The notes under the pieces are model-generated. The model did not search any database and was not told the DNA's origin. It saw nothing but the letters and a program-made list of their open reading frames with translations. The translations under genes and the position numbers were made by a program. This document shows positions 1-64,000 of a stretch of 64,000 nt of DNA, one piece after another. Source of the DNA: Omnitrophica WOR_2 bacterium GWF2_43_52 (GTDB lineage Bacteria > Omnitrophota > Gorgyraeia > Gygaellales > UBA12090); NCBI GenBank assembly GCA_001805445.1, contig MHGF01000003.1, positions 54,736 to 118,735 of the forward strand, written 5' to 3'. Within the stretch, counting starts at the first letter, position 1. Each line of letters begins with the position of its first letter.

Positions 1-645
1 CTGGGGCTTATCGGCATTGCATTAACATATTCAAGGCCTACGTTACTCGCTATTTATGGGGTGTTTGTTTTCTTTTCGATCGCGCGAAAAAGCAAGGCCA
101 TGATTGCCTGCCTAATCATTTTCACTCTTGCTTCGCCTTTTTTGCTGCCGAAATCTGTGAAAACCTGGGCCAGGGATGTTGAGTATAATCCGCTAAGGTT
201 TATGTGTAATGACGATAGAATTGCCGTTTACCGCAATTCACTGCTGATGATTAAAGCGCATCCTCTCATCGGGGTGGGGGCGAATACCTTTATGAAAAGC
301 TACCGATTTTATAAGGAATATCCTGAATACCGTAATATCATAACCCTTGATGAGATGAAGGCGCATAATAATTTCCTGCATATGGCAGGAGAAATAGGTT
401 TGTTAGGGCTCTCAATTTTCTTCTGGTTTCTCTTTATTTTATTTAAGGAGTCTTGGAAGATATATCGTGGCTTAAAGGACCGCTATCTCAGTGCCGCTTC
501 ACTTTCGCTTGTAGCCTGTTTGATCGCCTTTTTGATTAACGGGCTTACCGAAAGCAGCTTGTATTATTCTGTGGTGAGTGTTTTATTCTGGTATATCGCG
601 GGGTTGAGCATATCCCTTAAAAAGATCAGCGATGAAAATCGCTAG
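1..645 (+). CDS. O-antigen ligase family protein (Wzy_C/WaaL-like), 5'-truncated at window edge
   Basis: The frame is open from nt 1, so the gene starts upstream of the window. It carries the Wzy_C signature 'AHNNFLHMAGEIGLLGL' (H-N-x-x-L...E-x-G-x-x-G) and hydrophobic TM segments. It lies directly upstream of a heptosyltransferase, as in waa clusters. Confidence 0.6.
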   Translation: MGLIGIALTYSRPTLLAIYGVFVFFSIARKSKAMIACLIIFTLASPFLLPKSVKTWARDVEYNPLRFMCNDDRIAVYRNSLLMIKAHPLIGVGANTFMKSYRFYKEYPEYRNIITLDEMKAHNNFLHMAGEIGLLGLSIFFWFLFILFKESWKIYRGLKDRYLSAASLSLVACLIAFLINGLTESSLYYSVVSVLFWYIAGLSISLKKISDENR

Positions 646-1600
646 GATTCTTGCCGTAAGAAATGATCGGTTTGGCGAGTTTCTCCTTACGCTTCCCGCG
701 TTGTATGCCTTAAAGGAGCATTATCCCGGAGCTGAATTAACTCTGGTTGTCAATGGCTCTGTAGCGGAATTAGCCGCGCGTATACCTTGTGTTGATGAGG
801 TAATCGTTTGGGAAAATAAAAAACACGGCTTCTTAGAGATAGGAAGGTTTGCCGCGCAGACAGCAGGAAAAAAATACGATCTCTGCGTTATCTTTAACCC
901 CAGCAAGGAATTAAATATAGTCAGTTTCCTCGCGGGGATTCCCGCACGGTGCGGCTATAACAGGAAATGGGGATTTTTATTAAACCGTACAACAGAAGAC
1001 AAAAAACATCTCGGTTCTATGCATGAAACCGAGTATAACCTGGAATTGCTCAAAACAATCGGAATAAGCACAGGTAGCCAACCTTTGAATTTTTTGCTAG
1101 ATATTAGAGATGATGATTTTAGCGATAAACGATTAGTTCATAGAGGGCTATCGAGCAAAAATTTCATTATCATTCATCCCTGGGCAAGTAATACGCAAAA
1201 AGAGTGGCCGCTTGATAAGTTTAAAGCGGTAGCTTTACAAATCATGAACACGCTTCATATACCTTGTGTACTTATCGGAGGCCCTGAAGAAGTAAAGAGG
1301 GCGGATCAATTCTGCAATGATATGCCCTTGATCAATTTGACAGGAAAAACCAGTTTAATTGAGTTAGCAGGTTTGTTGAAAAAGGGCAGAGTTCTTCTTA
1401 CGAATGACTCAGGCCCGATGCATTTGGCGGCAGCCGTGGGGATTCCGATAGTAGCTATTTTCCGTAAGCAGCCTCCTGCCATAAGCGCGAGGCGCTGGGG
1501 GCCGGTGGGAACGAGCAATAGCATTATAGAAAATGATGTTCTCGCCGAAATAAGTGTTGAGGAGGTCTTTCATGGGGTTAAAACAATCCTTAGTAGATAA
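632..1600 (+). CDS. ADP-heptose:LPS heptosyltransferase (glycosyltransferase family 9)
   Basis: GT9 hallmarks are present: N-terminal 'ILAVRNDRFGEFLLTLPAL' and C-terminal 'LLTNDSGPMHLAAAVGIP'. It is about 320 aa. It overlaps the upstream gene, which suggests translational coupling. Confidence 0.8.
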   Translation: MKIARILAVRNDRFGEFLLTLPALYALKEHYPGAELTLVVNGSVAELAARIPCVDEVIVWENKKHGFLEIGRFAAQTAGKKYDLCVIFNPSKELNIVSFLAGIPARCGYNRKWGFLLNRTTEDKKHLGSMHETEYNLELLKTIGISTGSQPLNFLLDIRDDDFSDKRLVHRGLSSKNFIIIHPWASNTQKEWPLDKFKAVALQIMNTLHIPCVLIGGPEEVKRADQFCNDMPLINLTGKTSLIELAGLLKKGRVLLTNDSGPMHLAAAVGIPIVAIFRKQPPAISARRWGPVGTSNSIIENDVLAEISVEEVFHGVKTILSR

Positions 1601-3008
1601 GCAGGCCTACGCGGTAATTCTCGCCGGAGGGGTAGGCAGCCGATTTTGGCCTTTTAGCCGGGAACTTGAGCCAAAGCAATTTATTACTATCGTAGGCAAG
1701 GAGAGCCTCCTGCAAAATACTATCAGGCGCTTGTCTGGCCTGATCAGCGCGAAAAAGGTATATATTATTACCAACAAAAGCTACTTTTACGAGCTTAAAA
1801 AGCAGATTGAAAAATTCAAGATTCCGGAAAATAATATACTCCTTGAGCCGGAAGGGAAAAATACCGCGCCTGCAATTGGCCTAAGCGCGAGGCTTATTGA
1901 AAAACAGAACAAAGATGCTACCCTTATAGTTTTGCCTGCTGACCATTATATCAAAGATATAGCGCGTTTTAAAAGTGCCTTGCGCCAGGCTATTCTATGC
2001 GCGCAAGATAATTTCCTGGTAACCCTAGGCATAAGGCCGGGAAAACCATCAACGGGGTATGGGTACATTAAAATAGGTCACCAGTCACCAGTCACCAGTC
2101 ACCAGTATAGATATTATACGGTAGAAAAATTCCTAGAAAAACCGAGTTTAAAGAATGCGAAGCGATATAGCGCGGATAAACGCTATTTTTGGAATAGCGG
2201 AATGTTTGTCTGGAAAGTTTCGGTGTTCATGGAGGAACTCAAACGCTCTTTACCTGATTTATACTCCCAGCTATCCTTGATACAAACCCACGAGGATATC
2301 TCGAAGATTTGGCCAGAAATAAAACCTATATCTGTGGATTATGGCATTATGGAACATTCAAAACGGATCGCGCTCATCCCTGCTGATTTTGGTTGGAGTG
2401 ACCTGGGAAGTTGGGATTCTCTGCAGGAGTTACTCCCAAAAGATAAAAAAGGGAATGTAATACAATCGGACTCAGTTGATTGTGGTAGCCAGGGCCTTTG
2501 CGTTTTTACTAAATCCAATAGGCTTATCGCGACCATAGGGCTTAAAGATGTGATTATCGCGGATACCCCTGACGCGCTTCTTGTATGCAATAAACATAAA
2601 GCCCAGGAAGTAAAGAACATCGTCGAGTATCTCAAGAAACGTAACCGAAAAGAACACTTAGTGCATCTGACTGATAAGCGCCCGTGGGGATCGTTCACCG
2701 TTTTACAAAGCTCTGATGGGTTTAAAATTAAGATAGTAGAGATTGAGCCGAAGAAACGCCTGAGCCTTCAAAGCCACCAAAAACGCGCTGAACACTGGGT
2801 AGTAGTATCAGGACGCGCTAAGGTTACCCGAGGTAATACGGTGAGATTTGTTGAGAGTAATGAAAGTATCTACATTCCAATAGGAGTCAAGCACCGCCTG
2901 GAAAATCCCGATACAGTGCCGCTTAAAATTGTGGAAGTGCAAACCGGCAGCTACCTGGAAGAAGATGACATCCAGCGCTATGAAGATGATTTCAACCTAC
3001 GCGGTTGA
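1572..3008 (+). CDS. Bifunctional mannose-1-phosphate guanylyltransferase / mannose-6-phosphate isomerase (NTP-transferase + cupin), ManC/CpsB-like
   Basis: The N-terminal 'AVILAGGVGSRFWPFS' is a sugar-nucleotidyltransferase G-loop. The C-terminal 'HLTDKRPWGSF...EHWVVVSGRAKVT' is a cupin of type II PMI. An ATG at 1572 is preceded by the strong SD 'GAGGAGG'. The ORF track's GTG at 1554 is a less likely start. The gene contains a 7-nt tandem repeat at 2077-2104. Confidence 0.8.
   Translation: MGLKQSLVDKQAYAVILAGGVGSRFWPFSRELEPKQFITIVGKESLLQNTIRRLSGLISAKKVYIITNKSYFYELKKQIEKFKIPENNILLEPEGKNTAPAIGLSARLIEKQNKDATLIVLPADHYIKDIARFKSALRQAILCAQDNFLVTLGIRPGKPSTGYGYIKIGHQSPVTSHQYRYYTVEKFLEKPSLKNAKRYSADKRYFWNSGMFVWKVSVFMEELKRSLPDLYSQLSLIQTHEDISKIWPEIKPISVDYGIMEHSKRIALIPADFGWSDLGSWDSLQELLPKDKKGNVIQSDSVDCGSQGLCVFTKSNRLIATIGLKDVIIADTPDALLVCNKHKAQEVKNIVEYLKKRNRKEHLVHLTDKRPWGSFTVLQSSDGFKIKIVEIEPKKRLSLQSHQKRAEHWVVVSGRAKVTRGNTVRFVESNESIYIPIGVKHRLENPDTVPLKIVEVQTGSYLEEDDIQRYEDDFNLRG
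2077..2104 (+). repeat. Perfect heptanucleotide tandem repeat (GTCACCA)x4 inside the ManC-like CDS
   Basis: I read 'gtcacca gtcacca gtcacca gtcacca g' directly from the sequence. The unit length is not a multiple of 3. It encodes 'HQSPVTSHQ'. Confidence 0.9.
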
Positions 3009-3019
3009 ATGAGGTTTCA

Positions 3020-4087
3020 ATGAATATTTTGATTGTGAATCCTTTCGGCATCGGGGATTGTTTATTTGCTACCCCATTACTGCATAGCCTCAAAGACGCC
3101 TTTCCTGATACTAGAATAGGTTTTCTTTGCAATAAACGCACCGCGCCATTGCTTAAGAAGAATCCTTTTATTGACCAGCTATTTATCTATGAAAGAGATG
3201 AGTTTAAGCGCCTTCAGTCTGTTTCCTGGATTACGTGGTTGAGGGAATTTAGCAGGTTTATCAAAAGTATACAAAAGGCAAAGTTTGACCTGGCAATCGA
3301 TTTGTCTTTATCTACACCGTTTGGCTTTTTCTTATTTTTAGCCGGCATAAAGAAAAGGATTGGATATAACTACAAAAACCGGGGGATGTATTTAACCCGA
3401 TCAATGCAGCTCCGTAGCTACGATAAAAAACATATGGTAGAGTATTATAATGGCATCTTAGATTTGCTCAAAGTAAAGCCTCACTATAGCTCCATGGAAC
3501 TTTATCTGAATGAAGAAGATGTGGCTTCCGCGCAAAATCTGTTACGGGAGAAAAATCCTGATAACCTATCGCCGATTATCGTAATAGCTCCGGGAGGCGG
3601 GGCGAGCTGGGGAAAAGAGGCGTATCTAAAATATTGGCCCGCGGGTAATTTTAAAGTCTTAATCGACAAAATCCTTGAAAAATATAACCCTGCGATTATA
3701 ATAGTAGGGGATTTAACTGATAGCACTCTTTTAGGTGCAGGTGATAGCAAGGTTATTAACTGCACTGGTAAACTTACATTGGCGCAAACTGCCGCGCTCA
3801 TACAGAAAGCGGATTTGTTCATTGGTAATGACGGAGGACTTTTACACATGGCGGTAGCCTTAGGCATAAGAACCATTTCTTTCTTTGGCCCGGTTGATCC
3901 GCTGGTGTATGGGCCCTATCCACAGGACCCTCATCGCCATAGTATCCTGAGGAAAACTCTGGAATGCAGCCCCTGCTATCGTAGTTTTCGCCTTAGCTCC
4001 TGCAAAAATGACAGAGAGTGTTTGGTAAAGATTAACGTGGAGGATGCGATAAACGCTATAGATAACGTATTAAGCCATAAGGAGTAA
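3020..4087 (+). CDS. ADP-heptose:LPS heptosyltransferase (GT9), second paralog
   Basis: It carries 'MNILIVNPFGIGDCLFATPLL' and 'GNDGGLLHMAVALGI', which are GT9 motifs. An ATG at 3020 follows a GAGG SD. The ORF-track start at 3005 is a TTG. Confidence 0.8.
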   Translation: MNILIVNPFGIGDCLFATPLLHSLKDAFPDTRIGFLCNKRTAPLLKKNPFIDQLFIYERDEFKRLQSVSWITWLREFSRFIKSIQKAKFDLAIDLSLSTPFGFFLFLAGIKKRIGYNYKNRGMYLTRSMQLRSYDKKHMVEYYNGILDLLKVKPHYSSMELYLNEEDVASAQNLLREKNPDNLSPIIVIAPGGGASWGKEAYLKYWPAGNFKVLIDKILEKYNPAIIIVGDLTDSTLLGAGDSKVINCTGKLTLAQTAALIQKADLFIGNDGGLLHMAVALGIRTISFFGPVDPLVYGPYPQDPHRHSILRKTLECSPCYRSFRLSSCKNDRECLVKINVEDAINAIDNVLSHKE

Positions 4088-4090
4088 TAA

Positions 4091-5200
4091 ATGATTCCCA
4101 TTTCAGATTTACGAAAGCAAATTGCCCCGATTCGCGTGAGTATCGACGAAGCTATTAAAAAAGTTGTAGATAACACCAATTTTATCATGGGGGCTGAGGT
4201 TAAAGAATTAGAGGCAGAACTAGCATCGTATGCTAACGTCAAATACGCGATAGGCGTGTCTAACGGCACCGATGCGATACGATTAGCTTTAGCCGCCTTG
4301 GGTGTTATGGCTGGGGATGGGGTGATTTGCCCCGCGTTTACCTATTATGCCACAGCCGGGGCTGTTGCCAGCATAGGCGCGAGGCCTGTTTTTACCGATA
4401 TAGAGCCAGATACCTATACCATCTCACTACCAAGCTTAGAAAAGGCTATTAAAAAAGGCAAAAGAATTAAAGCGGTTATTCCTGTTCATCTCTACGGCCA
4501 ATGCGCGGATATGGATGGAGTGCGGAAAATTGCAAGAAAGTATAATCTAAAGATTTTAGAAGACACAGCTCAAGCCTTTGGCGCTACCTATCGAGGTAAA
4601 AAAGCAGGGACAATAGGTGACTGCGGTTCAGTGAGCTTTTTCCCGGGGAAAAACCTGGGCGCTTTTGGAGACGCGGGAGGAGTTTTAACGAATAGCGCAA
4701 CAATTGCAGGAAAAATACGGCTTTTGAGAAACCAAGGGAATAAAGAAAAGTATTTTCATTCGCTCTTAGGATATAATCACCGCCTTGATACGCTTCAGGC
4801 CGCGGTATTAAAAGTAAAGCTGCACTATCTTGATGGATGGAATAAAAAACGGCAGGAGAATGCCGAATATTATAATCAACAGTTAAAGGATATCGCGTCT
4901 TTAAAGACACCCTTTGTTCCAGCGTATACCACTCACATTTATCATCAGTACGTGTTGCGTGTCGCTACTTCAAGCCAGAAACTTATCGCGCATTTAAGAA
5001 GTAAAGGGATAGACGCGCGGGTATACTATCCTGTGCCGTTACATTTGCAGAAATGTTTTAAAGATTTAGGGTACAAAAGGGGGGATTTTCCGGAATCAGA
5101 GAAGGCGGCAAAACAAACTTTGGCAATTCCCGTATATCCCGATTTAACTAAAGAGGAACTTGAGTATATTGTGGCTTCAATAAAGGAGCATGTAAAGTGA
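4091..5200 (+). CDS. DegT/DnrJ/EryC1/StrS (ArnB-like) PLP-dependent sugar aminotransferase
   Basis: It carries 'GVSNGTDAIRLAL', then 'DTAQAFGATYRGKKAGTIGDCGSVSFFPGKNLGAFGDAGG' in the PLP-lysine region, then 'GYNHRLDTLQAAVL'. These are typical of the family. It is 369 aa. A good SD 'AAGGAGT' precedes the start. Confidence 0.85.
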   Translation: MIPISDLRKQIAPIRVSIDEAIKKVVDNTNFIMGAEVKELEAELASYANVKYAIGVSNGTDAIRLALAALGVMAGDGVICPAFTYYATAGAVASIGARPVFTDIEPDTYTISLPSLEKAIKKGKRIKAVIPVHLYGQCADMDGVRKIARKYNLKILEDTAQAFGATYRGKKAGTIGDCGSVSFFPGKNLGAFGDAGGVLTNSATIAGKIRLLRNQGNKEKYFHSLLGYNHRLDTLQAAVLKVKLHYLDGWNKKRQENAEYYNQQLKDIASLKTPFVPAYTTHIYHQYVLRVATSSQKLIAHLRSKGIDARVYYPVPLHLQKCFKDLGYKRGDFPESEKAAKQTLAIPVYPDLTKEELEYIVASIKEHVK

Positions 5201-5988
5201 TAGATGTATCCGTCGTAATCATAACAAAGAACGAAGAGCGAAACATAAAGGAGTGTTTAGAGTCAGTAATTGGCTGGGCACAGGAGATACTTATCGTTGA
5301 TGATGAGAGCACAGATAAAACGCTTGCTATCGCAAGCCAGTATAAGGCAAAGATAATAGCCCGAAAGATGGATGTCGAGGGAAGGCATAGAAATTTCGCG
5401 TACGCCCAAGCTAAGAATCTATGGGTTTTAAGCCTTGATGCTGACGAACGGGTTACCAAGGAATTACAGAGCGAAATAGAAGAAGCCCTGGACGCAAAAA
5501 CAAAATATAACGGCTTTACCATGCCCCGGCGTAACTATATCGGTGATTACTGGGTGCGCTACGGAGGATGGTATCCAAGCCCGCAGTTAAAGCTATTTCG
5601 TAAGGATAAATTCAAATATGAGGAAGTCGGAGTGCATCCCCGGGCGTTTATGGATGAACCGTGCGGGCATTTAAAGTCCGATCTTATCCATTATTCGTAT
5701 AAGAGTATAGAAGATTTTCTTAGCAAACTTAATAACCAAACCTCACGAGAAGCTCAGAAATGGTATGGTCAAAATAAGCCAATGCGCTTAGGGAGATTTA
5801 TCTGGCGTACCTACGACCGGTTTTTCCGCTCCTATATCGGGAAAAAAGCATATAAGGATGGTTTTATGGGTTTTATCGTAGCCTACTTCGCAGGCTTATA
5901 TCAGTTTTTAAGTTATTTAAAATACAGGGAATTGGTGAGAAAACTAACTCTAAATTCCCTCTCCCCAGAGGTGAGAGGGACAGGGTGA
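5197..5988 (+). CDS. Glycosyltransferase family 2
   Basis: It has the GT-A DxD arrangement: 'VSVVIITKNEERNI...ILIVDDESTD...VLSLDADE'. The C-terminal hydrophobic segment 'FMGFIVAYFAGLYQFL' suggests membrane association. ArnC-like is possible but unproven. Confidence 0.75.
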   Translation: MIDVSVVIITKNEERNIKECLESVIGWAQEILIVDDESTDKTLAIASQYKAKIIARKMDVEGRHRNFAYAQAKNLWVLSLDADERVTKELQSEIEEALDAKTKYNGFTMPRRNYIGDYWVRYGGWYPSPQLKLFRKDKFKYEEVGVHPRAFMDEPCGHLKSDLIHYSYKSIEDFLSKLNNQTSREAQKWYGQNKPMRLGRFIWRTYDRFFRSYIGKKAYKDGFMGFIVAYFAGLYQFLSYLKYRELVRKLTLNSLSPEVRGTG

Positions 5989-6563
5989 GGGGGAGAGTGG
6001 CAAAACCTGCAATCTTTTTAGATCGCGATGGAGTGATTAACCGCTACCCCGGTGACGGAAAATACGTTACCTGTTGGAAAGAGTTCCGATTCCTGCCACA
6101 TGTTAAAAAGGCTATAGCTTTATTAAACATCAGGAAACAGCCACTCTTTGTGATTTCAAATCAGGCAGGTGTCGCCAAAGGTATATTTTCCCAGGAATCT
6201 CTTACTGCCATTACCACAAATATGTTAAAGGCGCTTGAGAAAAACGGCGCTTTTTTAGAGGCGGTTTACTATTGTACCCATAGGGACGAAGACCATTGCT
6301 CCTGCCGTAAGCCTAAGGCCGGCCTTATTAAAACCGCGGTACAATCGTATAAGGGTAGTATTGACATCAAAGAATCTTTTTTTGTAGGTGATACCCTTCG
6401 CGATGTGCATACCGCAAAGGCCGCGGGCTGCAAATCAATTCTGGTATTTTCCGGCAATGAGAAATTAGCCAACCGTAAAAACTGGGATATTCAGCCGGAT
6501 TTTGTCTTTCGTAATCTTTACGAAGCAGCCAAATTTATCGTAAAATATAGACAGGCATTATGA
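5985..6563 (+). CDS. gmhB: D-glycero-D-manno-heptose 1,7-bisphosphate 7-phosphatase (HAD family, GmhB)
   Basis: The HAD motif I 'IFLDRDGVIN' is present. The zinc-binding 'CSCRKPKAGL' resembles the GmhB C-x-C-R-K-P motif. 'FFVGDTLRDV' matches motif III. The size is 192 aa. Confidence 0.8.
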   Translation: MRGRVAKPAIFLDRDGVINRYPGDGKYVTCWKEFRFLPHVKKAIALLNIRKQPLFVISNQAGVAKGIFSQESLTAITTNMLKALEKNGAFLEAVYYCTHRDEDHCSCRKPKAGLIKTAVQSYKGSIDIKESFFVGDTLRDVHTAKAAGCKSILVFSGNEKLANRKNWDIQPDFVFRNLYEAAKFIVKYRQAL

Positions 6564-7657
6564 GCAAAGTTTTCATCGTCTATGCCTCCGCAGGCGCGGG
6601 ACATCAAAAAGCCGCTGAAGCGCTTTTTGACTACCTTAAAAGAGAATCCCCAAGCCTTGAAATCAGGCTTCTTGACATTTTAGATTATTCCCATCCTTTA
6701 GTTAAGCGTTTATATTCTGACGGATATATATTCCTTATTAGTAAGTTACCATGGGTGTGGTATTTTTTTTATCGTCTCTCTTCTTATCTCGGGAATCATC
6801 CGGTAATTTCTTTAGGTAATTACAGAAATAGCAAGGCATTCTGCGGCCTGCTAAGGAAAGAGAACCCGGATGTCGTCATCTCAACTCACTTTCTCACCAG
6901 CAGTATTATTAGCGTCTTTAAAAGGCGCGCGCTATCCCCTAAGCCGCGTTTAGTTGCCATCATAACCGATTATACCCTGCATCCGTTCTGGATAGGTGAA
7001 GGAGTTGACCTTTATATTACGTCCTGCGCGTATGTAAAGGAACAGCTGGAAAAACGCGGAATCGAGAGCGAGAGAATAAAAGCCTACGGTATTCCGGCAA
7101 AGGATACCTTCTACGTGCCGGCACAACGGAATGAAATTGCCCAAAAGCACAAAATAGCGCCAAAAGAATTCACCGTATTAGTGATTACCGGCGCAATCGG
7201 TATCGGCCCTATTGAGCACATAGTAAAGGCTCTGGCAGGAAAAGCCCAAGTATTGGTCGTATGCGGAAGGAATAAGCGCCTGTTTGAGCGCGTCAGTTTA
7301 ATGCGGCTTCCTTTGGTTAAAGTATTTCCCTTAATCAACTATGTAGATGAGTTGATGTCGGTTTCCGATGTAGTGCTTACTAAGGCAGGGGGCTTAACGA
7401 TAACTGAAAGCCTCGCAAAGAGCCTGCCGATGGTTTTTTTCTCAAGTATCCCTGGATTAGAAACTGCTAATGAGAGGACCCTCAAGCGCTGCGGCGCTGG
7501 CTTTAGAGCTTGCGGGGTTCCGGAGATTGTAAGTACCGTACTTTCTTTAAAAAACGACCCGGGTTTATATACAACGGCTAAGGAAAATATTGAACGCTTT
7601 AGAAGTCAATCAACGCTTAAGGCTATTGCCGATGAACTCAGGCGTTTTACGCGATAA
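6560..7657 (+). CDS. MGDG-synthase-like / GT28-family glycosyltransferase (UgtP/MurG-like fold)
   Basis: The N-terminal 'KVFIVYASAGAGHQKAAEAL' is typical of the MGDG_synth / processive diacylglycerol glycosyltransferase N-domain. The C-terminal 'VLTKAGGLTITESL' is a GT-B donor-binding motif. Confidence 0.6.
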   Translation: MSKVFIVYASAGAGHQKAAEALFDYLKRESPSLEIRLLDILDYSHPLVKRLYSDGYIFLISKLPWVWYFFYRLSSYLGNHPVISLGNYRNSKAFCGLLRKENPDVVISTHFLTSSIISVFKRRALSPKPRLVAIITDYTLHPFWIGEGVDLYITSCAYVKEQLEKRGIESERIKAYGIPAKDTFYVPAQRNEIAQKHKIAPKEFTVLVITGAIGIGPIEHIVKALAGKAQVLVVCGRNKRLFERVSLMRLPLVKVFPLINYVDELMSVSDVVLTKAGGLTITESLAKSLPMVFFSSIPGLETANERTLKRCGAGFRACGVPEIVSTVLSLKNDPGLYTTAKENIERFRSQSTLKAIADELRRFTR

Positions 7658-8661
7658 TGAGCCAAACTTATTTTGTTGATAAGAATAATCGTTTGGTTAT
7701 AAGACGAAAGAGCGCGAAGCTTTTACCGCAAGGTTATTTTTCAGTTGATAACGAAAACCGCCTTGTGTATTGGCTTAATGAGCCGGTTTCCTGGCGCACC
7801 ACCTACCAATTCCCCGATAAACTAATCTTTAGCGGCGCATGGAAAATCAACTCAAAATATGACCTTGAACTTGAGCTTGAGCAAAAGGAACTAGCCTTTC
7901 AAAAAAAGCGGCTAACCCTAAAGGGTAAGCTATTATCTTGCGAAAAAGACCAGATTGTCTTTGAAATACAGACTGTAAACAATAACGGCTTAGACAGCTT
8001 TTACTTGCTCAAATTATCCGGTAGATGGCAGGCGGATGAATATAACCGCCTAACCTTTTTAATAACTAAAAAGGATTCTCCTGACACCCTTACGTTTCAG
8101 GGCTCCTGGCAGCTCAATGAGAATCAGCAGATTACCTATACCTACCAAAAAACGAACCTAAAAACTAAGTCTAAGGTTTCACACACCCTGACCTTTAGCG
8201 GCTATTGGCAAATAACTTCCGCAAAGCGCCTTACCTACATACTTTCAACCGGCGCGCATTCAAGGTTTGATTTTAAGGTTCAGCTTGAGTCTCCCAATAT
8301 TCGTCCCAAAGAAGGGAGTATTAAGTATCGTCTTGGCGTAGGCATAAGGGAGCCAAGAAGGGAAAAAGCAAAGATTATTACCCTTTACGGAGCCTGGAAA
8401 TTCAGCCGTAATGCCGGCGTCATTTTTGAAATGAACCACCGCGAAGGCAGAATATACCGCCTTGAATTCGGGGCGGAAGTAAATTTTAACAGAAACAATC
8501 AAGTAACTTTTAAACTTACCGGACTGAATAGGGAACCGTTAGGTTTGAACCTTACTTTTACCCATAAGCTCTTACAAGAGCTAAACGGAGAACTCTTCAT
8601 TCGCCTAAAAAGATACAGGGATGAATCCGGCGTTGATCTAGGAGTCAAGATTCCATGGTAA
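7657..8661 (+). CDS. Hypothetical protein with ~4 internal beta-rich repeats
   Basis: It is coding-like and coupled to the upstream gene (TGA/ATG overlap). The repeats 'LIFSGAWKINSKYDLEL', 'LTFQGSWQLNENQQITYTY', 'LTFSGYWQITSAKRLTYIL' and 'ITLYGAWKFSRNAGVIFEM' recur about every 45-60 aa. I see no recognisable catalytic motif. Confidence 0.45.
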   Translation: MSQTYFVDKNNRLVIRRKSAKLLPQGYFSVDNENRLVYWLNEPVSWRTTYQFPDKLIFSGAWKINSKYDLELELEQKELAFQKKRLTLKGKLLSCEKDQIVFEIQTVNNNGLDSFYLLKLSGRWQADEYNRLTFLITKKDSPDTLTFQGSWQLNENQQITYTYQKTNLKTKSKVSHTLTFSGYWQITSAKRLTYILSTGAHSRFDFKVQLESPNIRPKEGSIKYRLGVGIREPRREKAKIITLYGAWKFSRNAGVIFEMNHREGRIYRLEFGAEVNFNRNNQVTFKLTGLNREPLGLNLTFTHKLLQELNGELFIRLKRYRDESGVDLGVKIPW

Positions 8662-8761
8662 GTTTTGACGGTTACTAAACAAGCGGGAATTCATCCCTTC
8701 CTGTATCAGTCTACTGTATTCCATCCCTCGACAGTACAAAATTAAAAAAACTAAAAAAATA

Positions 8762-8790
8762 CTGTATTTGTATCATAACTATGTTATAAT
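8762..8790 (+). promoter_or_regulatory. Candidate sigma70-type promoter with extended -10 (TGT-TATAAT) for the protease operon
   Basis: 'tgtTATAAT' lies at 8782-8790 in a 146-bp AT-rich intergenic gap. A weak -35 'ctgtat' sits 17 nt upstream. The direct repeat 'tactgtatt' occurs twice, at about 8714 and 8759. This is sequence-only and was judged against E. coli consensus. Confidence 0.25.
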
Positions 8791-8807
8791 AATACACATT
8801 ATTAGCT

Positions 8808-9083
8808 ATGAAATCACGCAAAATCAAGGTTTTTACCAGATCTGATATAAAAAAGATAAAAGAAAAATACGAGAAGGATTTACTCCTGCTTCCTCATGTA
8901 GTCGGCGTAGGTATAGGGTATAAGATAACACAGGAAAGAGAGAAAAACACCCTTTGTCTAAAAGTATATGTGAGTAAAAAAACCCCTTCCAAAGAACTAT
9001 CCAAGAATAAAACAATCCCGACGCAGCTTGATGGTATTCTTACAGATGTTGAGGAAATCGGTATGGTAAAAGCCTATGCGTAA
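8808..9083 (+). CDS. Small protein (91 aa) paralogous to the N-terminal pro-like domain of the downstream serine protease
   Basis: It shares 'VVGVGIGYKI...LCLKVYV...IPTQLDGILTDVEEIGMVKAYA' with residues about 25-95 of ORF 9076-10002 ('VVGCGIGEKI...ICLKVYV...IPQAVSLIETDVEEIGKIKALGF'). Its stop overlaps the start of the next gene. Confidence 0.5.
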   Translation: MKSRKIKVFTRSDIKKIKEKYEKDLLLLPHVVGVGIGYKITQEREKNTLCLKVYVSKKTPSKELSKNKTIPTQLDGILTDVEEIGMVKAYA

Positions 9084-10002
9084 ACAATCTATGGCAGATA
9101 TCTATACGAATTTACAGGATAAGGAAACATGGCTCTTAGAAAAAGCCAATGTGGTCGGTTGTGGTATAGGCGAAAAGATTAAAGCGGGGCTTCCTCTGGG
9201 CCGGATTTGTCTTAAAGTTTATGTTGAGATAAAACTTCCTCTTAATAAACTCGCTAAGCATGATATTATCCCCCAAGCAGTATCTCTTATTGAGACTGAT
9301 GTTGAGGAAATCGGTAAAATCAAGGCTTTAGGCTTTACCGGCCGCTACCGCCCGGCATTAGGAGGCTCATCAATTGGCCATTATCAAATCACCGCGGGCA
9401 CTTTAGGTTGTCTGGTAAAGGATAAGGCCACTCATGAAATCCTTATTCTCAGCAATAATCACGTCTTAGCCAATTCCAATGAGGCTAAAAAAGGCGATAG
9501 CATCCTGCAACCCGGGCCCTATGATGGGGGAAAAAAGGCGAAAGATACCATTGGTACCTTAGAAAGGTGGGTTGAGATTAAGTTTGGTAAAGAGGCCAAT
9601 CTCATAGATGCCGCCTTAGCAAGGCCCAAGAGCCAAAAATTAGTGAAGCCTGAGATAATGGAAATAGGAGCACCTTTGGGGACTATAAAGCCTAAATTGG
9701 GCATGCTTATTCAAAAGTCAGGAAGGACAACCGGTTACACCGCGGGGAAGATTAAAGACATTAGCGCTACGATAAAAATAAATTACGACCAAAAAGTAGC
9801 CTTATTCAAAAACCAAATTCTCACCACGAATATGTCACAGGGAGGAGATTCCGGTTCTCTGGTTTTGGATATGAAAAAACGCGCCATTGGCCTGCTGTTT
9901 GCAGGCTCAGATGTAGTAACTATTATGAATCCGGTTTTAGAGGTAATAAGGCTACTTAACGTCGTGCCATATTCTATAGTTTCAGAAAAGGTTGAGGAAT
10001 AA
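9076..10002 (+). CDS. Chymotrypsin-fold (S1, streptogrisin/alpha-lytic-protease-like) serine protease with N-terminal pro-like domain; no signal peptide
   Basis: The catalytic triad context is His 'LSNNHVLAN', Asp 'NLIDAALA' and Ser 'QGGDSGSLV'. 'SGRTTGYTAGKIKDISATIKINY' resembles the S1E 'GRTTG...G.I' segment. The N-terminal ~95 aa are duplicated in the upstream small ORF. The N-terminus lacks a hydrophobic signal. Confidence 0.7.
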   Translation: MRKQSMADIYTNLQDKETWLLEKANVVGCGIGEKIKAGLPLGRICLKVYVEIKLPLNKLAKHDIIPQAVSLIETDVEEIGKIKALGFTGRYRPALGGSSIGHYQITAGTLGCLVKDKATHEILILSNNHVLANSNEAKKGDSILQPGPYDGGKKAKDTIGTLERWVEIKFGKEANLIDAALARPKSQKLVKPEIMEIGAPLGTIKPKLGMLIQKSGRTTGYTAGKIKDISATIKINYDQKVALFKNQILTTNMSQGGDSGSLVLDMKKRAIGLLFAGSDVVTIMNPVLEVIRLLNVVPYSIVSEKVEE

Positions 10003-10106
10003 TTCTAATACCAGAAAATGGTACATCGCACGTTGAATATCAAATTGTCCTAAGTTTAAAACTTCCTTATTAAACGAGTGTAGTATTACTTAGAAGGTGC
10101 AATAGT

Positions 10107-12062
10107 ATGTGCGGTATTTCAGGACTCTACTCCTTAAACGGGCGTTCGATAAGATTCGATGTTTTGCGTAAGATGAGCCAATTGTTACTACATCGCGGCC
10201 CTGACGGAGAAGGATACTTTTTGTCGGATACCCGTCTTAAGAAATTTGACGTTCATTATAATTCCGCGGATAGTTTCAATGTCAATGGGCTAAAGCCTGA
10301 TCTCGGATTGGCTCATAGGCGCCTCAGCATTATCGATTTAAGCGTTATCGCCCGCCAACCTATGTCTAATGATGATGGAAGCCTGTGGATTGTATTCAAC
10401 GGTGAGATTTATAATTATATTGAATTGAGGCGCGAATTGTCTACGTTGGGCTGTAATTTTAAAAGTGCTTCTGACACTGAAATAATTTTGCGTTCATATG
10501 AATTATTTGGCATGGGTTGCGTTAAGCGGTTTAACGGTATGTGGGCCTTTGCTATATGGGATGCGCGTAAAAACATACTTTTTTGCTCTAGAGATAGGTT
10601 TGGCGTAAAACCATTTTATTATTTTTATAATGATGGCCTATTCGCATTTGCTTCTGAAATAAAATCCCTCCTGCTGATTCAGCGGGCATATCCTAACGAG
10701 CGAGGAATTTATAATTACCTAGTTAAATCTTTCGGTTTTCTGGATGTCACAGAAGATACTCTTTTTGCGGATATTTATCAATTGCAACCTGCCCATAATC
10801 TGGTTATCGGCGCAGATGGGATAAAAATAGAAAAGTACTGGGATATCTATAGTGCTATTGATAAACCTTTACTTAGCCAGGGGCAGGCCATAGATGCATT
10901 CGGCTCCCTTTTTATCGATGCCATAAAAATAAGGCTGCGTAGTGATGTTAAAGTGGCAGGAGCCTTAAGCGGCGGGATTGATTCTTCGTCCATAACCTGC
11001 GTGATTAAAAAACGCCTCAAAGTAAATAACTATGAAACATATTCCGCGTGTTTTGATAACCCGCACTATGATGAACGTGAATATATCGCTGAGGTAACGC
11101 GAGATACCGGATATAAATCAAATTATGTTTTCCCTGACGAAGCATCCTTCTTTGATATTTTAAAGCGTCAAATATGGCTTCAGGATGAACCATTTAACGC
11201 GATGTGGGTGCATAGCCAGTGGTTTGTTTACCAGAAAGCAGCCGCTAATGGGGTAAAAGTTTTTATTAATGGTCATGGCAGCGATGAATCCTTGGGGGGA
11301 TATTATCCACACTTTGATGCCTTATGGGCTGATTTATTGCGGCGAGGCAGAATATTACTCTTGCTACATGAAATTTCTTTATTCTCTAAGCATAATCCCA
11401 GCCGATCCGTCAATTTGACGAACATCTTGTATTACATAGCGAATTATTATACCCCTGGCTTTATTAAAAGTTTCTTCTCAAAAACGCCAAATTTCCTTAA
11501 TTCTGATTTCGCGCAGAGAAATAGCAAAAAAAAATATCTTTATGAAAATCATTTTAATGATTTCTTAAACCGCTATCTTTATGAGTCATTGTTTATTTCT
11601 CCGATCAGAGGTATGTTGCATTTTGATGACCGTAACAGTATGGCGTTTTCTATAGAATCACGCACGCCTTTTCTTGACTATCGCCTTATAGAACTGGCAT
11701 TTAGCCTGCCTGGGACGTATAAGATTAAAAATGGTTATAATAAATATCTTCTAAGAGAAACAATGAAGGGGATCATCCCGGAGCGAATACAGGCGCGTTT
11801 TACTAAAAAAGGGTTTTCTTCTGGCGCGCCACAATGGTTACGGCAGAACAAAAAGTATTTGTATGATTTATTTAAACCGCAAACATGCCTTGCTGGCAAG
11901 TATCTAAAAAGTCCGGAAGTTATTAAAGAAATTGACCGCTATTGTGACGGAGAAACAAATATACATGAGCAATTAGGGTCTTGGGTAACATTGGAATTAT
12001 GGCTAAGAAAGTTTATTGACGGTAACGGCGGAATAAAAACTGAGGATATATTCCTCAATTGA
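10107..12062 (+). CDS. Asparagine synthetase (glutamine-hydrolysing) family amidotransferase, paralog 1; probable sugar amidotransferase (PseA/WbpS-like role)
   Basis: The N-terminal 'MCGISGL' holds the Ntn Cys2 nucleophile. 'LAHRRLSIIDL' and 'IVFNGEIYNY' follow. The synthetase-domain PP-loop is 'AGALSGGIDSS'. The size is 651 aa. Confidence 0.85.
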   Translation: MCGISGLYSLNGRSIRFDVLRKMSQLLLHRGPDGEGYFLSDTRLKKFDVHYNSADSFNVNGLKPDLGLAHRRLSIIDLSVIARQPMSNDDGSLWIVFNGEIYNYIELRRELSTLGCNFKSASDTEIILRSYELFGMGCVKRFNGMWAFAIWDARKNILFCSRDRFGVKPFYYFYNDGLFAFASEIKSLLLIQRAYPNERGIYNYLVKSFGFLDVTEDTLFADIYQLQPAHNLVIGADGIKIEKYWDIYSAIDKPLLSQGQAIDAFGSLFIDAIKIRLRSDVKVAGALSGGIDSSSITCVIKKRLKVNNYETYSACFDNPHYDEREYIAEVTRDTGYKSNYVFPDEASFFDILKRQIWLQDEPFNAMWVHSQWFVYQKAAANGVKVFINGHGSDESLGGYYPHFDALWADLLRRGRILLLLHEISLFSKHNPSRSVNLTNILYYIANYYTPGFIKSFFSKTPNFLNSDFAQRNSKKKYLYENHFNDFLNRYLYESLFISPIRGMLHFDDRNSMAFSIESRTPFLDYRLIELAFSLPGTYKIKNGYNKYLLRETMKGIIPERIQARFTKKGFSSGAPQWLRQNKKYLYDLFKPQTCLAGKYLKSPEVIKEIDRYCDGETNIHEQLGSWVTLELWLRKFIDGNGGIKTEDIFLN

Positions 12063-12077
12063 CAAAGGAGATGATAC

Positions 12078-13067
12078 ATGAAGTATCTGGTAGTTGGCTC
12101 TGGATCGATCGGAAAAAGGCGCATTGGCATTTTAAATGATTTGGGCATAACATCTATTGACATATGCGATAAATCTGAAACACGGATGGATGATGTTTGT
12201 CAGAAATACAGGGTCGAAGGCAGATATACGGATTATGCTGTGGCTTTGGCAAAAAAACCCGATGTTGTCATTATCTGCACGCCGCCGGTATTTCATATCT
12301 CTATTGCTAAGGCCGCTGTAGAAGCAGGGGCAGGCTTAATGATAGAAAAACCGCTGGCTCATAACTTAGATGGCGTAGATAGCCTGATTAAACTTATTCA
12401 GAAAAAGAAAGCGATTGCTGGCGTTGCTTATACTCTGCGTTTTCATAAAGGCGTTAACCTATTGCGGAATATAGTTGAGCAGAAAATTATAGGAAAGGTT
12501 TATTCTGTGCGCGCGGAGTGCGGCCAATACCTCCCAGATTGGCATCCGTGGGAAGATTATCGAAATTGGTATATGTCAAAAAAAAACGAAGGAGGAGGAG
12601 CGATTTTAGATATTAGCCATGAAATTGATTATGTAAGGTGGCTTCTTGGAGATGCTAAGGAAGTAGGGTGCTTTTACGGAACTATTAGCGATTTACAGAT
12701 GGATGCAGATGATGTGGCTGAAATACTATTGAGGTTTAAAAGCGGGGCCATTAGTTCTATACATCTTGACCTTTTGCAGAGAGATTACAGAAGAAATTGC
12801 GAAATTATTGGTGAAAAAGGGACTGTTTTATGGGACTATACGACAAAACAAATAAAGGTTTTTACAAAGGAAAAAGGTTGCTGGGAGACCATAGAATATA
12901 AAGAGGAACGCTCAGATATGTTCGTCGAAGAAACCAAACATTTTATTAAGTGTTTTGAAAAGAAAGCGCAGATTATGGTTTCTGTTGAAGACGCCGCTAA
13001 AACATTAGCTATTGCAGTTTCGGCGAAAGAGTCGAGCGATTCGAAAAAAATTGTGATACTTCCCTGA
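12078..13067 (+). CDS. Gfo/Idh/MocA-family NAD(P)-dependent oxidoreductase
   Basis: The N-terminal Rossmann 'MKYLVVGSGSIGKRR' is present. 'IEKPLA' matches the conserved EKP motif. The size is 329 aa. A strong SD 'AAAGGAG' precedes the start. Confidence 0.75.
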   Translation: MKYLVVGSGSIGKRRIGILNDLGITSIDICDKSETRMDDVCQKYRVEGRYTDYAVALAKKPDVVIICTPPVFHISIAKAAVEAGAGLMIEKPLAHNLDGVDSLIKLIQKKKAIAGVAYTLRFHKGVNLLRNIVEQKIIGKVYSVRAECGQYLPDWHPWEDYRNWYMSKKNEGGGAILDISHEIDYVRWLLGDAKEVGCFYGTISDLQMDADDVAEILLRFKSGAISSIHLDLLQRDYRRNCEIIGEKGTVLWDYTTKQIKVFTKEKGCWETIEYKEERSDMFVEETKHFIKCFEKKAQIMVSVEDAAKTLAIAVSAKESSDSKKIVILP

Positions 13068-13096
13068 CTTCTTCTATTGATGAGGTATCAGAGACG

Positions 13097-13798
13097 TTGG
13101 AAAAACAGATCTTAGCGTTTGTGCCCGCCCGGGGGGGGTCAAAAAGGCTTCCCGGGAAAAATATCAAACTTTTAGGTGGCATTCCGTTATTAGCCTATTC
13201 CTTAATCGCGGCGCTGAATTCGCGCATCATTACTAAAATTGTGCTTTCGAGCGATGATGATACAATGCTTGCTATTGGTGGTCACTATGGCCGGATTGAA
13301 GGTATCCGCCGTCCCGATAGCCTATCAGATGATAAAGCGACGACGCTTTCTGCCATAGCGCATTGCCTAGAGTATTTAGAAGTCCATCAGGCATATCGGC
13401 CGGATATCGTAGTCTTATTGCAACCAACCTGCCCTTTCAGAGAAAATGGCTATATTGACGCTGCGATTAATTGTTTTTTAGAGTCAGATGCTCATTCTTT
13501 GATTGGTGTATGCGAAGAAAAATATAAACTCGGTGAAATACGCGGTAAGTATTTTTATCCTCAGTATAAAGAAGGCACGCGTAAGCAAGATATGCCGGCT
13601 GTATACCGGGAAAATGGGTCAATTTACATCAGTAGGAGCCATATAATAAAAGAAGGCACGTTATTCGGGAAAAAGATACTCCCCTACCTTGGCAATAAAT
13701 TTAATGCGGTAAATATTGATACACAGCTTGATTTTGATAGTGCGGAAATGATTTTAGAAAAATACGCTGACCAATTTAAAGGAGGCGCGATACAATGA
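13097..13798 (+). CDS. Acylneuraminate cytidylyltransferase family (CMP-nonulosonic-acid synthetase; NeuA/PseF/LegF-like)
   Basis: 'AFVPARGGSKRLPGKNIKLLGGIPLL' matches the NeuA/PseF 'PARGGSKG.P.KN' motif. The KdsB motif 'PARYASTR' is absent. The size is 233 aa. A G8 homopolymer lies inside the catalytic motif at 13131-13138. Confidence 0.8.
   Translation: MEKQILAFVPARGGSKRLPGKNIKLLGGIPLLAYSLIAALNSRIITKIVLSSDDDTMLAIGGHYGRIEGIRRPDSLSDDKATTLSAIAHCLEYLEVHQAYRPDIVVLLQPTCPFRENGYIDAAINCFLESDAHSLIGVCEEKYKLGEIRGKYFYPQYKEGTRKQDMPAVYRENGSIYISRSHIIKEGTLFGKKILPYLGNKFNAVNIDTQLDFDSAEMILEKYADQFKGGAIQ
13131..13138 (+). repeat. Poly-G homopolymeric tract (G8) within the catalytic 'PARGGSK' motif codons of the CMP-NulO synthetase gene
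   Basis: I read 'cccgcccGGGGGGGGtcaaaa' directly. Tracts of G7 or longer are rare in this roughly 40% GC sequence. Confidence 0.9.
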
Positions 13799-14820
13799 AA
13801 AGGATAAAAATTGATAATCACTGGATAGGTGAAAGATGCCCTGTGTTTATTATCGCTGAGGCAGGAATTAACCATAATGGTGACTATCGAAAAGCCCTTG
13901 AACTTGTTGACGCGGCGGCTGAATGCGGAGCAGACGCAGTCAAGTTTCAGACTCACCTTCCAGAACACGAAATGCTGCGTGAGGGATTTAGCGCAGGCTA
14001 TATTGGGCAATCGTTTTTTGATTTATTGAAAAAGTGCCAGTTAAGCGAAATTGACCATCTGCGCCTCATGCAGAGAGCAAAGAAAAAAAAGATAATGTTT
14101 CTTTCTACGCCTTTTAGCCGAGAGGCGGTAGATTTTTTGGATAGGATAGGCATTGCAGCATTTAAAACCGGATCCGGTGAATTGACAAATATACCGCTTC
14201 TAGAACATATCGCTAAAAAGAATAAACCTATGATAATTTCTACAGGAATGAGCAGTATGACGGAAATAGGGAATACCGTAAAAGCGATAACAAAGTTGAA
14301 TAAAGAAATTATCCTGATGCAATGTACATCTACTTATCCGGCTGAATATAAGAATATCAATTTAGCAGTAATAAAAATACTAAAAAAGCGTTTTGGTTTT
14401 CCTGTGGGGCTCTCAGATCATTCTTATGGTATGTATACCGCGCTAGGCGCAGTGGCTTTGGGCGCGGCAATGATAGAGAAGCATTTCACTCTCAATAGGT
14501 CATGGCCTGGCCCTGACCAAAAGGCATCAATTACACCTCGGGAACTGCAGGAATTAGTACGCGGCACAAAGGCTTTGCAGCAGGCATTGGGGAACAAAAA
14601 GAATATCCTCAGGGAGGAGATCCCCGTTCGCAAAATGGCGAATGAAAGCGTTGTTTCTTTGCGCGACATAAATGCCGGCGAAAGGCTGACGCTTAGCAAT
14701 GTTTGGGTCAAACGCCCCGGGACAGGAATCCCTGCCGCCAGCTTAAAAAATGTTATCGGCAGAAGCGCACGGAAACAAATTCGCATTAATTCGCTGATAA
14801 AATGGAGTGATTTACAATGA
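13795..14820 (+). CDS. N-acetylneuraminate synthase family (NeuB/PseI/LegI), with C-terminal SAF domain
   Basis: 'VFIIAEAGINHNGDYRKALELVDAAAECGADAVKFQT' is the classic NeuB N-terminus. 'LSDHS' is present. The C-terminal SAF-like segment is '...RDINAGERLTLSNVWVKRPGTGIPA'. Confidence 0.85.
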   Translation: MKRIKIDNHWIGERCPVFIIAEAGINHNGDYRKALELVDAAAECGADAVKFQTHLPEHEMLREGFSAGYIGQSFFDLLKKCQLSEIDHLRLMQRAKKKKIMFLSTPFSREAVDFLDRIGIAAFKTGSGELTNIPLLEHIAKKNKPMIISTGMSSMTEIGNTVKAITKLNKEIILMQCTSTYPAEYKNINLAVIKILKKRFGFPVGLSDHSYGMYTALGAVALGAAMIEKHFTLNRSWPGPDQKASITPRELQELVRGTKALQQALGNKKNILREEIPVRKMANESVVSLRDINAGERLTLSNVWVKRPGTGIPAASLKNVIGRSARKQIRINSLIKWSDLQ

Positions 14821-15971
14821 AAAAAAAGAGGATTTGTATTGTAACTGCGAATCGCGCAGAATATAGCCGTGTAAAAACAGTACTTGAGGCAATTAGCAAA
14901 AATCAAAAATTAGAATATATACTCATAGTTATCGGTTCTCATTTGTTGCGCAAATACGGAAATACCTATCGAGAAATAGAGCGCGATGGTTTTACTATTC
15001 ACGAACGCATTTATAATACAATAGAAGGGGAAAATCCTGTTACCATGGCTAAATCAGCGGGTTTTGCCATAATAGAATTAGCAACTCTTTTAGACAGCTA
15101 TAAGCCTGATTTTGTAGTAGTTCTTACCGATAGATATGAAACCTTAAGCGCTGCTGTTACGGCTGCCTTTTTAAATATTCCTGTAGCTCATATTCAGGGT
15201 GGAGAAGTTACAGGGACAATAGATGAAAGCATAAGGCACGCGGTAACTAAGTTCGCGCATGTTCATTTCGCCGCTAGCGAAGCAAGTAGGCAGAGAATTA
15301 TCAAGTTGGGAGAAACTCCTGAATTCGTGTTTAATGTAGGCTGCCCTGCTACAGATTTGCTGCTGCGTGCAAAAATACTACGGCAAAAAGAGGTCCTTAC
15401 TAATGAGGAGATCAAAAATCCGCATATAAAAGCAAATGACCCGTTCATTGTAGTATTACAGCATCCGGTTACTACAGAATTCGGCGAGGGGTATTCCCAA
15501 ATAGAAGAAACATTGTATGCGATAAAAGATTTCGGAATGCAGACGATAATGCTTTGGCCTAATGTTGATGCCGGAAGCGAGCATATTGTAACTGCCATAA
15601 GAAGATTTTTAGAAGAATATCGATTGAGGAATATTTTTATGTACCGTCATATTACTAATAGCCTTTTTATACAGTTATTGTATCACTGTAAATGTTTAAT
15701 TGGGAACTCCAGCTCTGGTATCAGGGAAAGCTGTTATTTCGGCACTCCGGTAGTTAATATCGGCACCCGTCAACATGGCCGTGAACGCGGCAAGAATGTA
15801 GTAGATGTTGGGTATGGGCGTCACTTGATACTTAAGGCAATTAAAAAACAAGTTAGCCATGGGCGTTACCCCCGAGAGAATGTTTTTGGCAAAGGGGATG
15901 CCGGTAGGAAAATTGCCGATATTTTATCAACAATAAACGGGATTAAAGTACAGAAGATTATAACGTATTAG
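14817..15971 (+). CDS. UDP-N-acetylglucosamine 2-epimerase (hydrolysing), NeuC/LegG-like
   Basis: 'RICIVTANRAEYSRVKTVLEAI...LEYILIVIGSHL' is typical of the NeuC N-terminus. The GT-B-like epimerase fold motifs are 'DRYETLSAAVTAAFLNIPVAHIQGGE' and 'IGNSSSGIRE'. Confidence 0.8.
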   Translation: MKKKRICIVTANRAEYSRVKTVLEAISKNQKLEYILIVIGSHLLRKYGNTYREIERDGFTIHERIYNTIEGENPVTMAKSAGFAIIELATLLDSYKPDFVVVLTDRYETLSAAVTAAFLNIPVAHIQGGEVTGTIDESIRHAVTKFAHVHFAASEASRQRIIKLGETPEFVFNVGCPATDLLLRAKILRQKEVLTNEEIKNPHIKANDPFIVVLQHPVTTEFGEGYSQIEETLYAIKDFGMQTIMLWPNVDAGSEHIVTAIRRFLEEYRLRNIFMYRHITNSLFIQLLYHCKCLIGNSSSGIRESCYFGTPVVNIGTRQHGRERGKNVVDVGYGRHLILKAIKKQVSHGRYPRENVFGKGDAGRKIADILSTINGIKVQKIITY

Positions 15972-15975
15972 AAAA

Positions 15976-17325
15976 ATGATTAATCAGTTAAGACTATTCA
16001 TAGTTCAGATGCGCTACACGATAAAGCCTTTTTTTTACTTACCCATTACATTTTTAAGGCGCGTTGTTTTTGGCAGAGACGCGCATCTCAAACAGTACTT
16101 TTGGGACAAATGGGGTTTTTTAGACAAACATATGAATGATATTTTAAGCGGAGCGGAGAGTATCCTCTGGATAGATGTTGCTTCCGGTGGAGAAATTTTA
16201 CAATTAGTGAGCTTCCTTCGCTTGTTAAAGAAGCATCATAAAGGTTTAAAGATAGTCCTTTCAACGGCAAGCGATGATGCATATGCGTATGCGGAAAAAT
16301 TAGACACAATAGATTTTGTTTTTAATACTCCGTGGGATTTTGCCTTTGTTGCCAGGCGCGCCTTAAGGCAGGTCAACCCAAACCTTTTTATCAGTGTTGA
16401 ATTTACCCGGATCCCAAAACACTTTTTAACTGCTCAGAGCCTTAGAGTTAAAACCTTGCTTCTGAGCGGATTGATGAGCTGCCGTATGCAGGAACATCCG
16501 ACCTTAGAGCGTACGTACGCGCTTAATGCGTATCATTTTTTTGATTTTATAGCTGCCAAAGAGAATCGTGATTATGAAGGATTCGCGGCGTTAGGTATAG
16601 AGCGTAGCAAGATAGTGCGCTTAGGCAACATGAAGTTTGATACAGGTTTTTTAGATATCAAAGAAAGCCAGATATCCACCTTAAGAGATGTTTTTGCCCT
16701 TAACCCTGGGCAAAAAATATTTCTTGCAGCAAGTGTATTCTCGCCGGAAGAGGAAATAGCTATTGATGCCTTTAGGAAAGCTAAAGCTGTAATCCCGAAT
16801 CTGCGCCTGATTATTGTCCCGCGTTTTACTAAATATATACCAGGAATTGTCGATTATTTAAAACACCATGATTTTTCATATATATTGCGTACAGAGCTTC
16901 CAAAGCGAGATAACGCGGAGGGGCTTAACGATACGGTCGTCATCGTTGATACATTCGGTGAATTAGTGAAATTGTATCATTTAGCTGATTATATTTTTTT
17001 AAGCGGCAGTATCTATCCAGTAAATAAAATAGGTGGCGGCAAGAATATCGTAGAGCCTTTAGCAAGTAAAAAACCCATATTCTTTGGCCCGCACATGCGT
17101 TATTGGCAGGAAATCACGCAGCCCCTGATGTCAATTTACCAAGCATTGGAGGTTCGTAACGCGGATGATTTAGCCACTGGTATAATAGACTTAAGCAGGA
17201 GGCCGGATATACAAAATGCGTTAAGGGATAAGGCCATTGAGTTATTGCATCAATATACTGATGTGATAAGCGATAATGTGCGTTTTGTAGAGACGATACT
17301 CTACAATGGGAAGGTAGCTGCATGA
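15976..17325 (+). CDS. GT30-family glycosyltransferase (3-deoxy-D-manno-octulosonic-acid transferase / WaaA-like)
   Basis: 'ILWIDVASGGEILQLVSFLRLLKK' parallels the WaaA 'WIHxxSVGE...P' acceptor-domain motif. 'LGNMKFD' parallels WaaA 'GSLKFD'. The GT-B C-domain is 'IVDTFGELVKLY'. The size is 449 aa. Confidence 0.6.
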   Translation: MINQLRLFIVQMRYTIKPFFYLPITFLRRVVFGRDAHLKQYFWDKWGFLDKHMNDILSGAESILWIDVASGGEILQLVSFLRLLKKHHKGLKIVLSTASDDAYAYAEKLDTIDFVFNTPWDFAFVARRALRQVNPNLFISVEFTRIPKHFLTAQSLRVKTLLLSGLMSCRMQEHPTLERTYALNAYHFFDFIAAKENRDYEGFAALGIERSKIVRLGNMKFDTGFLDIKESQISTLRDVFALNPGQKIFLAASVFSPEEEIAIDAFRKAKAVIPNLRLIIVPRFTKYIPGIVDYLKHHDFSYILRTELPKRDNAEGLNDTVVIVDTFGELVKLYHLADYIFLSGSIYPVNKIGGGKNIVEPLASKKPIFFGPHMRYWQEITQPLMSIYQALEVRNADDLATGIIDLSRRPDIQNALRDKAIELLHQYTDVISDNVRFVETILYNGKVAA

Positions 17326-18323
17326 GTGCCCCGGTAATTCTTAACGACGGCTCTATGCATCTTTCCTTTGGGAGAAATTGCGTAAATAAATTTATCCGCT
17401 ATAGCGCACCTTTATTTGTAAAAGCCATGCTGGCGCGCAAGAAATATATTGCCCCGATTTTCTCACGCGACCTATACGCGCGCATTGAATTAACTAATGC
17501 CTGTAACTATCGATGTTCATTTTGCCCCCACGGCAGTATGAAGCGCAAACTTGGCATTATGGATAATGTTTTGTACAGAAAAATTATCGACGATTGCCTC
17601 GCCAGCGGTATCCGTAAAATAAATTTGACAAGTTACGGTGAGTCGTTGTTAGACCCGGATGTGCTGGAAAAAATAAGATATGCAAAAGAGACGGGGGCTG
17701 ACTACGTTTATCTTACTACCAATGGCTCGCTTCTTGATCAAGAAAAGTCTAAAGCAGTTATCGCGCTTGGAGTTGATGAAGTGCGCGTTAGTATCGACGC
17801 GATATCAGCGGATGAATATTCAGAGGTGCGCTCTGAATACAATTACGATACCGTTTTAAAGAATATTTCGTTTTTGCTCCAAGCCAAAAAAGCAGACAAA
17901 TCCAAAACGCCGATTGTAACAGTATGTTTTATTCAACGCCGGGACAATGAAAAAGATGCAAAAGAATTTATAAAAAACTGGGAAGAGAAAGCCGACGTGA
18001 TACATTTGCAGGCTTTCCATAATTGGGCGGCACGTATTGAAGATAAGGAACCGGGCTCCTTTGTCCCCTGTAAACGCCTATGGTATACCTTAAATATTTT
18101 TTGGGACGGCCGTGTAGGGTTATGTTGCGCGGATACAGAAGGCCAATATATTCTGGGAGATTTTCGTTATAATTCTTTAACGGAAATCTGGAATGGTGAG
18201 AAATTTCAGGAGGCACGAAAGCGTAATTTACATAATGATAAGGATTTTATTTGCAGCCGCTGTAGTCTTCCAATGCGAGATAGCATGCTTTGGATAAAAA
18301 AGATGCTCACGGCAAAAAACTAA
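17322..18323 (+). CDS. Radical SAM enzyme with C-terminal SPASM/twitch-like auxiliary cluster domain, paralog A
   Basis: The Cx3Cx2C motif is 'CNYRCSFCPHG'. The C-terminal Cys cluster is 'WDGRVGLCCADTEG...CSRCS'. The size is 333 aa. Confidence 0.8.
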   Translation: MSAPVILNDGSMHLSFGRNCVNKFIRYSAPLFVKAMLARKKYIAPIFSRDLYARIELTNACNYRCSFCPHGSMKRKLGIMDNVLYRKIIDDCLASGIRKINLTSYGESLLDPDVLEKIRYAKETGADYVYLTTNGSLLDQEKSKAVIALGVDEVRVSIDAISADEYSEVRSEYNYDTVLKNISFLLQAKKADKSKTPIVTVCFIQRRDNEKDAKEFIKNWEEKADVIHLQAFHNWAARIEDKEPGSFVPCKRLWYTLNIFWDGRVGLCCADTEGQYILGDFRYNSLTEIWNGEKFQEARKRNLHNDKDFICSRCSLPMRDSMLWIKKMLTAKN

Positions 18324-18332
18324 CAAATACCT

Positions 18333-19424
18333 ATGGAAATTAAATTTATTGGCGCACGAATTAAAGAGATATGCCATAAGATTAAGAAACGTGGGGTGAG
18401 CTGGGGCATTAAACGCATGCTGGCGAATATGGGGCGTTGGTTAAAAGAATCGACACAAAGTGTTTTCTCATTTATTGCAGATGCCCGTCGTAATGGCTTT
18501 CGCTGTGCCTATGCTAATCGCAGTGTTGAGCGGCGCTTCCACTCTTTAATCAAAGAATCTTATTATTACAGTACGTTGCGGATTCCTGCCCCCTATCCTG
18601 TCCATGCCCATATTGAAGTAACTTCCTTATGTAATTTGACTTGTTCGATGTGCCCGCGCGCAAACCTGCAGAGGGAGCAGGGGGCAATGAGTTTTGATGT
18701 ATTCCGTAAAATTATAGATAAATTGGCATTAGCGCGCCTGCCCAATACTTTATTTTTGCATTTCACCGGAGAACCCCTGCTAAATGATGATTTACCGATG
18801 ATGATTCGTTATGCCAAGGATAAAGGTGTGCCATGGATAAAATTTAATACCAATGCCGTTTTTTTGGATGAGAAAAAAAGCATGCAAATTATCGACTCCG
18901 GCCTTGATTGCCTGGTTTGCGCCTTAGAAATGAATAAAGAGCAGGAGGCACTACTGCGTCCTGGCGCGGATTATGCGGCAGTCGCATCAAACATTGAAAA
19001 ATTCATGAAACTAAAAAAGAAATCAAAAGCCACAAAACCTCTTGTAAAGCTACAGATGCTGGTAACAAAAGAAAATCAAGGATTTAAAACTCAAGCGTAT
19101 AATCGCTGGAAAAATACCGTTGACCGGGTTGAATTCCACCCATTACACACCGTTGGCGGTTTAGTTGATGACTTAGGCGCAACTAATCTTAAACGTTCCC
19201 ACTGCGAGCAGGTCTGGGTTTCGCTTATTTTTCTTTGGAATGGAGATGTGGTGCCGTGTTGTTTTAACCATGATGCTTCCTTGCGACTCGGTAATATACT
19301 TACAGATTCGTTTGAGGCGATTTGGCACAATGACTTTATCAACAAATTAAGGGAGCAGGATCGCGTAGGCGTGTATTCGAATCCTGTTTGTCGTCGATGC
19401 ATGGTTCAAGGTGCGAGCTATTAA
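18333..19424 (+). CDS. Radical SAM enzyme with SPASM/twitch-like domain, paralog B
   Basis: The Cx3Cx2C motif is 'CNLTCSMCPR'. The C-terminal cluster is 'WNGDVVPCCFNHD...CRRCM'. It has the same 'W-[DN]-G...CC' signature as paralog A. Confidence 0.8.
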   Translation: MEIKFIGARIKEICHKIKKRGVSWGIKRMLANMGRWLKESTQSVFSFIADARRNGFRCAYANRSVERRFHSLIKESYYYSTLRIPAPYPVHAHIEVTSLCNLTCSMCPRANLQREQGAMSFDVFRKIIDKLALARLPNTLFLHFTGEPLLNDDLPMMIRYAKDKGVPWIKFNTNAVFLDEKKSMQIIDSGLDCLVCALEMNKEQEALLRPGADYAAVASNIEKFMKLKKKSKATKPLVKLQMLVTKENQGFKTQAYNRWKNTVDRVEFHPLHTVGGLVDDLGATNLKRSHCEQVWVSLIFLWNGDVVPCCFNHDASLRLGNILTDSFEAIWHNDFINKLREQDRVGVYSNPVCRRCMVQGASY

Positions 19425-19610
19425 AAAATGATGAGCAATGCTCGAAAAACCCAAAGTGAACGCTTCCTCATTTTTCGGGTGCAGAAGCATATAGATTTGG
19501 TCATTACAGCTATTACAGTTTTAACGGACTTTTAATCATAGCAAAAAACCATTTTTTTGCACCAGCATGGTCTTTTGAGGTAGTGTGCTCTAAGCGTATG
19601 ATTTCTACAC

Positions 19611-21083
19611 ATGAGTAGTGTTAAAAAGAAATTGTTTACAGGAAGTATATACAAATTCATCTCTAATATAATAGTAGTCGCATTAGGGTTGCTCACTTCT
19701 ATCGCAGTCAATCGCATGTACGGAAAGGAAAAATATGGCCTGCTTGTTATAGCCTTTACCATAACCAGCTTTTTCTCCGGATTCACCAACTTAGGAGCAA
19801 AAGCTACGCTAAATAAAATCATTCCTAAGCTGAAAACGAGCAAGGATAGAACACAGGATGTCACTGCTATCATTATTACCGGATCAATTTTAGTTTTTTG
19901 TGGAGCTTCTATTGTTGGGCTTTTGCTTTATCTTTCGAGGAACATTATCATAGGTTTTTATAACTTGCCTCATTTTTTGCCAGTACTTATAGCAAGTGTA
20001 TTCTATTTATTTTTCTTCTCTATTTTAGACTTCATCTTCTCGGTGTATCAAGCATTTCAAGATTGGGTTAAAGAGAGCTTGCTTAGCGTACTTTATCCCT
20101 TATTCTATTTAGTGCTGATAGGGATATCTTTTTGTCTATTCCGTAAAGGCATAGAAACAGTTTTGTATTCCAATATTATATCTGCGTTTTTTATTTCTGG
20201 AGTAGGTATTTTTTACTTAAAAGAACATCTCAATTTAAGAAAAATCAATAAATATGACTATGCTTCATTTAAGAGCACATCTCATGAATTTATAAAATTC
20301 GGAATTCCACTCCTTATCCCCCAGGCAAGCGCTTTGTTGGTAATGTGGGCGGACAAATTGATTCTTGGAAAATATGCAAGTATCGCCGAGCTTTCGTTAT
20401 ATTATATAGCGTATAGCTTCATAACTGGCTTGCTGATATTTATAAAAACAATATTCACTATCGCCATGCCTTATTTTGCCGAATTTCATACTATGGATTC
20501 ACTCAAGAATAAGTTCGATATTTTTTTCAAACTGAATATCTATTTATCCATGTTTATTTCTTTGTCTATGTTTGTTTTAATCGATCGTATTGTTACCCTG
20601 ATGTATGGAGGCGGATATGAAAAGGTGGGTTTACTTTTTAAATTTATGATCCCTCTTATTTTTATGAAGTCTTTGCTCTTGGCTCCTGCTGTTTTTATGC
20701 AAAATGTATATTCTATGGTCAAGGTAATTAACATTGGAGGCATTCTATTAGGCGCCACAGATATTCTGATGTGTATTTTTTTAGTGCCGCGTTATGGAGC
20801 TATCGGAGCAGTAGTGTCGGTTTTAGGAGCTCATTTTTTATATACTTGCTGGCTGTTCTTGCTAATCCCTGCTATTAGAAAATTGATTCCGTTTAGAAGT
20901 ATTATTAATGCTCTACTGATATCTATAGTATTGATATCAGTTTATTATTTGATGTTCGCGTTTAAACTAAACAGCATTCTTTTGTTACTTACAGTCCTTA
21001 CCTCATTATTCTTTATTTTTTTGTTTGTATGCCGTGAAGATCGTTTCATTCTGCAGATTGCAGGGAAGGCATTTAGGGCCTAA
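19611..21083 (+). CDS. Wzx-like polysaccharide/O-unit flippase (MOP/polysaccharide biosynthesis protein family), copy 1
   Basis: It is 490 aa and very hydrophobic, with about 12-14 predicted TM segments throughout. This is typical of the family. A second such gene at 51100 supports the call by context. Confidence 0.6.
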   Translation: MSSVKKKLFTGSIYKFISNIIVVALGLLTSIAVNRMYGKEKYGLLVIAFTITSFFSGFTNLGAKATLNKIIPKLKTSKDRTQDVTAIIITGSILVFCGASIVGLLLYLSRNIIIGFYNLPHFLPVLIASVFYLFFFSILDFIFSVYQAFQDWVKESLLSVLYPLFYLVLIGISFCLFRKGIETVLYSNIISAFFISGVGIFYLKEHLNLRKINKYDYASFKSTSHEFIKFGIPLLIPQASALLVMWADKLILGKYASIAELSLYYIAYSFITGLLIFIKTIFTIAMPYFAEFHTMDSLKNKFDIFFKLNIYLSMFISLSMFVLIDRIVTLMYGGGYEKVGLLFKFMIPLIFMKSLLLAPAVFMQNVYSMVKVINIGGILLGATDILMCIFLVPRYGAIGAVVSVLGAHFLYTCWLFLLIPAIRKLIPFRSIINALLISIVLISVYYLMFAFKLNSILLLLTVLTSLFFIFLFVCREDRFILQIAGKAFRA

Positions 21084-21142
21084 AGATTCGTTTCACCAGA
21101 ATCACTGCTTTTTTAAAAAACTAAATTAAGGAAATACAAATA

Positions 21143-22702
21143 ATGCGGCGTGTTATTTTAATTCATCCCTATTATAACTATTACGAAAGCTATCCGTTGG
21201 GTTTAGCTTATTTGAGTGCGGTGTTAAAGCAACAGCGAAAATGTGATGTCCAGGTTATTGATTGCTCGGCTCCTTTCAATCGCCTTACAGATAATGATGT
21301 TTATTCGATGATAAAAAATTTTAAGCCCGACATTATAGGGATATACATTAATGTTTATCAGGCTCTCAATGCTTATAAGCTTGCGGCGTTGGCAAAAAAT
21401 TTCGGCGTACCTATTATTGCTGGCGGCCCACACGTTTGCGCTGTCCCAGAGGAAGTATTAGGAAAAGGCTTTGATATTGCGGTAAAGGGGGAGGCAGAGG
21501 AAACCATTATAGATATACTTGATTGGCTCGATGGTTTAAAAAGGTTAGACTCGATCCCTGGGATTTTTTTTAAGGATGGGGGCAAGATACTGGCGACACG
21601 CGAGCGAAAAGGCCCTTCAGATTTGAGTTTGCTTCCCCTGCCAGACCATGATCAATTTCCCTTATCGCACTATTACAGCAGCGCCCAACAGGTAAAGAAA
21701 GAGTTTTATTTCAAAATATCTTCAAGCCGGGGGTGCCCTTTTAGCTGTATTTTTTGCGCCCTTGTGGGAGGGCATACTTTTAGGGCAAAGAAATCATCGT
21801 TAGTAGTTGAAGAAATAAGGCACTACGTAGATAAATATGGAATCAAGTATTTAACCTTTATTGATCCGGCTTTTACGGTCAGCCGGCAGAGGGTTCATGA
21901 ATTATGCGATCTGCTTATTGCTGAACCAAAGATTAAAATAAAGTGGTGCATTGATACGCGCGTAGATATGGTTGATAGAAACCTTTTACAAAAGATGGCG
22001 GCTGCCGGATGCACAGGCATAATTTATGGGGTAGAGAGTGGAAGCGATGAGACTCTAAAAAAAATCCACAAAGGATTTACTCTAAATCAAGTAAATCATG
22101 CCCTTGAGTGGACGCAAAGCTTAGGTATTTCCGTGTCTATTAATTCTATTGTTGGTTTCCCATGGGAAAAAAAATCCCATATTGAGGATACAAAGAGAAT
22201 ACTACGGTCTTACGCGAAGAAATTGAACCTGGTGCCGACGTATAACGTGCCGATTCCTTATTCGGGCACTTTGCTATATGACGAGTATCATAAACAGTAC
22301 GGATTTACAAATTGGTGGCTTGACTCTTCGTATAGTTATAATATTAAACCCATAAATGGCAGGACTCCTTATTTTTTCCGTGCCACCCCCTATCTTGACC
22401 ATTTTATGCTAAAAAAGAATTTTTTTAACTACAGTCCGCTATTCTCTCAGTATATTTACCGTACTTTAATCGGAAACTGTCTCTATATCAAAAGAGAAAG
22501 TGAAGGATGGTTGAGGACTTATTTTCTCTTTTTGATCGGTAATCTTTCCCTTTGCTTATGTAATATCAACCCAAAACTGGAATACATCTGTGTATCGTGG
22601 CTTGAATCAGAATCCCTGCGTTCTTTTCGCAGGTTTATCAATTGTTTAAGCCTGTTTATTAAAAATTTGTTCCACAGTGCCGGTTCCCGGAATAAAAAGT
22701 AG
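21143..22702 (+). CDS. B12-binding-domain radical SAM enzyme (class B), paralog 1
   Basis: The N-terminal 'ILIHPYYNYYESYPLGLAYLSAVL...IIGIYINV' is a cobalamin-binding Rossmann domain. 'GEAEETI' is present. The radical SAM motif is 'CPFSCIFC' (Cx3Cx2C). The size is 519 aa. Confidence 0.8.
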   Translation: MRRVILIHPYYNYYESYPLGLAYLSAVLKQQRKCDVQVIDCSAPFNRLTDNDVYSMIKNFKPDIIGIYINVYQALNAYKLAALAKNFGVPIIAGGPHVCAVPEEVLGKGFDIAVKGEAEETIIDILDWLDGLKRLDSIPGIFFKDGGKILATRERKGPSDLSLLPLPDHDQFPLSHYYSSAQQVKKEFYFKISSSRGCPFSCIFCALVGGHTFRAKKSSLVVEEIRHYVDKYGIKYLTFIDPAFTVSRQRVHELCDLLIAEPKIKIKWCIDTRVDMVDRNLLQKMAAAGCTGIIYGVESGSDETLKKIHKGFTLNQVNHALEWTQSLGISVSINSIVGFPWEKKSHIEDTKRILRSYAKKLNLVPTYNVPIPYSGTLLYDEYHKQYGFTNWWLDSSYSYNIKPINGRTPYFFRATPYLDHFMLKKNFFNYSPLFSQYIYRTLIGNCLYIKRESEGWLRTYFLFLIGNLSLCLCNINPKLEYICVSWLESESLRSFRRFINCLSLFIKNLFHSAGSRNKK

Positions 22703-22790
22703 GCGTTACATACAATGCCCCCTGTCCAATGAATGTAGCCTGGCAAAAGCACTTCAGGGCGCAAGGTATATAATCGAGAGGATACATTAA

Positions 22791-23513
22791 ATGCAATTTC
22801 AGGATATAGTCTCCGAGAAGTATCTTTCTACCGGTTTTAAGGAATTAAATACTGGTGATTATGACAGATGGATAGAATCATATGACCTTAATTACCAAGA
22901 TCTTATCGGATCATCTGATACTCAAAATATACTAGACATTGGATGTGGCATGGGGCACTTCCTATACTATTTAAAAAAAAGAGGTTATAAGAATTTTCTT
23001 GGGGTTGATATTGGCAGAGAACAAATAGAGCATTGCCGGGTTAAAGTAACTAATAACGTGAAGCGTGTGGAAAATATTTTTGGATTTCTCAATGAAAGAA
23101 AGAATAGTTATGATCTTATAGTGTTGAATGACGTGTTGGAGCATTTTAACCGTGACGATACGATCAATCTCCTGCAGCAGATCGTATGTTCTCTGAAAAA
23201 AGGAGGCAGGCTTTTGATTAAAACTCCGAATATGGGAAGTTTGTTTGCCTGCGCATCGCTCTCCATTGATTTTACTCATCAAATAGGCTTTTCAGAGATT
23301 AGCCTGCCTCAGGTGCTTAGGGCGGTCGGATTCTCAAGTATCGGTGTCAGGCCAGAAAAAATATACATTTCATCGAAAATTAAAAGCATGCTGTTTACTA
23401 TTCTACGAATGTTTTACTTTATGTTCCTGAAATTCCTTGTCTTTATTGACCGTCCAGGAGACAACTATCCAACAATTTTCTCTAAGAACATTATTGCCTG
23501 GGCAGACAAATGA
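22791..23513 (+). CDS. Class I SAM-dependent methyltransferase
   Basis: Motif I is 'ILDIGCGMGHF'. The post-I acidic residue lies in 'GVDIG'. Motif II is 'YDLIVLNDVLEH'. Confidence 0.75.
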   Translation: MQFQDIVSEKYLSTGFKELNTGDYDRWIESYDLNYQDLIGSSDTQNILDIGCGMGHFLYYLKKRGYKNFLGVDIGREQIEHCRVKVTNNVKRVENIFGFLNERKNSYDLIVLNDVLEHFNRDDTINLLQQIVCSLKKGGRLLIKTPNMGSLFACASLSIDFTHQIGFSEISLPQVLRAVGFSSIGVRPEKIYISSKIKSMLFTILRMFYFMFLKFLVFIDRPGDNYPTIFSKNIIAWADK

Positions 23514-24673
23514 AGCAGAGCCAGAAAACTATTTCTATTGTATATGTCATTGAATCATTAGAACGTGGCGGGGCCGAAGGGCTGCTGGCGAGTATTGTAA
23601 AAAAAATAGATAAGGCACGATTTTCTCCGGTAGTAGTCTCATTGTCAGGCAAGGTTTCTTTAAAGAGAGAAATAGAATCTGCCGGAATCCCAGTTTTCGT
23701 GTTGCATATGAAGGAATACACTCATTGGCTTTATGCCGTCATTAGTTTATGGCGGATTATCCGCCGTAAAAATGCCGATATTGTCCATACTCATCTTTTC
23801 TTTGCGAATATTTACGGAAGGATTGCAGCCAAAATATCCGGGGTTAAGCAAATTATAACAACATTGCATAATCCTGACTATAGCTTTGATAGCAAAGACA
23901 CCTTTTTTTCAAAGGTGCGTAAGGCTTTAGATAAATTCACCGGGATATACTGTAATACCAGTTTTTTTGCGGTATCAAATTTTGTAAAAAAAGATTATGA
24001 GAAAAATTTGTCGTTTCGCGCTATTGAAGTGCTTTACAATTGTGCCGAAACGATTCCTCCCTGCACTTCCCAAGATCCTATTTATTCCTCCAAAAGGGAG
24101 GAGCTGGGGTTTAAGAAAGAAGACCGGATTATCGTCAATGTCGGAAGGCTCTACGCGCAAAAGGGCCAGATTTACCTATTAAAGGCGGTTGCATTACTTA
24201 AAGAAGCTAGTTTCCCTTGTAAGGTGATACTCATAGGACAAGGCGGGCTTGAAGGGAAACTACGTGAGGCAGCAGTCAAGCTGAATCTTGAGAATGACAT
24301 TATTTTCTTAAGGAACAGAATTGATGTGCCAGAAATATTACGTGTTGCAGATGTTTTTGTTTTCCCTTCTTTGTATGAAGGTTTTGGCATTGCTTTGGTT
24401 GAGGCAATGCTCATCGGTTTGCCGGTAATTGCTTCTGATATAGAGAGTATCAGGGAAATAGTCCGCGATAGGCAAGACGGGATATTAGTTGAACCAATGA
24501 ATTCGGATGCATTGGCATTGGCTATTAAAAATATTGTTTCCGATAAGCCATTGAGCCTTTTATTAGGAGAGAGCGCTAAGCTAAGAGCGCACCATCTTTT
24601 TAATACAGAACGATATATCCGAAATCTTGAAAATCGCTATCTGGCATTGCGTCAGCAAGGAGGGCCATACTGA
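23510..24673 (+). CDS. Glycosyltransferase family 4 (GT-B, retaining)
   Basis: 'FPSLYEGFGIALVEAMLIGLPVIASD' is the classic GT4 E-x7-E region. The N-terminal 'ISIVYVIESLERGGAE' is present. Confidence 0.85.
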   Translation: MKQSQKTISIVYVIESLERGGAEGLLASIVKKIDKARFSPVVVSLSGKVSLKREIESAGIPVFVLHMKEYTHWLYAVISLWRIIRRKNADIVHTHLFFANIYGRIAAKISGVKQIITTLHNPDYSFDSKDTFFSKVRKALDKFTGIYCNTSFFAVSNFVKKDYEKNLSFRAIEVLYNCAETIPPCTSQDPIYSSKREELGFKKEDRIIVNVGRLYAQKGQIYLLKAVALLKEASFPCKVILIGQGGLEGKLREAAVKLNLENDIIFLRNRIDVPEILRVADVFVFPSLYEGFGIALVEAMLIGLPVIASDIESIREIVRDRQDGILVEPMNSDALALAIKNIVSDKPLSLLLGESAKLRAHHLFNTERYIRNLENRYLALRQQGGPY

Positions 24674-24674
24674 T

Positions 24675-25598
24675 ATGCCTGTTGAGAATTGTATCGTATG
24701 TAATAACCAAATCAAAAAAAGTACTTTATGGGGGGGGTATTTTTTTAAGGGCCAGCAATTTTCGCTTGTTAAGTGTAGCGGTTGTGGGTTCATGTTTTTA
24801 AACCCTTTTCCTGATATAACGTTAATAGATGACCTATACGCCCAAGACGATTATTTTGATGCTTATCATGCAACAACCGAAGGCATAAAGAGTTACATCG
24901 ATGGAATGCGTAGCTATAATTCTATAGATACAAATATAATAAATATCATCCACCGTTATAAGGAGCATGGCAGGCTTCTTGATATTGGGTGCGCCGGAGG
25001 GCGTTTTCTCCTTAATGCAAGAAACGCAGGCTTTGAGGTATATGGTATCGAACCAAATAAGAAAATGGCAGATTTTGCTGTTACAAAGCTTGGGCTTAAA
25101 GTATCCTGTGGAAAGTTGAGCGAACTAAATACTCAAAGCGGTTCTTTTGACATTATCCACCTATCTGACGTTCTAGAGCATTTGCCTGAAATAAGAAATA
25201 CTATGGAAATAATCAAGGGACTTCTTGCCAAGAATGGTATAGTGGTTATCCAACAACCCATGCTTTATAACAATTCCTTCTTTAACGCGTTACTACAAAT
25301 AAATATGTTGCTTAAGAGCGATAGGTACGCTCCTAATCCGCCTGCACATTTATGGGAATTTAATCATGCCACCCTACCCAGGTTTTTGAACAAGTCTGGT
25401 TTTGAGATTGTACAAATGGAAGTACGCGAGACCAGAGCAAAGCCGCTCTCTGCTTACGGTCAGAGTGTTTCAATAAAGAATAGAATCTCGCTACAGGTAA
25501 AGAATATCTCGTGTTTTTTGTCCAATCTTTCTTTTTTGAAGTGGCTCAAGCTTGGCGATAGGGCAATCGTAATTTGTAAAAAGCGGGAAACCGTATGA
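24675..25598 (+). CDS. Class I SAM methyltransferase with N-terminal Cys4 zinc-ribbon
   Basis: The zinc ribbon is 'CIVCNN...CSGCGF', two CxxC pairs. Motif I is 'LLDIGCAGGRF'. The likely ATG at 24675 comes 1 nt after the upstream stop. The track's 24627 start would overlap by 47 nt. A G8 tract lies at 24730-24737. Confidence 0.7.
   Translation: MPVENCIVCNNQIKKSTLWGGYFFKGQQFSLVKCSGCGFMFLNPFPDITLIDDLYAQDDYFDAYHATTEGIKSYIDGMRSYNSIDTNIINIIHRYKEHGRLLDIGCAGGRFLLNARNAGFEVYGIEPNKKMADFAVTKLGLKVSCGKLSELNTQSGSFDIIHLSDVLEHLPEIRNTMEIIKGLLAKNGIVVIQQPMLYNNSFFNALLQINMLLKSDRYAPNPPAHLWEFNHATLPRFLNKSGFEIVQMEVRETRAKPLSAYGQSVSIKNRISLQVKNISCFLSNLSFLKWLKLGDRAIVICKKRETV
24730..24737 (+). repeat. Poly-G tract (G8) followed by T7 near the 5' end of the zinc-ribbon methyltransferase gene
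   Basis: I read 'ctttatGGGGGGGGtatttttttaagg' directly. It encodes 'LWGGYFFKG' at about codon 18. Confidence 0.9.
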
Positions 25599-26296
25599 AA
25601 CTTTCTATAGTGATTCCGGTTTATAATGAGGTTAGAACTATACTTCCCTTAATAGAGCGAGTAAAACGGACAAACTTCGACAAGGAAATTATTATTGTAG
25701 ATGATTTCTCAGAAGACGGAACGCGTCAATTACTTTGCGCTATAGGCGATAAAAATATAAAAGTATTTATGCATAGCCGTAATATGGGCAAGGGAGCAGC
25801 TCTTATAACAGGATTCAAACATGCGACTGGGGATATAATAATAATTCAAGATGCAGATTTAGAATACGACCCAGGCGACTATGGGAAATTGATTAAGCCT
25901 ATTGTGACTGGGGATTGCCTTGTCGTTTATGGCTCGAGATTCTTGACGTATAATTATTCTTCCTTAAAACAACATCTTTTTTATATAACACATTTTTTAG
26001 GGAATAAGTTTCTTAATTTTTTAACCTGTGTTTTATTCCGGACAAAAATCACAGATATGGAAACCTGTTATAAGGCGATATCCAGAGATGTCCTAAGGAG
26101 GTTACATTTATCGGCAAGGCGCTTTGATATTGAGCCAGAGATTACTGCACAACTATTAAATATGAAAATAAAGATTACGGAAGTTCCAATTTCATATACC
26201 CCGAGAGATTATAAGCAAGGCAAAAAAATCTCGTGGCGTGATGGATTGGCAGCGATGTTCATTTTATTGAAATATAGAGTAAGAGGCAGGCGATGA
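25595..26296 (+). CDS. GT2 polyprenyl-phosphate sugar synthase (DPM1/GtrB/ArnC-like)
   Basis: 'KLSIVIPVYNEVRTI...IIIVDDFSEDGT...IIIIQDADLEYDP' shows the GT-A DxD and 'DAD' arrangement typical of dolichyl/undecaprenyl-phosphate sugar synthases. The size is 233 aa. Confidence 0.7.
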   Translation: MKLSIVIPVYNEVRTILPLIERVKRTNFDKEIIIVDDFSEDGTRQLLCAIGDKNIKVFMHSRNMGKGAALITGFKHATGDIIIIQDADLEYDPGDYGKLIKPIVTGDCLVVYGSRFLTYNYSSLKQHLFYITHFLGNKFLNFLTCVLFRTKITDMETCYKAISRDVLRRLHLSARRFDIEPEITAQLLNMKIKITEVPISYTPRDYKQGKKISWRDGLAAMFILLKYRVRGRR

Positions 26297-26399
26297 GCAC
26301 GGTTTTTCGGTTAACTATTCCTCATGAAGGTGTTGTAAAAATTGACGTAAAGAAACGCGGATTTCTTTCACGATATGGTTTGTCTAAATTATTTTTAAT

Positions 26400-27104
26400 A
26401 TGGGCGTAGTCTTTGATACACTATCATATATAGCAAAGCTCGATCGGATGAACCAGTGGGTCTATAGAAAAGTGAGCCCCTATATAGGGAATAGAATTCT
26501 GGAGGCCGGTTGCGGCAACGGCAATATTACGTCATTGTTGCTGAATAAAGAGTTAGTTGTAGCGTTAGATAACGATGAAGCAATGATAGAAGAGACCAAA
26601 AGAAGGTATCGAGGGAAATCAAACATCATCGTTAAAAAGTTAGATTTATCTCATGTGCCGCTTTCTGAGCTGAAAAGTTTTGGTTTCGATACAATTTTGT
26701 GCATCAATGCCCTAGAGCATATCCTAGATGATTTTCGGGTATTAAATAATTTTAATGCTGTTTTACGAGATGATGGATATTTTGTTCTCATCGTTCCCGC
26801 TTTTAAGGAATTATTTTGTTCATTGGACAGGGCAGCTGGCCATTACAGACGATATACAAAGCGTGAACTAACGGCTAAGATACTTGCTTCCGGATTTGAC
26901 GATCTTACACTATGTTACGCCAATTTTTTCGGAATCTTCGGTTGGATCGTAAACGGGATAGTCTTTAGAAAAAAACGGCTCTCAACGAGAATGCTTGCAT
27001 TGTTTGATTACTTTGTCCCTTTTTTTGAGTGGTTTGAAAAAAAATCAGGGCCTCCAGTAGGGCTCTCTCTTATTGCTGTTTGCAGAAAGCATAATAAAAA
27101 ATGA
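26400..27104 (+). CDS. Class I SAM-dependent methyltransferase
   Basis: Motif I is 'ILEAGCGNGNIT'. 'DTILCINALEHI' is motif II-like. The size is 234 aa. The N-terminus may be incomplete (see rejected note on 26294-26399). Confidence 0.65.
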   Translation: MGVVFDTLSYIAKLDRMNQWVYRKVSPYIGNRILEAGCGNGNITSLLLNKELVVALDNDEAMIEETKRRYRGKSNIIVKKLDLSHVPLSELKSFGFDTILCINALEHILDDFRVLNNFNAVLRDDGYFVLIVPAFKELFCSLDRAAGHYRRYTKRELTAKILASGFDDLTLCYANFFGIFGWIVNGIVFRKKRLSTRMLALFDYFVPFFEWFEKKSGPPVGLSLIAVCRKHNKK

Positions 27105-28564
27105 AAGTTTTATTCTTCCATCGTAATGCAGAGTGGCTTGGTATTGAATATTTGTCAAGCGCGCTTAAAAAAGCGGGGCACGCAACTGAACTTATTTTCG
27201 ATCCTGGTGCCGGTGACGTTGAATACCAGTTTAAGTTTTTGGACCGTTTTTTTAATGTAACCGAAAACATGCTGAAAAAGGCCGAAGCTTATAAGCCTGA
27301 TCTTATTGCCTTCTCTTGCCTAACCAATCTTTACCCTTGGGTTTCGACTATGGTTGGTCTTCTTAAAGATCGTATGGACGTGCCGATAATTGTCGGAGGA
27401 TTGCATCCTACAATCCTTCCTGATTTTGTAATCGCTAATCCGCACATTGATATGATCTGCGTAGGTGAAGGTGAAGAGGCATTGGTAGAATTGGCAGATA
27501 GTATTGGGAACGGAAAGATAAATTATGAGATAAGGAATATTTGGTTTAAAAAAGATGGCCGTATAGTTAAGAATGCGTCCCGTCCTTTAATCCAGGATAT
27601 GGATGCCTTACCTTTTCCGGATAAGGATCTTTTCAGAAAGTACGGATGTTTTTCAAGCAGGATTTATGTAATGACCGGAAGAGGATGCCCTTTTCATTGC
27701 ACATATTGTTTTAACTCGTTTTACCGCGAAAAATTCTCTGGGAATGGATACTCTTATGTAAGGAGAAGAAGTGTGGAAAACGTAATGCGTGAGTTAGAGC
27801 ATTTTAAGGCTAAATATCGTTTGAGCGAAGTATTTTTCTATGATGACATCTTTAGCATAAACGACGCCTGGATAAAGGTTTTTTGCGCTGAGTACAAAAA
27901 AAGGATCAAACTTCCTTTTAAAGTCCTCGTTCATCCTCAAACTGTAAAAGAAGAGACCATGACAGCTCTTGCCGATGCCGGATGCATTTATGTTGATATA
28001 GGCCTTGAATCGGGAAATGAGGATTTAAGAAGAGCGCTGCTTAAAAGAAATATGAGTAATGATGATATCGTGAGGACCGGAAAAATCCTCAAAAAGGTAG
28101 GCATCAAATTCTGTACTTTGAATATCTTGGGCTTCCCCGGAGAAACGAAGGCGCAGATGTGGGACACTTACAAATTAAATGAAGCCTTACATCCTGATGG
28201 TGCCATTGTGTCTATTTTCTATCCCTTTCCTAAGACCGAACTCGCTGAATTCAGCTTAAAAAATGGATTTCTAAACGATTCTGATTACCAGAAAATATGT
28301 CAAGGAAAAGGGGGCTATAAATCGGGCTCTCTTTTGAATAATGTAGAAATCGCAGAAGCCTTGAAATTACAAATTCTCATCCCGGTGATGGTCAAGATGC
28401 CTCGCTTTTTACGGCCGCTACTCACGAAAATACCGGTAAATTCTTTTACTAGGATTTTTTCAATATTTTTCCTTTCCATACCGCGAAACGCTTATATCCG
28501 GATAAAGGAGTCAATAATTATGTTTATAAAATCGCACCTAGCCTATATAATGACAAAAAAATGA
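27101..28564 (+). CDS. B12-binding-domain radical SAM enzyme (class B), paralog 2
   Basis: The cobalamin-binding region is 'LIAFSCLTNLYPWV...IIVGGLHPT', followed by 'GEGEEAL'. The radical SAM motif is 'CPFHCTYC'. The size is 487 aa. Confidence 0.8.
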   Translation: MKVLFFHRNAEWLGIEYLSSALKKAGHATELIFDPGAGDVEYQFKFLDRFFNVTENMLKKAEAYKPDLIAFSCLTNLYPWVSTMVGLLKDRMDVPIIVGGLHPTILPDFVIANPHIDMICVGEGEEALVELADSIGNGKINYEIRNIWFKKDGRIVKNASRPLIQDMDALPFPDKDLFRKYGCFSSRIYVMTGRGCPFHCTYCFNSFYREKFSGNGYSYVRRRSVENVMRELEHFKAKYRLSEVFFYDDIFSINDAWIKVFCAEYKKRIKLPFKVLVHPQTVKEETMTALADAGCIYVDIGLESGNEDLRRALLKRNMSNDDIVRTGKILKKVGIKFCTLNILGFPGETKAQMWDTYKLNEALHPDGAIVSIFYPFPKTELAEFSLKNGFLNDSDYQKICQGKGGYKSGSLLNNVEIAEALKLQILIPVMVKMPRFLRPLLTKIPVNSFTRIFSIFFLSIPRNAYIRIKESIIMFIKSHLAYIMTKK

Positions 28565-29949
28565 AAGTCCTCCTTGTTAAACCATACAATCTAAGCGATC
28601 ATATACAACCGCCGTTAGGCTTAGGGTATTTGGCCACAGCTATTCGTGATAAGTGTAATGTCGCATTGCTGGATTGCATTAAAGAGCGAATCACTAAACC
28701 GGAAGCATTATTAACTATCATCAAAAAATATAAGCCAGATGTTCTCGGAATGCAGTGCTATACTTTTCATGTCAATTTTGTAAAAGAAACTTTTCGCCTC
28801 GTTAAAGGCTTCAATAAAGATATTATATGCGTCTCAGGAGGGCCTCATCTGTCCGCGGTCCCCCATGAGGCAATGCAACAGTTTTATCCCTTTATCGATT
28901 TTGGCTTTCAAGGAGAATCTGAGATAGGGTTGCCATTGCTGATAAATGAGCTGATCAAAGGCAAGGTTACTCCTGGGAATATCCCGGGGTTGTTATGGAT
29001 GGAAGATGGAATAGTTAGGGCAAATAGCCCAGCATTGGCGGATAATCTTGACACGCTTGGTTTTCCTGCATGGGATTTACTGAGACCGGATACGTATCCT
29101 GAATCTCAACATGGAGCGTTTTACCGTAAATTTCCTATTGCGCCGATCATAGTCACGCGTGGCTGTCCCTACCATTGCACATTCTGCGCGGCTAACAAAA
29201 TAGCAGGAAGAAAGCTAAGGAAACACAGCATTGCTTATGTCCTTGAACAGATGCAACTTCTTTATCATACATACGGTATCCGGGAATTTCATATTATTGA
29301 CGATAATTTTACTTTTGATGTCACATATGCCAAGAGTTTGCTCAACGGCATGATGAAGCTTAATCTTGATATTAGCTGGGCAACTCCTAACGGCATACGC
29401 TTAGACCGCATTGATGATGAGTTGCTGGGATTGATGAAGCAAAGCGGGCTTTATCTTATTTCTTTAGGTATAGAATCAGGTTCCGACCGCATACTCAAAA
29501 TTATGCGCAAAGGGACAACCGTTGCAGGGATAAGAAAAAGCGTTAAGATGATCAATAAGTCAGGGATTGATGTAGCCGGCTTCTTTATTTTAGGGTTTCC
29601 CGGAGAAACAAAGGATGATATCGAAAAGACTATTAGTTTGGCCTGCGAATTGGACTTAGTTCGCGCTAACTTCTTTACCTATCTTCCTTTTCCTGCCACA
29701 GACAGTTTTAATGAATTAAAAGCAAACGGTGGGTTGGATAACGTAGATTGGGATAATTTTTATTTTATGAGTGCCCCTTATGTCCCCGCGACAATGACCA
29801 GAAAGGAATTAAAGCGATTTCAACGCAAGGCTTTTTTCAGGTTTTTCTTCCGCCCTAAAATATTTATTAAAAATATCCTGCAGATAAAATCTTTTCAGCA
29901 CTTAAAATACTTGTTTCTGAGGCTATACCATTGGATTATAAAAAGCTAG
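28561..29949 (+). CDS. B12-binding-domain radical SAM enzyme (class B), paralog 3
   Basis: 'LLVKPYNLSDHIQPPLGLGYLATAI' starts the B12 domain. 'GESEIGL' is present. The radical SAM motif is 'CPYHCTFC'. The size is 462 aa. Confidence 0.8.
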   Translation: MKVLLVKPYNLSDHIQPPLGLGYLATAIRDKCNVALLDCIKERITKPEALLTIIKKYKPDVLGMQCYTFHVNFVKETFRLVKGFNKDIICVSGGPHLSAVPHEAMQQFYPFIDFGFQGESEIGLPLLINELIKGKVTPGNIPGLLWMEDGIVRANSPALADNLDTLGFPAWDLLRPDTYPESQHGAFYRKFPIAPIIVTRGCPYHCTFCAANKIAGRKLRKHSIAYVLEQMQLLYHTYGIREFHIIDDNFTFDVTYAKSLLNGMMKLNLDISWATPNGIRLDRIDDELLGLMKQSGLYLISLGIESGSDRILKIMRKGTTVAGIRKSVKMINKSGIDVAGFFILGFPGETKDDIEKTISLACELDLVRANFFTYLPFPATDSFNELKANGGLDNVDWDNFYFMSAPYVPATMTRKELKRFQRKAFFRFFFRPKIFIKNILQIKSFQHLKYLFLRLYHWIIKS

Positions 29950-31256
29950 GCAGATTTTTTTATTCTGAAAAAGTTCTCCTTATTGCAATATGTGTTGCCG
30001 CTCTGATAGTGCGCTTAGGGTTTATGTTTTACCATGATTTCCCTTTGTTTGCAGATGAACTTGAATATGACCGTTTAGCAGTATCACTTTTGGATGGTAA
30101 CGGATACGTAAGCAAGGCAGGTAATGCTACGGCAGGAAGGCCCCCTGGGTATCCACTGCTTGTAAGTACTGTTTACCTTGTTTTTGGACATGAAACTGCA
30201 GTAGTTAAGCTGTTGCAGGCAGCAATAGACAGCCTGACATGTCTTTTAATTTACTTTTTGGGGCGCTCTATTTTTAGTAAAAAAGTAGGATTATTGTCTG
30301 CAATAATTTCAATATTGCATGTAAGCTTTATCGCCCAGTCTTCAAAGCTGTTGACGGAAGGGGTATCGACCTTTTTATTATTGTGCGCGGTACTATTGTT
30401 TCGTAAAGCTTCTCTATCACGGAAAGCACTTTTGTACTGCTTAAGCGGTTTTTTTCTTGGAATTACGTGCATGGTTCGCTCAAATTTTCTTATCCTTAGT
30501 GCAATTTTCTTACTTTTTATGCTTTACGAGTTTTCAAGATTTCCGTTTCTCCGCGATAAACTCATCAAAGGTATGGGATGCTATACAATTGCTTTTTTGT
30601 TCGTTATTTTCCCTTGGAGTATAAGAAATTTTAAGCAATTCCATGCGTTTGTACCTATTTCAACTTTTCAAGGGTATGCTCTTTACGCATCATATAAGCC
30701 GGTAGACGGTAAGATGTATGGATTTGTTCCCTATGATAATGTCATGAAGGAAGCCAACAGCATTGCCTCGGAAACCCAACAGAGTAAATTCCTATCGAAA
30801 AAGGCATTTTTGTTACTTAAAGCTGATCCTCTGCTCTTTTTCAGGCTAATCCCGCTAAAAATTTGCTATTTTTTCAGTCCTTTGGACTGGGAATTAGTTT
30901 ACTCTAAGGTAATATATAACTATTCCTATGTATTTTATTTCCCCTTTTTTTTAACCGGCTTATTTACTTTTAGACATCGGTTACTTGAATTAAACGCATT
31001 ATATCTTCCGGTCATTGGAGTACTTATGTTTACGATTGTGTTATTTGGGATACCTAGATTTAGAATACCTATAGAGCCTTACATGATTATACTTTCAGCA
31101 GCGAGCATTATCCATGTCTATGACACAACGATTCGCAAGCGTAAGATGCTTTTGTGTTTGTGTGCATATTTTACAGCTAATTATGTTTTATTCATAAACT
31201 CGGAAGCAACAAAAATTGCTCTAAGATTTCTCTCACGGAAAGCTGGTCTTTGGTAA
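29931..31256 (+). CDS. GT-C fold membrane glycosyltransferase (GT39/GT83, ArnT/PMT-like)
   Basis: The first-loop motif 'FADELEYD' (DE...Y) follows TM1, as in ArnT/PMT. 'GRPPGYPLL' is present. There are about 10 or more TM segments. It lies downstream of a polyprenyl-P-sugar synthase. Confidence 0.6.
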   Translation: MDYKKLGRFFYSEKVLLIAICVAALIVRLGFMFYHDFPLFADELEYDRLAVSLLDGNGYVSKAGNATAGRPPGYPLLVSTVYLVFGHETAVVKLLQAAIDSLTCLLIYFLGRSIFSKKVGLLSAIISILHVSFIAQSSKLLTEGVSTFLLLCAVLLFRKASLSRKALLYCLSGFFLGITCMVRSNFLILSAIFLLFMLYEFSRFPFLRDKLIKGMGCYTIAFLFVIFPWSIRNFKQFHAFVPISTFQGYALYASYKPVDGKMYGFVPYDNVMKEANSIASETQQSKFLSKKAFLLLKADPLLFFRLIPLKICYFFSPLDWELVYSKVIYNYSYVFYFPFFLTGLFTFRHRLLELNALYLPVIGVLMFTIVLFGIPRFRIPIEPYMIILSAASIIHVYDTTIRKRKMLLCLCAYFTANYVLFINSEATKIALRFLSRKAGLW

Positions 31257-32674
31257 AAATGTTTAATAAAATCGTGATTTTCTTTCTTGGGGCATGTATC
31301 GGGCTTTTAGGTTTCTTCTCGCCCGGGGCATTATTTTTACTCATAGCTGTAGGGTTTACCTGCTTGGCTTTACGACATTATACCCACGGCAGGCAGAGAG
31401 TTTTTCTAATCTCTGTTTTTCTTATTGCATTTTGTATCAGGTTAATAGTGAGCCTTACATTAGATCTTTCCGCACTGGCCATATTTCCAAGCGCTGCGAT
31501 GCGCGAAGTCAAGAACCCCATTCCTGCAGATGATGATTATCAAAACCTTATAAAAGAAAATACGAGAACTTTTTTTAAAATTGGAGATAGCGATTATTCC
31601 TCAGCAAGAGGTTACATGTATGCCGCTGCTGCTCGAGGGATGGATAATAAGGTCATCCGTCATTATCTTGATCCTACCTCTTCATATGGCGTAAACGGGT
31701 ATTTATATGTAATCGGTATGTTTTATTTTCTTTTTGGCTATAGCCCAATTACGGTAAAATTCCTCAACTGCTATTTCGGTGCTGTAGCGGTTATCTTCAT
31801 ATATTTATTGGGGAGAAATTACAATGAAATTGCTGCGAGAATCGCTTGTTTTTTTATGATATTTTTCCCTTCGTTAATCTTGTGGTCAACAACTGATTTA
31901 AAAGACACTTCTACGATGCTGGCTTCTGTCTTGCTCGTTTATTCAATAACATTGATAATGCGAAAAATTACTTTATCTTCTCTATTGTTGATGATATTCG
32001 CTCTTTTGATGCAATTTTTCCTTACAAAAAGAGATCTCTGGTTTTTGTCCCTTATTTCTTTATTCCTCGTTTTTTTTACAGGCATCTTTTTCAACTTGTC
32101 ACAAAGGCAGAAAACGCGCTTATGTGTTTCTGTTATCCTGATTGCACTGCCGCTGGTATCCTTAACGCATATTTTTGATAATGCTGTAATAACAAGAATG
32201 CATAAGCTTTTTATCCACCATATTGGCAATGTGCATACGCAAGGTATTTCATATCGGGTTTTAGATGAAAGCTATTATCACGATCCTGATTCTATCTACG
32301 AAATGCCAACTCAAAAATTGATTACTTCTTCTATCATGGCTGTCATCCATTTCCTACTAGAGCCATTCCCGTCGAGATTCCTGCATAAAAACTTTATAGT
32401 GGTTTGGCCACAGATGATATTCTGGTATTCATTGATACCTTCAATTTTTCTAGGTATAATACTATTGTTGAGGAATTGTATGCAAAAATCACTCCCTGTT
32501 TTCATCTACACCTTTTTGACAACATGTTCAATCGCGATAGGAAGTGGTAATGTAGGAACAGTGTTCCGGCATAGAGATTACGTTACTCAATTTTATTTAT
32601 TATTTGCCGCGATCGGTATATCGAACTGTTTCAAGGCTAAAGAAGGGAAACGAGAAAATGAAGTCGTATTTTAG
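31250..32674 (+). CDS. Polytopic integral membrane protein, unknown function (possible second GT-C/acceptor-side partner)
   Basis: It is 474 aa, very hydrophobic throughout, and coupled to the upstream GT-C gene. I see no soluble catalytic motif. Confidence 0.45.
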   Translation: MVKMFNKIVIFFLGACIGLLGFFSPGALFLLIAVGFTCLALRHYTHGRQRVFLISVFLIAFCIRLIVSLTLDLSALAIFPSAAMREVKNPIPADDDYQNLIKENTRTFFKIGDSDYSSARGYMYAAAARGMDNKVIRHYLDPTSSYGVNGYLYVIGMFYFLFGYSPITVKFLNCYFGAVAVIFIYLLGRNYNEIAARIACFFMIFFPSLILWSTTDLKDTSTMLASVLLVYSITLIMRKITLSSLLLMIFALLMQFFLTKRDLWFLSLISLFLVFFTGIFFNLSQRQKTRLCVSVILIALPLVSLTHIFDNAVITRMHKLFIHHIGNVHTQGISYRVLDESYYHDPDSIYEMPTQKLITSSIMAVIHFLLEPFPSRFLHKNFIVVWPQMIFWYSLIPSIFLGIILLLRNCMQKSLPVFIYTFLTTCSIAIGSGNVGTVFRHRDYVTQFYLLFAAIGISNCFKAKEGKRENEVVF

Positions 32675-35546
32675 GCATTTAAGAGTACTTCAGGTAGTGG
32701 CTATCCTTAACCTTACGCTATTTTTGTCTGTGTTGCTCCTAATAGCTTTATTTTATGGGTTTTGGTACCAAAGCTTACCGGAAAATTCACCAATAAGGTC
32801 AAGGTTACAACTCGGCGCCATCATTTCAAAATTTGAACCCGGCTGGCTTTTTAGCGATTTGAGAAGTTTAAATATTCCTATCTATGATTTAGAAATTAAA
32901 CAAGTAAAGCTGCAAAAGATGTTAGAGGAATTACCGCCCTCTGATGCTCTTATGACCGATGAGTATAGGAAATTTGAATCTGCAAAGTTTAGTTTCGCAG
33001 GACAATCTTATAAGGTCAAAACCAGGATCCGCGGCCTAACCCCTAATCATTGGCAGGATGAAAAAAAGTCGTGGCGGATTAAGTTTAACTCAGACGCTTT
33101 ATTTAATCACACTAAGAGCTTGAATTTGATCATTCCTCAAGATAGAGGCTTTTTTGCGGAATATTTAAGTAATAGTATAGCGCGCAAGCTAAACCTGCTT
33201 ACTCCGCGGGACACTTTCGTCTTCCTGCGCCTCAATGGTGTGTTGCAAGGAGTCTACTATTCAATCGAAACGCCTAGCAAAGTATTTTTAGAATACAATC
33301 GAAAAGTAGATGATGCTAATTTTTACCGCGAAGATAACTGGGATTGGTTCAAATATGGTTTCGATCCGATATTTACAGATATCGGGCATTGGAAGAAAGA
33401 TAACAGTGAAACCTATTCTGGATTTGAAAATTACGCTGATATTGATTACTTATTGACTCTGTTAAATTCTTCAACCGATGAGACCTTTAATAAGGAGATA
33501 CCTGCTTTAATAGATATGGATGTTTTTTTACGTTGGCAGGCGCACTCTATGATAATGGGTAGCTATCATCAGTCAGAACATGGCAATAATAATCTATTTT
33601 TTAACCCTATCACAGGGAAGTTTGAATTCATGCCCTACGATCTTAATATCTTCCCTCTTGAAGGGCAATTCATCGATAAGCCGTATAATCCGCTGGTGAC
33701 AAGAATTTTAGAAAACAGGCGCTTTTTACATGAACGCAATACTATTTTATGGGACTATGTGAATAATCCCACTGATTTAGAAAATGATTTAAAGTTCTAT
33801 GATGATGCCTATCAGAAGTACAAGAAAGCCTTTTATGCAGATAGAAAGAAAGGATTTACAAATTCGAGTTTCGATAACACTGTTTCTCGGTTACGCCGAA
33901 TTTTTATTCAAAATCACAAAAAAATTATTGCTAATCTTGAATTTTGTGAAATTTTTGCCACTGTACATATACACCCAAAGAGCAATAAAATACTTGGTAG
34001 CCTAGATTTGGCACTACATGGCTTTAGTTCAGCAAAGCTCAGCGAGATCATTATACCTTTTTCTGCTGATTCTACGATAACCCAAGGGACCAAGGTTAAC
34101 ATCTATTATGACAGTAACGCATCAGAATATTTTGATGCTGAGGATACCTTTCTCACAAGCCTCACTGCTGACGCACAAAAAAAGTGTTTTAAGGGAGATA
34201 GTTTTTCATTGATGCTGTATTCGGCACGGGATGCCCAGTTGCAGCCAGTGAAGGCTCACTATAAGTTTTTCATTACCGGTAATGCTAACGAAGCAATGCA
34301 ACAGTCACTTGGAGCTATCAACATAGTTGCTTCGAATGCAGTTACAAAAAAACAACTCACACCGATTGTGCGTTGTGTAGATGGACGCCTTTTTTCATCA
34401 TTTCCTCAGGTTACTGCTTCCCTTGATGCCTTTTTGTTAGAATATCCCCAATTTAAGCAAGACGCCAATAGCTCCTTTACTGTGGTACTCGATGCTGGCG
34501 AATATATCATCGACCGGACAATAATTGTTCCTTCAGGTTTGACTTTAATCATTAATCCGGGAGTAGTTCTTAAATTCCAAAAGAGTATATCATTTTTATC
34601 ATACGCTAAGGTTGTGGCCATTGGAAACAAGGAGCATCCGATACGATTCACCGCGCTTGATAAAATTGAGCCTTGGGGGAATTTTGCTGTCATTGGCGAA
34701 AGTTCAGCCTCATCAGAGTTTTCATATTGTATTATTGAATATTCAGGGGAAAGTTATGTAAACGGCATTAAATTTTCTGGCGGCATATCCGTACACGACT
34801 CAGATGTGATAGTGCGTAATTGTATACTTCGCTATAGTTTTGGTGATGACGCGATTAATATTAAGTCCGCTCATTGCATCTTAGAGAATTCCGTGTTCTA
34901 TAAAAACTCATCCGATGCGATAGATTTCGATTTTGCCACCGGGGCGATCGAAAACAATTATATTTTGGATAATACCGGAGACGGTATTGACCTCTGCGGC
35001 ACTGATATTGTGATTGCAGGAAATCGAATAGAAAGTAGCGGGGATAAAGGCATAAGTGTTGGAGAAAGGTCGAAACCAGTTATAGTAAATAATCTGATTC
35101 GCTCCTGCAACATAGGTATTGCATCTAAAGACAAATCTGATGCACGTATTGTCAATTCTACTCTTGTTGATAATAAAACAGGAATTTCCCTCTATATGAA
35201 AAAACAGGTTTTTGGCCCGGCAGCCGTCGAGATACGTAACACAGTGCTATGGAATAATGAAAAAGAAATTATAGCTGACGCAGGTTCTGTTATAGCAATA
35301 AGCGAAAGCACTCTTTCTCTAGGAGCAGAAGGAACATATATCTCTAATTTTACCCCATTGTTTGTAGATATAAAAAATGGGAATTATCTGCTAACTGACA
35401 GCAGAAAAGATTCAACAGGAAAGATTCCTAAAAGCAATATAACATATCTTAAAGATATGCCACAATTCAAGGATCTAAAAGACGCGAACATCGGAATCCT
35501 CACCAACCCCGAAGTAATGTCGTTTGATGATTTCAGCGTGCCCTAA
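32658..35546 (+). CDS. CotH-kinase-family protein with N-terminal membrane anchor and C-terminal right-handed parallel beta-helix (pectin-lyase-like) repeats
   Basis: The N-terminal TM is 'VVAILNLTLFLSVLLLIALFY'. The central CotH-like region is 'YKVKTRIRGLTPNHWQDEKKSWRIKF...LNLIIPQDRG...'. The C-terminus has repeated beta-helix rungs such as 'NCILRYSFGDDAINI', 'ENSVFYKNSSDAIDF', 'ENNYILDNTGDGIDL', 'AGNRIESSGDKGISV' and 'NNLIRSCNIGI'. The likely ATG at 32658 is used; the track start at 32604 overlaps the upstream gene by 70 nt. Confidence 0.6.
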   Translation: MKSYFRHLRVLQVVAILNLTLFLSVLLLIALFYGFWYQSLPENSPIRSRLQLGAIISKFEPGWLFSDLRSLNIPIYDLEIKQVKLQKMLEELPPSDALMTDEYRKFESAKFSFAGQSYKVKTRIRGLTPNHWQDEKKSWRIKFNSDALFNHTKSLNLIIPQDRGFFAEYLSNSIARKLNLLTPRDTFVFLRLNGVLQGVYYSIETPSKVFLEYNRKVDDANFYREDNWDWFKYGFDPIFTDIGHWKKDNSETYSGFENYADIDYLLTLLNSSTDETFNKEIPALIDMDVFLRWQAHSMIMGSYHQSEHGNNNLFFNPITGKFEFMPYDLNIFPLEGQFIDKPYNPLVTRILENRRFLHERNTILWDYVNNPTDLENDLKFYDDAYQKYKKAFYADRKKGFTNSSFDNTVSRLRRIFIQNHKKIIANLEFCEIFATVHIHPKSNKILGSLDLALHGFSSAKLSEIIIPFSADSTITQGTKVNIYYDSNASEYFDAEDTFLTSLTADAQKKCFKGDSFSLMLYSARDAQLQPVKAHYKFFITGNANEAMQQSLGAINIVASNAVTKKQLTPIVRCVDGRLFSSFPQVTASLDAFLLEYPQFKQDANSSFTVVLDAGEYIIDRTIIVPSGLTLIINPGVVLKFQKSISFLSYAKVVAIGNKEHPIRFTALDKIEPWGNFAVIGESSASSEFSYCIIEYSGESYVNGIKFSGGISVHDSDVIVRNCILRYSFGDDAINIKSAHCILENSVFYKNSSDAIDFDFATGAIENNYILDNTGDGIDLCGTDIVIAGNRIESSGDKGISVGERSKPVIVNNLIRSCNIGIASKDKSDARIVNSTLVDNKTGISLYMKKQVFGPAAVEIRNTVLWNNEKEIIADAGSVIAISESTLSLGAEGTYISNFTPLFVDIKNGNYLLTDSRKDSTGKIPKSNITYLKDMPQFKDLKDANIGILTNPEVMSFDDFSVP

Positions 35547-35558
35547 GGTTTCTAAAGT

Positions 35559-36299
35559 ATGAGCATAGAACGGTTCCATATACATAGGTTCGAGTTTAAG
35601 TATCCATTATCCGACAGGCAGTATTCGGCATTTAAAAATGAGCTTTTGCAGTATGTGGATTATGACGAACATTGCCTTGTTAATTCTGATAAAGCTTATA
35701 TGGTGCACTCCTTATATCATGATAGTCCAGCTAACACTTATTTCTGGGAGAAAGCCGACGGATTGCGAAACAGGAAGAAATTTCGCTTTAGAGTTTATGA
35801 TCTGAGCCCTGATAATGAACCGGATATCTACTTAGAAATTAAAAGAAAAACAGATTTTACTATCATTAAGGATAGGGCAAAACTTGATTTTGAAACGTAT
35901 GTATCCGCAGAGAACGGCTCGCCTCTGAAAATGCTTGAGGCCAAGAATATTCCGTCTGATCAAAGGAAAATCATTGAGGAATTTGTATGCGATTCACTTC
36001 GTTTGCATTTAAGGCCTAAGGTGCTAATATCTTATAAGCGCGAAGCATTTACTGCAAAATACCATAAAAATATCCGGATTACTTTTGACAGCCAAATAAA
36101 AAGTTATAAAACAGGCAACATCTTTTCGCCATTTAAACAACCGCACTCGGTTTACACTGAAGGAGTTATTTTAGAACTTAAGTTTAAAGGATCGTTACCG
36201 GAATGGTTTCACTTTTTGGTCCAGAAATATAATTTAGTCAAAGATACCTATTCCAAATATTTTATGTCTATGGTCGAATCGTATAGTCTATCTGTTTAA
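35559..36299 (+). CDS. VTC-domain (CYTH-like triphosphate-tunnel, 'polyphosphate polymerase domain') protein
   Basis: The size is 246 aa. 'YLEIKRK' is an ExExK-like tunnel motif. It follows a CotH gene and precedes a DUF4956-like gene, which is the recurrent CotH/VTC/DUF4956 neighbourhood. Confidence 0.5.
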   Translation: MSIERFHIHRFEFKYPLSDRQYSAFKNELLQYVDYDEHCLVNSDKAYMVHSLYHDSPANTYFWEKADGLRNRKKFRFRVYDLSPDNEPDIYLEIKRKTDFTIIKDRAKLDFETYVSAENGSPLKMLEAKNIPSDQRKIIEEFVCDSLRLHLRPKVLISYKREAFTAKYHKNIRITFDSQIKSYKTGNIFSPFKQPHSVYTEGVILELKFKGSLPEWFHFLVQKYNLVKDTYSKYFMSMVESYSLSV

Positions 36300-36317
36300 T
36301 GAGAGAGGAGTAAATAT

Positions 36318-37004
36318 ATGGGCAACATACTTACAATGGGAGGAGACTACGTTATTGGAGATAATCTGGTTTCAATCGCTATGAATATATCTCTGTCATT
36401 TGTTCTTGGCCTACTTATTGCTACTGTTTATAAAAAAACGCACAAGGGCGTATCGTACTCACAGTCTTTTACTCAGACACTCCTGATTTTAACGGTTATT
36501 TCTACGAGCGCCATGATGGTTATTGGAAGCAGCTTAGCCAAGGCCTTTGGGATGGCTGGAGCGCTTTCCATAATTCGCTTTCGTACAGTAGTCAAGGATC
36601 CTAAAGATATCGGTTTTGTTTTCTTGGCTTTGGTGATTGGAATGGCGTGTGGTACACAAGGGTATTTGATCGCTATTACTACTGCTGCATTACTAACGAT
36701 TATTATTATATCATTGACTAAAGTAAACTTTGGTTCTATTAAAAAGCATAATTTTGTCTTGCGTTATTACCAACAAATGAATCTTATCTCAAATGAAGAG
36801 GTTCACGATTTATTACGCACGTATTTAAAATCCTGTGTTTTATTGAGCATGTTATCACATGAGTCAGGGAAAACATTTGAATTTTCATACAATGTTGATT
36901 TTATAAGTAAAAACGAACAAAATGATTTACTGAAAGAGTTGAGCGCGCGCAAGGGCATCAGTAATGTTTATCTTTTAAATGCGTCAAACGATATAGAGTA
37001 TTGA
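36318..37004 (+). CDS. DUF4956-like small membrane protein
   Basis: It has 3-4 TM segments. 'GALSIIRFRTVVKDPKDIGFVF' resembles the conserved 'RFRT..KD..D' core I recall for DUF4956. Its context after the VTC gene supports the call. Confidence 0.45.
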   Translation: MGNILTMGGDYVIGDNLVSIAMNISLSFVLGLLIATVYKKTHKGVSYSQSFTQTLLILTVISTSAMMVIGSSLAKAFGMAGALSIIRFRTVVKDPKDIGFVFLALVIGMACGTQGYLIAITTAALLTIIIISLTKVNFGSIKKHNFVLRYYQQMNLISNEEVHDLLRTYLKSCVLLSMLSHESGKTFEFSYNVDFISKNEQNDLLKELSARKGISNVYLLNASNDIEY

Positions 37005-37017
37005 TCGTAAAAAAACA

Positions 37018-39672
37018 ATGAAAATTTCGTTAATTTATCCATTATTATCCAGAGCCAGAAGCTTACTTGACGAGAATAAACAATATTGGCCGCCTCTGGG
37101 TTTGGCCTATATCGCTGCGGTACTCGAAAAAAAAGGCCATAGTGTGCAGATTTTAGATAGAGACCTTATTTTACGCAGGAGCAGTTTCGACTTTGACAAG
37201 ACTGATACGATAACCTTAGGGTTGATTAAGGATTTTGGCGCGCAGATTGTCGGTTTTAGCGCGACCACGCCCAATATCTCGGATATAAACTTTTTTTCGT
37301 CAAAAATCAAGAGCATGCTTCCGGGAATGCTCATGGTAATTGGCGGGCCGCATTGTTCCGGTGAACCTGTTGAAACATTAGAAATATGCAAGAATATAGA
37401 TGTCCTTGTCAGAGGTGAAGGAGAGATCACTATGCAAGAAATAGCCAGCGGAGCCCTTATTGACGGTATTGCTGGATTGACATACAGGAGTACGCGCCAA
37501 GGAATCGTTTCTAACATTGACAGGCCGTTGATCGAGGCACTCGATGAGTTACCTTTTCCTGCAAGGCATTTGCTTGATATGGATTATTATACAAGGCCAA
37601 GCAGATTTACTAGCAGAAACCATTCTTTCAGAACGACGCATATTTTTACTGCTCGAGGATGTCCTTATAACTGTCATTACTGCGCAGGGCCTTTAATGGG
37701 GAGGATGACAGTAAGGTATCATTCTGCGCATAGGTTAATCGACGAGATCAAAGAGCTTATCAGTAAATATTCAGTAGAGGCTATTTATTTCGCTGATGAT
37801 ATGTTCTTAAGTAACAAAAAACGCGCCATGGAAATAATCGACTTATTTATTACAAACAGATTGCACAAGAAAATTTCTTGGATCGCACAAATAAACCCAA
37901 ACGTGGCGGATAAAGAGCTCTTATCAGCCATGAAAGAGGCCGGATGCATCCACGTCGAATACGGTTTTGAATCTGGTTCCCAACGAGTTCTAGGGCTTAT
38001 GAATAAAAGGACAAATGTTTTACGCAATAAGGAAGTCGTTAAACTAACGCGAAAGGTAGGCCTTCATTTCCAAGGAAATTTTATCGTTGGATATCCTGGA
38101 GAAACAGAAGACGACTTTGCCGAAACTGTCTCCTTTATAAGAGAAACACGCCCTAATATGGTCTCGATGAATTTATTTATGCCATTGCCGGGAACAGATA
38201 TATACAGAAAACTCAAGCAGAGCGGATGTCTTAATACAAATTGGGATGATTTTGGCAATCCAGACGCGCCTTACATAAATTACGCCGATATGCCGAAATC
38301 TCGTTTCGAGGAGCTTTATTTTCGCGCCAAATTAAAAGTGGTCCTACCAATAAATCTGTTTAATTTTATTAAAAGTAACCTATTGCACCCGCTTAGGCTT
38401 ATCTATGTGTTAATAACCCAATTTAAAGGTGTGTTAAAACGCGCTTTTAAAGCGGCGGCAGAACTCAAGAGAATAGGCAAGAAACATAATCCGCAACCGA
38501 TAGTCCTGCTGGTAGCGTACCACTCTATCACTTATCCGATTATGGAATCCCAGGGGATTTCGTACATTAAAAAATTATCGCACTACGGAATTCAATATTT
38601 TATTCTGACGTACGAAACTCGGGATACTCTTGCTCGATATAAAATAGCAGATACTGACCTCAAGCTGCAAACGAACTGGCATCATCTGTATTATCATAAA
38701 AACCCCAGATTGCTTGCTACGCTCTTTGATGTTATCTGTGGGATGTGGTATGTTTTCTTTATTGTACGCAAAAGCAGGATTAATATAGTGCATGCCAGAG
38801 GTCTAGTGCCAGCGGTTATTGCCTTTTTACCTGCAAAGATAATGGGAGTTAAATTCTTTTTTGATACGAGGGGGCTGCTTGCAGACAAATATGTAGGTGG
38901 GGGATTGCTAAAAAATAAAAGTTTAACGTATAGAGTGATGCGTTTCGCCGAAAATTTTTTAATACAACAATCTGATTCCTTTACTGTCGAAACTATTAGG
39001 CATGCGCAAGTAATCCGTAATAGCAACGTTAGTCTTTCTTCAAAGATGGAAGTGATTCCTTCTTGCGTAGATTTGGATAAATTTAAATGCGATACTTCAA
39101 AACCAGACAGCGGAAAATTTAAGTTAGCCTATATAGGGAAATGCGGAAGCTGGTATATGCTTGATGAGATGTTTGACTTTTTCCGTGTTCTCTTAAAAAT
39201 CTCTTCACAGGCTGTATTTATGCTTGCTACTGATCGAGATCCGAATGAAATCTTTCGCGCTGCGATGCGAAAAGGTATTCCTGAAGACAGCATAGTGGTA
39301 AAAAACCTTTCGCATGCCGAGGTAGCCGGTTTTCTCTCGCGCGCGAGCGCGGGGATATTTTTTATCAACCCGTACAAACGTTATAATTCTTCTCCTACAA
39401 AATATGGAGAATATCTTGCCTGTGGCCTTCCGGTGGTAATCAACAGCGGTATTGGAGATACTGAAGAGATAACTACAAAAATGAATATTGGCGTTATAAT
39501 AAATACTTTTTCAGAAGCATCATATGAATCTGCGGCTAGAAAGCTTCTTGATTTGTGTAAAGACGCCACAAGCGTTCAGACACGCTGTAAGCAGGCTGCC
39601 GAAGAACTTCTTTCACTGAAAAAAGGCGCTGAAAAATATCGCGATATTTTTCAGCACTTGCTAAAGATTTGA
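37018..39672 (+). CDS. Fusion protein: B12-binding radical SAM (class B) N-terminal half + GT4 glycosyltransferase C-terminal half
   Basis: The N-terminal half has 'ISLIYPLLSRARS...WPPLGLAYIAAVL' (B12 domain), 'GEGEITM' and the radical SAM 'CPYNCHYC'. The C-terminal ~380 aa are a GT-B/GT4 with 'FINPYKRYNSSPTKYGEYLACGLPVVINS' in the E-x7-E region. The total is 884 aa. Confidence 0.75.
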   Translation: MKISLIYPLLSRARSLLDENKQYWPPLGLAYIAAVLEKKGHSVQILDRDLILRRSSFDFDKTDTITLGLIKDFGAQIVGFSATTPNISDINFFSSKIKSMLPGMLMVIGGPHCSGEPVETLEICKNIDVLVRGEGEITMQEIASGALIDGIAGLTYRSTRQGIVSNIDRPLIEALDELPFPARHLLDMDYYTRPSRFTSRNHSFRTTHIFTARGCPYNCHYCAGPLMGRMTVRYHSAHRLIDEIKELISKYSVEAIYFADDMFLSNKKRAMEIIDLFITNRLHKKISWIAQINPNVADKELLSAMKEAGCIHVEYGFESGSQRVLGLMNKRTNVLRNKEVVKLTRKVGLHFQGNFIVGYPGETEDDFAETVSFIRETRPNMVSMNLFMPLPGTDIYRKLKQSGCLNTNWDDFGNPDAPYINYADMPKSRFEELYFRAKLKVVLPINLFNFIKSNLLHPLRLIYVLITQFKGVLKRAFKAAAELKRIGKKHNPQPIVLLVAYHSITYPIMESQGISYIKKLSHYGIQYFILTYETRDTLARYKIADTDLKLQTNWHHLYYHKNPRLLATLFDVICGMWYVFFIVRKSRINIVHARGLVPAVIAFLPAKIMGVKFFFDTRGLLADKYVGGGLLKNKSLTYRVMRFAENFLIQQSDSFTVETIRHAQVIRNSNVSLSSKMEVIPSCVDLDKFKCDTSKPDSGKFKLAYIGKCGSWYMLDEMFDFFRVLLKISSQAVFMLATDRDPNEIFRAAMRKGIPEDSIVVKNLSHAEVAGFLSRASAGIFFINPYKRYNSSPTKYGEYLACGLPVVINSGIGDTEEITTKMNIGVIINTFSEASYESAARKLLDLCKDATSVQTRCKQAAEELLSLKKGAEKYRDIFQHLLKI

Positions 39673-40769
39673 AAATCCTTTTTTGGGTGCCTTACCCATC
39701 AGAAGGCGCAAGCAACAGGTACAGGGTAGAACAATACTTGCCTTTCTTAAAAAAAGAGGCGATTAAATTTTCACTCCATCCCTTTTGGACAAAATCCGCA
39801 TATAAAGTTTTATATAGGAATGGATATTACTTCAGAAAGTTTTTCTTCTTTTTTGCGGGTATTCTTTTCAGAACGATTGATGTTTTCAGTATATTCCGTT
39901 ATGATGTGGTTTTTATTCATCGAGAGGCGTGCCCTGTCGGATCAGCTTTTTTCGAATCGGCAGCGTTTTTTTTAGGGAGAGAGGTCATTTTTGATTTTGA
40001 TGATGCAATATTTTTACCTTCAAGCAGCCGTTGCAACAATTTTGTCGAAAAGTTTAAAAACCCGGGGAAAGTCGCCACTATCATTAAGAAAAGTAAATAC
40101 GTAATATGTGGAAATTCATTTTTAGCTGATTTTTCATTGCGATACAATCCGTCGGTTGTTATTATTCCTACGCCAATAGATACGACAAAATATTCTCCTA
40201 TGATAGCCACTGACAACAGGCCAACGATCATTGGTTGGATGGGCAGCGCAACGACTCTTGATTTTCTCGATCCGATGAAGAATGTGTTTACAGTTTTATC
40301 CAGCCTTTTTAATGATGTTGAGTTTAAAATAATCGGGGGGGCATTTTTGATTCCCGGACTTTCAAGAGTAAGGAGCAAATCGTGGTCATTCGCTGACGAA
40401 ATAGATGACCTTAGAAGTATGGATATCGGAATTATGCCTATGCCTGATAACGATTGGACCAGAGGAAAGTGTGGATTCAAGGCAATTCTCTATATGAGCA
40501 TGGGAATTCCCTGCGTTTGTTCTCCGGTAGGCATGAACAAAGAGATAATCATAAATGGTAGCAATGGATTCCTCGCAACTACTCAGGAAGATTGGGTAGA
40601 AAAACTCTCGCTTCTTATAAAAGACTCTGCACTTCGCAGAAAACTTGGTAATGCAGGAAGAAAGACGGTTGAGGAAAGATATTCATTAAAAGCTAATGCT
40701 CAAAAATATTTGGAGGTTTTAAAAAACTGCAAAAAGGTTAATTGCAAACGTTACGGCAGGCATAGCTAA
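39669..40769 (+). CDS. Glycosyltransferase family 4-like (GT-B)
   Basis: The size is 366 aa. 'CGFKAILYMSMGIPCVCSPVGMNKEII' is the GT-B C-domain donor-binding region. The N-terminal 'KILFWVPYPSEGASNRYR' is present. A G7 tract lies at 40335-40341. Confidence 0.65.
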   Translation: MKILFWVPYPSEGASNRYRVEQYLPFLKKEAIKFSLHPFWTKSAYKVLYRNGYYFRKFFFFFAGILFRTIDVFSIFRYDVVFIHREACPVGSAFFESAAFFLGREVIFDFDDAIFLPSSSRCNNFVEKFKNPGKVATIIKKSKYVICGNSFLADFSLRYNPSVVIIPTPIDTTKYSPMIATDNRPTIIGWMGSATTLDFLDPMKNVFTVLSSLFNDVEFKIIGGAFLIPGLSRVRSKSWSFADEIDDLRSMDIGIMPMPDNDWTRGKCGFKAILYMSMGIPCVCSPVGMNKEIIINGSNGFLATTQEDWVEKLSLLIKDSALRRKLGNAGRKTVEERYSLKANAQKYLEVLKNCKKVNCKRYGRHS

Positions 40770-40836
40770 TTTACAGTAAATTAAAAATTAACCTTTTCCT
40801 GCCTTTTAGGGAAAAGACAAGCGGGTATCAATGCCA

Positions 40837-42723
40837 ATGTGCGGAATCTGTGGAATCATAGACTATCGGAGTTCCAGAATAGAAAAAGGTTTGCTTTCGC
40901 GAGCCTCTTCACAGATGTATCATCGCGGCCCTGATGATGAGGGTTTTTACATAGATAATCCTCCTTCAGGGCCAAGTGTAGGCTTAGGGCACAGGAGATT
41001 AAAAATCATAGATCTCTCAGAAGCTGGACATCAGCCGATGACTAATGAAGATGGAACAATTTGGATCGTTTTTAATGGAGAGATTTATAATTTCAATGAA
41101 CTCAAGACAGAATTGGAAAAGAAAAGGCACGTGTTTCGTTCGCGCACCGATACCGAATGCATTATCCACCTGTACGAAGAATTCGGAGAAGAATGTGTGC
41201 ATTATTTACGCGGGATGTTCGCTTTTGCCATTTGGGATAAGAAAAATGAAGTGCTGATCCTGGCTCGAGATAGAGTAGGCAAGAAACCGTTACTCTATTA
41301 TCATAGAAACGGTAGTTTTTGTTTTGCCTCTGAATTTTGTGCTCTGTTAAAATGCAGACAGATTGATAATGAAATAAATATGGAAGCGATTGACGAGTAT
41401 TTGTCATTCGGTTATATTCCGGCTCCGGGGACAATTTACAAACATGTCTTTAAGCTTCCTCCAGCGCATATACTCGTTCTTAAGAATGATGAGGTAAAAA
41501 TAAAACAATATTGGAGTTTAAATTACTTAGATAAGATAAGGATAAGCGAGCAGGAAGCATCGCTAGAAGTGCTGCGATTATTGAAAGAATCCATTGGCCT
41601 TAGGCTCTGTAGCGACGTTCCCTTAGGGGCGTTTTTGAGCGGCGGTGTAGACTCTAGTACCATCGTTGCGCTTATGACGCAGTTATCCGCTAATAAGGTT
41701 AAAACTTTTTCTATCGGTTTTGAGGATAACGATTATAATGAGTTGCAATTTGCAAGAAACATTTCAGAGAAGTTCGGTACTGACCACCATGAGTTCATCG
41801 TGAAGCCAGACGCTCTAAAAATACTTCCTCTATTGGTTGAGCGGTATGGAGAGCCTTATGCCGATTCTTCATGCATCCCTACTTATTACGTGGCACAGCA
41901 GACCAAGCAACACGTCACGGTCGCGCTTAACGGTGACGGAGGTGATGAATTGTTCGCGGGGTACGACAGATATCAGGCAATGCTTTTGACCGCGAGGATG
42001 CCTATCCCTGTAAGGAAGCTCTTAAGCCTTCTCTCTGTGGTCTTGCCAGATTCTACAAACCCTAAGCATAAACTCAGAAGATTAAAGAGATTTCTGAACG
42101 CAGCGGCTTTGCCGTTACAGGATAGGTACCTCAAGTGGATAGGTATATTTGATAGCACTCTTAAAAAGAAAATCTACGCTAACGATTTATTGAAGCAAAT
42201 CGCTGACTCGCGTGCCTTGGATTTTATTAAAACGTTTATGCCAATGGTTAAAAAAAATTTTACTATTGATGCTTTGCTTGCGGCGGATACGCTAACGTAT
42301 TTGCCTTATGACCTCTTGGTTAAAGTCGATATAACCAGTATGGCTAATTCATTGGAAGCTCGATCACCTTTCTTGGACCAAAAACTCATGGAATTTGCAG
42401 CTAGGCTGCCAGTAGAATATAAAATGAGGAATTTTGTTAAGAAGTATATCCTGAAGAAAGCGGTCACAGGCATTCTCCCAAAAGAAAATATTGTAAGAAA
42501 GAAGATGGGCTTTGGAATGCCGGTAGGGAATTGGTTCAGAGGCAACATGAAAGAATTTCTGATAGAAACCATCTTATCAAAAAGATCTTGCAACCGGAAT
42601 TATTTTAATATGAGCGTTATTTCAGGGATGTTGCAGGATCATGTTAAAAATAAAGCAGATTATTCCCTACAGCTTTGGTCTCTCCTGATGTTAGAAATGT
42701 GGCATCAAAGATTTATTGATTGA
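40837..42723 (+). CDS. Asparagine synthetase family amidotransferase, paralog 2
   Basis: 'MCGICGI' holds the Cys2 nucleophile. The M at 40837 is the likely true start, 2 codons inside the track ORF. 'LGHRRLKIIDLS' and 'IVFNGEIYNF' follow. The PP-loop is 'GAFLSGGVDSS'. Confidence 0.85.
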   Translation: MCGICGIIDYRSSRIEKGLLSRASSQMYHRGPDDEGFYIDNPPSGPSVGLGHRRLKIIDLSEAGHQPMTNEDGTIWIVFNGEIYNFNELKTELEKKRHVFRSRTDTECIIHLYEEFGEECVHYLRGMFAFAIWDKKNEVLILARDRVGKKPLLYYHRNGSFCFASEFCALLKCRQIDNEINMEAIDEYLSFGYIPAPGTIYKHVFKLPPAHILVLKNDEVKIKQYWSLNYLDKIRISEQEASLEVLRLLKESIGLRLCSDVPLGAFLSGGVDSSTIVALMTQLSANKVKTFSIGFEDNDYNELQFARNISEKFGTDHHEFIVKPDALKILPLLVERYGEPYADSSCIPTYYVAQQTKQHVTVALNGDGGDELFAGYDRYQAMLLTARMPIPVRKLLSLLSVVLPDSTNPKHKLRRLKRFLNAAALPLQDRYLKWIGIFDSTLKKKIYANDLLKQIADSRALDFIKTFMPMVKKNFTIDALLAADTLTYLPYDLLVKVDITSMANSLEARSPFLDQKLMEFAARLPVEYKMRNFVKKYILKKAVTGILPKENIVRKKMGFGMPVGNWFRGNMKEFLIETILSKRSCNRNYFNMSVISGMLQDHVKNKADYSLQLWSLLMLEMWHQRFID

Positions 42724-42901
42724 CATACTTAATAGCTATCGCTGATTTTCTGCGGTTGCCTTTATTCCTGAAGAGGATATCTGCGGTTTCGAAATGTAAC
42801 TACCCAATTCTATCGCCAGATAATTAAAGAATATAAACGCTTTCTCAATGCAGACAATTGATTTTCCCACCTTTAAGATTGAAATCCTTTTGTTATTTGA
42901 T

Positions 42902-42929
42902 TTGAATTACCGTCTCATTGTGTTATAAT
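42902..42929 (+). promoter_or_regulatory. Candidate sigma70-type promoter (-35 TTGAAT, 16-nt spacer, extended -10 TGT-TATAAT) upstream of the second sub-cluster
   Basis: 'TTGAAT' lies at 42902-42907 and 'tgtTATAAT' at 42921-42929, inside a 322-bp intergenic gap. This is the longest non-coding stretch in the window. Confidence 0.3.
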
Positions 42930-43045
42930 TAGAAGATAAAAGCGCGCCTCATGCTTTCCGTTGACGATACGGGATTATCCTTATCCCCAAGAGATGTCAA
43001 AGTTTTCCAAGTGTCATAAAAAGAGCATAAAAGGCTTATAAAAAC

Positions 43046-43750
43046 ATGCGCAGTAAGAAAATTATATTTTTATGTTTTTTAACTCTAAGTATTGCGGTTT
43101 TACCCTTGCTTTGCCTTAGCACTTCAACCCAGCAGTGCATTAATTATAATTGCCGGACAATAATTGTTCCGCTTTACCTCAAAGTATTAAATTTTCTTGA
43201 TCGGCATTGTAACTACATCCGATTAACTAATGAAATTATAGGGAGAGAATCTCTGCCTCAGCAAAAAGTATTGGCCTTATTATCTTGGACATACAGGAAT
43301 ATCCATAAACTTCCAGATGGAGCAGAGGTAGTCGATGACCATGTTTGGAATATTATTATCCGTAGATTCGGGACTAACGATCAATCCGCTGATGTTTTCT
43401 CTACTTTGTGCAACTATGCAGGATTGAGTTCCTTTTACCAGCTTATCTCAGCAATCGATGATAGGGAAAAAATTCCCTTATCCTTTGTCAAAATTGATAA
43501 AGAATGGCACGTGTTTGACACCTATCATGGAGTATATTTCCTAAATTCAAAGAATGGACTTGCCTCAATACATGATATAAAAAAAGGAGACTGCAAAATT
43601 GCTGTTTTTGTGGATGAGGGGATCTCTTTGTTTGATTACCGTCACTATTTTCCGAATTTGCCCGATATACCTGTTGTCGGATTACACAGAGCAAACATAC
43701 AATCGCCGATAAGACGATTAAAATTCGCACTTGAGAAATTTGCCAGATGA
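43046..43750 (+). CDS. Secreted hypothetical protein, possibly transglutaminase-like cysteine-peptidase fold
   Basis: The N-terminal signal is 'KIIFLCFLTLSIAVLPLLCLSTS'. A Cys 'TLCNYAGLSS' is followed by 'KEWHVFDTYHGVYF', which gives a Cys...His...Asp order reminiscent of transglutaminase-like cores. The match to the G-x-C-x-x-[FY]-A motif is imperfect. Confidence 0.35.
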   Translation: MRSKKIIFLCFLTLSIAVLPLLCLSTSTQQCINYNCRTIIVPLYLKVLNFLDRHCNYIRLTNEIIGRESLPQQKVLALLSWTYRNIHKLPDGAEVVDDHVWNIIIRRFGTNDQSADVFSTLCNYAGLSSFYQLISAIDDREKIPLSFVKIDKEWHVFDTYHGVYFLNSKNGLASIHDIKKGDCKIAVFVDEGISLFDYRHYFPNLPDIPVVGLHRANIQSPIRRLKFALEKFAR

Positions 43751-44805
43751 AAAGCATATTCCCAGCCCATAAAAAGATCCGCTTTGGAATTATCGGGTGT
43801 GGGAGAATCTCAAAAATCCATACCGCTGTTTTAAACCAGTTACCAGGAGCTGAGATTTGTGCGGTTTGCGATATCGTTGAAGAACGGGCAAAAGCTTACG
43901 CTGAGGAATTAAAATGTTTCTGCTATACTGATTATCATGACCTGCTTAAATCTAAGGAAATTGATGTAGTAAACATTTGCACGCCAACACATATGCATGT
44001 TACCATGGCCGTAGATGCAGCCTTAGCCGGCAAACATGTAGTTACGGAAAAACCAATGGCTACTACGTTGGCTGATGCAGACAAAATGATTGAAACCTGT
44101 AAAAGAAACGGTGTAAAATTGTTTGTGGTTAAGCAGAACCGTTATAATCCTCCCATAGTAAAACTTAAGGAGGCAATTAGTGAAGGCAGATTCGGGAAGA
44201 TTTTTTTTGGAAAAACGAGCGTGTATTGGCAGCGAGACCAAAAATATTACAATGAACATGAGTGGTTTCGAACAAGGGATATGGGCGGGGGCGTGCTCAT
44301 CAATCAAGCCAGCCACAACATTGATATGCTTTGCTGGTTATTAGGGCCGGTTGAAAGCGTATATGCAAAAATCCAGACCTTTACTCACTCAATAGAAACA
44401 GAGGATTTTGGATTGGGGATCATTAAATTCAAAAATGGCGCATTGGGAGTCATTGAAGCCACTACCTGTGTTTATCCAAAGAACATAGAAGGCTCTATAA
44501 CAATATTCGGTGAAAATGGTTCAGTAAAGGTTGGAGGCATCCAGATGAACCATATGCAGCTATGGGAATTCAAGGATTTTCGCAACGAAGATGAGATTTA
44601 TAGCCGTTGTGCTACTTTACCTCCTAATGTCTATGGTTACGGACACATAAAATTTTTTGAAGACGTATTGCGCGTGATCAAAGGAAGCGGGATAGCGTAC
44701 GTCGATGGCAATGAAGGAAAGCCTAGCCTAGAGCTGATACTGGCAATGTATAAATCTGCAGAAACGGGTAAAGAAATAGTTATGTCTGAGTTTTTACGCT
44801 TATAG
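43747..44805 (+). CDS. Gfo/Idh/MocA-family oxidoreductase (second copy)
   Basis: The Rossmann region is 'IRFGIIGCGRISKIH'. 'TEKPMA' is the EKP motif. 'GGGVLINQASHNIDML' is the family C-domain. The size is 352 aa. Confidence 0.8.
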   Translation: MKSIFPAHKKIRFGIIGCGRISKIHTAVLNQLPGAEICAVCDIVEERAKAYAEELKCFCYTDYHDLLKSKEIDVVNICTPTHMHVTMAVDAALAGKHVVTEKPMATTLADADKMIETCKRNGVKLFVVKQNRYNPPIVKLKEAISEGRFGKIFFGKTSVYWQRDQKYYNEHEWFRTRDMGGGVLINQASHNIDMLCWLLGPVESVYAKIQTFTHSIETEDFGLGIIKFKNGALGVIEATTCVYPKNIEGSITIFGENGSVKVGGIQMNHMQLWEFKDFRNEDEIYSRCATLPPNVYGYGHIKFFEDVLRVIKGSGIAYVDGNEGKPSLELILAMYKSAETGKEIVMSEFLRL

Positions 44806-44830
44806 CGTAAGGAATGAAAGGATCTTCATA

Positions 44831-46462
44831 ATGTACGTACTCGGTATTAGCGGAGGGTTCAGGGCTGGCAATATGGATGGCGCTGCGTGCCTTATACATA
44901 ATAACACAATAATCGCTGCCGCAGAAGAAGAGCGTTTCATCAGGGTCAAACATGCCGCAGGCCTCATTCCTCTGCAAGCCATTCACTATTGTCTCCGCGA
45001 AGCCTGTATAGATATAAAGAATATCGACGCTTTAGTTTTTGCAGGAGCTACATATACAGATATTAAGGATAAGCTTGAGAGATATTTCACTTTTAAGTTT
45101 GGCTATTGTCCGAAAATTTATTTGATAGAACATCACCTGGCTCATGCTGCCAGCGCTTTTTTTGTGTCAGGATTTGATGAGGCGAATATTTTAACCATGG
45201 ATCTTTCTGGTGACGGTATTGCGACTCTTATGTCCTATGGTTGTCAGGGCAAAATAACTAAGATCAAGCAATTCACACGCCCAAACTCGTTAGGTGCATT
45301 TTACAACATTATTACTCAATACCTTGGTTTTAACCGTAACAATGATGAATATAAGGTTATGGGATTGGCATCATACGGAAAGCCAGTTTTTGATTTGACC
45401 TGGCTTTTAAAAAAAACCAGCGATGGATACTTATTTAACCAAGAGGCTATGGTGGAAGTGAAACAAGGAGACTCATTTCCTTCCATGCAAGAACCAGTTT
45501 ACAGCAGAAAATTTTTAAAGAAATTTACTAAACCACGTCTTCCCGGTTCACCCATAACCTCTTATCATATGAATTTTGCCGCAAGCGGACAAAGGCTTCT
45601 TGAGAATGTTATATGCAATTTAGTCCGTGAGATCCATCACAAGAGTGGTTCCCGTAATATCTGTATTGCTGGCGGAGTAGGATTGAATTGCGTGGCTAAT
45701 GCCAAAGTAAGAAAATTGCCTTTTATTGATAATGTTTTCATTAGTCCTGCTGCAAGCGATGCGGGACTAGCCATGGGATGCGCTTTACAGTATGCAACCG
45801 AAAAAGGGTTTACTTTTGACAAACTTACTCATGCCTATTGGGGGCCAGGATACTCAAACAAAGAAATAGAAAATACGCTTAACCATATTAAATGTAACTA
45901 CAGTAGATGCGCGGATATTCCTAAGGCAATCGCAAAAAAATTAATTGAGGGAAGAATTATTGGATGGTTTCAAGGAAGAATGGAATATGGCCCCAGGGCG
46001 CTGGGAGCGCGGTCAATCTTAGGAGACCCCAGAAGAAAAAACATGAAAGATAGAATTAACCATGTAGTAAAGTTTAGAGAGTCATTTCGTCCCTTTGCGC
46101 CCTCAGTACTTGCCGAAAAAGCAGCTGATTATTTTGAAAACGCTGCCGAAGCTCCTTTTATGACTTTAAACTTTGATGTTATTAAAAAATGTCAAAAGCA
46201 AATACCCGCGGTAGTGCATGTTGACGGAACATCGCGGGTGCAAACGGTCGCCGAAAAAGATAACCCAACATACTATCATTTGATCAAAGAGTTTTATAAT
46301 CTAACCGGAATACCGATAGTGCTAAACACGAGCTTTAATGTACGGGAAGAGCCTATTGTTTGCACACCTTTTCAAGCAGTGGCTACGTTTTATGAATCAG
46401 GGCTTGATTGTCTAGCTATAGGAGACTTTATTTTGGAGAAAGGAAGCCGCCCGCATGGGTAA
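44831..46462 (+). CDS. Carbamoyltransferase, NodU/CmcH family (O-carbamoylation of a sugar)
   Basis: The N-terminal 'MYVLGISGGFRAGNMDGAACLI' is the YgjD/Kae1-like fold start typical of NodU/CmcH/TobZ. The conserved His motif is in 'EHHLAHAASAF'. The C-terminal carbamoyltransferase region is 'GRMEYGPRALGARSIL'. The size is 543 aa. Confidence 0.8.
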   Translation: MYVLGISGGFRAGNMDGAACLIHNNTIIAAAEEERFIRVKHAAGLIPLQAIHYCLREACIDIKNIDALVFAGATYTDIKDKLERYFTFKFGYCPKIYLIEHHLAHAASAFFVSGFDEANILTMDLSGDGIATLMSYGCQGKITKIKQFTRPNSLGAFYNIITQYLGFNRNNDEYKVMGLASYGKPVFDLTWLLKKTSDGYLFNQEAMVEVKQGDSFPSMQEPVYSRKFLKKFTKPRLPGSPITSYHMNFAASGQRLLENVICNLVREIHHKSGSRNICIAGGVGLNCVANAKVRKLPFIDNVFISPAASDAGLAMGCALQYATEKGFTFDKLTHAYWGPGYSNKEIENTLNHIKCNYSRCADIPKAIAKKLIEGRIIGWFQGRMEYGPRALGARSILGDPRRKNMKDRINHVVKFRESFRPFAPSVLAEKAADYFENAAEAPFMTLNFDVIKKCQKQIPAVVHVDGTSRVQTVAEKDNPTYYHLIKEFYNLTGIPIVLNTSFNVREEPIVCTPFQAVATFYESGLDCLAIGDFILEKGSRPHG

Positions 46463-47591
46463 AGCCTGCCCTATTTTACTTTCCCGCGTTCATATTGATA
46501 AAGAAATCCAAAAAGCTACCCTTAGGGCATTGAATAGCGGACACTATATCCTCGGTAAGGAAAGCCAAGCATTTGAAGAAGAATTTGCCGATTATATTGG
46601 CACAAAATACGCTATACTTACTGGATCCGGAACAGCAGCCCTATGGCTTACGCTCATTTCTTTAGAAGTAAAAGCCCATGATGAAATTATTGTCCCATCA
46701 CTAACCGCTTTCCCCACAATTGAGCCTATACTAACGATTGGAGCCAATCCAGTCTTTGTCGACATTACTGACACCTATACTATAGATCCTTCAAAAATAG
46801 AGGAAAAGATATCGCCTAAAACCAAAGGGATCATTCCTGTTCATTTATACGGCCATCCGGCTAACATGAATGAGATAAAAAACATTGCTCGCCGGCATAA
46901 CTTATTTATTCTCGAGGATTGTTGTCAGGCTCACGGAGCGCGCTTCGAGAATAAACGGGTCGGTTCAATAGGAATTGCAGGATGTTTTTCCTTTTATCCT
47001 TCCAAGAATCTCACCGTGTGCGGTGATGGAGGGATAGTTACTACTAATAATAAATCTTTGAGCAAAACCTTAAGAATGCTGCGCGACCATGGCCGCTCAT
47101 CTAAGTATACCCATAGCATTCTTGGTTTTAATGAACGGTTTAACGAAATACAAGCCGCTATTGGGCGTGTGAACTTAAAGAAATTGGATTCATACAACGA
47201 ACACCGCAGACAAGTAGCGCTATGGTATCGAAAATTTCTTTCAGGATTACCACTCGAACTTCCGCAAGAAAAATCATGGGCATATCATGTCTATCATATG
47301 TTTGTTATCAGATTTAAAGAACGTGATAAGCTAAAACTATTTATAGAGTCAAAAAACATCGGTACAGGGATACATTATCCTATTCCTTGTCATTTACAGC
47401 CGGCAATCTCCGCTAAAAGCAGGCCTATTAATCTAGCCCTTACTGAGGAATATTGCAAAGAAATATTGTCATTGCCTATATATCCTATGCTTACGAAAAA
47501 ACAGACAACGCATATCTGCAACGCAATTAACTTTTTTCTACATCGACAGTCAGAAGAAAAGAAAGCAGCAAAAGATCATGATCTGCCCTAA
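46455..47591 (+). CDS. DegT/DnrJ/EryC1/StrS-family PLP-dependent sugar aminotransferase (second copy)
   Basis: The catalytic Lys region is 'EDCCQAHGARFENKRVGSIGIAGCFSFYPSKNLTVCGDGG'. 'GFNERFNEIQAAIG' is present. The size is 378 aa. Confidence 0.85.
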   Translation: MGKACPILLSRVHIDKEIQKATLRALNSGHYILGKESQAFEEEFADYIGTKYAILTGSGTAALWLTLISLEVKAHDEIIVPSLTAFPTIEPILTIGANPVFVDITDTYTIDPSKIEEKISPKTKGIIPVHLYGHPANMNEIKNIARRHNLFILEDCCQAHGARFENKRVGSIGIAGCFSFYPSKNLTVCGDGGIVTTNNKSLSKTLRMLRDHGRSSKYTHSILGFNERFNEIQAAIGRVNLKKLDSYNEHRRQVALWYRKFLSGLPLELPQEKSWAYHVYHMFVIRFKERDKLKLFIESKNIGTGIHYPIPCHLQPAISAKSRPINLALTEEYCKEILSLPIYPMLTKKQTTHICNAINFFLHRQSEEKKAAKDHDLP

Positions 47592-47900
47592 ACACCAAAT
47601 GAATATACTTTGGTAGCAAAACATAAAAAAGGCACGAGGAATTGAAGAAATGCATTTTCATGCCCACAATGGATAACTTTTCGATTACTAAAAGCAATCC
47701 GCGAGCTATCTTCTTCTCTATATATACGCCTATTCATTCAGCTCCAATGAAAATTATTCGGGGAAACCTTTCTGAACAGATAAAATAAAACGCTATACAA
47801 CACCCTCTTGAAAGCCTGTACTTATATTAAGAAGATATGTAATGATGTCGCTTCCGTATACAATAAAATGAAAGGCAAAGAATTCAGATCAAGGTGAGCT

Positions 47901-48881
47901 ATGACGATACAATCTAAAGAAGAATTGTTTGCCTGCCCTGAATGCAAGTCCCGTTTGCATTTTGGCGATAACAAGATCAACTGCTTAAAATGTAACATAT
48001 TTTTTACTTACAAAGATGGCATCTACCATTTTTTGCCGTTTACCTTAGATGATTATGACCAGGAACAACGCGCAGTATTTGATAAAATTTCTTCCGGGTA
48101 TGATATGTATTTGAATGCACAACCCTTTTATACCCTTATCCGCGATAATTACGTTTATCCGTTTTGGTTTAAGGACGATTTTCACAATAAGACAGCACTT
48201 GATATCGGCTGTGGTACTGGTTGGGCCAGCGCAAAAGCCCTCTCTATGGTTAAGCTTCTGGTGAATCTTGATATTTCTCTGGGAAATCTGACGTATGCGC
48301 AACAGAGGCTTAAGGCCCATCATTCTCTCTTTGTCCAATCGGATATGAAGCAGCTTCCTTTTTCTGATAATTCATTCGACATCGTTACCTGTTTTTGGGC
48401 GTTGCATCATATTAAAGACATTCGCATTGTGGTTGAAGAAATAAAAAGGATTTTACGCAAGGATGGGGTCTTTCTTGGAATTGAGCCTAACCCGAAATAC
48501 TCCTGGGTTGAATACTGGTCTGACACTATGCGCTTCCCTAACAGATTGAGAGACAAGGTATTACAACTCCATAGAAGAACACAGATCCACAGCCAAAAAC
48601 ATCTTATAAAAGAAGAATCTTACATGCAAGGTATTCACATGAAATATGACCACCACGCCGGCATGATGAACGTTAAGGAATATAAAAGTATCTTTGAGAA
48701 AAAAGGATTTAAATTCGTTTTTCAACCAGTAGGGCTCGAAATGCTTCCACCAAGGATGATCATGAGCAAAAATAAAAAGTTAGTAAAAATCCTCCTGGAT
48801 ATTTCTGATAAGCGCCTGAGGCTTGCGTATTACCGCGAGAAAGCCTATTTTAATATAATCCGGGCTCAAAAAGAACGCTAA
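47901..48881 (+). CDS. Class I SAM methyltransferase with N-terminal Trm112-like zinc ribbon
   Basis: The zinc ribbon is 'CPECKSRL...CLKCN'. Motif I is 'ALDIGCGTGW'. 'FDIVTCFWALHHI' is motif II/III-like. Confidence 0.7.
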   Translation: MTIQSKEELFACPECKSRLHFGDNKINCLKCNIFFTYKDGIYHFLPFTLDDYDQEQRAVFDKISSGYDMYLNAQPFYTLIRDNYVYPFWFKDDFHNKTALDIGCGTGWASAKALSMVKLLVNLDISLGNLTYAQQRLKAHHSLFVQSDMKQLPFSDNSFDIVTCFWALHHIKDIRIVVEEIKRILRKDGVFLGIEPNPKYSWVEYWSDTMRFPNRLRDKVLQLHRRTQIHSQKHLIKEESYMQGIHMKYDHHAGMMNVKEYKSIFEKKGFKFVFQPVGLEMLPPRMIMSKNKKLVKILLDISDKRLRLAYYREKAYFNIIRAQKER

Positions 48882-48888
48882 CATTATA

Positions 48889-49653
48889 ATGCAAAAGAAA
48901 GCAAAACATATTGACCATAAAACAGCCCGTATTTATGGAGATATCTTTCAAGACTTAAGCGACACATCATTTACCCTTAAAGCAAATTCTTATCTTGCGC
49001 GTACGACTTTAAGAAACTCCTGGTTTCAAGGGAAGTGTTGCCTTGATGCCGGTTGCGGAGCAGGCATAGCGGCAGTTGCGCTTGCACGGATAAAAGAAAC
49101 CCGTGTTTACGCCGTTGATTTCTCCGAACACTGCCTTGCGATAGCGCATAAACGCCTAAAGAATTTTAAGCGCTGTTCGCTTTTGAAAGCTTCAGTTTTA
49201 GAGCTTCCATTTAAAGATAACTCCTTTAATTTTATCAATTGTAATGGGGTAGTGCATCATCTGGCTGATTCTCTAAATGTTTTAACAGAATTTTACCGTG
49301 TCCTTTCGCCTTACGGATGGCTTTTTTTAGGAGTATATGGGGCAGGAGGGCTGGCCAACGAATACCAGATCAATATTGGTAGAGTTCTATCTAAAGCAAT
49401 TCCCTATACGATTATGAAAAAAATACTCCCCCAAAAACAGCGCGCGCAAACACTCGATCATTGGTATGCGCCAATACGACATACTTATAGAGAAACCGAG
49501 GTAATAGAGGCGCTGAAAACTTTCAGATTTCAAAATATTAAGCGTCTTTCTTCCGATTTCTATCGAAAGCCAGGGGACTGCCTAGAAAAGTTAAAACTCG
49601 GGCCAGATGGAATGTATATGCATTTTTTGGCCCAAAAAGTTATTTCTTCATGA
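48889..49653 (+). CDS. Class I SAM-dependent methyltransferase
   Basis: Motif I is 'CLDAGCGAGIAA'. 'FNFINCNGVVHHL' is present. Confidence 0.7.
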   Translation: MQKKAKHIDHKTARIYGDIFQDLSDTSFTLKANSYLARTTLRNSWFQGKCCLDAGCGAGIAAVALARIKETRVYAVDFSEHCLAIAHKRLKNFKRCSLLKASVLELPFKDNSFNFINCNGVVHHLADSLNVLTEFYRVLSPYGWLFLGVYGAGGLANEYQINIGRVLSKAIPYTIMKKILPQKQRAQTLDHWYAPIRHTYRETEVIEALKTFRFQNIKRLSSDFYRKPGDCLEKLKLGPDGMYMHFLAQKVISS

Positions 49654-51071
49654 AAATTGTCCTCGTTGAAGTTGTCCCCAGTAAAGATACCCTAACGATG
49701 AATTTGGTGCCGCCATTGGGCTTGGGATATATAGCCTCTAGCCTAGAATCAAAAGGATTTAAAGTAGCGCTTATTGATGGAGTAAGCTATGATTTTTCAC
49801 TCGATAAAGCCTGTCAACTTATAATAAATGAAAAACCTGATATTGTAGGATTTTCTTCTACCACGCAAGCCCGCCAAAGGGCTGTAGAGCTAATTAAAAA
49901 GGTTAAACATGCTACGGGAGCCTTAACAGTTGGTGGAGGGGTTCATTTTCACGCAACTAGCTTCGCAGCGCTTTCAGCTATCCCAGAACTTGATATTGTA
50001 GTAAAAGGCGAAGGGGAGATCACCCTGCCTGATCTTGCCCGTACTTTTTTCAGCAAAGGCGATCTTAGCGCTGTTTCTGGCATCGTCTACAGAGAAAATG
50101 AGAAAATTATAGAAACAAAGGAACGGCCCTTTATTCTTGATTTAGACACACTTCCAATGCCTGCGTATCATCTGTATAATCTTTCTAAATACTCGTGCAC
50201 TCTGGAAGGAACTAAAATTCCCGCGATTGGAGTAATCAGTTCACGTGGATGCCCTAACAACTGCATTTTTTGTGCTAACCGTGTATTGCGTAAACAAACC
50301 TTCAGATTCCGCTCTCCCAAGAAATTTGTAGATGAGATTGCTTTTCTGAAAAATACCTATGGCTATCGAGCATTTGATTTCTGGGATGACACTCTGACCA
50401 TGTCCAAAAGGCACATTACCGAAATTTGCCAAGAATTGTTACAGCGGAAACTTGAAATCCAGTGGTTTGCGCGTGCCCGGGTTAACACTATCGATAAAGA
50501 CGTTCTTACGCTTATGAAAAGATCAGGATGTTTTGAAATCGCCTACGGGATAGAATCTGGCAGCGAAAAAATACTTAAGACAATAAATAAGGGAGCCAGC
50601 CTACAGCAGGCTCGGCAAGCGGTTCGCTTGACTGCAGAAGCAGGTTTACGCATAAGCAATTTCTTTATTGTCTCGCTTCCGGGTGAAACGCTCAATGATA
50701 TTGATGAAACCCTGAAATTGATGGAGGAGTTCAGCAGGATAGATAATACTCGTAATTACTATTGCTTTGCTATGATTTACCCCGGGACCGATCTTGAAAT
50801 CTCGGCAAAACATGAAAAACTTCTGCCGGATGATTTTAATTGGTATTCGCCATTTTACTGTCAGCGCAATAAAATAGTAGGCAATGATCCAAAAATCCCT
50901 TGTTATGAAAATCCCGCATTGCCCCTTGAACAAATTAAATCGTATATCATCAAATCGCACTCATTCACAAATAAAATGAAAAAAACCTCAAAAAGAATAC
51001 TGAAGATAAGAAATTTTATCGAACTAAGAAATTTCGCTGGATTAGTTTTTAAATATTTCTCCCAAAAATAA
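49650..51071 (+). CDS. B12-binding-domain radical SAM enzyme (class B), paralog 5
   Basis: The B12 domain is 'LVPPLGLGYIASSLESKGFKVALIDG...IVGFSSTT'. 'GEGEITL' is present. The radical SAM motif is 'CPNNCIFC'. The size is 473 aa. Confidence 0.8.
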   Translation: MKIVLVEVVPSKDTLTMNLVPPLGLGYIASSLESKGFKVALIDGVSYDFSLDKACQLIINEKPDIVGFSSTTQARQRAVELIKKVKHATGALTVGGGVHFHATSFAALSAIPELDIVVKGEGEITLPDLARTFFSKGDLSAVSGIVYRENEKIIETKERPFILDLDTLPMPAYHLYNLSKYSCTLEGTKIPAIGVISSRGCPNNCIFCANRVLRKQTFRFRSPKKFVDEIAFLKNTYGYRAFDFWDDTLTMSKRHITEICQELLQRKLEIQWFARARVNTIDKDVLTLMKRSGCFEIAYGIESGSEKILKTINKGASLQQARQAVRLTAEAGLRISNFFIVSLPGETLNDIDETLKLMEEFSRIDNTRNYYCFAMIYPGTDLEISAKHEKLLPDDFNWYSPFYCQRNKIVGNDPKIPCYENPALPLEQIKSYIIKSHSFTNKMKKTSKRILKIRNFIELRNFAGLVFKYFSQK

Positions 51072-51099
51072 TTAATGCTGGTTAGGCTGGATAATCTTT

Positions 51100-52605
51100 A
51101 TGCCACATAGCTATCATAAAAGAGCTTTCTCTGGTATGGCTTACAACTACCTAGGCAAACTGGTTTCCGCTGTGTTGTCCTTTTTTACCTTCACTTATAT
51201 AGTCAAAGCTGTTTCGGTAGAAGAGTATGGTTTTTACAGCAGTATCATCAATATTATTTTTTTCATTACTTTAATCTTAGACTTCGGCATCCCTGAAATT
51301 GTTTTAAGGTATTTTCCTGAGTATATGGAGAAAAAAGACCCCTATATTATGAAAGAGATATTATCTAGGTGCCTCAAACTCATATTCAGGGGAAGCGCGA
51401 TTTTGGTCATTGCCGCGCTTATCTTGCTTTTTTCTTTTCATAATAACGCTGCGGTCAATTCCTTCCTGCGTTTTACTCCTTTTTTGGTTATTCTCGGTTC
51501 TCTAAAAGTGCTTTCTTTGGTTTTCTCTAATATCCTCAACGCCTTTCTCTACCAAGGCTACAGGAATATGTTCGAGGTTTTAACTGCCTTGCTCAAACTA
51601 ATCTTGACCTCTATTTCAATAAACATGGGGTTGGGTGTCTGTGGAATAGTAATTAGCTGCGGGATAGCGGATTTTTTCTTAATAGTTTCGAGCTTTCTAA
51701 GATTATATAAGCCATTATACGGACAAGCACGGGCGAATTCCCCTGCTCAAAAGGTTTCGCTTCAGCGCTTTGAGAAATTCGGTAGAAACGAATATTTCTA
51801 TAAGTTATTCTGGTTTTTTACGGATAATCGTATCGATATCTATATAGTTACCTTTTTTTTAGGCATTACTTCAGCGGGATGCTTTGCCTTTGCGATAAAC
51901 ACAACGAATATGCTTATGGAGTGGACTCCGGGCACTATCTTTCGCAACGTGATTTCACCACTATTCGTTAGGCAGTACGCAAAAAACAAAGGTCTTGAGG
52001 AACTGCAATACCTTTTTCAGCTATACAACAAATTTCTGCTTTTTCTCACTTTTCCTATCTATTTGTTCATCGGCATTCTCAGTAAAGAAATCATAACATA
52101 TGTGTTCGACCAAAAATATCTTACTGCTATAAGGCCATTTCAACTTTTTTTATTTTTTACCTTTTTTATTAATTTCATCATTCCGATTCGAAGCATTTTA
52201 TCTGTTTTAGAAAGGCCTGACATAAGCAACCTTAGTAATGTTTTTGCTGTTTTAAAATTTATATTGATTCTATTTTTTATCAATTATTACAATATTAACG
52301 CAGTGGCCATCGCTTATGGCATAACACTCTTTGCGATCATCGCTTTTAATCTATCTATGATGCGTACATTTTTTACGCCCCGCTATCCCCGAGAAGCAAT
52401 CTTAAAGATTGCGGTTAACGGGTTAGTGATAGGAGTGGCTTTATCTTTGGTTAAAAGCCACATTACCAATACAAGTGGTCTTATAACTATGGGTTTGATG
52501 GGGTTTATGGCCTATGCGGGACTATCATATTATAATAAACCTTTTAGCGATTACGACAGAGAATTGTTAAATAGCGGTCTAAAGATGCGGCTTTGGAAAT
52601 TTTGA
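51100..52605 (+). CDS. Wzx-like polysaccharide flippase / polysaccharide biosynthesis membrane protein, copy 2
   Basis: It is 501 aa and hydrophobic throughout, with about 12-14 TM segments. Its N-terminal 'NYLGKLVSAVLSFFTFTYIVKAVSVEEYGFYS' resembles the Wzx/MOP N-terminus. Confidence 0.6.
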   Translation: MPHSYHKRAFSGMAYNYLGKLVSAVLSFFTFTYIVKAVSVEEYGFYSSIINIIFFITLILDFGIPEIVLRYFPEYMEKKDPYIMKEILSRCLKLIFRGSAILVIAALILLFSFHNNAAVNSFLRFTPFLVILGSLKVLSLVFSNILNAFLYQGYRNMFEVLTALLKLILTSISINMGLGVCGIVISCGIADFFLIVSSFLRLYKPLYGQARANSPAQKVSLQRFEKFGRNEYFYKLFWFFTDNRIDIYIVTFFLGITSAGCFAFAINTTNMLMEWTPGTIFRNVISPLFVRQYAKNKGLEELQYLFQLYNKFLLFLTFPIYLFIGILSKEIITYVFDQKYLTAIRPFQLFLFFTFFINFIIPIRSILSVLERPDISNLSNVFAVLKFILILFFINYYNINAVAIAYGITLFAIIAFNLSMMRTFFTPRYPREAILKIAVNGLVIGVALSLVKSHITNTSGLITMGLMGFMAYAGLSYYNKPFSDYDRELLNSGLKMRLWKF

Positions 52606-52685
52606 TCTTTTTTCACTCCTATCAGTACAGCAGAGTATATATCTTAATAAGAGTTTGCGCCTAAGGGCGGCAGGATGGAAAGACA

Positions 52686-53876
52686 ATGAATAAATTAGAA
52701 GGCCTCGATATAGTCTGTTTATCTACATCAGCCTGGGATTATCCTTTCGGAAGCAAGCAGAATATCATGAATAGGCTTTCAAAAGAAAATAGGATACTAT
52801 ATATCGAATCTCAACTCTCAATTTTACATGTTTTTAAATACCCTCTTTTATTCTTCAGCAGGGCAAAAGATTTTCTAAAAGGCTTGTGGCATCCGTATGC
52901 TGCGAACAAAAATATCATTGTATTTTCACCCCCGCCTATTTTTCTTCCTTTCGATACCTATTCTTTACACATCAATGCTTTTAATCAAAAAATACTGCTT
53001 CTGTTATTAAAGTGCGTTTTTAAAAGAATCGGCTTCCGCCCAGTCATCCTTTGGGCTTTTCATCCACGCAGCGCTCAATTATGCGGAAGATTAAATGAAA
53101 GGCTTTCGATTTATCATGGCATTGACGAGTACTCTGTAGAGAAAACCAGCAAATCAAGAAAAAATGTCTTAGAGATACTGGAAAGCGAGATACTCGCAAA
53201 AGTTGACATTGTCTTCCTTTGCAGCAAAGAGTTATGCAAATTAAAAAGTAAATTGCGTCCTGACGCGATATTTCTGCCTCCCGGAGGAGATTTTGCGCGT
53301 TTTGCTCATAACGCGCATAAATATGCCATACCAGCGGATATCAAAGAAATACGCCCTCCCAGGATTGGTTTCGCGGGCAGCCTTGACAGACGAATTGATG
53401 CAGGGCTTATCTCTGCCGTCGCTCAGAGAAATCCACATTGGTCAATAATCTTGATCGGAAATAACCGCTTGAGCACCGAAGAAAATAAGCTGCTTAGCAA
53501 ATCGAGCAATATTTATTTCTTAGGTTTTAAAAATAGGAATGATATCCCTGCCTACATTCATGCGTTAGATATTTGCATATTACCTTATTTTATTGATGAA
53601 TTCACCAAGTTTATATTCCCTTTAAAATTATTTGAGTGCCTTGCATCAGGTAAACCTATAGTTTCTACAGCGCTTGCGGATTTAGAGGCTTATAGCAATT
53701 ACATACACGTTTGCCGGACATATAATGCTTTTATTCAGGCAATACAAGCCTCTCTAACTAACGTACAGGATGGGCAGGCAGAACGGACAATGTTGGCGGA
53801 GGAAAACTCTTGGGATATCAGGGTCAAAGAAGCCGCGGGAATAATCATACAGAAGCTGAGTAAAAGTAATGTTTAA
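52686..53876 (+). CDS. Glycosyltransferase (GT-B, GT4-like); paralog of the N-domain of ORF 58168
   Basis: The N-terminal 'IVCLSTSAWDYPFGSKQNIMNRLSKENRILYIES' aligns with 'IICISSIDWEFIWQGHQEIMAVFAKNGNRILFIEN' of ORF 58168. The C-terminal 'LFECLASGKPIVSTALADL' is a GT-B donor-binding region. Confidence 0.55.
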   Translation: MNKLEGLDIVCLSTSAWDYPFGSKQNIMNRLSKENRILYIESQLSILHVFKYPLLFFSRAKDFLKGLWHPYAANKNIIVFSPPPIFLPFDTYSLHINAFNQKILLLLLKCVFKRIGFRPVILWAFHPRSAQLCGRLNERLSIYHGIDEYSVEKTSKSRKNVLEILESEILAKVDIVFLCSKELCKLKSKLRPDAIFLPPGGDFARFAHNAHKYAIPADIKEIRPPRIGFAGSLDRRIDAGLISAVAQRNPHWSIILIGNNRLSTEENKLLSKSSNIYFLGFKNRNDIPAYIHALDICILPYFIDEFTKFIFPLKLFECLASGKPIVSTALADLEAYSNYIHVCRTYNAFIQAIQASLTNVQDGQAERTMLAEENSWDIRVKEAAGIIIQKLSKSNV

Positions 53877-54876
53877 GCGAAAAATAAGAAAAGCAGCCTT
53901 ACAATGCGGAAATTACATTTTCCCGCTTTTCCCATCAATCCTCATACATCGGCTTCCTCGTACTCTCGTCATTGAACCGACCAATGTCTGTATGTTACAC
54001 TGTAGGGCCTGCGCCACTGTAAATAATCCTGTTCGAGAAAAAGGGTACATGCCTCTAAGTCTTTTTAGAAAGATCTTGCGCCAGATTGATTGGGATTTAA
54101 AGACCATAAATTTTTCCTATGCCGGAGAACCACTTTTGAATAGAGACATTTTTAAAATGATAAAACTTGCGAATGAAAAACGGTTGCGTTCTAATATTGA
54201 GACAAATGGCATGCTTCTGGAAGAACGGGCTGACGAGATCCTAGATTCCGGGCTCTGCAAACTCAACATAGCTTTTGACGGCATCTCGCAGGATAGCGTT
54301 TCAAAATATAGAAAAGGCATCGATTTTACCAGAGTGATTTCAGGAATAAACCATCTCGTCCAAAAAAAGAAAAAACTCGCTTTGAGGTTTCCGGAAATAC
54401 ACCTGCAGTTCATAGTCATGAAACATAATGAACTTGAGATTCCCGAAGCTATGCGCATCGCACAAAGAATCGGAGTTGAATCAATAGATTTTAAGTCTTT
54501 TATATTAACCGGTGGCATATGGCTTAACCGTCAGGGGATCAACGCTTTCGCAGAGGAATATTTACCAAAAAATGAGAAATTTAGCAGATACTCCTTACAA
54601 GGCAGATCATGGGTTTTGAAAAAACATCTGCAAGGAGTATGCCCGTATGCTTTTTCAGCGATGGTAATTATGTGGGATGGTAACGTGACAGCATGCACCA
54701 TGGATGTTAACGGAGACTACATTGTCGGCAACCTCAACCGTGAGCGCCTGAGGGATATTTGGCTGAGCAATAATTATACGGAATTACGAAAAAACATTTT
54801 AACAAAGAAGGCCCCGCAATGCAAAGAGTGCGCGTATCTCGTTGACCATTTTATCGACATGAGGACAGGAAAATAA
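53869..54876 (+). CDS. Radical SAM enzyme with SPASM/twitch-like domain, paralog C
   Basis: The Cx3Cx2C motif is 'CMLHCRAC'. The C-terminal cluster is 'WDGNVTACTMDVNG...CKECA'. It has the same W-D-G signature as ORFs 17322 and 18333. Confidence 0.8.
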   Translation: MFKRKIRKAALQCGNYIFPLFPSILIHRLPRTLVIEPTNVCMLHCRACATVNNPVREKGYMPLSLFRKILRQIDWDLKTINFSYAGEPLLNRDIFKMIKLANEKRLRSNIETNGMLLEERADEILDSGLCKLNIAFDGISQDSVSKYRKGIDFTRVISGINHLVQKKKKLALRFPEIHLQFIVMKHNELEIPEAMRIAQRIGVESIDFKSFILTGGIWLNRQGINAFAEEYLPKNEKFSRYSLQGRSWVLKKHLQGVCPYAFSAMVIMWDGNVTACTMDVNGDYIVGNLNRERLRDIWLSNNYTELRKNILTKKAPQCKECAYLVDHFIDMRTGK

Positions 54877-54882
54877 AATCAT

Positions 54883-56694
54883 ATGTGCGGAATATTCGGA
54901 GTAATCAATAAAAACGCTGTGGCAATAGATAAAGATTTAGTGAGTAAGGCCTTATCTACGCTTTCCCACAGGGGGCCGGACGATGAAGGGGTTTATTTTA
55001 ATAGTATTAACTCAGTAGCTCTAGGCCATAGAAGGTTGTCGATTATTGATGTTTCACCTGCAGGCCGTCAGCCTCTCAGCAATGAAGACGAAAGCATATG
55101 GTTGGTTTTAAACGGGGAAATATATAATTATGAGTCGTTAACAATGGATCTAAAAAAGAGAGGGCATACTTTTAAGAGTAATTCGGATACGGAAGTAATT
55201 ATTCATCTTTATGAAGAGCGTGGCATTAGCTGTGTCAGCAGTTTAAGAGGCATGTTTTCTTTTGCTTTATGGGACAGTAAGAAAAATCAGTTATTTTTGG
55301 TAAAAGATAGGGTGGGGAAAAAACCTCTGTTTTATTTTGACAATAGCAAGGCTCTCGTTTTTTCATCTGAGTTAAAATCTATTTTACTTTACAATAAAAA
55401 CACCGCATCTTTGAATTACAATGGCCTGCTTCAATATCTTAACTACTTTTATATTGCCGCGCCTCAGACAGCTTTTAATGAAATAAAAAAACTTATTCCT
55501 GGCCATATCTTATCCATAAAAAACGGAGAGTTAAAAATAGAAAGGTATTGGACCCCTGACTATAACAATAAAATAAACATTGATTTTACTGAAGCAAAGA
55601 AACGAGTCAGAGAATTAGTGATAGAGGCAGTAAAGCTCCGGATGATAAGTGATGTTCCTGTGGGAGCTTTTATTAGCGGGGGTTTAGATTCATCGATTGT
55701 CACAGGGATAATGAGTTCAATAAGCAGCAAGCCCATAAAAACTTTTTCTGTGGGATTCAAAAATAAAGAATTAAATGAACTACCTTATTCAAGAATTATC
55801 GCCAATCATTACCGATGCGATCATCACGAACTCGTTTTAAACGCTGATTGTATCGAGGCCTTACCACGATTGATTGAGAACTTTGGGGAACCTCATGCGG
55901 ATTCCTCGGCTTTAGCAACCTACTGTTTGTCGAGCCTTGCCAAAAAATATATTTCGGTCACTTTAATTGGTGAGGGAAGTGATGAACTTTTCGCCGGTTA
56001 CAAGAGATACGCATTCTATAGGGTTCTGCGCCGGATACAATTCCTGCCTGATTGGTTCAAGACTATATTTCATTTAAACCTTAAGCCGCGTTATAAAAAG
56101 TGGATTGGAGTTTTCCCTGAGCCTGTAAAAAGCAATCTATTCCAGGCTACTTTCTTAGAAAGATGTCTCGGAGAAGATGTTGATGCAGAACTATTTAAGA
56201 TTATGGATTATGCCGACAGGTTTAAAGGCGTTGATTCCGCCCTTTATACCGATCTAAATTATTTTCTCCCCTACGATTTGCTCATCAAAGTAGACGTTGC
56301 CACGATGTCCCACGGTGTAGAAGCAAGGGCGCCTTATCTTGATCAACAGATAATAGAATTTACCGGCTCCTTACCTGAAAACTGGAAATTACACGGACGT
56401 ACATTTAAGTATATATTAAAAGAAGCCTTTAAAGATTTACTCCCGCAAAAAATAATGGAAAGAGAAAAAACTGGTTTTATAGTTCCGGTAAACCACTGGT
56501 TTAGAAACGAATTGAAGGATTACTTGAGAGATATTTTATTATCAGACAAAGCCAAGAGCAGAGGCTATTTTAACCCTAAAAAGGTTGAAGAATTGATTGG
56601 CGAACACATAAAAAGTAAGCATAATTACGGACATCAGCTGTGGACATTATTGATTTTCGAATTATGGCACAGGATCTTTGTAGACCGAGGCTGA
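54883..56694 (+). CDS. Asparagine synthetase family amidotransferase, paralog 3
   Basis: The start is 'MCGIFGV'. 'LGHRRLSIIDVS' and 'LVLNGEIYNY' follow. The PP-loop is 'GAFISGGLDSS'. Confidence 0.85.
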   Translation: MCGIFGVINKNAVAIDKDLVSKALSTLSHRGPDDEGVYFNSINSVALGHRRLSIIDVSPAGRQPLSNEDESIWLVLNGEIYNYESLTMDLKKRGHTFKSNSDTEVIIHLYEERGISCVSSLRGMFSFALWDSKKNQLFLVKDRVGKKPLFYFDNSKALVFSSELKSILLYNKNTASLNYNGLLQYLNYFYIAAPQTAFNEIKKLIPGHILSIKNGELKIERYWTPDYNNKINIDFTEAKKRVRELVIEAVKLRMISDVPVGAFISGGLDSSIVTGIMSSISSKPIKTFSVGFKNKELNELPYSRIIANHYRCDHHELVLNADCIEALPRLIENFGEPHADSSALATYCLSSLAKKYISVTLIGEGSDELFAGYKRYAFYRVLRRIQFLPDWFKTIFHLNLKPRYKKWIGVFPEPVKSNLFQATFLERCLGEDVDAELFKIMDYADRFKGVDSALYTDLNYFLPYDLLIKVDVATMSHGVEARAPYLDQQIIEFTGSLPENWKLHGRTFKYILKEAFKDLLPQKIMEREKTGFIVPVNHWFRNELKDYLRDILLSDKAKSRGYFNPKKVEELIGEHIKSKHNYGHQLWTLLIFELWHRIFVDRG

Positions 56695-56695
56695 T

Positions 56696-58171
56696 ATGAA
56701 GGTATTGCTTATTCAACCGCCGTTTACTATATATCATTCGGAAAGCAAAAAATGCCATCCACCTTTAGGATTAGCTTATCTTGCCGGAGTTTTACGATTT
56801 AATTATGATGTGCGGATATTAGATGCGCTAGCGGAAGGCTACGATTTTCAGGAAAAAATAAGCCCAGGAATCATTCGCTATGGTATGGCCTTTACCGAAA
56901 TTAGGAAACGTATTGCGGATTTTTCTCCCGATATTGTTGGAGTATCATGTTTGTTTTCTGCGCAAGTCGAAAACTCCCTTTTAGCCTGCAGGGCGGCCAA
57001 GGAAGTTTCTAAAAGCATCCTTACTGTGTCTGGAGGAGCCCATCCTTCAACGGTTCCGCAGGAAATGCTTGCTGATTCTAATTTGGACTTTATAGTTTTA
57101 CAAGAAGGAGAAACCAGCTTCCCTGCATTACTACAGGCTTTAGAGGCAAAAAGTGACTTCTCCAGGATAGATGGTATTGCTTTTAAAAAAAACGGGAAAA
57201 TTATCGTAAATCCAAAAGCCGCGATGGAGGAAAATTTGGATACCATACCGTTCCCTTATTGGCAGGCATTGCCTATAAAAAAATACTTTCACATCAATAA
57301 TCCTCATGGGGTCGCGCTTTCAAATGTTCCGTTTCTACCTGTTATAACTTCTCGAGGCTGTCCTTTTTCTTGTATTTTTTGTTCTGTGAACAACCTCTGG
57401 GGCAGAGGATACCGGAAACGTTCAGCGGAGAATGTCTTAGATGAATTACAATACCTCATTGATTCTTTCGGTGTTAGAGAAATACTTTTTGAAGACGATA
57501 ACCTTACCTTAGATAAGCAACGGGCAATAAATATTTTCGCAGGAATGGTGGAGCGGAAATTTAATCTTCGCTGGAGCGTCCCTAACGGGATTGCGGTTCA
57601 GACATTGGACGAACCTATGCTTGAGCTTATGAAAAAAAGCGGTTGTCACAGTATTAGTATCGCAGTTGAATCAGGAGACGAATACATCCTGCACAAGGTT
57701 ATCGGTAAGCCTCTTGAGTTATCTCAAGTTAAACCAATTGTGGAAAAAGCCAGAAAAATAGGCCTGGAAACTACTATCTTCTTTGTCGTAGGATTTCCTT
57801 CGGAAACCAGGGAACAGATAAAACATACCTTCACTTTCTCCGAAAAATTGGGAGCGGATAACGTCAATTTTTTTTATGCTACTCCTTTACCAGGCACGGC
57901 CTTATTCGAAGTATGCCGAAAGAAAGGTTACTTGCAAGGCAAGATTGACTATTCACGGCTTAAATCTGATTACCCTGTTTTTTCTACTGATACTTTTACA
58001 GTTACGGAACTTGCGTCTGCGGTGCGAAAACAAAAATCAAAACTATACTTTCTTTATGCATTAGCTCATCCTGTGAAATCCGTAAGAAAAATATGGCGCA
58101 CGATAATAATAGACCCGAGAAATTTTATCCGTTTCTGCCTTAGATTTTTCAAGGGAATTTCAAAAACATGA
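56696..58171 (+). CDS. B12-binding-domain radical SAM enzyme (class B), paralog 6
   Basis: The B12 domain is 'VLLIQPPFTIYHSESKKCHPPLGLAYLAGVL'. 'QEGETSF' is present. The radical SAM motif is 'CPFSCIFC'. The size is 491 aa. Confidence 0.8.
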   Translation: MKVLLIQPPFTIYHSESKKCHPPLGLAYLAGVLRFNYDVRILDALAEGYDFQEKISPGIIRYGMAFTEIRKRIADFSPDIVGVSCLFSAQVENSLLACRAAKEVSKSILTVSGGAHPSTVPQEMLADSNLDFIVLQEGETSFPALLQALEAKSDFSRIDGIAFKKNGKIIVNPKAAMEENLDTIPFPYWQALPIKKYFHINNPHGVALSNVPFLPVITSRGCPFSCIFCSVNNLWGRGYRKRSAENVLDELQYLIDSFGVREILFEDDNLTLDKQRAINIFAGMVERKFNLRWSVPNGIAVQTLDEPMLELMKKSGCHSISIAVESGDEYILHKVIGKPLELSQVKPIVEKARKIGLETTIFFVVGFPSETREQIKHTFTFSEKLGADNVNFFYATPLPGTALFEVCRKKGYLQGKIDYSRLKSDYPVFSTDTFTVTELASAVRKQKSKLYFLYALAHPVKSVRKIWRTIIIDPRNFIRFCLRFFKGISKT

Positions 58172-60036
58172 TCAAACAGCAAACTATCATCTGTATTTCT
58201 AGCATTGACTGGGAGTTTATTTGGCAAGGCCATCAAGAAATCATGGCCGTCTTTGCCAAAAACGGTAACCGGATTCTTTTCATAGAAAACACCGGTGTGC
58301 GGGCGCCATCCTTTAAGGATATTGGCCGGTTGAATAAAAGAATAAAGATTTGGTTCTCAAGCATTCGGGGTTTCAGGGAAGTGCAGAAAAATATTGTAGT
58401 CTATTCTCCGATTATTCTGCCGTTTCCCCATTCTTTTTTTGCGCGGTTAATCAATAAACGGCTGCTCTTACGCCCTCTCGAGAAATGGATGAAGGCGGCA
58501 AGATTTGACCAGCCAATCATTTGGACCTTCTTGCCTACGGGAATTGCTCTTGATATAATCAACACAATAAACCACAAATTGCTCGTGTATTACTGTATTG
58601 CCGACTTCGCTAAACTTACTGATAAGCCATATAAACTAGCCTTAACTGAAAAGGAAGTTATCCGCCAAAGTGATGTAATTTTCACTCAAGGCAGCGTATT
58701 GAAAAATAAATGCCTGCAGTATAACAATAACGTGCATATTTTTCCTTTCGGAGTCAATGTGGAAGCGTTTTTATGCGCAAACCCGGACAAAGAGAAAAAA
58801 CCTGACGATATAAGAACTATTCCTCACCCAATAATCGGCTACGTTGGCGGAATCCATCGGCACATCGATTTTTCGCTTCTTAAGAATATCGCGCAAAACC
58901 GTCCTGAATGGTCTCTTGTGCTTATCGGTCCAGCCCAATCCGATCTCTCAGAGATAAAACATATCAATAATATATTCTTCCTAGGAAAAAAAGAATTCTC
59001 GATACTACCATCTTATATTGCTGAGTTTGATGTCGGAATAATCCCGTATAAGATCAATGCCTATACCCAAACAGTTTATCCAACAAAAATGAATGAATAC
59101 TTGGCTATGGGTAAACCGGTGGTTTCAACTAATCTTCCTGAAGTTATCGCCTTTAATAAAGAAAATCACGAAATCTTGCGCGTAGCTTCCACAAACGAAG
59201 ATTTTATCAAAGCTATCGATACCTATCTCGGTTACGACACTCCCTCCAGCATAGTCGATAGAATAGCCTGTGCCAAAAAGAACTGCTGGACAGAACGCAT
59301 CGAATTGATGAGCCGTCACATAGAGGCATTCTTAGACTTAAAAACTCCAGGGCAAAACGAATGGCAAATTTCACTGCTTCGGATCTATAAGCAATGGCGC
59401 AGGAAAATGGTTATGGTTGTTTCATCCGTTTTAATTATCTACGCAGGGATATTCTATACCCCGTTTATCTGGTGGATTTCTGAACCACTGATAATTTCTC
59501 AAAATCCACAAAAAGCTGATTGTATTCTGGTTTTAGCCGGAGGAGTAGGCGAATCTGGACAACCTGAGCAAGGATATGAAGAAAGAGTGTCTTACGCTGT
59601 GAAGCTTTACCGGCAAGGTTATTCAGAAAATTTATTGTTTTCTTCCGGATACACCTATGCTTTCAAAGAACCCTTCATAATGAAAGCCTTGGCCATGTCT
59701 GAAGGAGTTCCGGAGAATCGAATTTATCTTGAAACTAAAGCTAAAAATGTATATGAAAACATTATTTTTTCGGGAAATATACTCAGAATGAATAAGTGGA
59801 GAACCATTCTACTGGTAAGTTCTCCCTACAATATGCTTCGGGCCTCGCTGGTAGCAAAAAAACAAATACCTGCAATTACAATAGTGTATACCCCAATATC
59901 CGATTCCCTTTTTTACAGGCATGGAGAAAATGCTGCTGGCAACCCTGTATTGAAACAAATTACTATGCGTCAAATAAAAGGGCTCTTGCATGAATATTTA
60001 GGCATAGCCTATTACTTTCTAAAAAAATATATTTAG
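58168..60036 (+). CDS. Fusion: GT-B glycosyltransferase (paralog of ORF 52686) + C-terminal DUF218 (YdcF/SanA/ElyC-like) domain
   Basis: The N-terminal ~400 aa form a GT domain: 'GYVGGIHRHIDFSLL' and 'NEYLAMGKPVVSTNLPEV'. A TM segment 'MVMVVSSVLIIYAGIFY' follows. The C-terminal 'ADCILVLAGGVGESGQPEQGYEERVSYAVKLYRQGYSENLLFSSGYT...NVYENIIFSGNIL' is typical of DUF218. Confidence 0.6.
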   Translation: MIKQQTIICISSIDWEFIWQGHQEIMAVFAKNGNRILFIENTGVRAPSFKDIGRLNKRIKIWFSSIRGFREVQKNIVVYSPIILPFPHSFFARLINKRLLLRPLEKWMKAARFDQPIIWTFLPTGIALDIINTINHKLLVYYCIADFAKLTDKPYKLALTEKEVIRQSDVIFTQGSVLKNKCLQYNNNVHIFPFGVNVEAFLCANPDKEKKPDDIRTIPHPIIGYVGGIHRHIDFSLLKNIAQNRPEWSLVLIGPAQSDLSEIKHINNIFFLGKKEFSILPSYIAEFDVGIIPYKINAYTQTVYPTKMNEYLAMGKPVVSTNLPEVIAFNKENHEILRVASTNEDFIKAIDTYLGYDTPSSIVDRIACAKKNCWTERIELMSRHIEAFLDLKTPGQNEWQISLLRIYKQWRRKMVMVVSSVLIIYAGIFYTPFIWWISEPLIISQNPQKADCILVLAGGVGESGQPEQGYEERVSYAVKLYRQGYSENLLFSSGYTYAFKEPFIMKALAMSEGVPENRIYLETKAKNVYENIIFSGNILRMNKWRTILLVSSPYNMLRASLVAKKQIPAITIVYTPISDSLFYRHGENAAGNPVLKQITMRQIKGLLHEYLGIAYYFLKKYI

Positions 60037-60038
60037 CA

Positions 60039-61355
60039 ATGAAAAAGCTCTTATTGTTATACGTGATTTCACTGCCTCTGGCTGGTGTAATGACGTTTTT
60101 TAACATACGTGATAAGATCCAGCTTAACGACCTTATATTTCTTATTTTAACCATAGTGTTTGCTCTTTCTGTTTTATTCGGCAAAAGGAAGCTTCATACT
60201 GTTTCATTAGGATATTTTCTTATCCTAATAGTAGTAACTTTTATGGCTTCTAATTTAAAAGCTGGATTCACACCTGACATTGCCGTTGAGTATTCTGGAA
60301 TTATATATTTGATAGTAGTCTATTGCTTGGTATTTCAATTCATTGATTCCGAAATTATTTTTTGGCGCATCATTAATGTTTGGGCATGGGTAAGCAGTAT
60401 AATCGCTGTGGTTTCGCTTTTATCATATATTGGATACTATGCTGGCTTAAAAACTGGATTGGTCAGTGATTTTGGGCTTTTAGGAAAAGCCAACCCTGCA
60501 TTTGTAATTCGCTTAACCGGAACATTTAAACATCCGGGAATGTTTGCAGCCTATTTGCATGTCTCGATAGTTTTAATCTCTATTTTATTTTTCAGAACAA
60601 AAACATATAGCGAAAAGGCCCTCTCTGCAGCAGCCTTATGTTTATGTTTTGTGGCCGCAGGGTTGACTAAAACCAGGGTTATTGCCGGTATTATGTTCAC
60701 CATTTTTCTCATAACGTTAAGATTACAAGGTTCAAGAGGAAACTCTTTAATCAAATTTTTTTCAGGGGCTACCGCTTTCTCAACCATGCTTTTTATGCTT
60801 ATAATTACCGTTTGGTGGATCTTTCCTATTACTATTAGTCGCGATCCTCTAACCAAAAAGCGTTCTATAAAAGTTAATCTGGTCCATCAATCTTATTTCA
60901 TTCAGCATAAAGCGGCATTGCGTATGACCATGGACTATCCAGTATTAGGGGTAGGAATGGGGCTCTATAACATCCGATCTGCAGAGTATGTATCGTGGCA
61001 AGAGGCAAAAGATCCCTACCGTATCATGTTTCCTCAGGCTACCGAAAAAACGGACAATTTTTATCGCAAAGGTTTCGATCCCCATTCTACGTACTTAGGC
61101 TGGGCCGCGGAAACCGGATTGGCAGGATTATTTTCTATCATGGTTTTCTTTACTGCGGTAATTTGTGTGCTGAATAAAGGCAGAGCCTTTAGCTCTGCCG
61201 CGGGGAATGTTTTTCATATTTTTCTTGCCGGAATATTTGGGTTTTTATTTAATGCCCTCTATCTGGATATCCTGACTATGCGCCATTTTTGGCTGATGCT
61301 TGTTTTCGGGGTATCTTACTATAATCTCATTGTGAATAAGGAGAAAGCGGTTTAA
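60039..61355 (+). CDS. O-antigen ligase/polymerase family membrane protein (Wzy_C domain)
   Basis: There are about 10-12 TM segments. 'DPHSTYLGWAAETGLAGL' matches the Wzy_C H-x-x-x-L...E-x-G-x-x-G signature. A periplasmic loop is 'YRIMFPQATEKTDNFYRKGF'. Confidence 0.6.
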   Translation: MKKLLLLYVISLPLAGVMTFFNIRDKIQLNDLIFLILTIVFALSVLFGKRKLHTVSLGYFLILIVVTFMASNLKAGFTPDIAVEYSGIIYLIVVYCLVFQFIDSEIIFWRIINVWAWVSSIIAVVSLLSYIGYYAGLKTGLVSDFGLLGKANPAFVIRLTGTFKHPGMFAAYLHVSIVLISILFFRTKTYSEKALSAAALCLCFVAAGLTKTRVIAGIMFTIFLITLRLQGSRGNSLIKFFSGATAFSTMLFMLIITVWWIFPITISRDPLTKKRSIKVNLVHQSYFIQHKAALRMTMDYPVLGVGMGLYNIRSAEYVSWQEAKDPYRIMFPQATEKTDNFYRKGFDPHSTYLGWAAETGLAGLFSIMVFFTAVICVLNKGRAFSSAAGNVFHIFLAGIFGFLFNALYLDILTMRHFWLMLVFGVSYYNLIVNKEKAV

Positions 61356-63232
61356 TGTGCGGGATCGCTGGAATATTTAATCGAAACGGATCAAAGGTTG
61401 CCTCTCAAGGAATCAGGAAGATGCTTTCTGTGCTTTCTCACCGCGGGCCTGATGATGAAGGGACGTACTTCAGTAACGGTATCGGCTTAGGCCATAGACG
61501 CTTAAGCATCATTGACCTTGACAGTGGCCATCAACCTTTAGGGAATGAAACCGGCTCAGTACAAATTGTTTTTAACGGTGAAATATACAATTACCAAGAG
61601 TTGACTGCTGCATTAAAGGACAGAGGCCATGTATTTTCTACTAAAAGCGATACAGAAACAATTGTTCATTTATATGAAGAATATGGGATAGAGTCTTTCT
61701 CAAGGTTAAAAGGAATTTTTGCCTTTGCCCTGTGGGATGAAAATGCGGAAAGGCTTATATTAGTCAGGGACCAGGTAGGGGTTAAACCGCTATTTTATTT
61801 TATAGGTAAAGAAAGAGTGATTTTTGCTTCCGAGGTTAAATCTATACTGCAAAACACGCAAATCAGCAGGGAAATCGACGGGCGATCTTTTGACGATTAT
61901 TTTGCCCTTGGGTATATTACCGGAGGAAAAACCATAATTAAAGGTATCCATTCACTTCTGCCTGCGAATTTTTTGATAATAGATAAATCAAGGGAAATTT
62001 TAAAAGAGTATTGGGATATCCCATTCACAACAGATAGACCTTTTAAGGAAAAATATTACCAGGAGCAGTTACTAGGCTTGTTATCCCGAATTATACCCAA
62101 ACAGATGATCAGTGATGTCGCCGTAGGGGCTTTTTTAAGCGGAGGAATAGATTCCAGCGCCGTAGTAAGCTTTATGGGCAATAATCGTAAAGAAATAATT
62201 AAAACCTTCAGCATCGGTTTTAAGGAAAAGACTTATGATGAGTCGGTATATGCCAGGATGGTAAGCACTACATTCCGCACCCAGCACAAACAAAAGACGA
62301 TCAACGCTAACATCAGGAATATTATCGAAAAAATTATTTGGTTCAATGACGAGCCTTTTGCTGATACCTCAACTATCCCCATGTATTGCCTTTCTCAGTT
62401 AGCTTCTGAAGAGGTTAAGGTAGTATTATCTGGTGACGGAGGAGACGAAAATTTTTTAGGCTACCATACCTCTATCGCTGACAAACTACACCAAAATTAT
62501 TCTCGGTTTCCAGTCTGGTTGCGAAAAGGATTAAAGACAATCGGCGAAGGAGTATCTTCAGGCTTTGTGAAGGTAGGTGTCGGTGAAAAAATTAAGCGCT
62601 TCTTAAGAGGCGGGGTTTACCCTCAACCTTACGCTCATTATCTATGGCGCATTTATTTTGACGATCAAGAACGAAAAAAACTTTTTTCTCCTGATTTCCT
62701 TAGAAATAATCAAGGATATTCCCCCTTTGACCAGTTTATTGACCTGTTTGACAAACACAAGGAGGCCACTCTTACCCAGCGCTTAAGCTATATTGATTAT
62801 AAGACCTGGCTCGTCGATGACATCCTGAGAAAAGTGGACCGTGCGAGCATGGCACATTCCCTTGAGGCCAGAGTGCCACTTCTTGATCAGGAATTAATTG
62901 CTTTTTCAGCTCGTCTGCCTGATAATCTAAAAATGAAGGGAATACAAGGGAAGTATATTTTGAAACGGGCTCTTGCTTCTAGGCTTCCGCCTAAAATCAT
63001 CAACAGGCCAAAGCAAGGATTCAATGCTCCAATAGCTTATTGGATCAATAATGAATTGCAGGATTATGTCGATGATTACCTTTCTCGGGAAAGTATTACA
63101 AAAAGCGGTTATTTTAATTTCAATTACGTAAATACCTTACTACAAGACCACCGTAAGGCTAAAAAGGACAACGGTATTAAAATCTGGAGTATACTAGTAT
63201 TTATGCTTTGGAGAGATGCGTATCTTACATAA
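61355..63232 (+). CDS. Asparagine synthetase family amidotransferase, paralog 4
   Basis: The start is 'MCGIAGI'. 'LGHRRLSIIDLD' and 'IVFNGEIYNY' follow. The PP-loop is 'GAFLSGGIDSS'. The start overlaps the upstream stop (TAATG). Confidence 0.85.
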   Translation: MCGIAGIFNRNGSKVASQGIRKMLSVLSHRGPDDEGTYFSNGIGLGHRRLSIIDLDSGHQPLGNETGSVQIVFNGEIYNYQELTAALKDRGHVFSTKSDTETIVHLYEEYGIESFSRLKGIFAFALWDENAERLILVRDQVGVKPLFYFIGKERVIFASEVKSILQNTQISREIDGRSFDDYFALGYITGGKTIIKGIHSLLPANFLIIDKSREILKEYWDIPFTTDRPFKEKYYQEQLLGLLSRIIPKQMISDVAVGAFLSGGIDSSAVVSFMGNNRKEIIKTFSIGFKEKTYDESVYARMVSTTFRTQHKQKTINANIRNIIEKIIWFNDEPFADTSTIPMYCLSQLASEEVKVVLSGDGGDENFLGYHTSIADKLHQNYSRFPVWLRKGLKTIGEGVSSGFVKVGVGEKIKRFLRGGVYPQPYAHYLWRIYFDDQERKKLFSPDFLRNNQGYSPFDQFIDLFDKHKEATLTQRLSYIDYKTWLVDDILRKVDRASMAHSLEARVPLLDQELIAFSARLPDNLKMKGIQGKYILKRALASRLPPKIINRPKQGFNAPIAYWINNELQDYVDDYLSRESITKSGYFNFNYVNTLLQDHRKAKKDNGIKIWSILVFMLWRDAYLT

Positions 63233-63992
63233 CATGGATGTCGAACGGCTACAACAACAACAATATGACAAGCTTATAGACAAATATGACGCTACCTACG
63301 GCGACGACTATAGTCAACAGTATAGATGTAAATACATTTACAAGCCTATGTTTGATTCTATCAGCCTGAAAGGAATGAATGTTTTAGAAGCTATGTCCGG
63401 CAGTGGACAAGTAACGGATTATTTACTTTCGCATGGAGCGATAGTTACCGGCCTGGATATCTCTAAAAAATCGATACAACTTTTCAAGGAGCGTTGGCCG
63501 GGAAGCACTGCGGTATGTTGCTCTCTTTTGAACTCAGGATTGCCCAGTGAGTCATTCGATTGCGTAGTCGTGATGGGCGGATTGCACCATGTACAGCCAC
63601 ATAGTATGCAAGCTATCGATGAGGCATACCGTTTACTTAAGCCCGGAGGGTATTTTTGTTTTGCCGAACCTTTTGCCGGATCATTCCTGGATACTATCCG
63701 TAAAATATGGTATCGTCACGATCCGCTTTTTGCTAAAAATGAGCAAGCTATAGATATTGAATTCCTGAAAAACGAATATGCCGACCGCTTTGAAATTAAA
63801 AAAGAAAAATTTATCGGCAACGTGGCATATATTTTTGTGATGAACGCGATGATCCTACGAATACCTGCCTTCTTGAGACGCTGGTATGCTCCCTTTTTAT
63901 TACGCATGGAGTATTTTCTAGAACGCATACTAGGTAAACGCTTTTCTTGTTTTTGTCTCAATCAATGGAGAAAGAAATACGTCATAAAATGA
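63216..63992 (+). CDS. Class I SAM-dependent methyltransferase (probable)
   Basis: Motif I-like 'VLEAMSGSGQVTDYL' is present. 'VTGLDIS' is post-I. 'FDCVVVMGGLHHV' is motif II/III-like. 'LKPGGYFCFAEP' is motif IV-like. Confidence 0.6.
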   Translation: MRILHNMDVERLQQQQYDKLIDKYDATYGDDYSQQYRCKYIYKPMFDSISLKGMNVLEAMSGSGQVTDYLLSHGAIVTGLDISKKSIQLFKERWPGSTAVCCSLLNSGLPSESFDCVVVMGGLHHVQPHSMQAIDEAYRLLKPGGYFCFAEPFAGSFLDTIRKIWYRHDPLFAKNEQAIDIEFLKNEYADRFEIKKEKFIGNVAYIFVMNAMILRIPAFLRRWYAPFLLRMEYFLERILGKRFSCFCLNQWRKKYVIK

Positions 63993-64000
63993 AAAAGAAA

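Follow-up and report, generated by a model that had tools for sequence, protein, structure and literature searches.

At positions 37,018 to 39,672 of the DNA analysed here (64 kb in total, hereafter the window), one forward-strand open reading frame encodes what appear to be two enzymes in a row: a radical SAM enzyme with a B12-type domain and a glycosyltransferase (GT). This raises two questions: is the protein a genuine fusion, and, if so, what might its two halves do together? The features of the reading frame are as follows.

37018..39672, + strand: whole fusion ORF, ATG start, 884 amino acids plus stop; radical SAM module with a B12-type domain, followed in frame by a GT4-like GT-B module
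37039..37110, + strand: signature loop PLLSRARSLLDENKQYWPPLGLAY (residues 8-31), after strand beta1 of the Rossmann domain; invariant in the family
37066..37443, + strand: B12-binding-type Rossmann domain (residues 17-142); PF02310, 70.6 bits against a cutoff of 32.1
37414-37425, + strand: GEGE (residues 133-136), inside the Rossmann domain
37648..38139, + strand: radical SAM core barrel (residues 211-374); PF04055, 83 bits against a cutoff of 29.5
37660-37683, + strand: CX3CX2C cluster motif CPYNCHYC (residues 215-222; C215, C219, C222)
38296..38475, + strand: two long C-terminal helices of the radical SAM module (residues 427-486), from DSSP of the AlphaFold2 model
38476..38499, + strand: linker GKKHNPQP (residues 487-494), at the fusion junction
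38500..39087, + strand: N-terminal (acceptor-side) Rossmann domain of the GT-B module (residues 495-690), from Pfam, model and fold matches
39103..39669, + strand: C-terminal (donor-side) Rossmann domain of the GT-B module (residues 696-884), from Pfam and fold matches
39388-39459, + strand: family motif SSPTKYGEYLACGLPVVINSGIGD, within the C-terminal GT-B domain; K795, E798, N809 and D814 are 97-99% conserved

The reading frame and its fused and split relatives

The initial annotation had described a single polypeptide of 884 residues without frameshift or stop, and the frame statistics bear this out: there are zero internal stops in the coding frame, compared with 63 and 70 in the other two forward frames over the same span. 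The frame is open across the junction, the region that the annotation had singled out for checking; a sequence scan found no homopolymer run of five or more nucleotides near the junction, and the junction in the window contains no start codon or ATG/TGA remnant. A second assembly contains a 99%-identical sequence with the identical junction. The annotation had named a missing linker as a sign of a chimera. A linker of about eight residues is present, and every fused homologue has an equivalent one, variable in length and sequence and always short; in two distant fused members, a vestigial Met survives in the linker.

Could a sequencing frameshift or an assembly chimera nevertheless have joined two separate genes? 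The split forms of relatives (see below) have a four-base overlap, so that a one-base error could mimic a fusion, and the comparison data are MAGs throughout. We consider this explanation extremely improbable, and in effect refuted by the frame statistics, the remnant-free junction, its exact match in an independent sequence and the existence of 47 clusters of fused homologues. The nearest relatives (P0002, P0005, P0011 and P0016; 59-62% identity) are all fused, the clusters come from many projects, three members (P0033, P0040 and P0045) were recovered on several contigs or from several sources, and synteny is kept on both sides. The fusion is almost certainly natural.

The 47 clusters (at 90% identity) came from a database search; they have the same domain set, are full-length and 43-62% identical, and belong mostly to Omnitrophota MAGs. 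Our literature search found no published description of a radical SAM-GT fusion, while proteins of this architecture are already public, labelled generically (for example as 'radical SAM protein'). The annotation's remark that the architecture had not been described thus holds for papers but not for databases: the architecture is uncharacterised, not unseen.

In seven further loci (L001, L005, L007, L008, L009, L011 and L086), the same two enzymes are encoded by adjacent genes, a radical SAM gene followed by a GT gene (GT_A, the name used here also for the GT half of the fusion), which overlap by ATGA or similar. Over its whole length, the split GT aligns with fusion residues 497-884 (46% identity, E 2e-127), and there are at least 18 pairs in which a stand-alone radical SAM protein and a stand-alone GT_A are encoded on the same contig. 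This is the classical Rosetta-stone situation, with both orthologous genes separate yet adjacent in other genomes. Tight adjacency and translational coupling persist over the range of 43-68% identity, and in all loci of this range the radical SAM gene precedes GT_A. On a neighbour-joining tree, fused and split forms are intermixed, with about 11 changes between them, which implies that the gene boundary has opened and closed repeatedly. The fusion itself appears to be evolutionarily cheap and reversible.

The annotation had taken the covalent fusion to imply that the two halves act in sequence on the same substrate. The adjacent split genes, with their overlapping stop and start codons, strengthen the inference of functional coupling; the lability of the fusion and the existence of other module combinations weaken the case for obligate substrate channelling. 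Indeed, the fusion may be a near-neutral by-product of the stop/start overlap in a fusion-prone lineage, its halves belonging to the same pathway but to non-consecutive steps, with no channelling; as a variant, the radical SAM domain might tailor the nucleotide-sugar donor or a distant residue. With an ATGA overlap, one small indel suffices to fuse or split the genes, and the tree shows frequent changes. The same modules are also fused in other ways (GT4-GT4, PMT_2-GT4, radical SAM-methyltransferase and a five-fold radical SAM protein), and Omnitrophota have been reported to make very long multi-enzyme proteins with GT1 and radical SAM domains (bioRxiv 10.64898/2026.06.07.730766). At about 38% identity, moreover, GT_A adjoins a membrane protein (protein X, described below) without a radical SAM gene, and the radical SAM partner is thus not obligatory. 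Against this stand the fixed order and translationally coupled adjacency, the linkers that stay short, and the threefold occurrence in the window of stop/start coupling between a radical SAM gene and a GT gene, involving different GT classes, which suggests specific enzyme pairs. We rate near-neutrality as rather unlikely and lean, on balance, towards both domains acting consecutively on one intermediate.

The two enzyme halves

The N half belongs to the radical SAM superfamily, as judged from its cluster motif, an above-threshold profile and fold matches to AprD4, MgmA, TsrM and MiaB; the fusion is not a new enzyme superfamily. In an alignment of 30 fused homologues, the three cysteines of the CX3CX2C motif, GEGE and many other N-half residues are invariant. 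Foldseek matched the N half to AprD4 (TM 0.77) and MgmA (0.75), and also to TsrM and TokK; E values for the structurally characterised class-B enzymes and AprD4 were 1e-21 to 1e-16. In a sequence search, MgmA was matched with E 2e-28. Sequence matches to true cobalamin enzymes extend over the Rossmann domain (TokK over residues 74-262, CysS over 63-249, TsrM over 28-385), whereas the match to AprD4 starts only at residue 167. A pattern search showed the signature loop PLLSRARSLLDENKQYWPPLGLAY to be common to the fusion family and distant archaeal B12-radical SAM relatives, and it may occupy the position of the DxHxxG loop of canonical B12 domains. To our knowledge, there is no universal sequence motif for cobalamin binding. 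Related domains that lack cobalamin occur in AprD4 and in ArsL homologues (PMC12931638). The 'B12-binding radical SAM module' of the annotation is thus confirmed as to its domains (PF02310, PF04055) and motifs, while the term B12 derives from domain homology alone and the best structural match, AprD4, lacks cobalamin. By its sequence matches, the N-terminal domain probably does use cobalamin.

The best curated family for the N half is TIGR03471 (HpnJ), matched over residues 19-410 with an E value of 5.7e-55 and 187 bits, short of the equivalog cutoff of 577.6; TIGR02026 (BchE) follows with 148.5 bits against a cutoff of 481.35, and no curated equivalog cutoff was exceeded by the N half. The radical SAM domain might be no methylase and instead rearrange the sugar just attached or change it by redox chemistry: HpnJ-like or calditol-synthase-like ring contraction to a carbocycle (cyclitol), AprD4-like diol dehydration or deoxygenation, or radical epimerisation. 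HpnJ itself is not a methylase; its reaction turns a glucosaminyl head group, put in place by the glycosyltransferase HpnI, into a cyclitol ether (PMC12324291); calditol synthase likewise works on the hexose head group of GDGT, and AprD4 is a cobalamin-independent sugar-diol dehydratase. In all these precedents the GT acts first and the radical SAM enzyme second, on the attached sugar, a good fit to a fusion with a GT. However, the HpnJ score is one third of the family cutoff, the gene module has no conserved HpnK-like deacetylase, the Rossmann domain resembles those of true cobalamin binders rather than that of AprD4, and the class-B members characterised so far are mostly methylases (PMC9204698, PMC12931638). 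HpnJ co-clusters with the C-methylases Fom3 and MoeK5 (PMC9204698), and sugar C-methylation by B12-radical SAM enzymes has precedents in GenK, GenD1 and MoeK5 (PMC9204698; PMC4340712). We consider non-methylase chemistry unlikely, HpnJ-like rearrangement being the main rival to methylation; C-methylation specifically, by analogy with these enzymes, is our tentative assignment.

The radical SAM module ends in two long helices, which also occur in stand-alone radical SAM homologues. The second (residues 458-486) is strongly amphipathic and basic, with a hydrophobic moment of 0.53-0.60 and seven Lys/Arg residues, and may bind to a membrane surface. Together with a very hydrophobic helix in the N-terminal GT-B domain (residues 564-586), it suggests membrane association.

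The annotation had placed a GT4 domain at about residues 500-884; modelling and Foldseek show a complete GT-B domain of GT4-type fold at 495-884. The AlphaFold2 model (mean pLDDT 85.9) contains both Rossmann domains of the GT-B fold, from the strand at 495-499 through residue 884, and is of low confidence only at 196-199 and 489-491; given a pTM of 0.59, its inter-domain geometry is unreliable. The closest folds are BshA (TM 0.80-0.81) and MshA (0.76-0.78), and PglA and PimB' were also matched. Family profiles score marginally: PF00534 (Glycos_transf_1, residues 696-862) barely exceeds its cutoff (26.5 against 26.4 bits), whereas PF13439 (Glyco_transf_4, residues 519-688; 25.7 against 28.5), PF13692 (25.4 against 27) and PF13579 (18.4 against 29.7) fall below theirs, as does TIGR04063 (stp3, a PEP-CTERM/XrtA-system glycosyltransferase; 51.7 against 442).

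The active site of the GT half is conserved in a form of its own. Near-invariant features of the N-terminal GT-B domain are H592-x-R594, F-D616-x-R618-G and E645; across 231 sequences, these residues (H592, R594, D616, R618 and E645) and K795, E798, N809 and D814 are 96-99% conserved. An 'E-x7-E-like' donor site, as annotated, is half right: E798, the second Glu, is 99% conserved, but strict EX7E is missing, position 790 being Gly, Asn, Ala or Ser in the 231 members (Asn790 in the window). The phosphate-binding G-R-x-x-x-K pair is missing, too: G707 is invariant, but position 708 is Lys (130 sequences) or Ser (88), and the usual Lys is replaced by Trp or Tyr (712-713). K795, which is 98% conserved, may substitute for the phosphate-binding Lys. 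With these residues replaced and the Pfam scores marginal, the donor and the mechanism are not readable from the sequence. A degenerate, non-catalytic GT domain was considered and ruled out by the conservation of the cleft residues. Judging from residue conservation in both halves, the two domains are probably both catalytically active.

The gene module and a proposed function

The radical SAM/GT_A pair, fused or split, is part of a conserved gene module with the order protein X - radical SAM - GT_A - GT_B - AsnB. In the window, the other members are found at the following positions.

31250..32674, + strand: protein X, a membrane protein with about 10 transmembrane segments and no Pfam match; E 3e-38 to L087_X
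39669..40769, + strand: GT_B, stand-alone GT1-family glycosyltransferase of 366 aa, the conserved downstream partner
40831..42723, + strand: AsnB-type glutamine amidotransferase, conserved (48-60% identity in L003, L007, L009 and L011)
43046..43750, + strand: 234-aa protein with an N-terminal hydrophobic anchor and no Pfam match (about 40% identity in L003, L005 and L013)

GT_B is the stand-alone GT that the annotation had noted at 39669; its TTG start overlaps the TGA stop of the fusion (TTGA). Homologues are found next to P0018 (58% identity) and directly downstream of the pair in five loci (43-57%). GT_B is not a duplicate of the fused GT, as the two have only a weak 89-residue C-terminal match in common. 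Some proteins with an N-terminal GT_A looked like candidate GT_A-GT_B fusions; they were rejected as tandem GT4-GT4 proteins without a significant match to GT_B. The 234-aa protein is often kept after the module. Protein X adjoins the radical SAM/GT_A pair in related loci and is conserved. It is possibly GT-C-like, but with an hhalign probability of 39% and a match to PF13231 in one of five members, the case for a GT-C/PMT-like enzyme and for a link to PMT_2 is only suggestive.

The window as a whole is a glycan island. Besides its six B12-radical SAM genes, many GTs and AsnB paralogues, it encodes Wzx-type flippases, DegT aminotransferases, a GFO/IDH/MocA oxidoreductase and a carbamoyltransferase. 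Neither the carbamoyltransferase nor an HpnK-like deacetylase is a conserved member of the module in the loci compared. No cobalamin riboswitch or other RNA element was detected in the window at Rfam gathering thresholds.

We propose that the fusion is a genuine bifunctional enzyme that arose, in an Omnitrophota-like bacterium, by in-frame joining of two neighbouring, translationally coupled surface-glycan genes. GT_A would take its sugar from a nucleotide-sugar donor and attach it to a glycan acceptor that is membrane-bound and probably polyprenyl-linked. With a [4Fe-4S] cluster, SAM and probably cobalamin, the N-terminal domain would then alter that sugar or an adjacent residue at an unactivated carbon, most likely by C-methylation as in the action of MoeK5 on the lipid-linked uronic acid of moenomycin, and the product would pass to the translationally coupled GT_B and the AsnB-type amidotransferase. 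The membrane-linked acceptor, the order of the steps, the use of cobalamin and methylation are all things that we infer. A bifunctional membrane-glycan GT and radical SAM enzyme, with methylation favoured, is the best overall explanation, and we would call its chances evenly balanced.

The acceptor might instead be a membrane glycolipid rather than a polysaccharide or glycoprotein glycan, in which case the GT would supply a lipid with its head-group sugar, and the radical SAM domain would alter this head group or the lipid itself. Proteins distantly related to the radical SAM half are widespread among archaea, in which MoeK5-like B12-radical SAM enzymes methylate tetraether lipids (PMC11214058). 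HpnJ and calditol synthase work on lipid head groups, many GT4 enzymes make glycolipids (for example PimA and PimB', the latter a fold match), and the fusion contains hydrophobic and amphipathic helices. The genomic context, however, is a classical glycan island, and the window contains no lipid-synthesis genes. In a comparison aimed at the archaeal GMGT methylase Gmm, the one Thermococcus relative examined (L072, 32% identical to the N half) was located outside any gms/grs cluster, and the neighbours of the archaeal relatives are heterogeneous. These neighbours, with a GT2 in just two of ten cases, also give no support to the idea that the distant archaeal relatives are GT-associated. We regard a glycolipid product as quite improbable, and retain the surface-glycan proposal.

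Only a minority of the very large family of class-B radical SAM enzymes have a known substrate. The fusion and its widespread coupled split form name a partner enzyme and, with it, a likely class of substrate, namely a sugar that a GT4-like transferase of a surface-glycan pathway has just added; this makes the radical SAM chemistry directly testable. With three of the six B12-radical SAM genes GT-coupled, the locus also points to an unusually heavy radical tailoring of the surface glycans of Omnitrophota, a phylum of which hardly any members have been cultured and in which the cell surface is probably central to a host-attached lifestyle. A bolder reading, which we put forward as doubtful, is that paired tailoring units of a glycosyltransferase and a class-B radical SAM enzyme are a previously unrecognised class. 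The surface glycans of uncultivated Omnitrophota would then contain C-methyl-branched or carbocyclic (cyclitol-type) sugars, made by radical chemistry on a lipid-linked intermediate at the membrane, with every one of the six B12-radical SAM genes reserved for the sugar that its coupled GT adds. If true, the reach of cobalamin-dependent radical SAM chemistry would widen beyond antibiotics and lipids to the assembly of cell-surface polysaccharides.

Comparison with known systems

The radical SAM half shares its N-terminal Rossmann domain and radical SAM barrel with MgmA/QCMT (9CCB), TsrM (6WTE/6WTF), TokK (7KDX), CysS (9N1B), OxsB (5UL4) and AprD4 (6FD2). These structurally characterised class-B enzymes and AprD4, which is without cobalamin, are only 14-23% identical to it, none is fused to a GT, and they act on peptides, carbapenems, nucleotides or an aminoglycoside. 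The GT half has the GT-B fold of retaining GT4 enzymes (BshA, MshA, PglA, PimB' and the MMP mannosyltransferase) and Gtf3-type enzymes, with TM scores of 0.71-0.81. Gtf3 (4W6Q, 3QKW) and BshA give weak sequence matches, and homologues are annotated with PF26337 (Gtf3_C). The second Glu of EX7E and a G-x-P-V motif are conserved in the fusion family as in GT4 enzymes; unlike these, the family lacks the first Glu and the GR...K pair, has its own signature (H-x-R, F-D-x-R-G and S-S-P-x-K-x-G-E-Y-L) and scores at or below the Pfam thresholds.

The HpnI/HpnK/HpnJ pathway and the calditol synthase Cds offer a similar sequence of events, in which a GT puts a hexose or hexosamine on a lipid and a B12-domain radical SAM enzyme then transforms the sugar. 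The N half of the fusion is not an HpnJ orthologue, its score being far below the family cutoff; HpnI is not GT4-like, and the Hpn proteins are unfused. A hopanoid context (squalene-hopene cyclase, HpnH, HpnI or the deacetylase HpnK) was not found among the annotated ORFs of the window, in a Pfam scan of the ORFs beyond 19424.

In moenomycin biosynthesis, MoeF5 carries out an amidation and MoeGT1 is a glycosyltransferase, and both act with MoeK5 on one lipid-linked uronic acid. These are separate proteins of another organism, their product is an antibiotic rather than a surface glycan, and the carbamoyltransferase that forms part of the analogy is not conserved with the Omnitrophota module, although one is present in the window. 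The likeness of MoeK5 to the N half is one of enzyme class and family clustering, not of direct sequence comparison: MoeK5 falls into one cluster with HpnJ (PMC9204698), the family that the N half matches best. In both systems, a class-B radical SAM enzyme, GT-B glycosyltransferases and an AsnB-like amidotransferase are genetically linked, and the substrate, in moenomycin as in our proposal, is a sugar on a lipid carrier.

A single reading frame with two enzymatic halves

The ORF at 37018..39672 (+ strand, ATG start) encodes 884 residues with zero internal stops, whereas there are 63 and 70 stops in the remaining two forward frames over 37018..39672. No homopolymer run is found near the domain boundary, and the single-polypeptide description of the initial annotation holds. 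Its B12-binding and radical SAM module was also correctly recognised: both Pfam domains score over their cutoffs, and the two motifs are in place. The protein contains the following elements:

Residues 17-142, B12-binding domain (Pfam 70.6 bits, cutoff 32.1)
Residues 133-136, GEGE
Residues 211-374, Radical_SAM domain (Pfam 83 bits, cutoff 29.5)
Residues 215-222, CPYNCHYC
Residues 519-688, Glyco_transf_4 N-domain (Pfam 25.7 bits, slightly under cutoff)
Residues 696-862, Glycos_transf_1 C-domain (Pfam 26.5 bits, cutoff 26.4)

The AlphaFold2 model, calculated from 30 homologues, is confident (mean pLDDT 85.9; below 50 only at residues 196-199 and 489-491), and Foldseek comparison with the PDB divides it cleanly into two halves. 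For the N half, the matches are AprD4 (TM 0.77), MgmA/QCMT (0.75), which is the MCR glutamine C-methylase, and TsrM. The matches of the C half, here called GT_A, are retaining GT4 enzymes: BshA (0.80-0.81), MshA (0.76-0.78), PglA, MMP mannosyltransferase and PimB'. Both halves belong to known superfamilies, and neither attains any curated equivalog threshold.

The two-domain architecture recurs. Searching 5.8 billion proteins gave 47 clusters with the same Pfam set and lengths of 861-910 aa (at least 97% query coverage, 43-62% identity), mostly labelled Candidatus Omnitrophota/Omnitrophica. One database protein, P0001, is 99% identical to the fusion and has the identical junction. It differs from window positions 37018-39669 by six residues (E134K, E136K, M139I, P391Q, T407K, P742Q), all of them G>A or C>A changes; three of the six are at family-invariant positions, two of these in GEGE. 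Because these two strike an invariant motif, the window copy looks the better one, and the differences look like sequencing damage or error in P0001 rather than in the window. The linker of the fused proteins, which runs from the last radical SAM helix (ending near residue 486) to the first GT strand, is basic and variable in length and sequence (roughly 7-20 residues). In the window it reads GKKHNPQP, with no remnant of a start codon; two distant fused members have a Met two or three residues ahead of the GT strand. Synteny is kept on both sides of the fusion in related loci. Given the recurrent clusters, the identical junction in P0001, the variable linkers and the two-sided synteny, we rejected an artefact as the explanation of the fusion.

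Fused and split forms of the family

In the same search, the radical SAM half was also found by itself, in 68 proteins of ~490 aa that are 51-68% identical to the N half. The GT half alone retrieved 579 homologues. Most of them are stand-alone proteins of 390-420 aa, and at least 18 of the 579 share contigs with stand-alone radical SAM matches, as judged from equal lengths of the longest contig. In L001/L002, from an Omnitrophota MAG, the radical SAM gene (8001-9479) overlaps the start of a 399-aa GT by ATGA, and this GT aligns end to end with fusion residues 497-884 (46% identity, E 2e-127). At the nucleotide level, the radical SAM and GT_A genes overlap by ATGA in L001, L007, L008, L009 and L011, and are truly fused in frame in the window, in L003/L004 and in L013. 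The two genes are separated by a 2-base gap in L005 and overlap by 16 bases in L086. The gene arrangement in L014 (Nitrospirae bacterium GWF2_44_13, a label that is an outlier amid the Omnitrophota matches) includes a masked N run at 10739-10768 that breaks the radical SAM gene; its GT half comes after a stop, in the same frame, so the pair may be either fused or split.

When the radical SAM halves are placed in an NJ tree (no bootstrap), fused and split forms intermix, with ~11 parsimony changes, and the window's own clade is fused throughout. Just two clear full-length representatives, P0038 and P0241, emerged when 1.84 billion 50%-identity representatives were searched exhaustively with an HMM. 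The fused family, though real, is small.

The exhaustive search, together with a Pfam scan, also turned up other fusions of the same modules: tandem GT4-GT4 proteins (P0242-P0245), a PMT_2 (GT-C) enzyme fused to GT_A (P0336), GT_A preceded by N-terminal regions without a known domain (P0358, P0322), and a B12-radical SAM enzyme fused to a class-I SAM methyltransferase (P0255). P0257, at 2,331 aa, has five Radical_SAM domains, three B12-binding domains and one SPASM domain; it and the other giant relatives P0259, P0262, P0365, P0297 and P0290 each contain 3-6 radical SAM-like stretches. According to a 2026 preprint on complete Omnitrophota genomes, the modules that make up the very long proteins of this phylum include GT1 and radical SAM domains (10.64898/2026.06.07.730766). 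Given these observations, fusing adjacent glycan genes is a habit of the lineage, and this tempers the step from fusion to channelling, and with it the initial proposal that the fused domains act in succession on one substrate. A literature search did not find a paper describing a radical SAM-GT fusion, in agreement with the initial annotation; the sequences were already public under generic names. The fusion is uncharacterised, recurrent and labile, and serves as a Rosetta stone.

A conserved module in a glycan island

The entire 64-kb window is a glycan island, all on one strand, with at least six SAM methyltransferases, many GTs, a DegT aminotransferase, a GFO/IDH/MocA oxidoreductase, a carbamoyltransferase, a PMT_2 GT-C enzyme and the following genes:

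21143-22702, 27101-28564, 28561-29949, 37018-39672, 49650-51071 and 56696-58171, six B12-radical SAM genes (27-34% mutual identity)
53869-54876, SPASM radical SAM gene
10107, 40831, 54883 and 61355, four AsnB paralogues
19611 and 51100, two Wzx-type flippases

This density of radical SAM genes is unusually high for a polysaccharide locus. An Rfam scan of window 1-64000 found zero families at the gathering threshold, the cobalamin riboswitch included, despite the many B12-type enzymes.

Comparison of related loci defined a conserved module consisting of X, the radical SAM enzyme, GT_A, GT_B, AsnB and often a 234-aa anchored protein. Besides the fusion, its members are:

31250-32674, X, a ~10-TM membrane protein without Pfam match (E 3e-38 to L087_X)
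L087 5710-7008, L001 4158-5510, L003 6734-7996 and L085 5658-7004, X family members elsewhere
39669-40769, GT_B, a stand-alone glycosyltransferase, 43-58% identical and immediately downstream in five loci
40831-42723, AsnB-type amidotransferase, 48-60% identical in related loci
43046-43750, 234-aa protein with an N-terminal hydrophobic anchor or signal, without Pfam match

The stand-alone GT noted initially is indeed present, its TTG start overlapping the TGA stop of the fusion, and the 234-aa protein is ~40% conserved after the module in L003, L005 and L013. At ~38% identity, GT_A couples straight to X; the gene for the radical SAM enzyme is then missing or one gene farther off. In distant loci, X overlaps the start of GT_A directly. 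X-GT_A therefore looks like the older core, to which the radical SAM enzyme would have been added for tailoring. A likeness of X to PMT_2 is only suggestive (profile comparison, probability 39%; one member matches PF13231 at 5e-5).

Stop/start coupling of a radical SAM gene to a GT gene occurs three times in the window, counting the fusion as one. The radical SAM gene 28561-29949 overlaps the PMT_2 GT-C gene 29931-31256 by 19 bases, and 56696-58171 overlaps the GT1+DUF218 gene 58168-60036 by 4 bases. The latter GT is conserved (47-57%) in L007, L009 and L011, there too with a radical SAM gene upstream, which suggests that pairing one radical SAM enzyme with each GT is a general pattern.

Between X and the fusion, at 32604-37004, lie genes for a 980-aa CotH-kinase plus beta-helix protein, a VTC-domain protein and a DUF4956 membrane protein. 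No related locus that we examined has a similar cassette, so it looks inserted into the conserved module. The 980-aa ORF may have been given the wrong start: its annotated TTG creates a 71-base overlap with the ORF before it.

Active sites and proposed chemistry

The N half has many residues that are invariant in 30 fused proteins, among them the three cluster cysteines and GEGE. Also invariant is a 24-residue N-terminal loop, PLLSRxRSxxDENKQYWPPLGLAY, located where canonical B12 domains carry the DxHxxG loop:

37039-37110, residues 8-31, family-invariant loop PLLSRARSLLDENKQYWPPLGLAY

Its core (DENKQ[YF]W, PPLGLAY) is common to hundreds of B12-radical SAM proteins from Bathyarchaeia, DPANN, Asgard and Methanomethylicota at 31-37% identity. 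The genes neighbouring these archaeal relatives are heterogeneous, and the Thermococcus relative L072 is not within a GMGT gene cluster.

Ten positions in the GT_A cleft (H592, R594, D616, R618, E645, G707, K795, E798, N809, D814) are 96-99% conserved in 231 fused and stand-alone sequences, so the GT half appears to form a subfamily of GT4-like enzymes that has diverged but is functional. In this set, other residues take the positions of the first Glu of EX7E and of the GR...K pair. The E-x7-E-like site proposed initially is not a genuine E-x7-E: E798 is kept, but 8 residues before it the window has N, and the family G/N/A/S. K795 may substitute in phosphate binding. Two helices suggest action at the membrane surface: one amphipathic and basic (458-486), the other, in the GT N-domain (564-586), strongly hydrophobic.

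The fusion event is evolutionarily cheap; the chemistry we infer. In the best-supported reading, a membrane-bound, lipid-linked glycan would first receive a sugar from GT_A; the radical SAM domain would then take H from an unactivated carbon of that sugar or a neighbouring one, most likely for methyl transfer via methylcobalamin, and GT_B and AsnB would carry the pathway on. As indirect support, the Rossmann domain of the fusion aligns with those of the true cobalamin enzymes TokK, CysS and TsrM, and AprD4 aligns only from residue 167 onward. The best curated family for the N half is HpnJ, at 187 bits; this is below the cutoff of 577.6, and the N half is therefore not an HpnJ orthologue. Sequence networks place HpnJ in the same cluster as the C-methylases Fom3 and MoeK5 (PMC9204698). 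The main rival is a non-methylating reaction on the sugar: HpnJ turns a GT-attached glucosamine into a cyclitol (PMC12324291), calditol synthase has a hexose head group as its substrate, and AprD4, a fold match of the N half, dehydrates a sugar diol. The two chemistries are inseparable by sequence.

The fusion supplies a specific hypothesis, open to test, on what one clade of orphan class-B radical SAM enzymes uses as substrate, and hints at radical tailoring of Omnitrophota surface glycans. A precedent is moenomycin, in which a lipid-linked sugar is methylated by MoeK5 and the same residue is acted on by a GT and an AsnB-type amidotransferase. The proposed pathway resembles that of moenomycin, as it too would have a radical SAM enzyme acting on a lipid-linked sugar alongside a GT and an AsnB-type enzyme.
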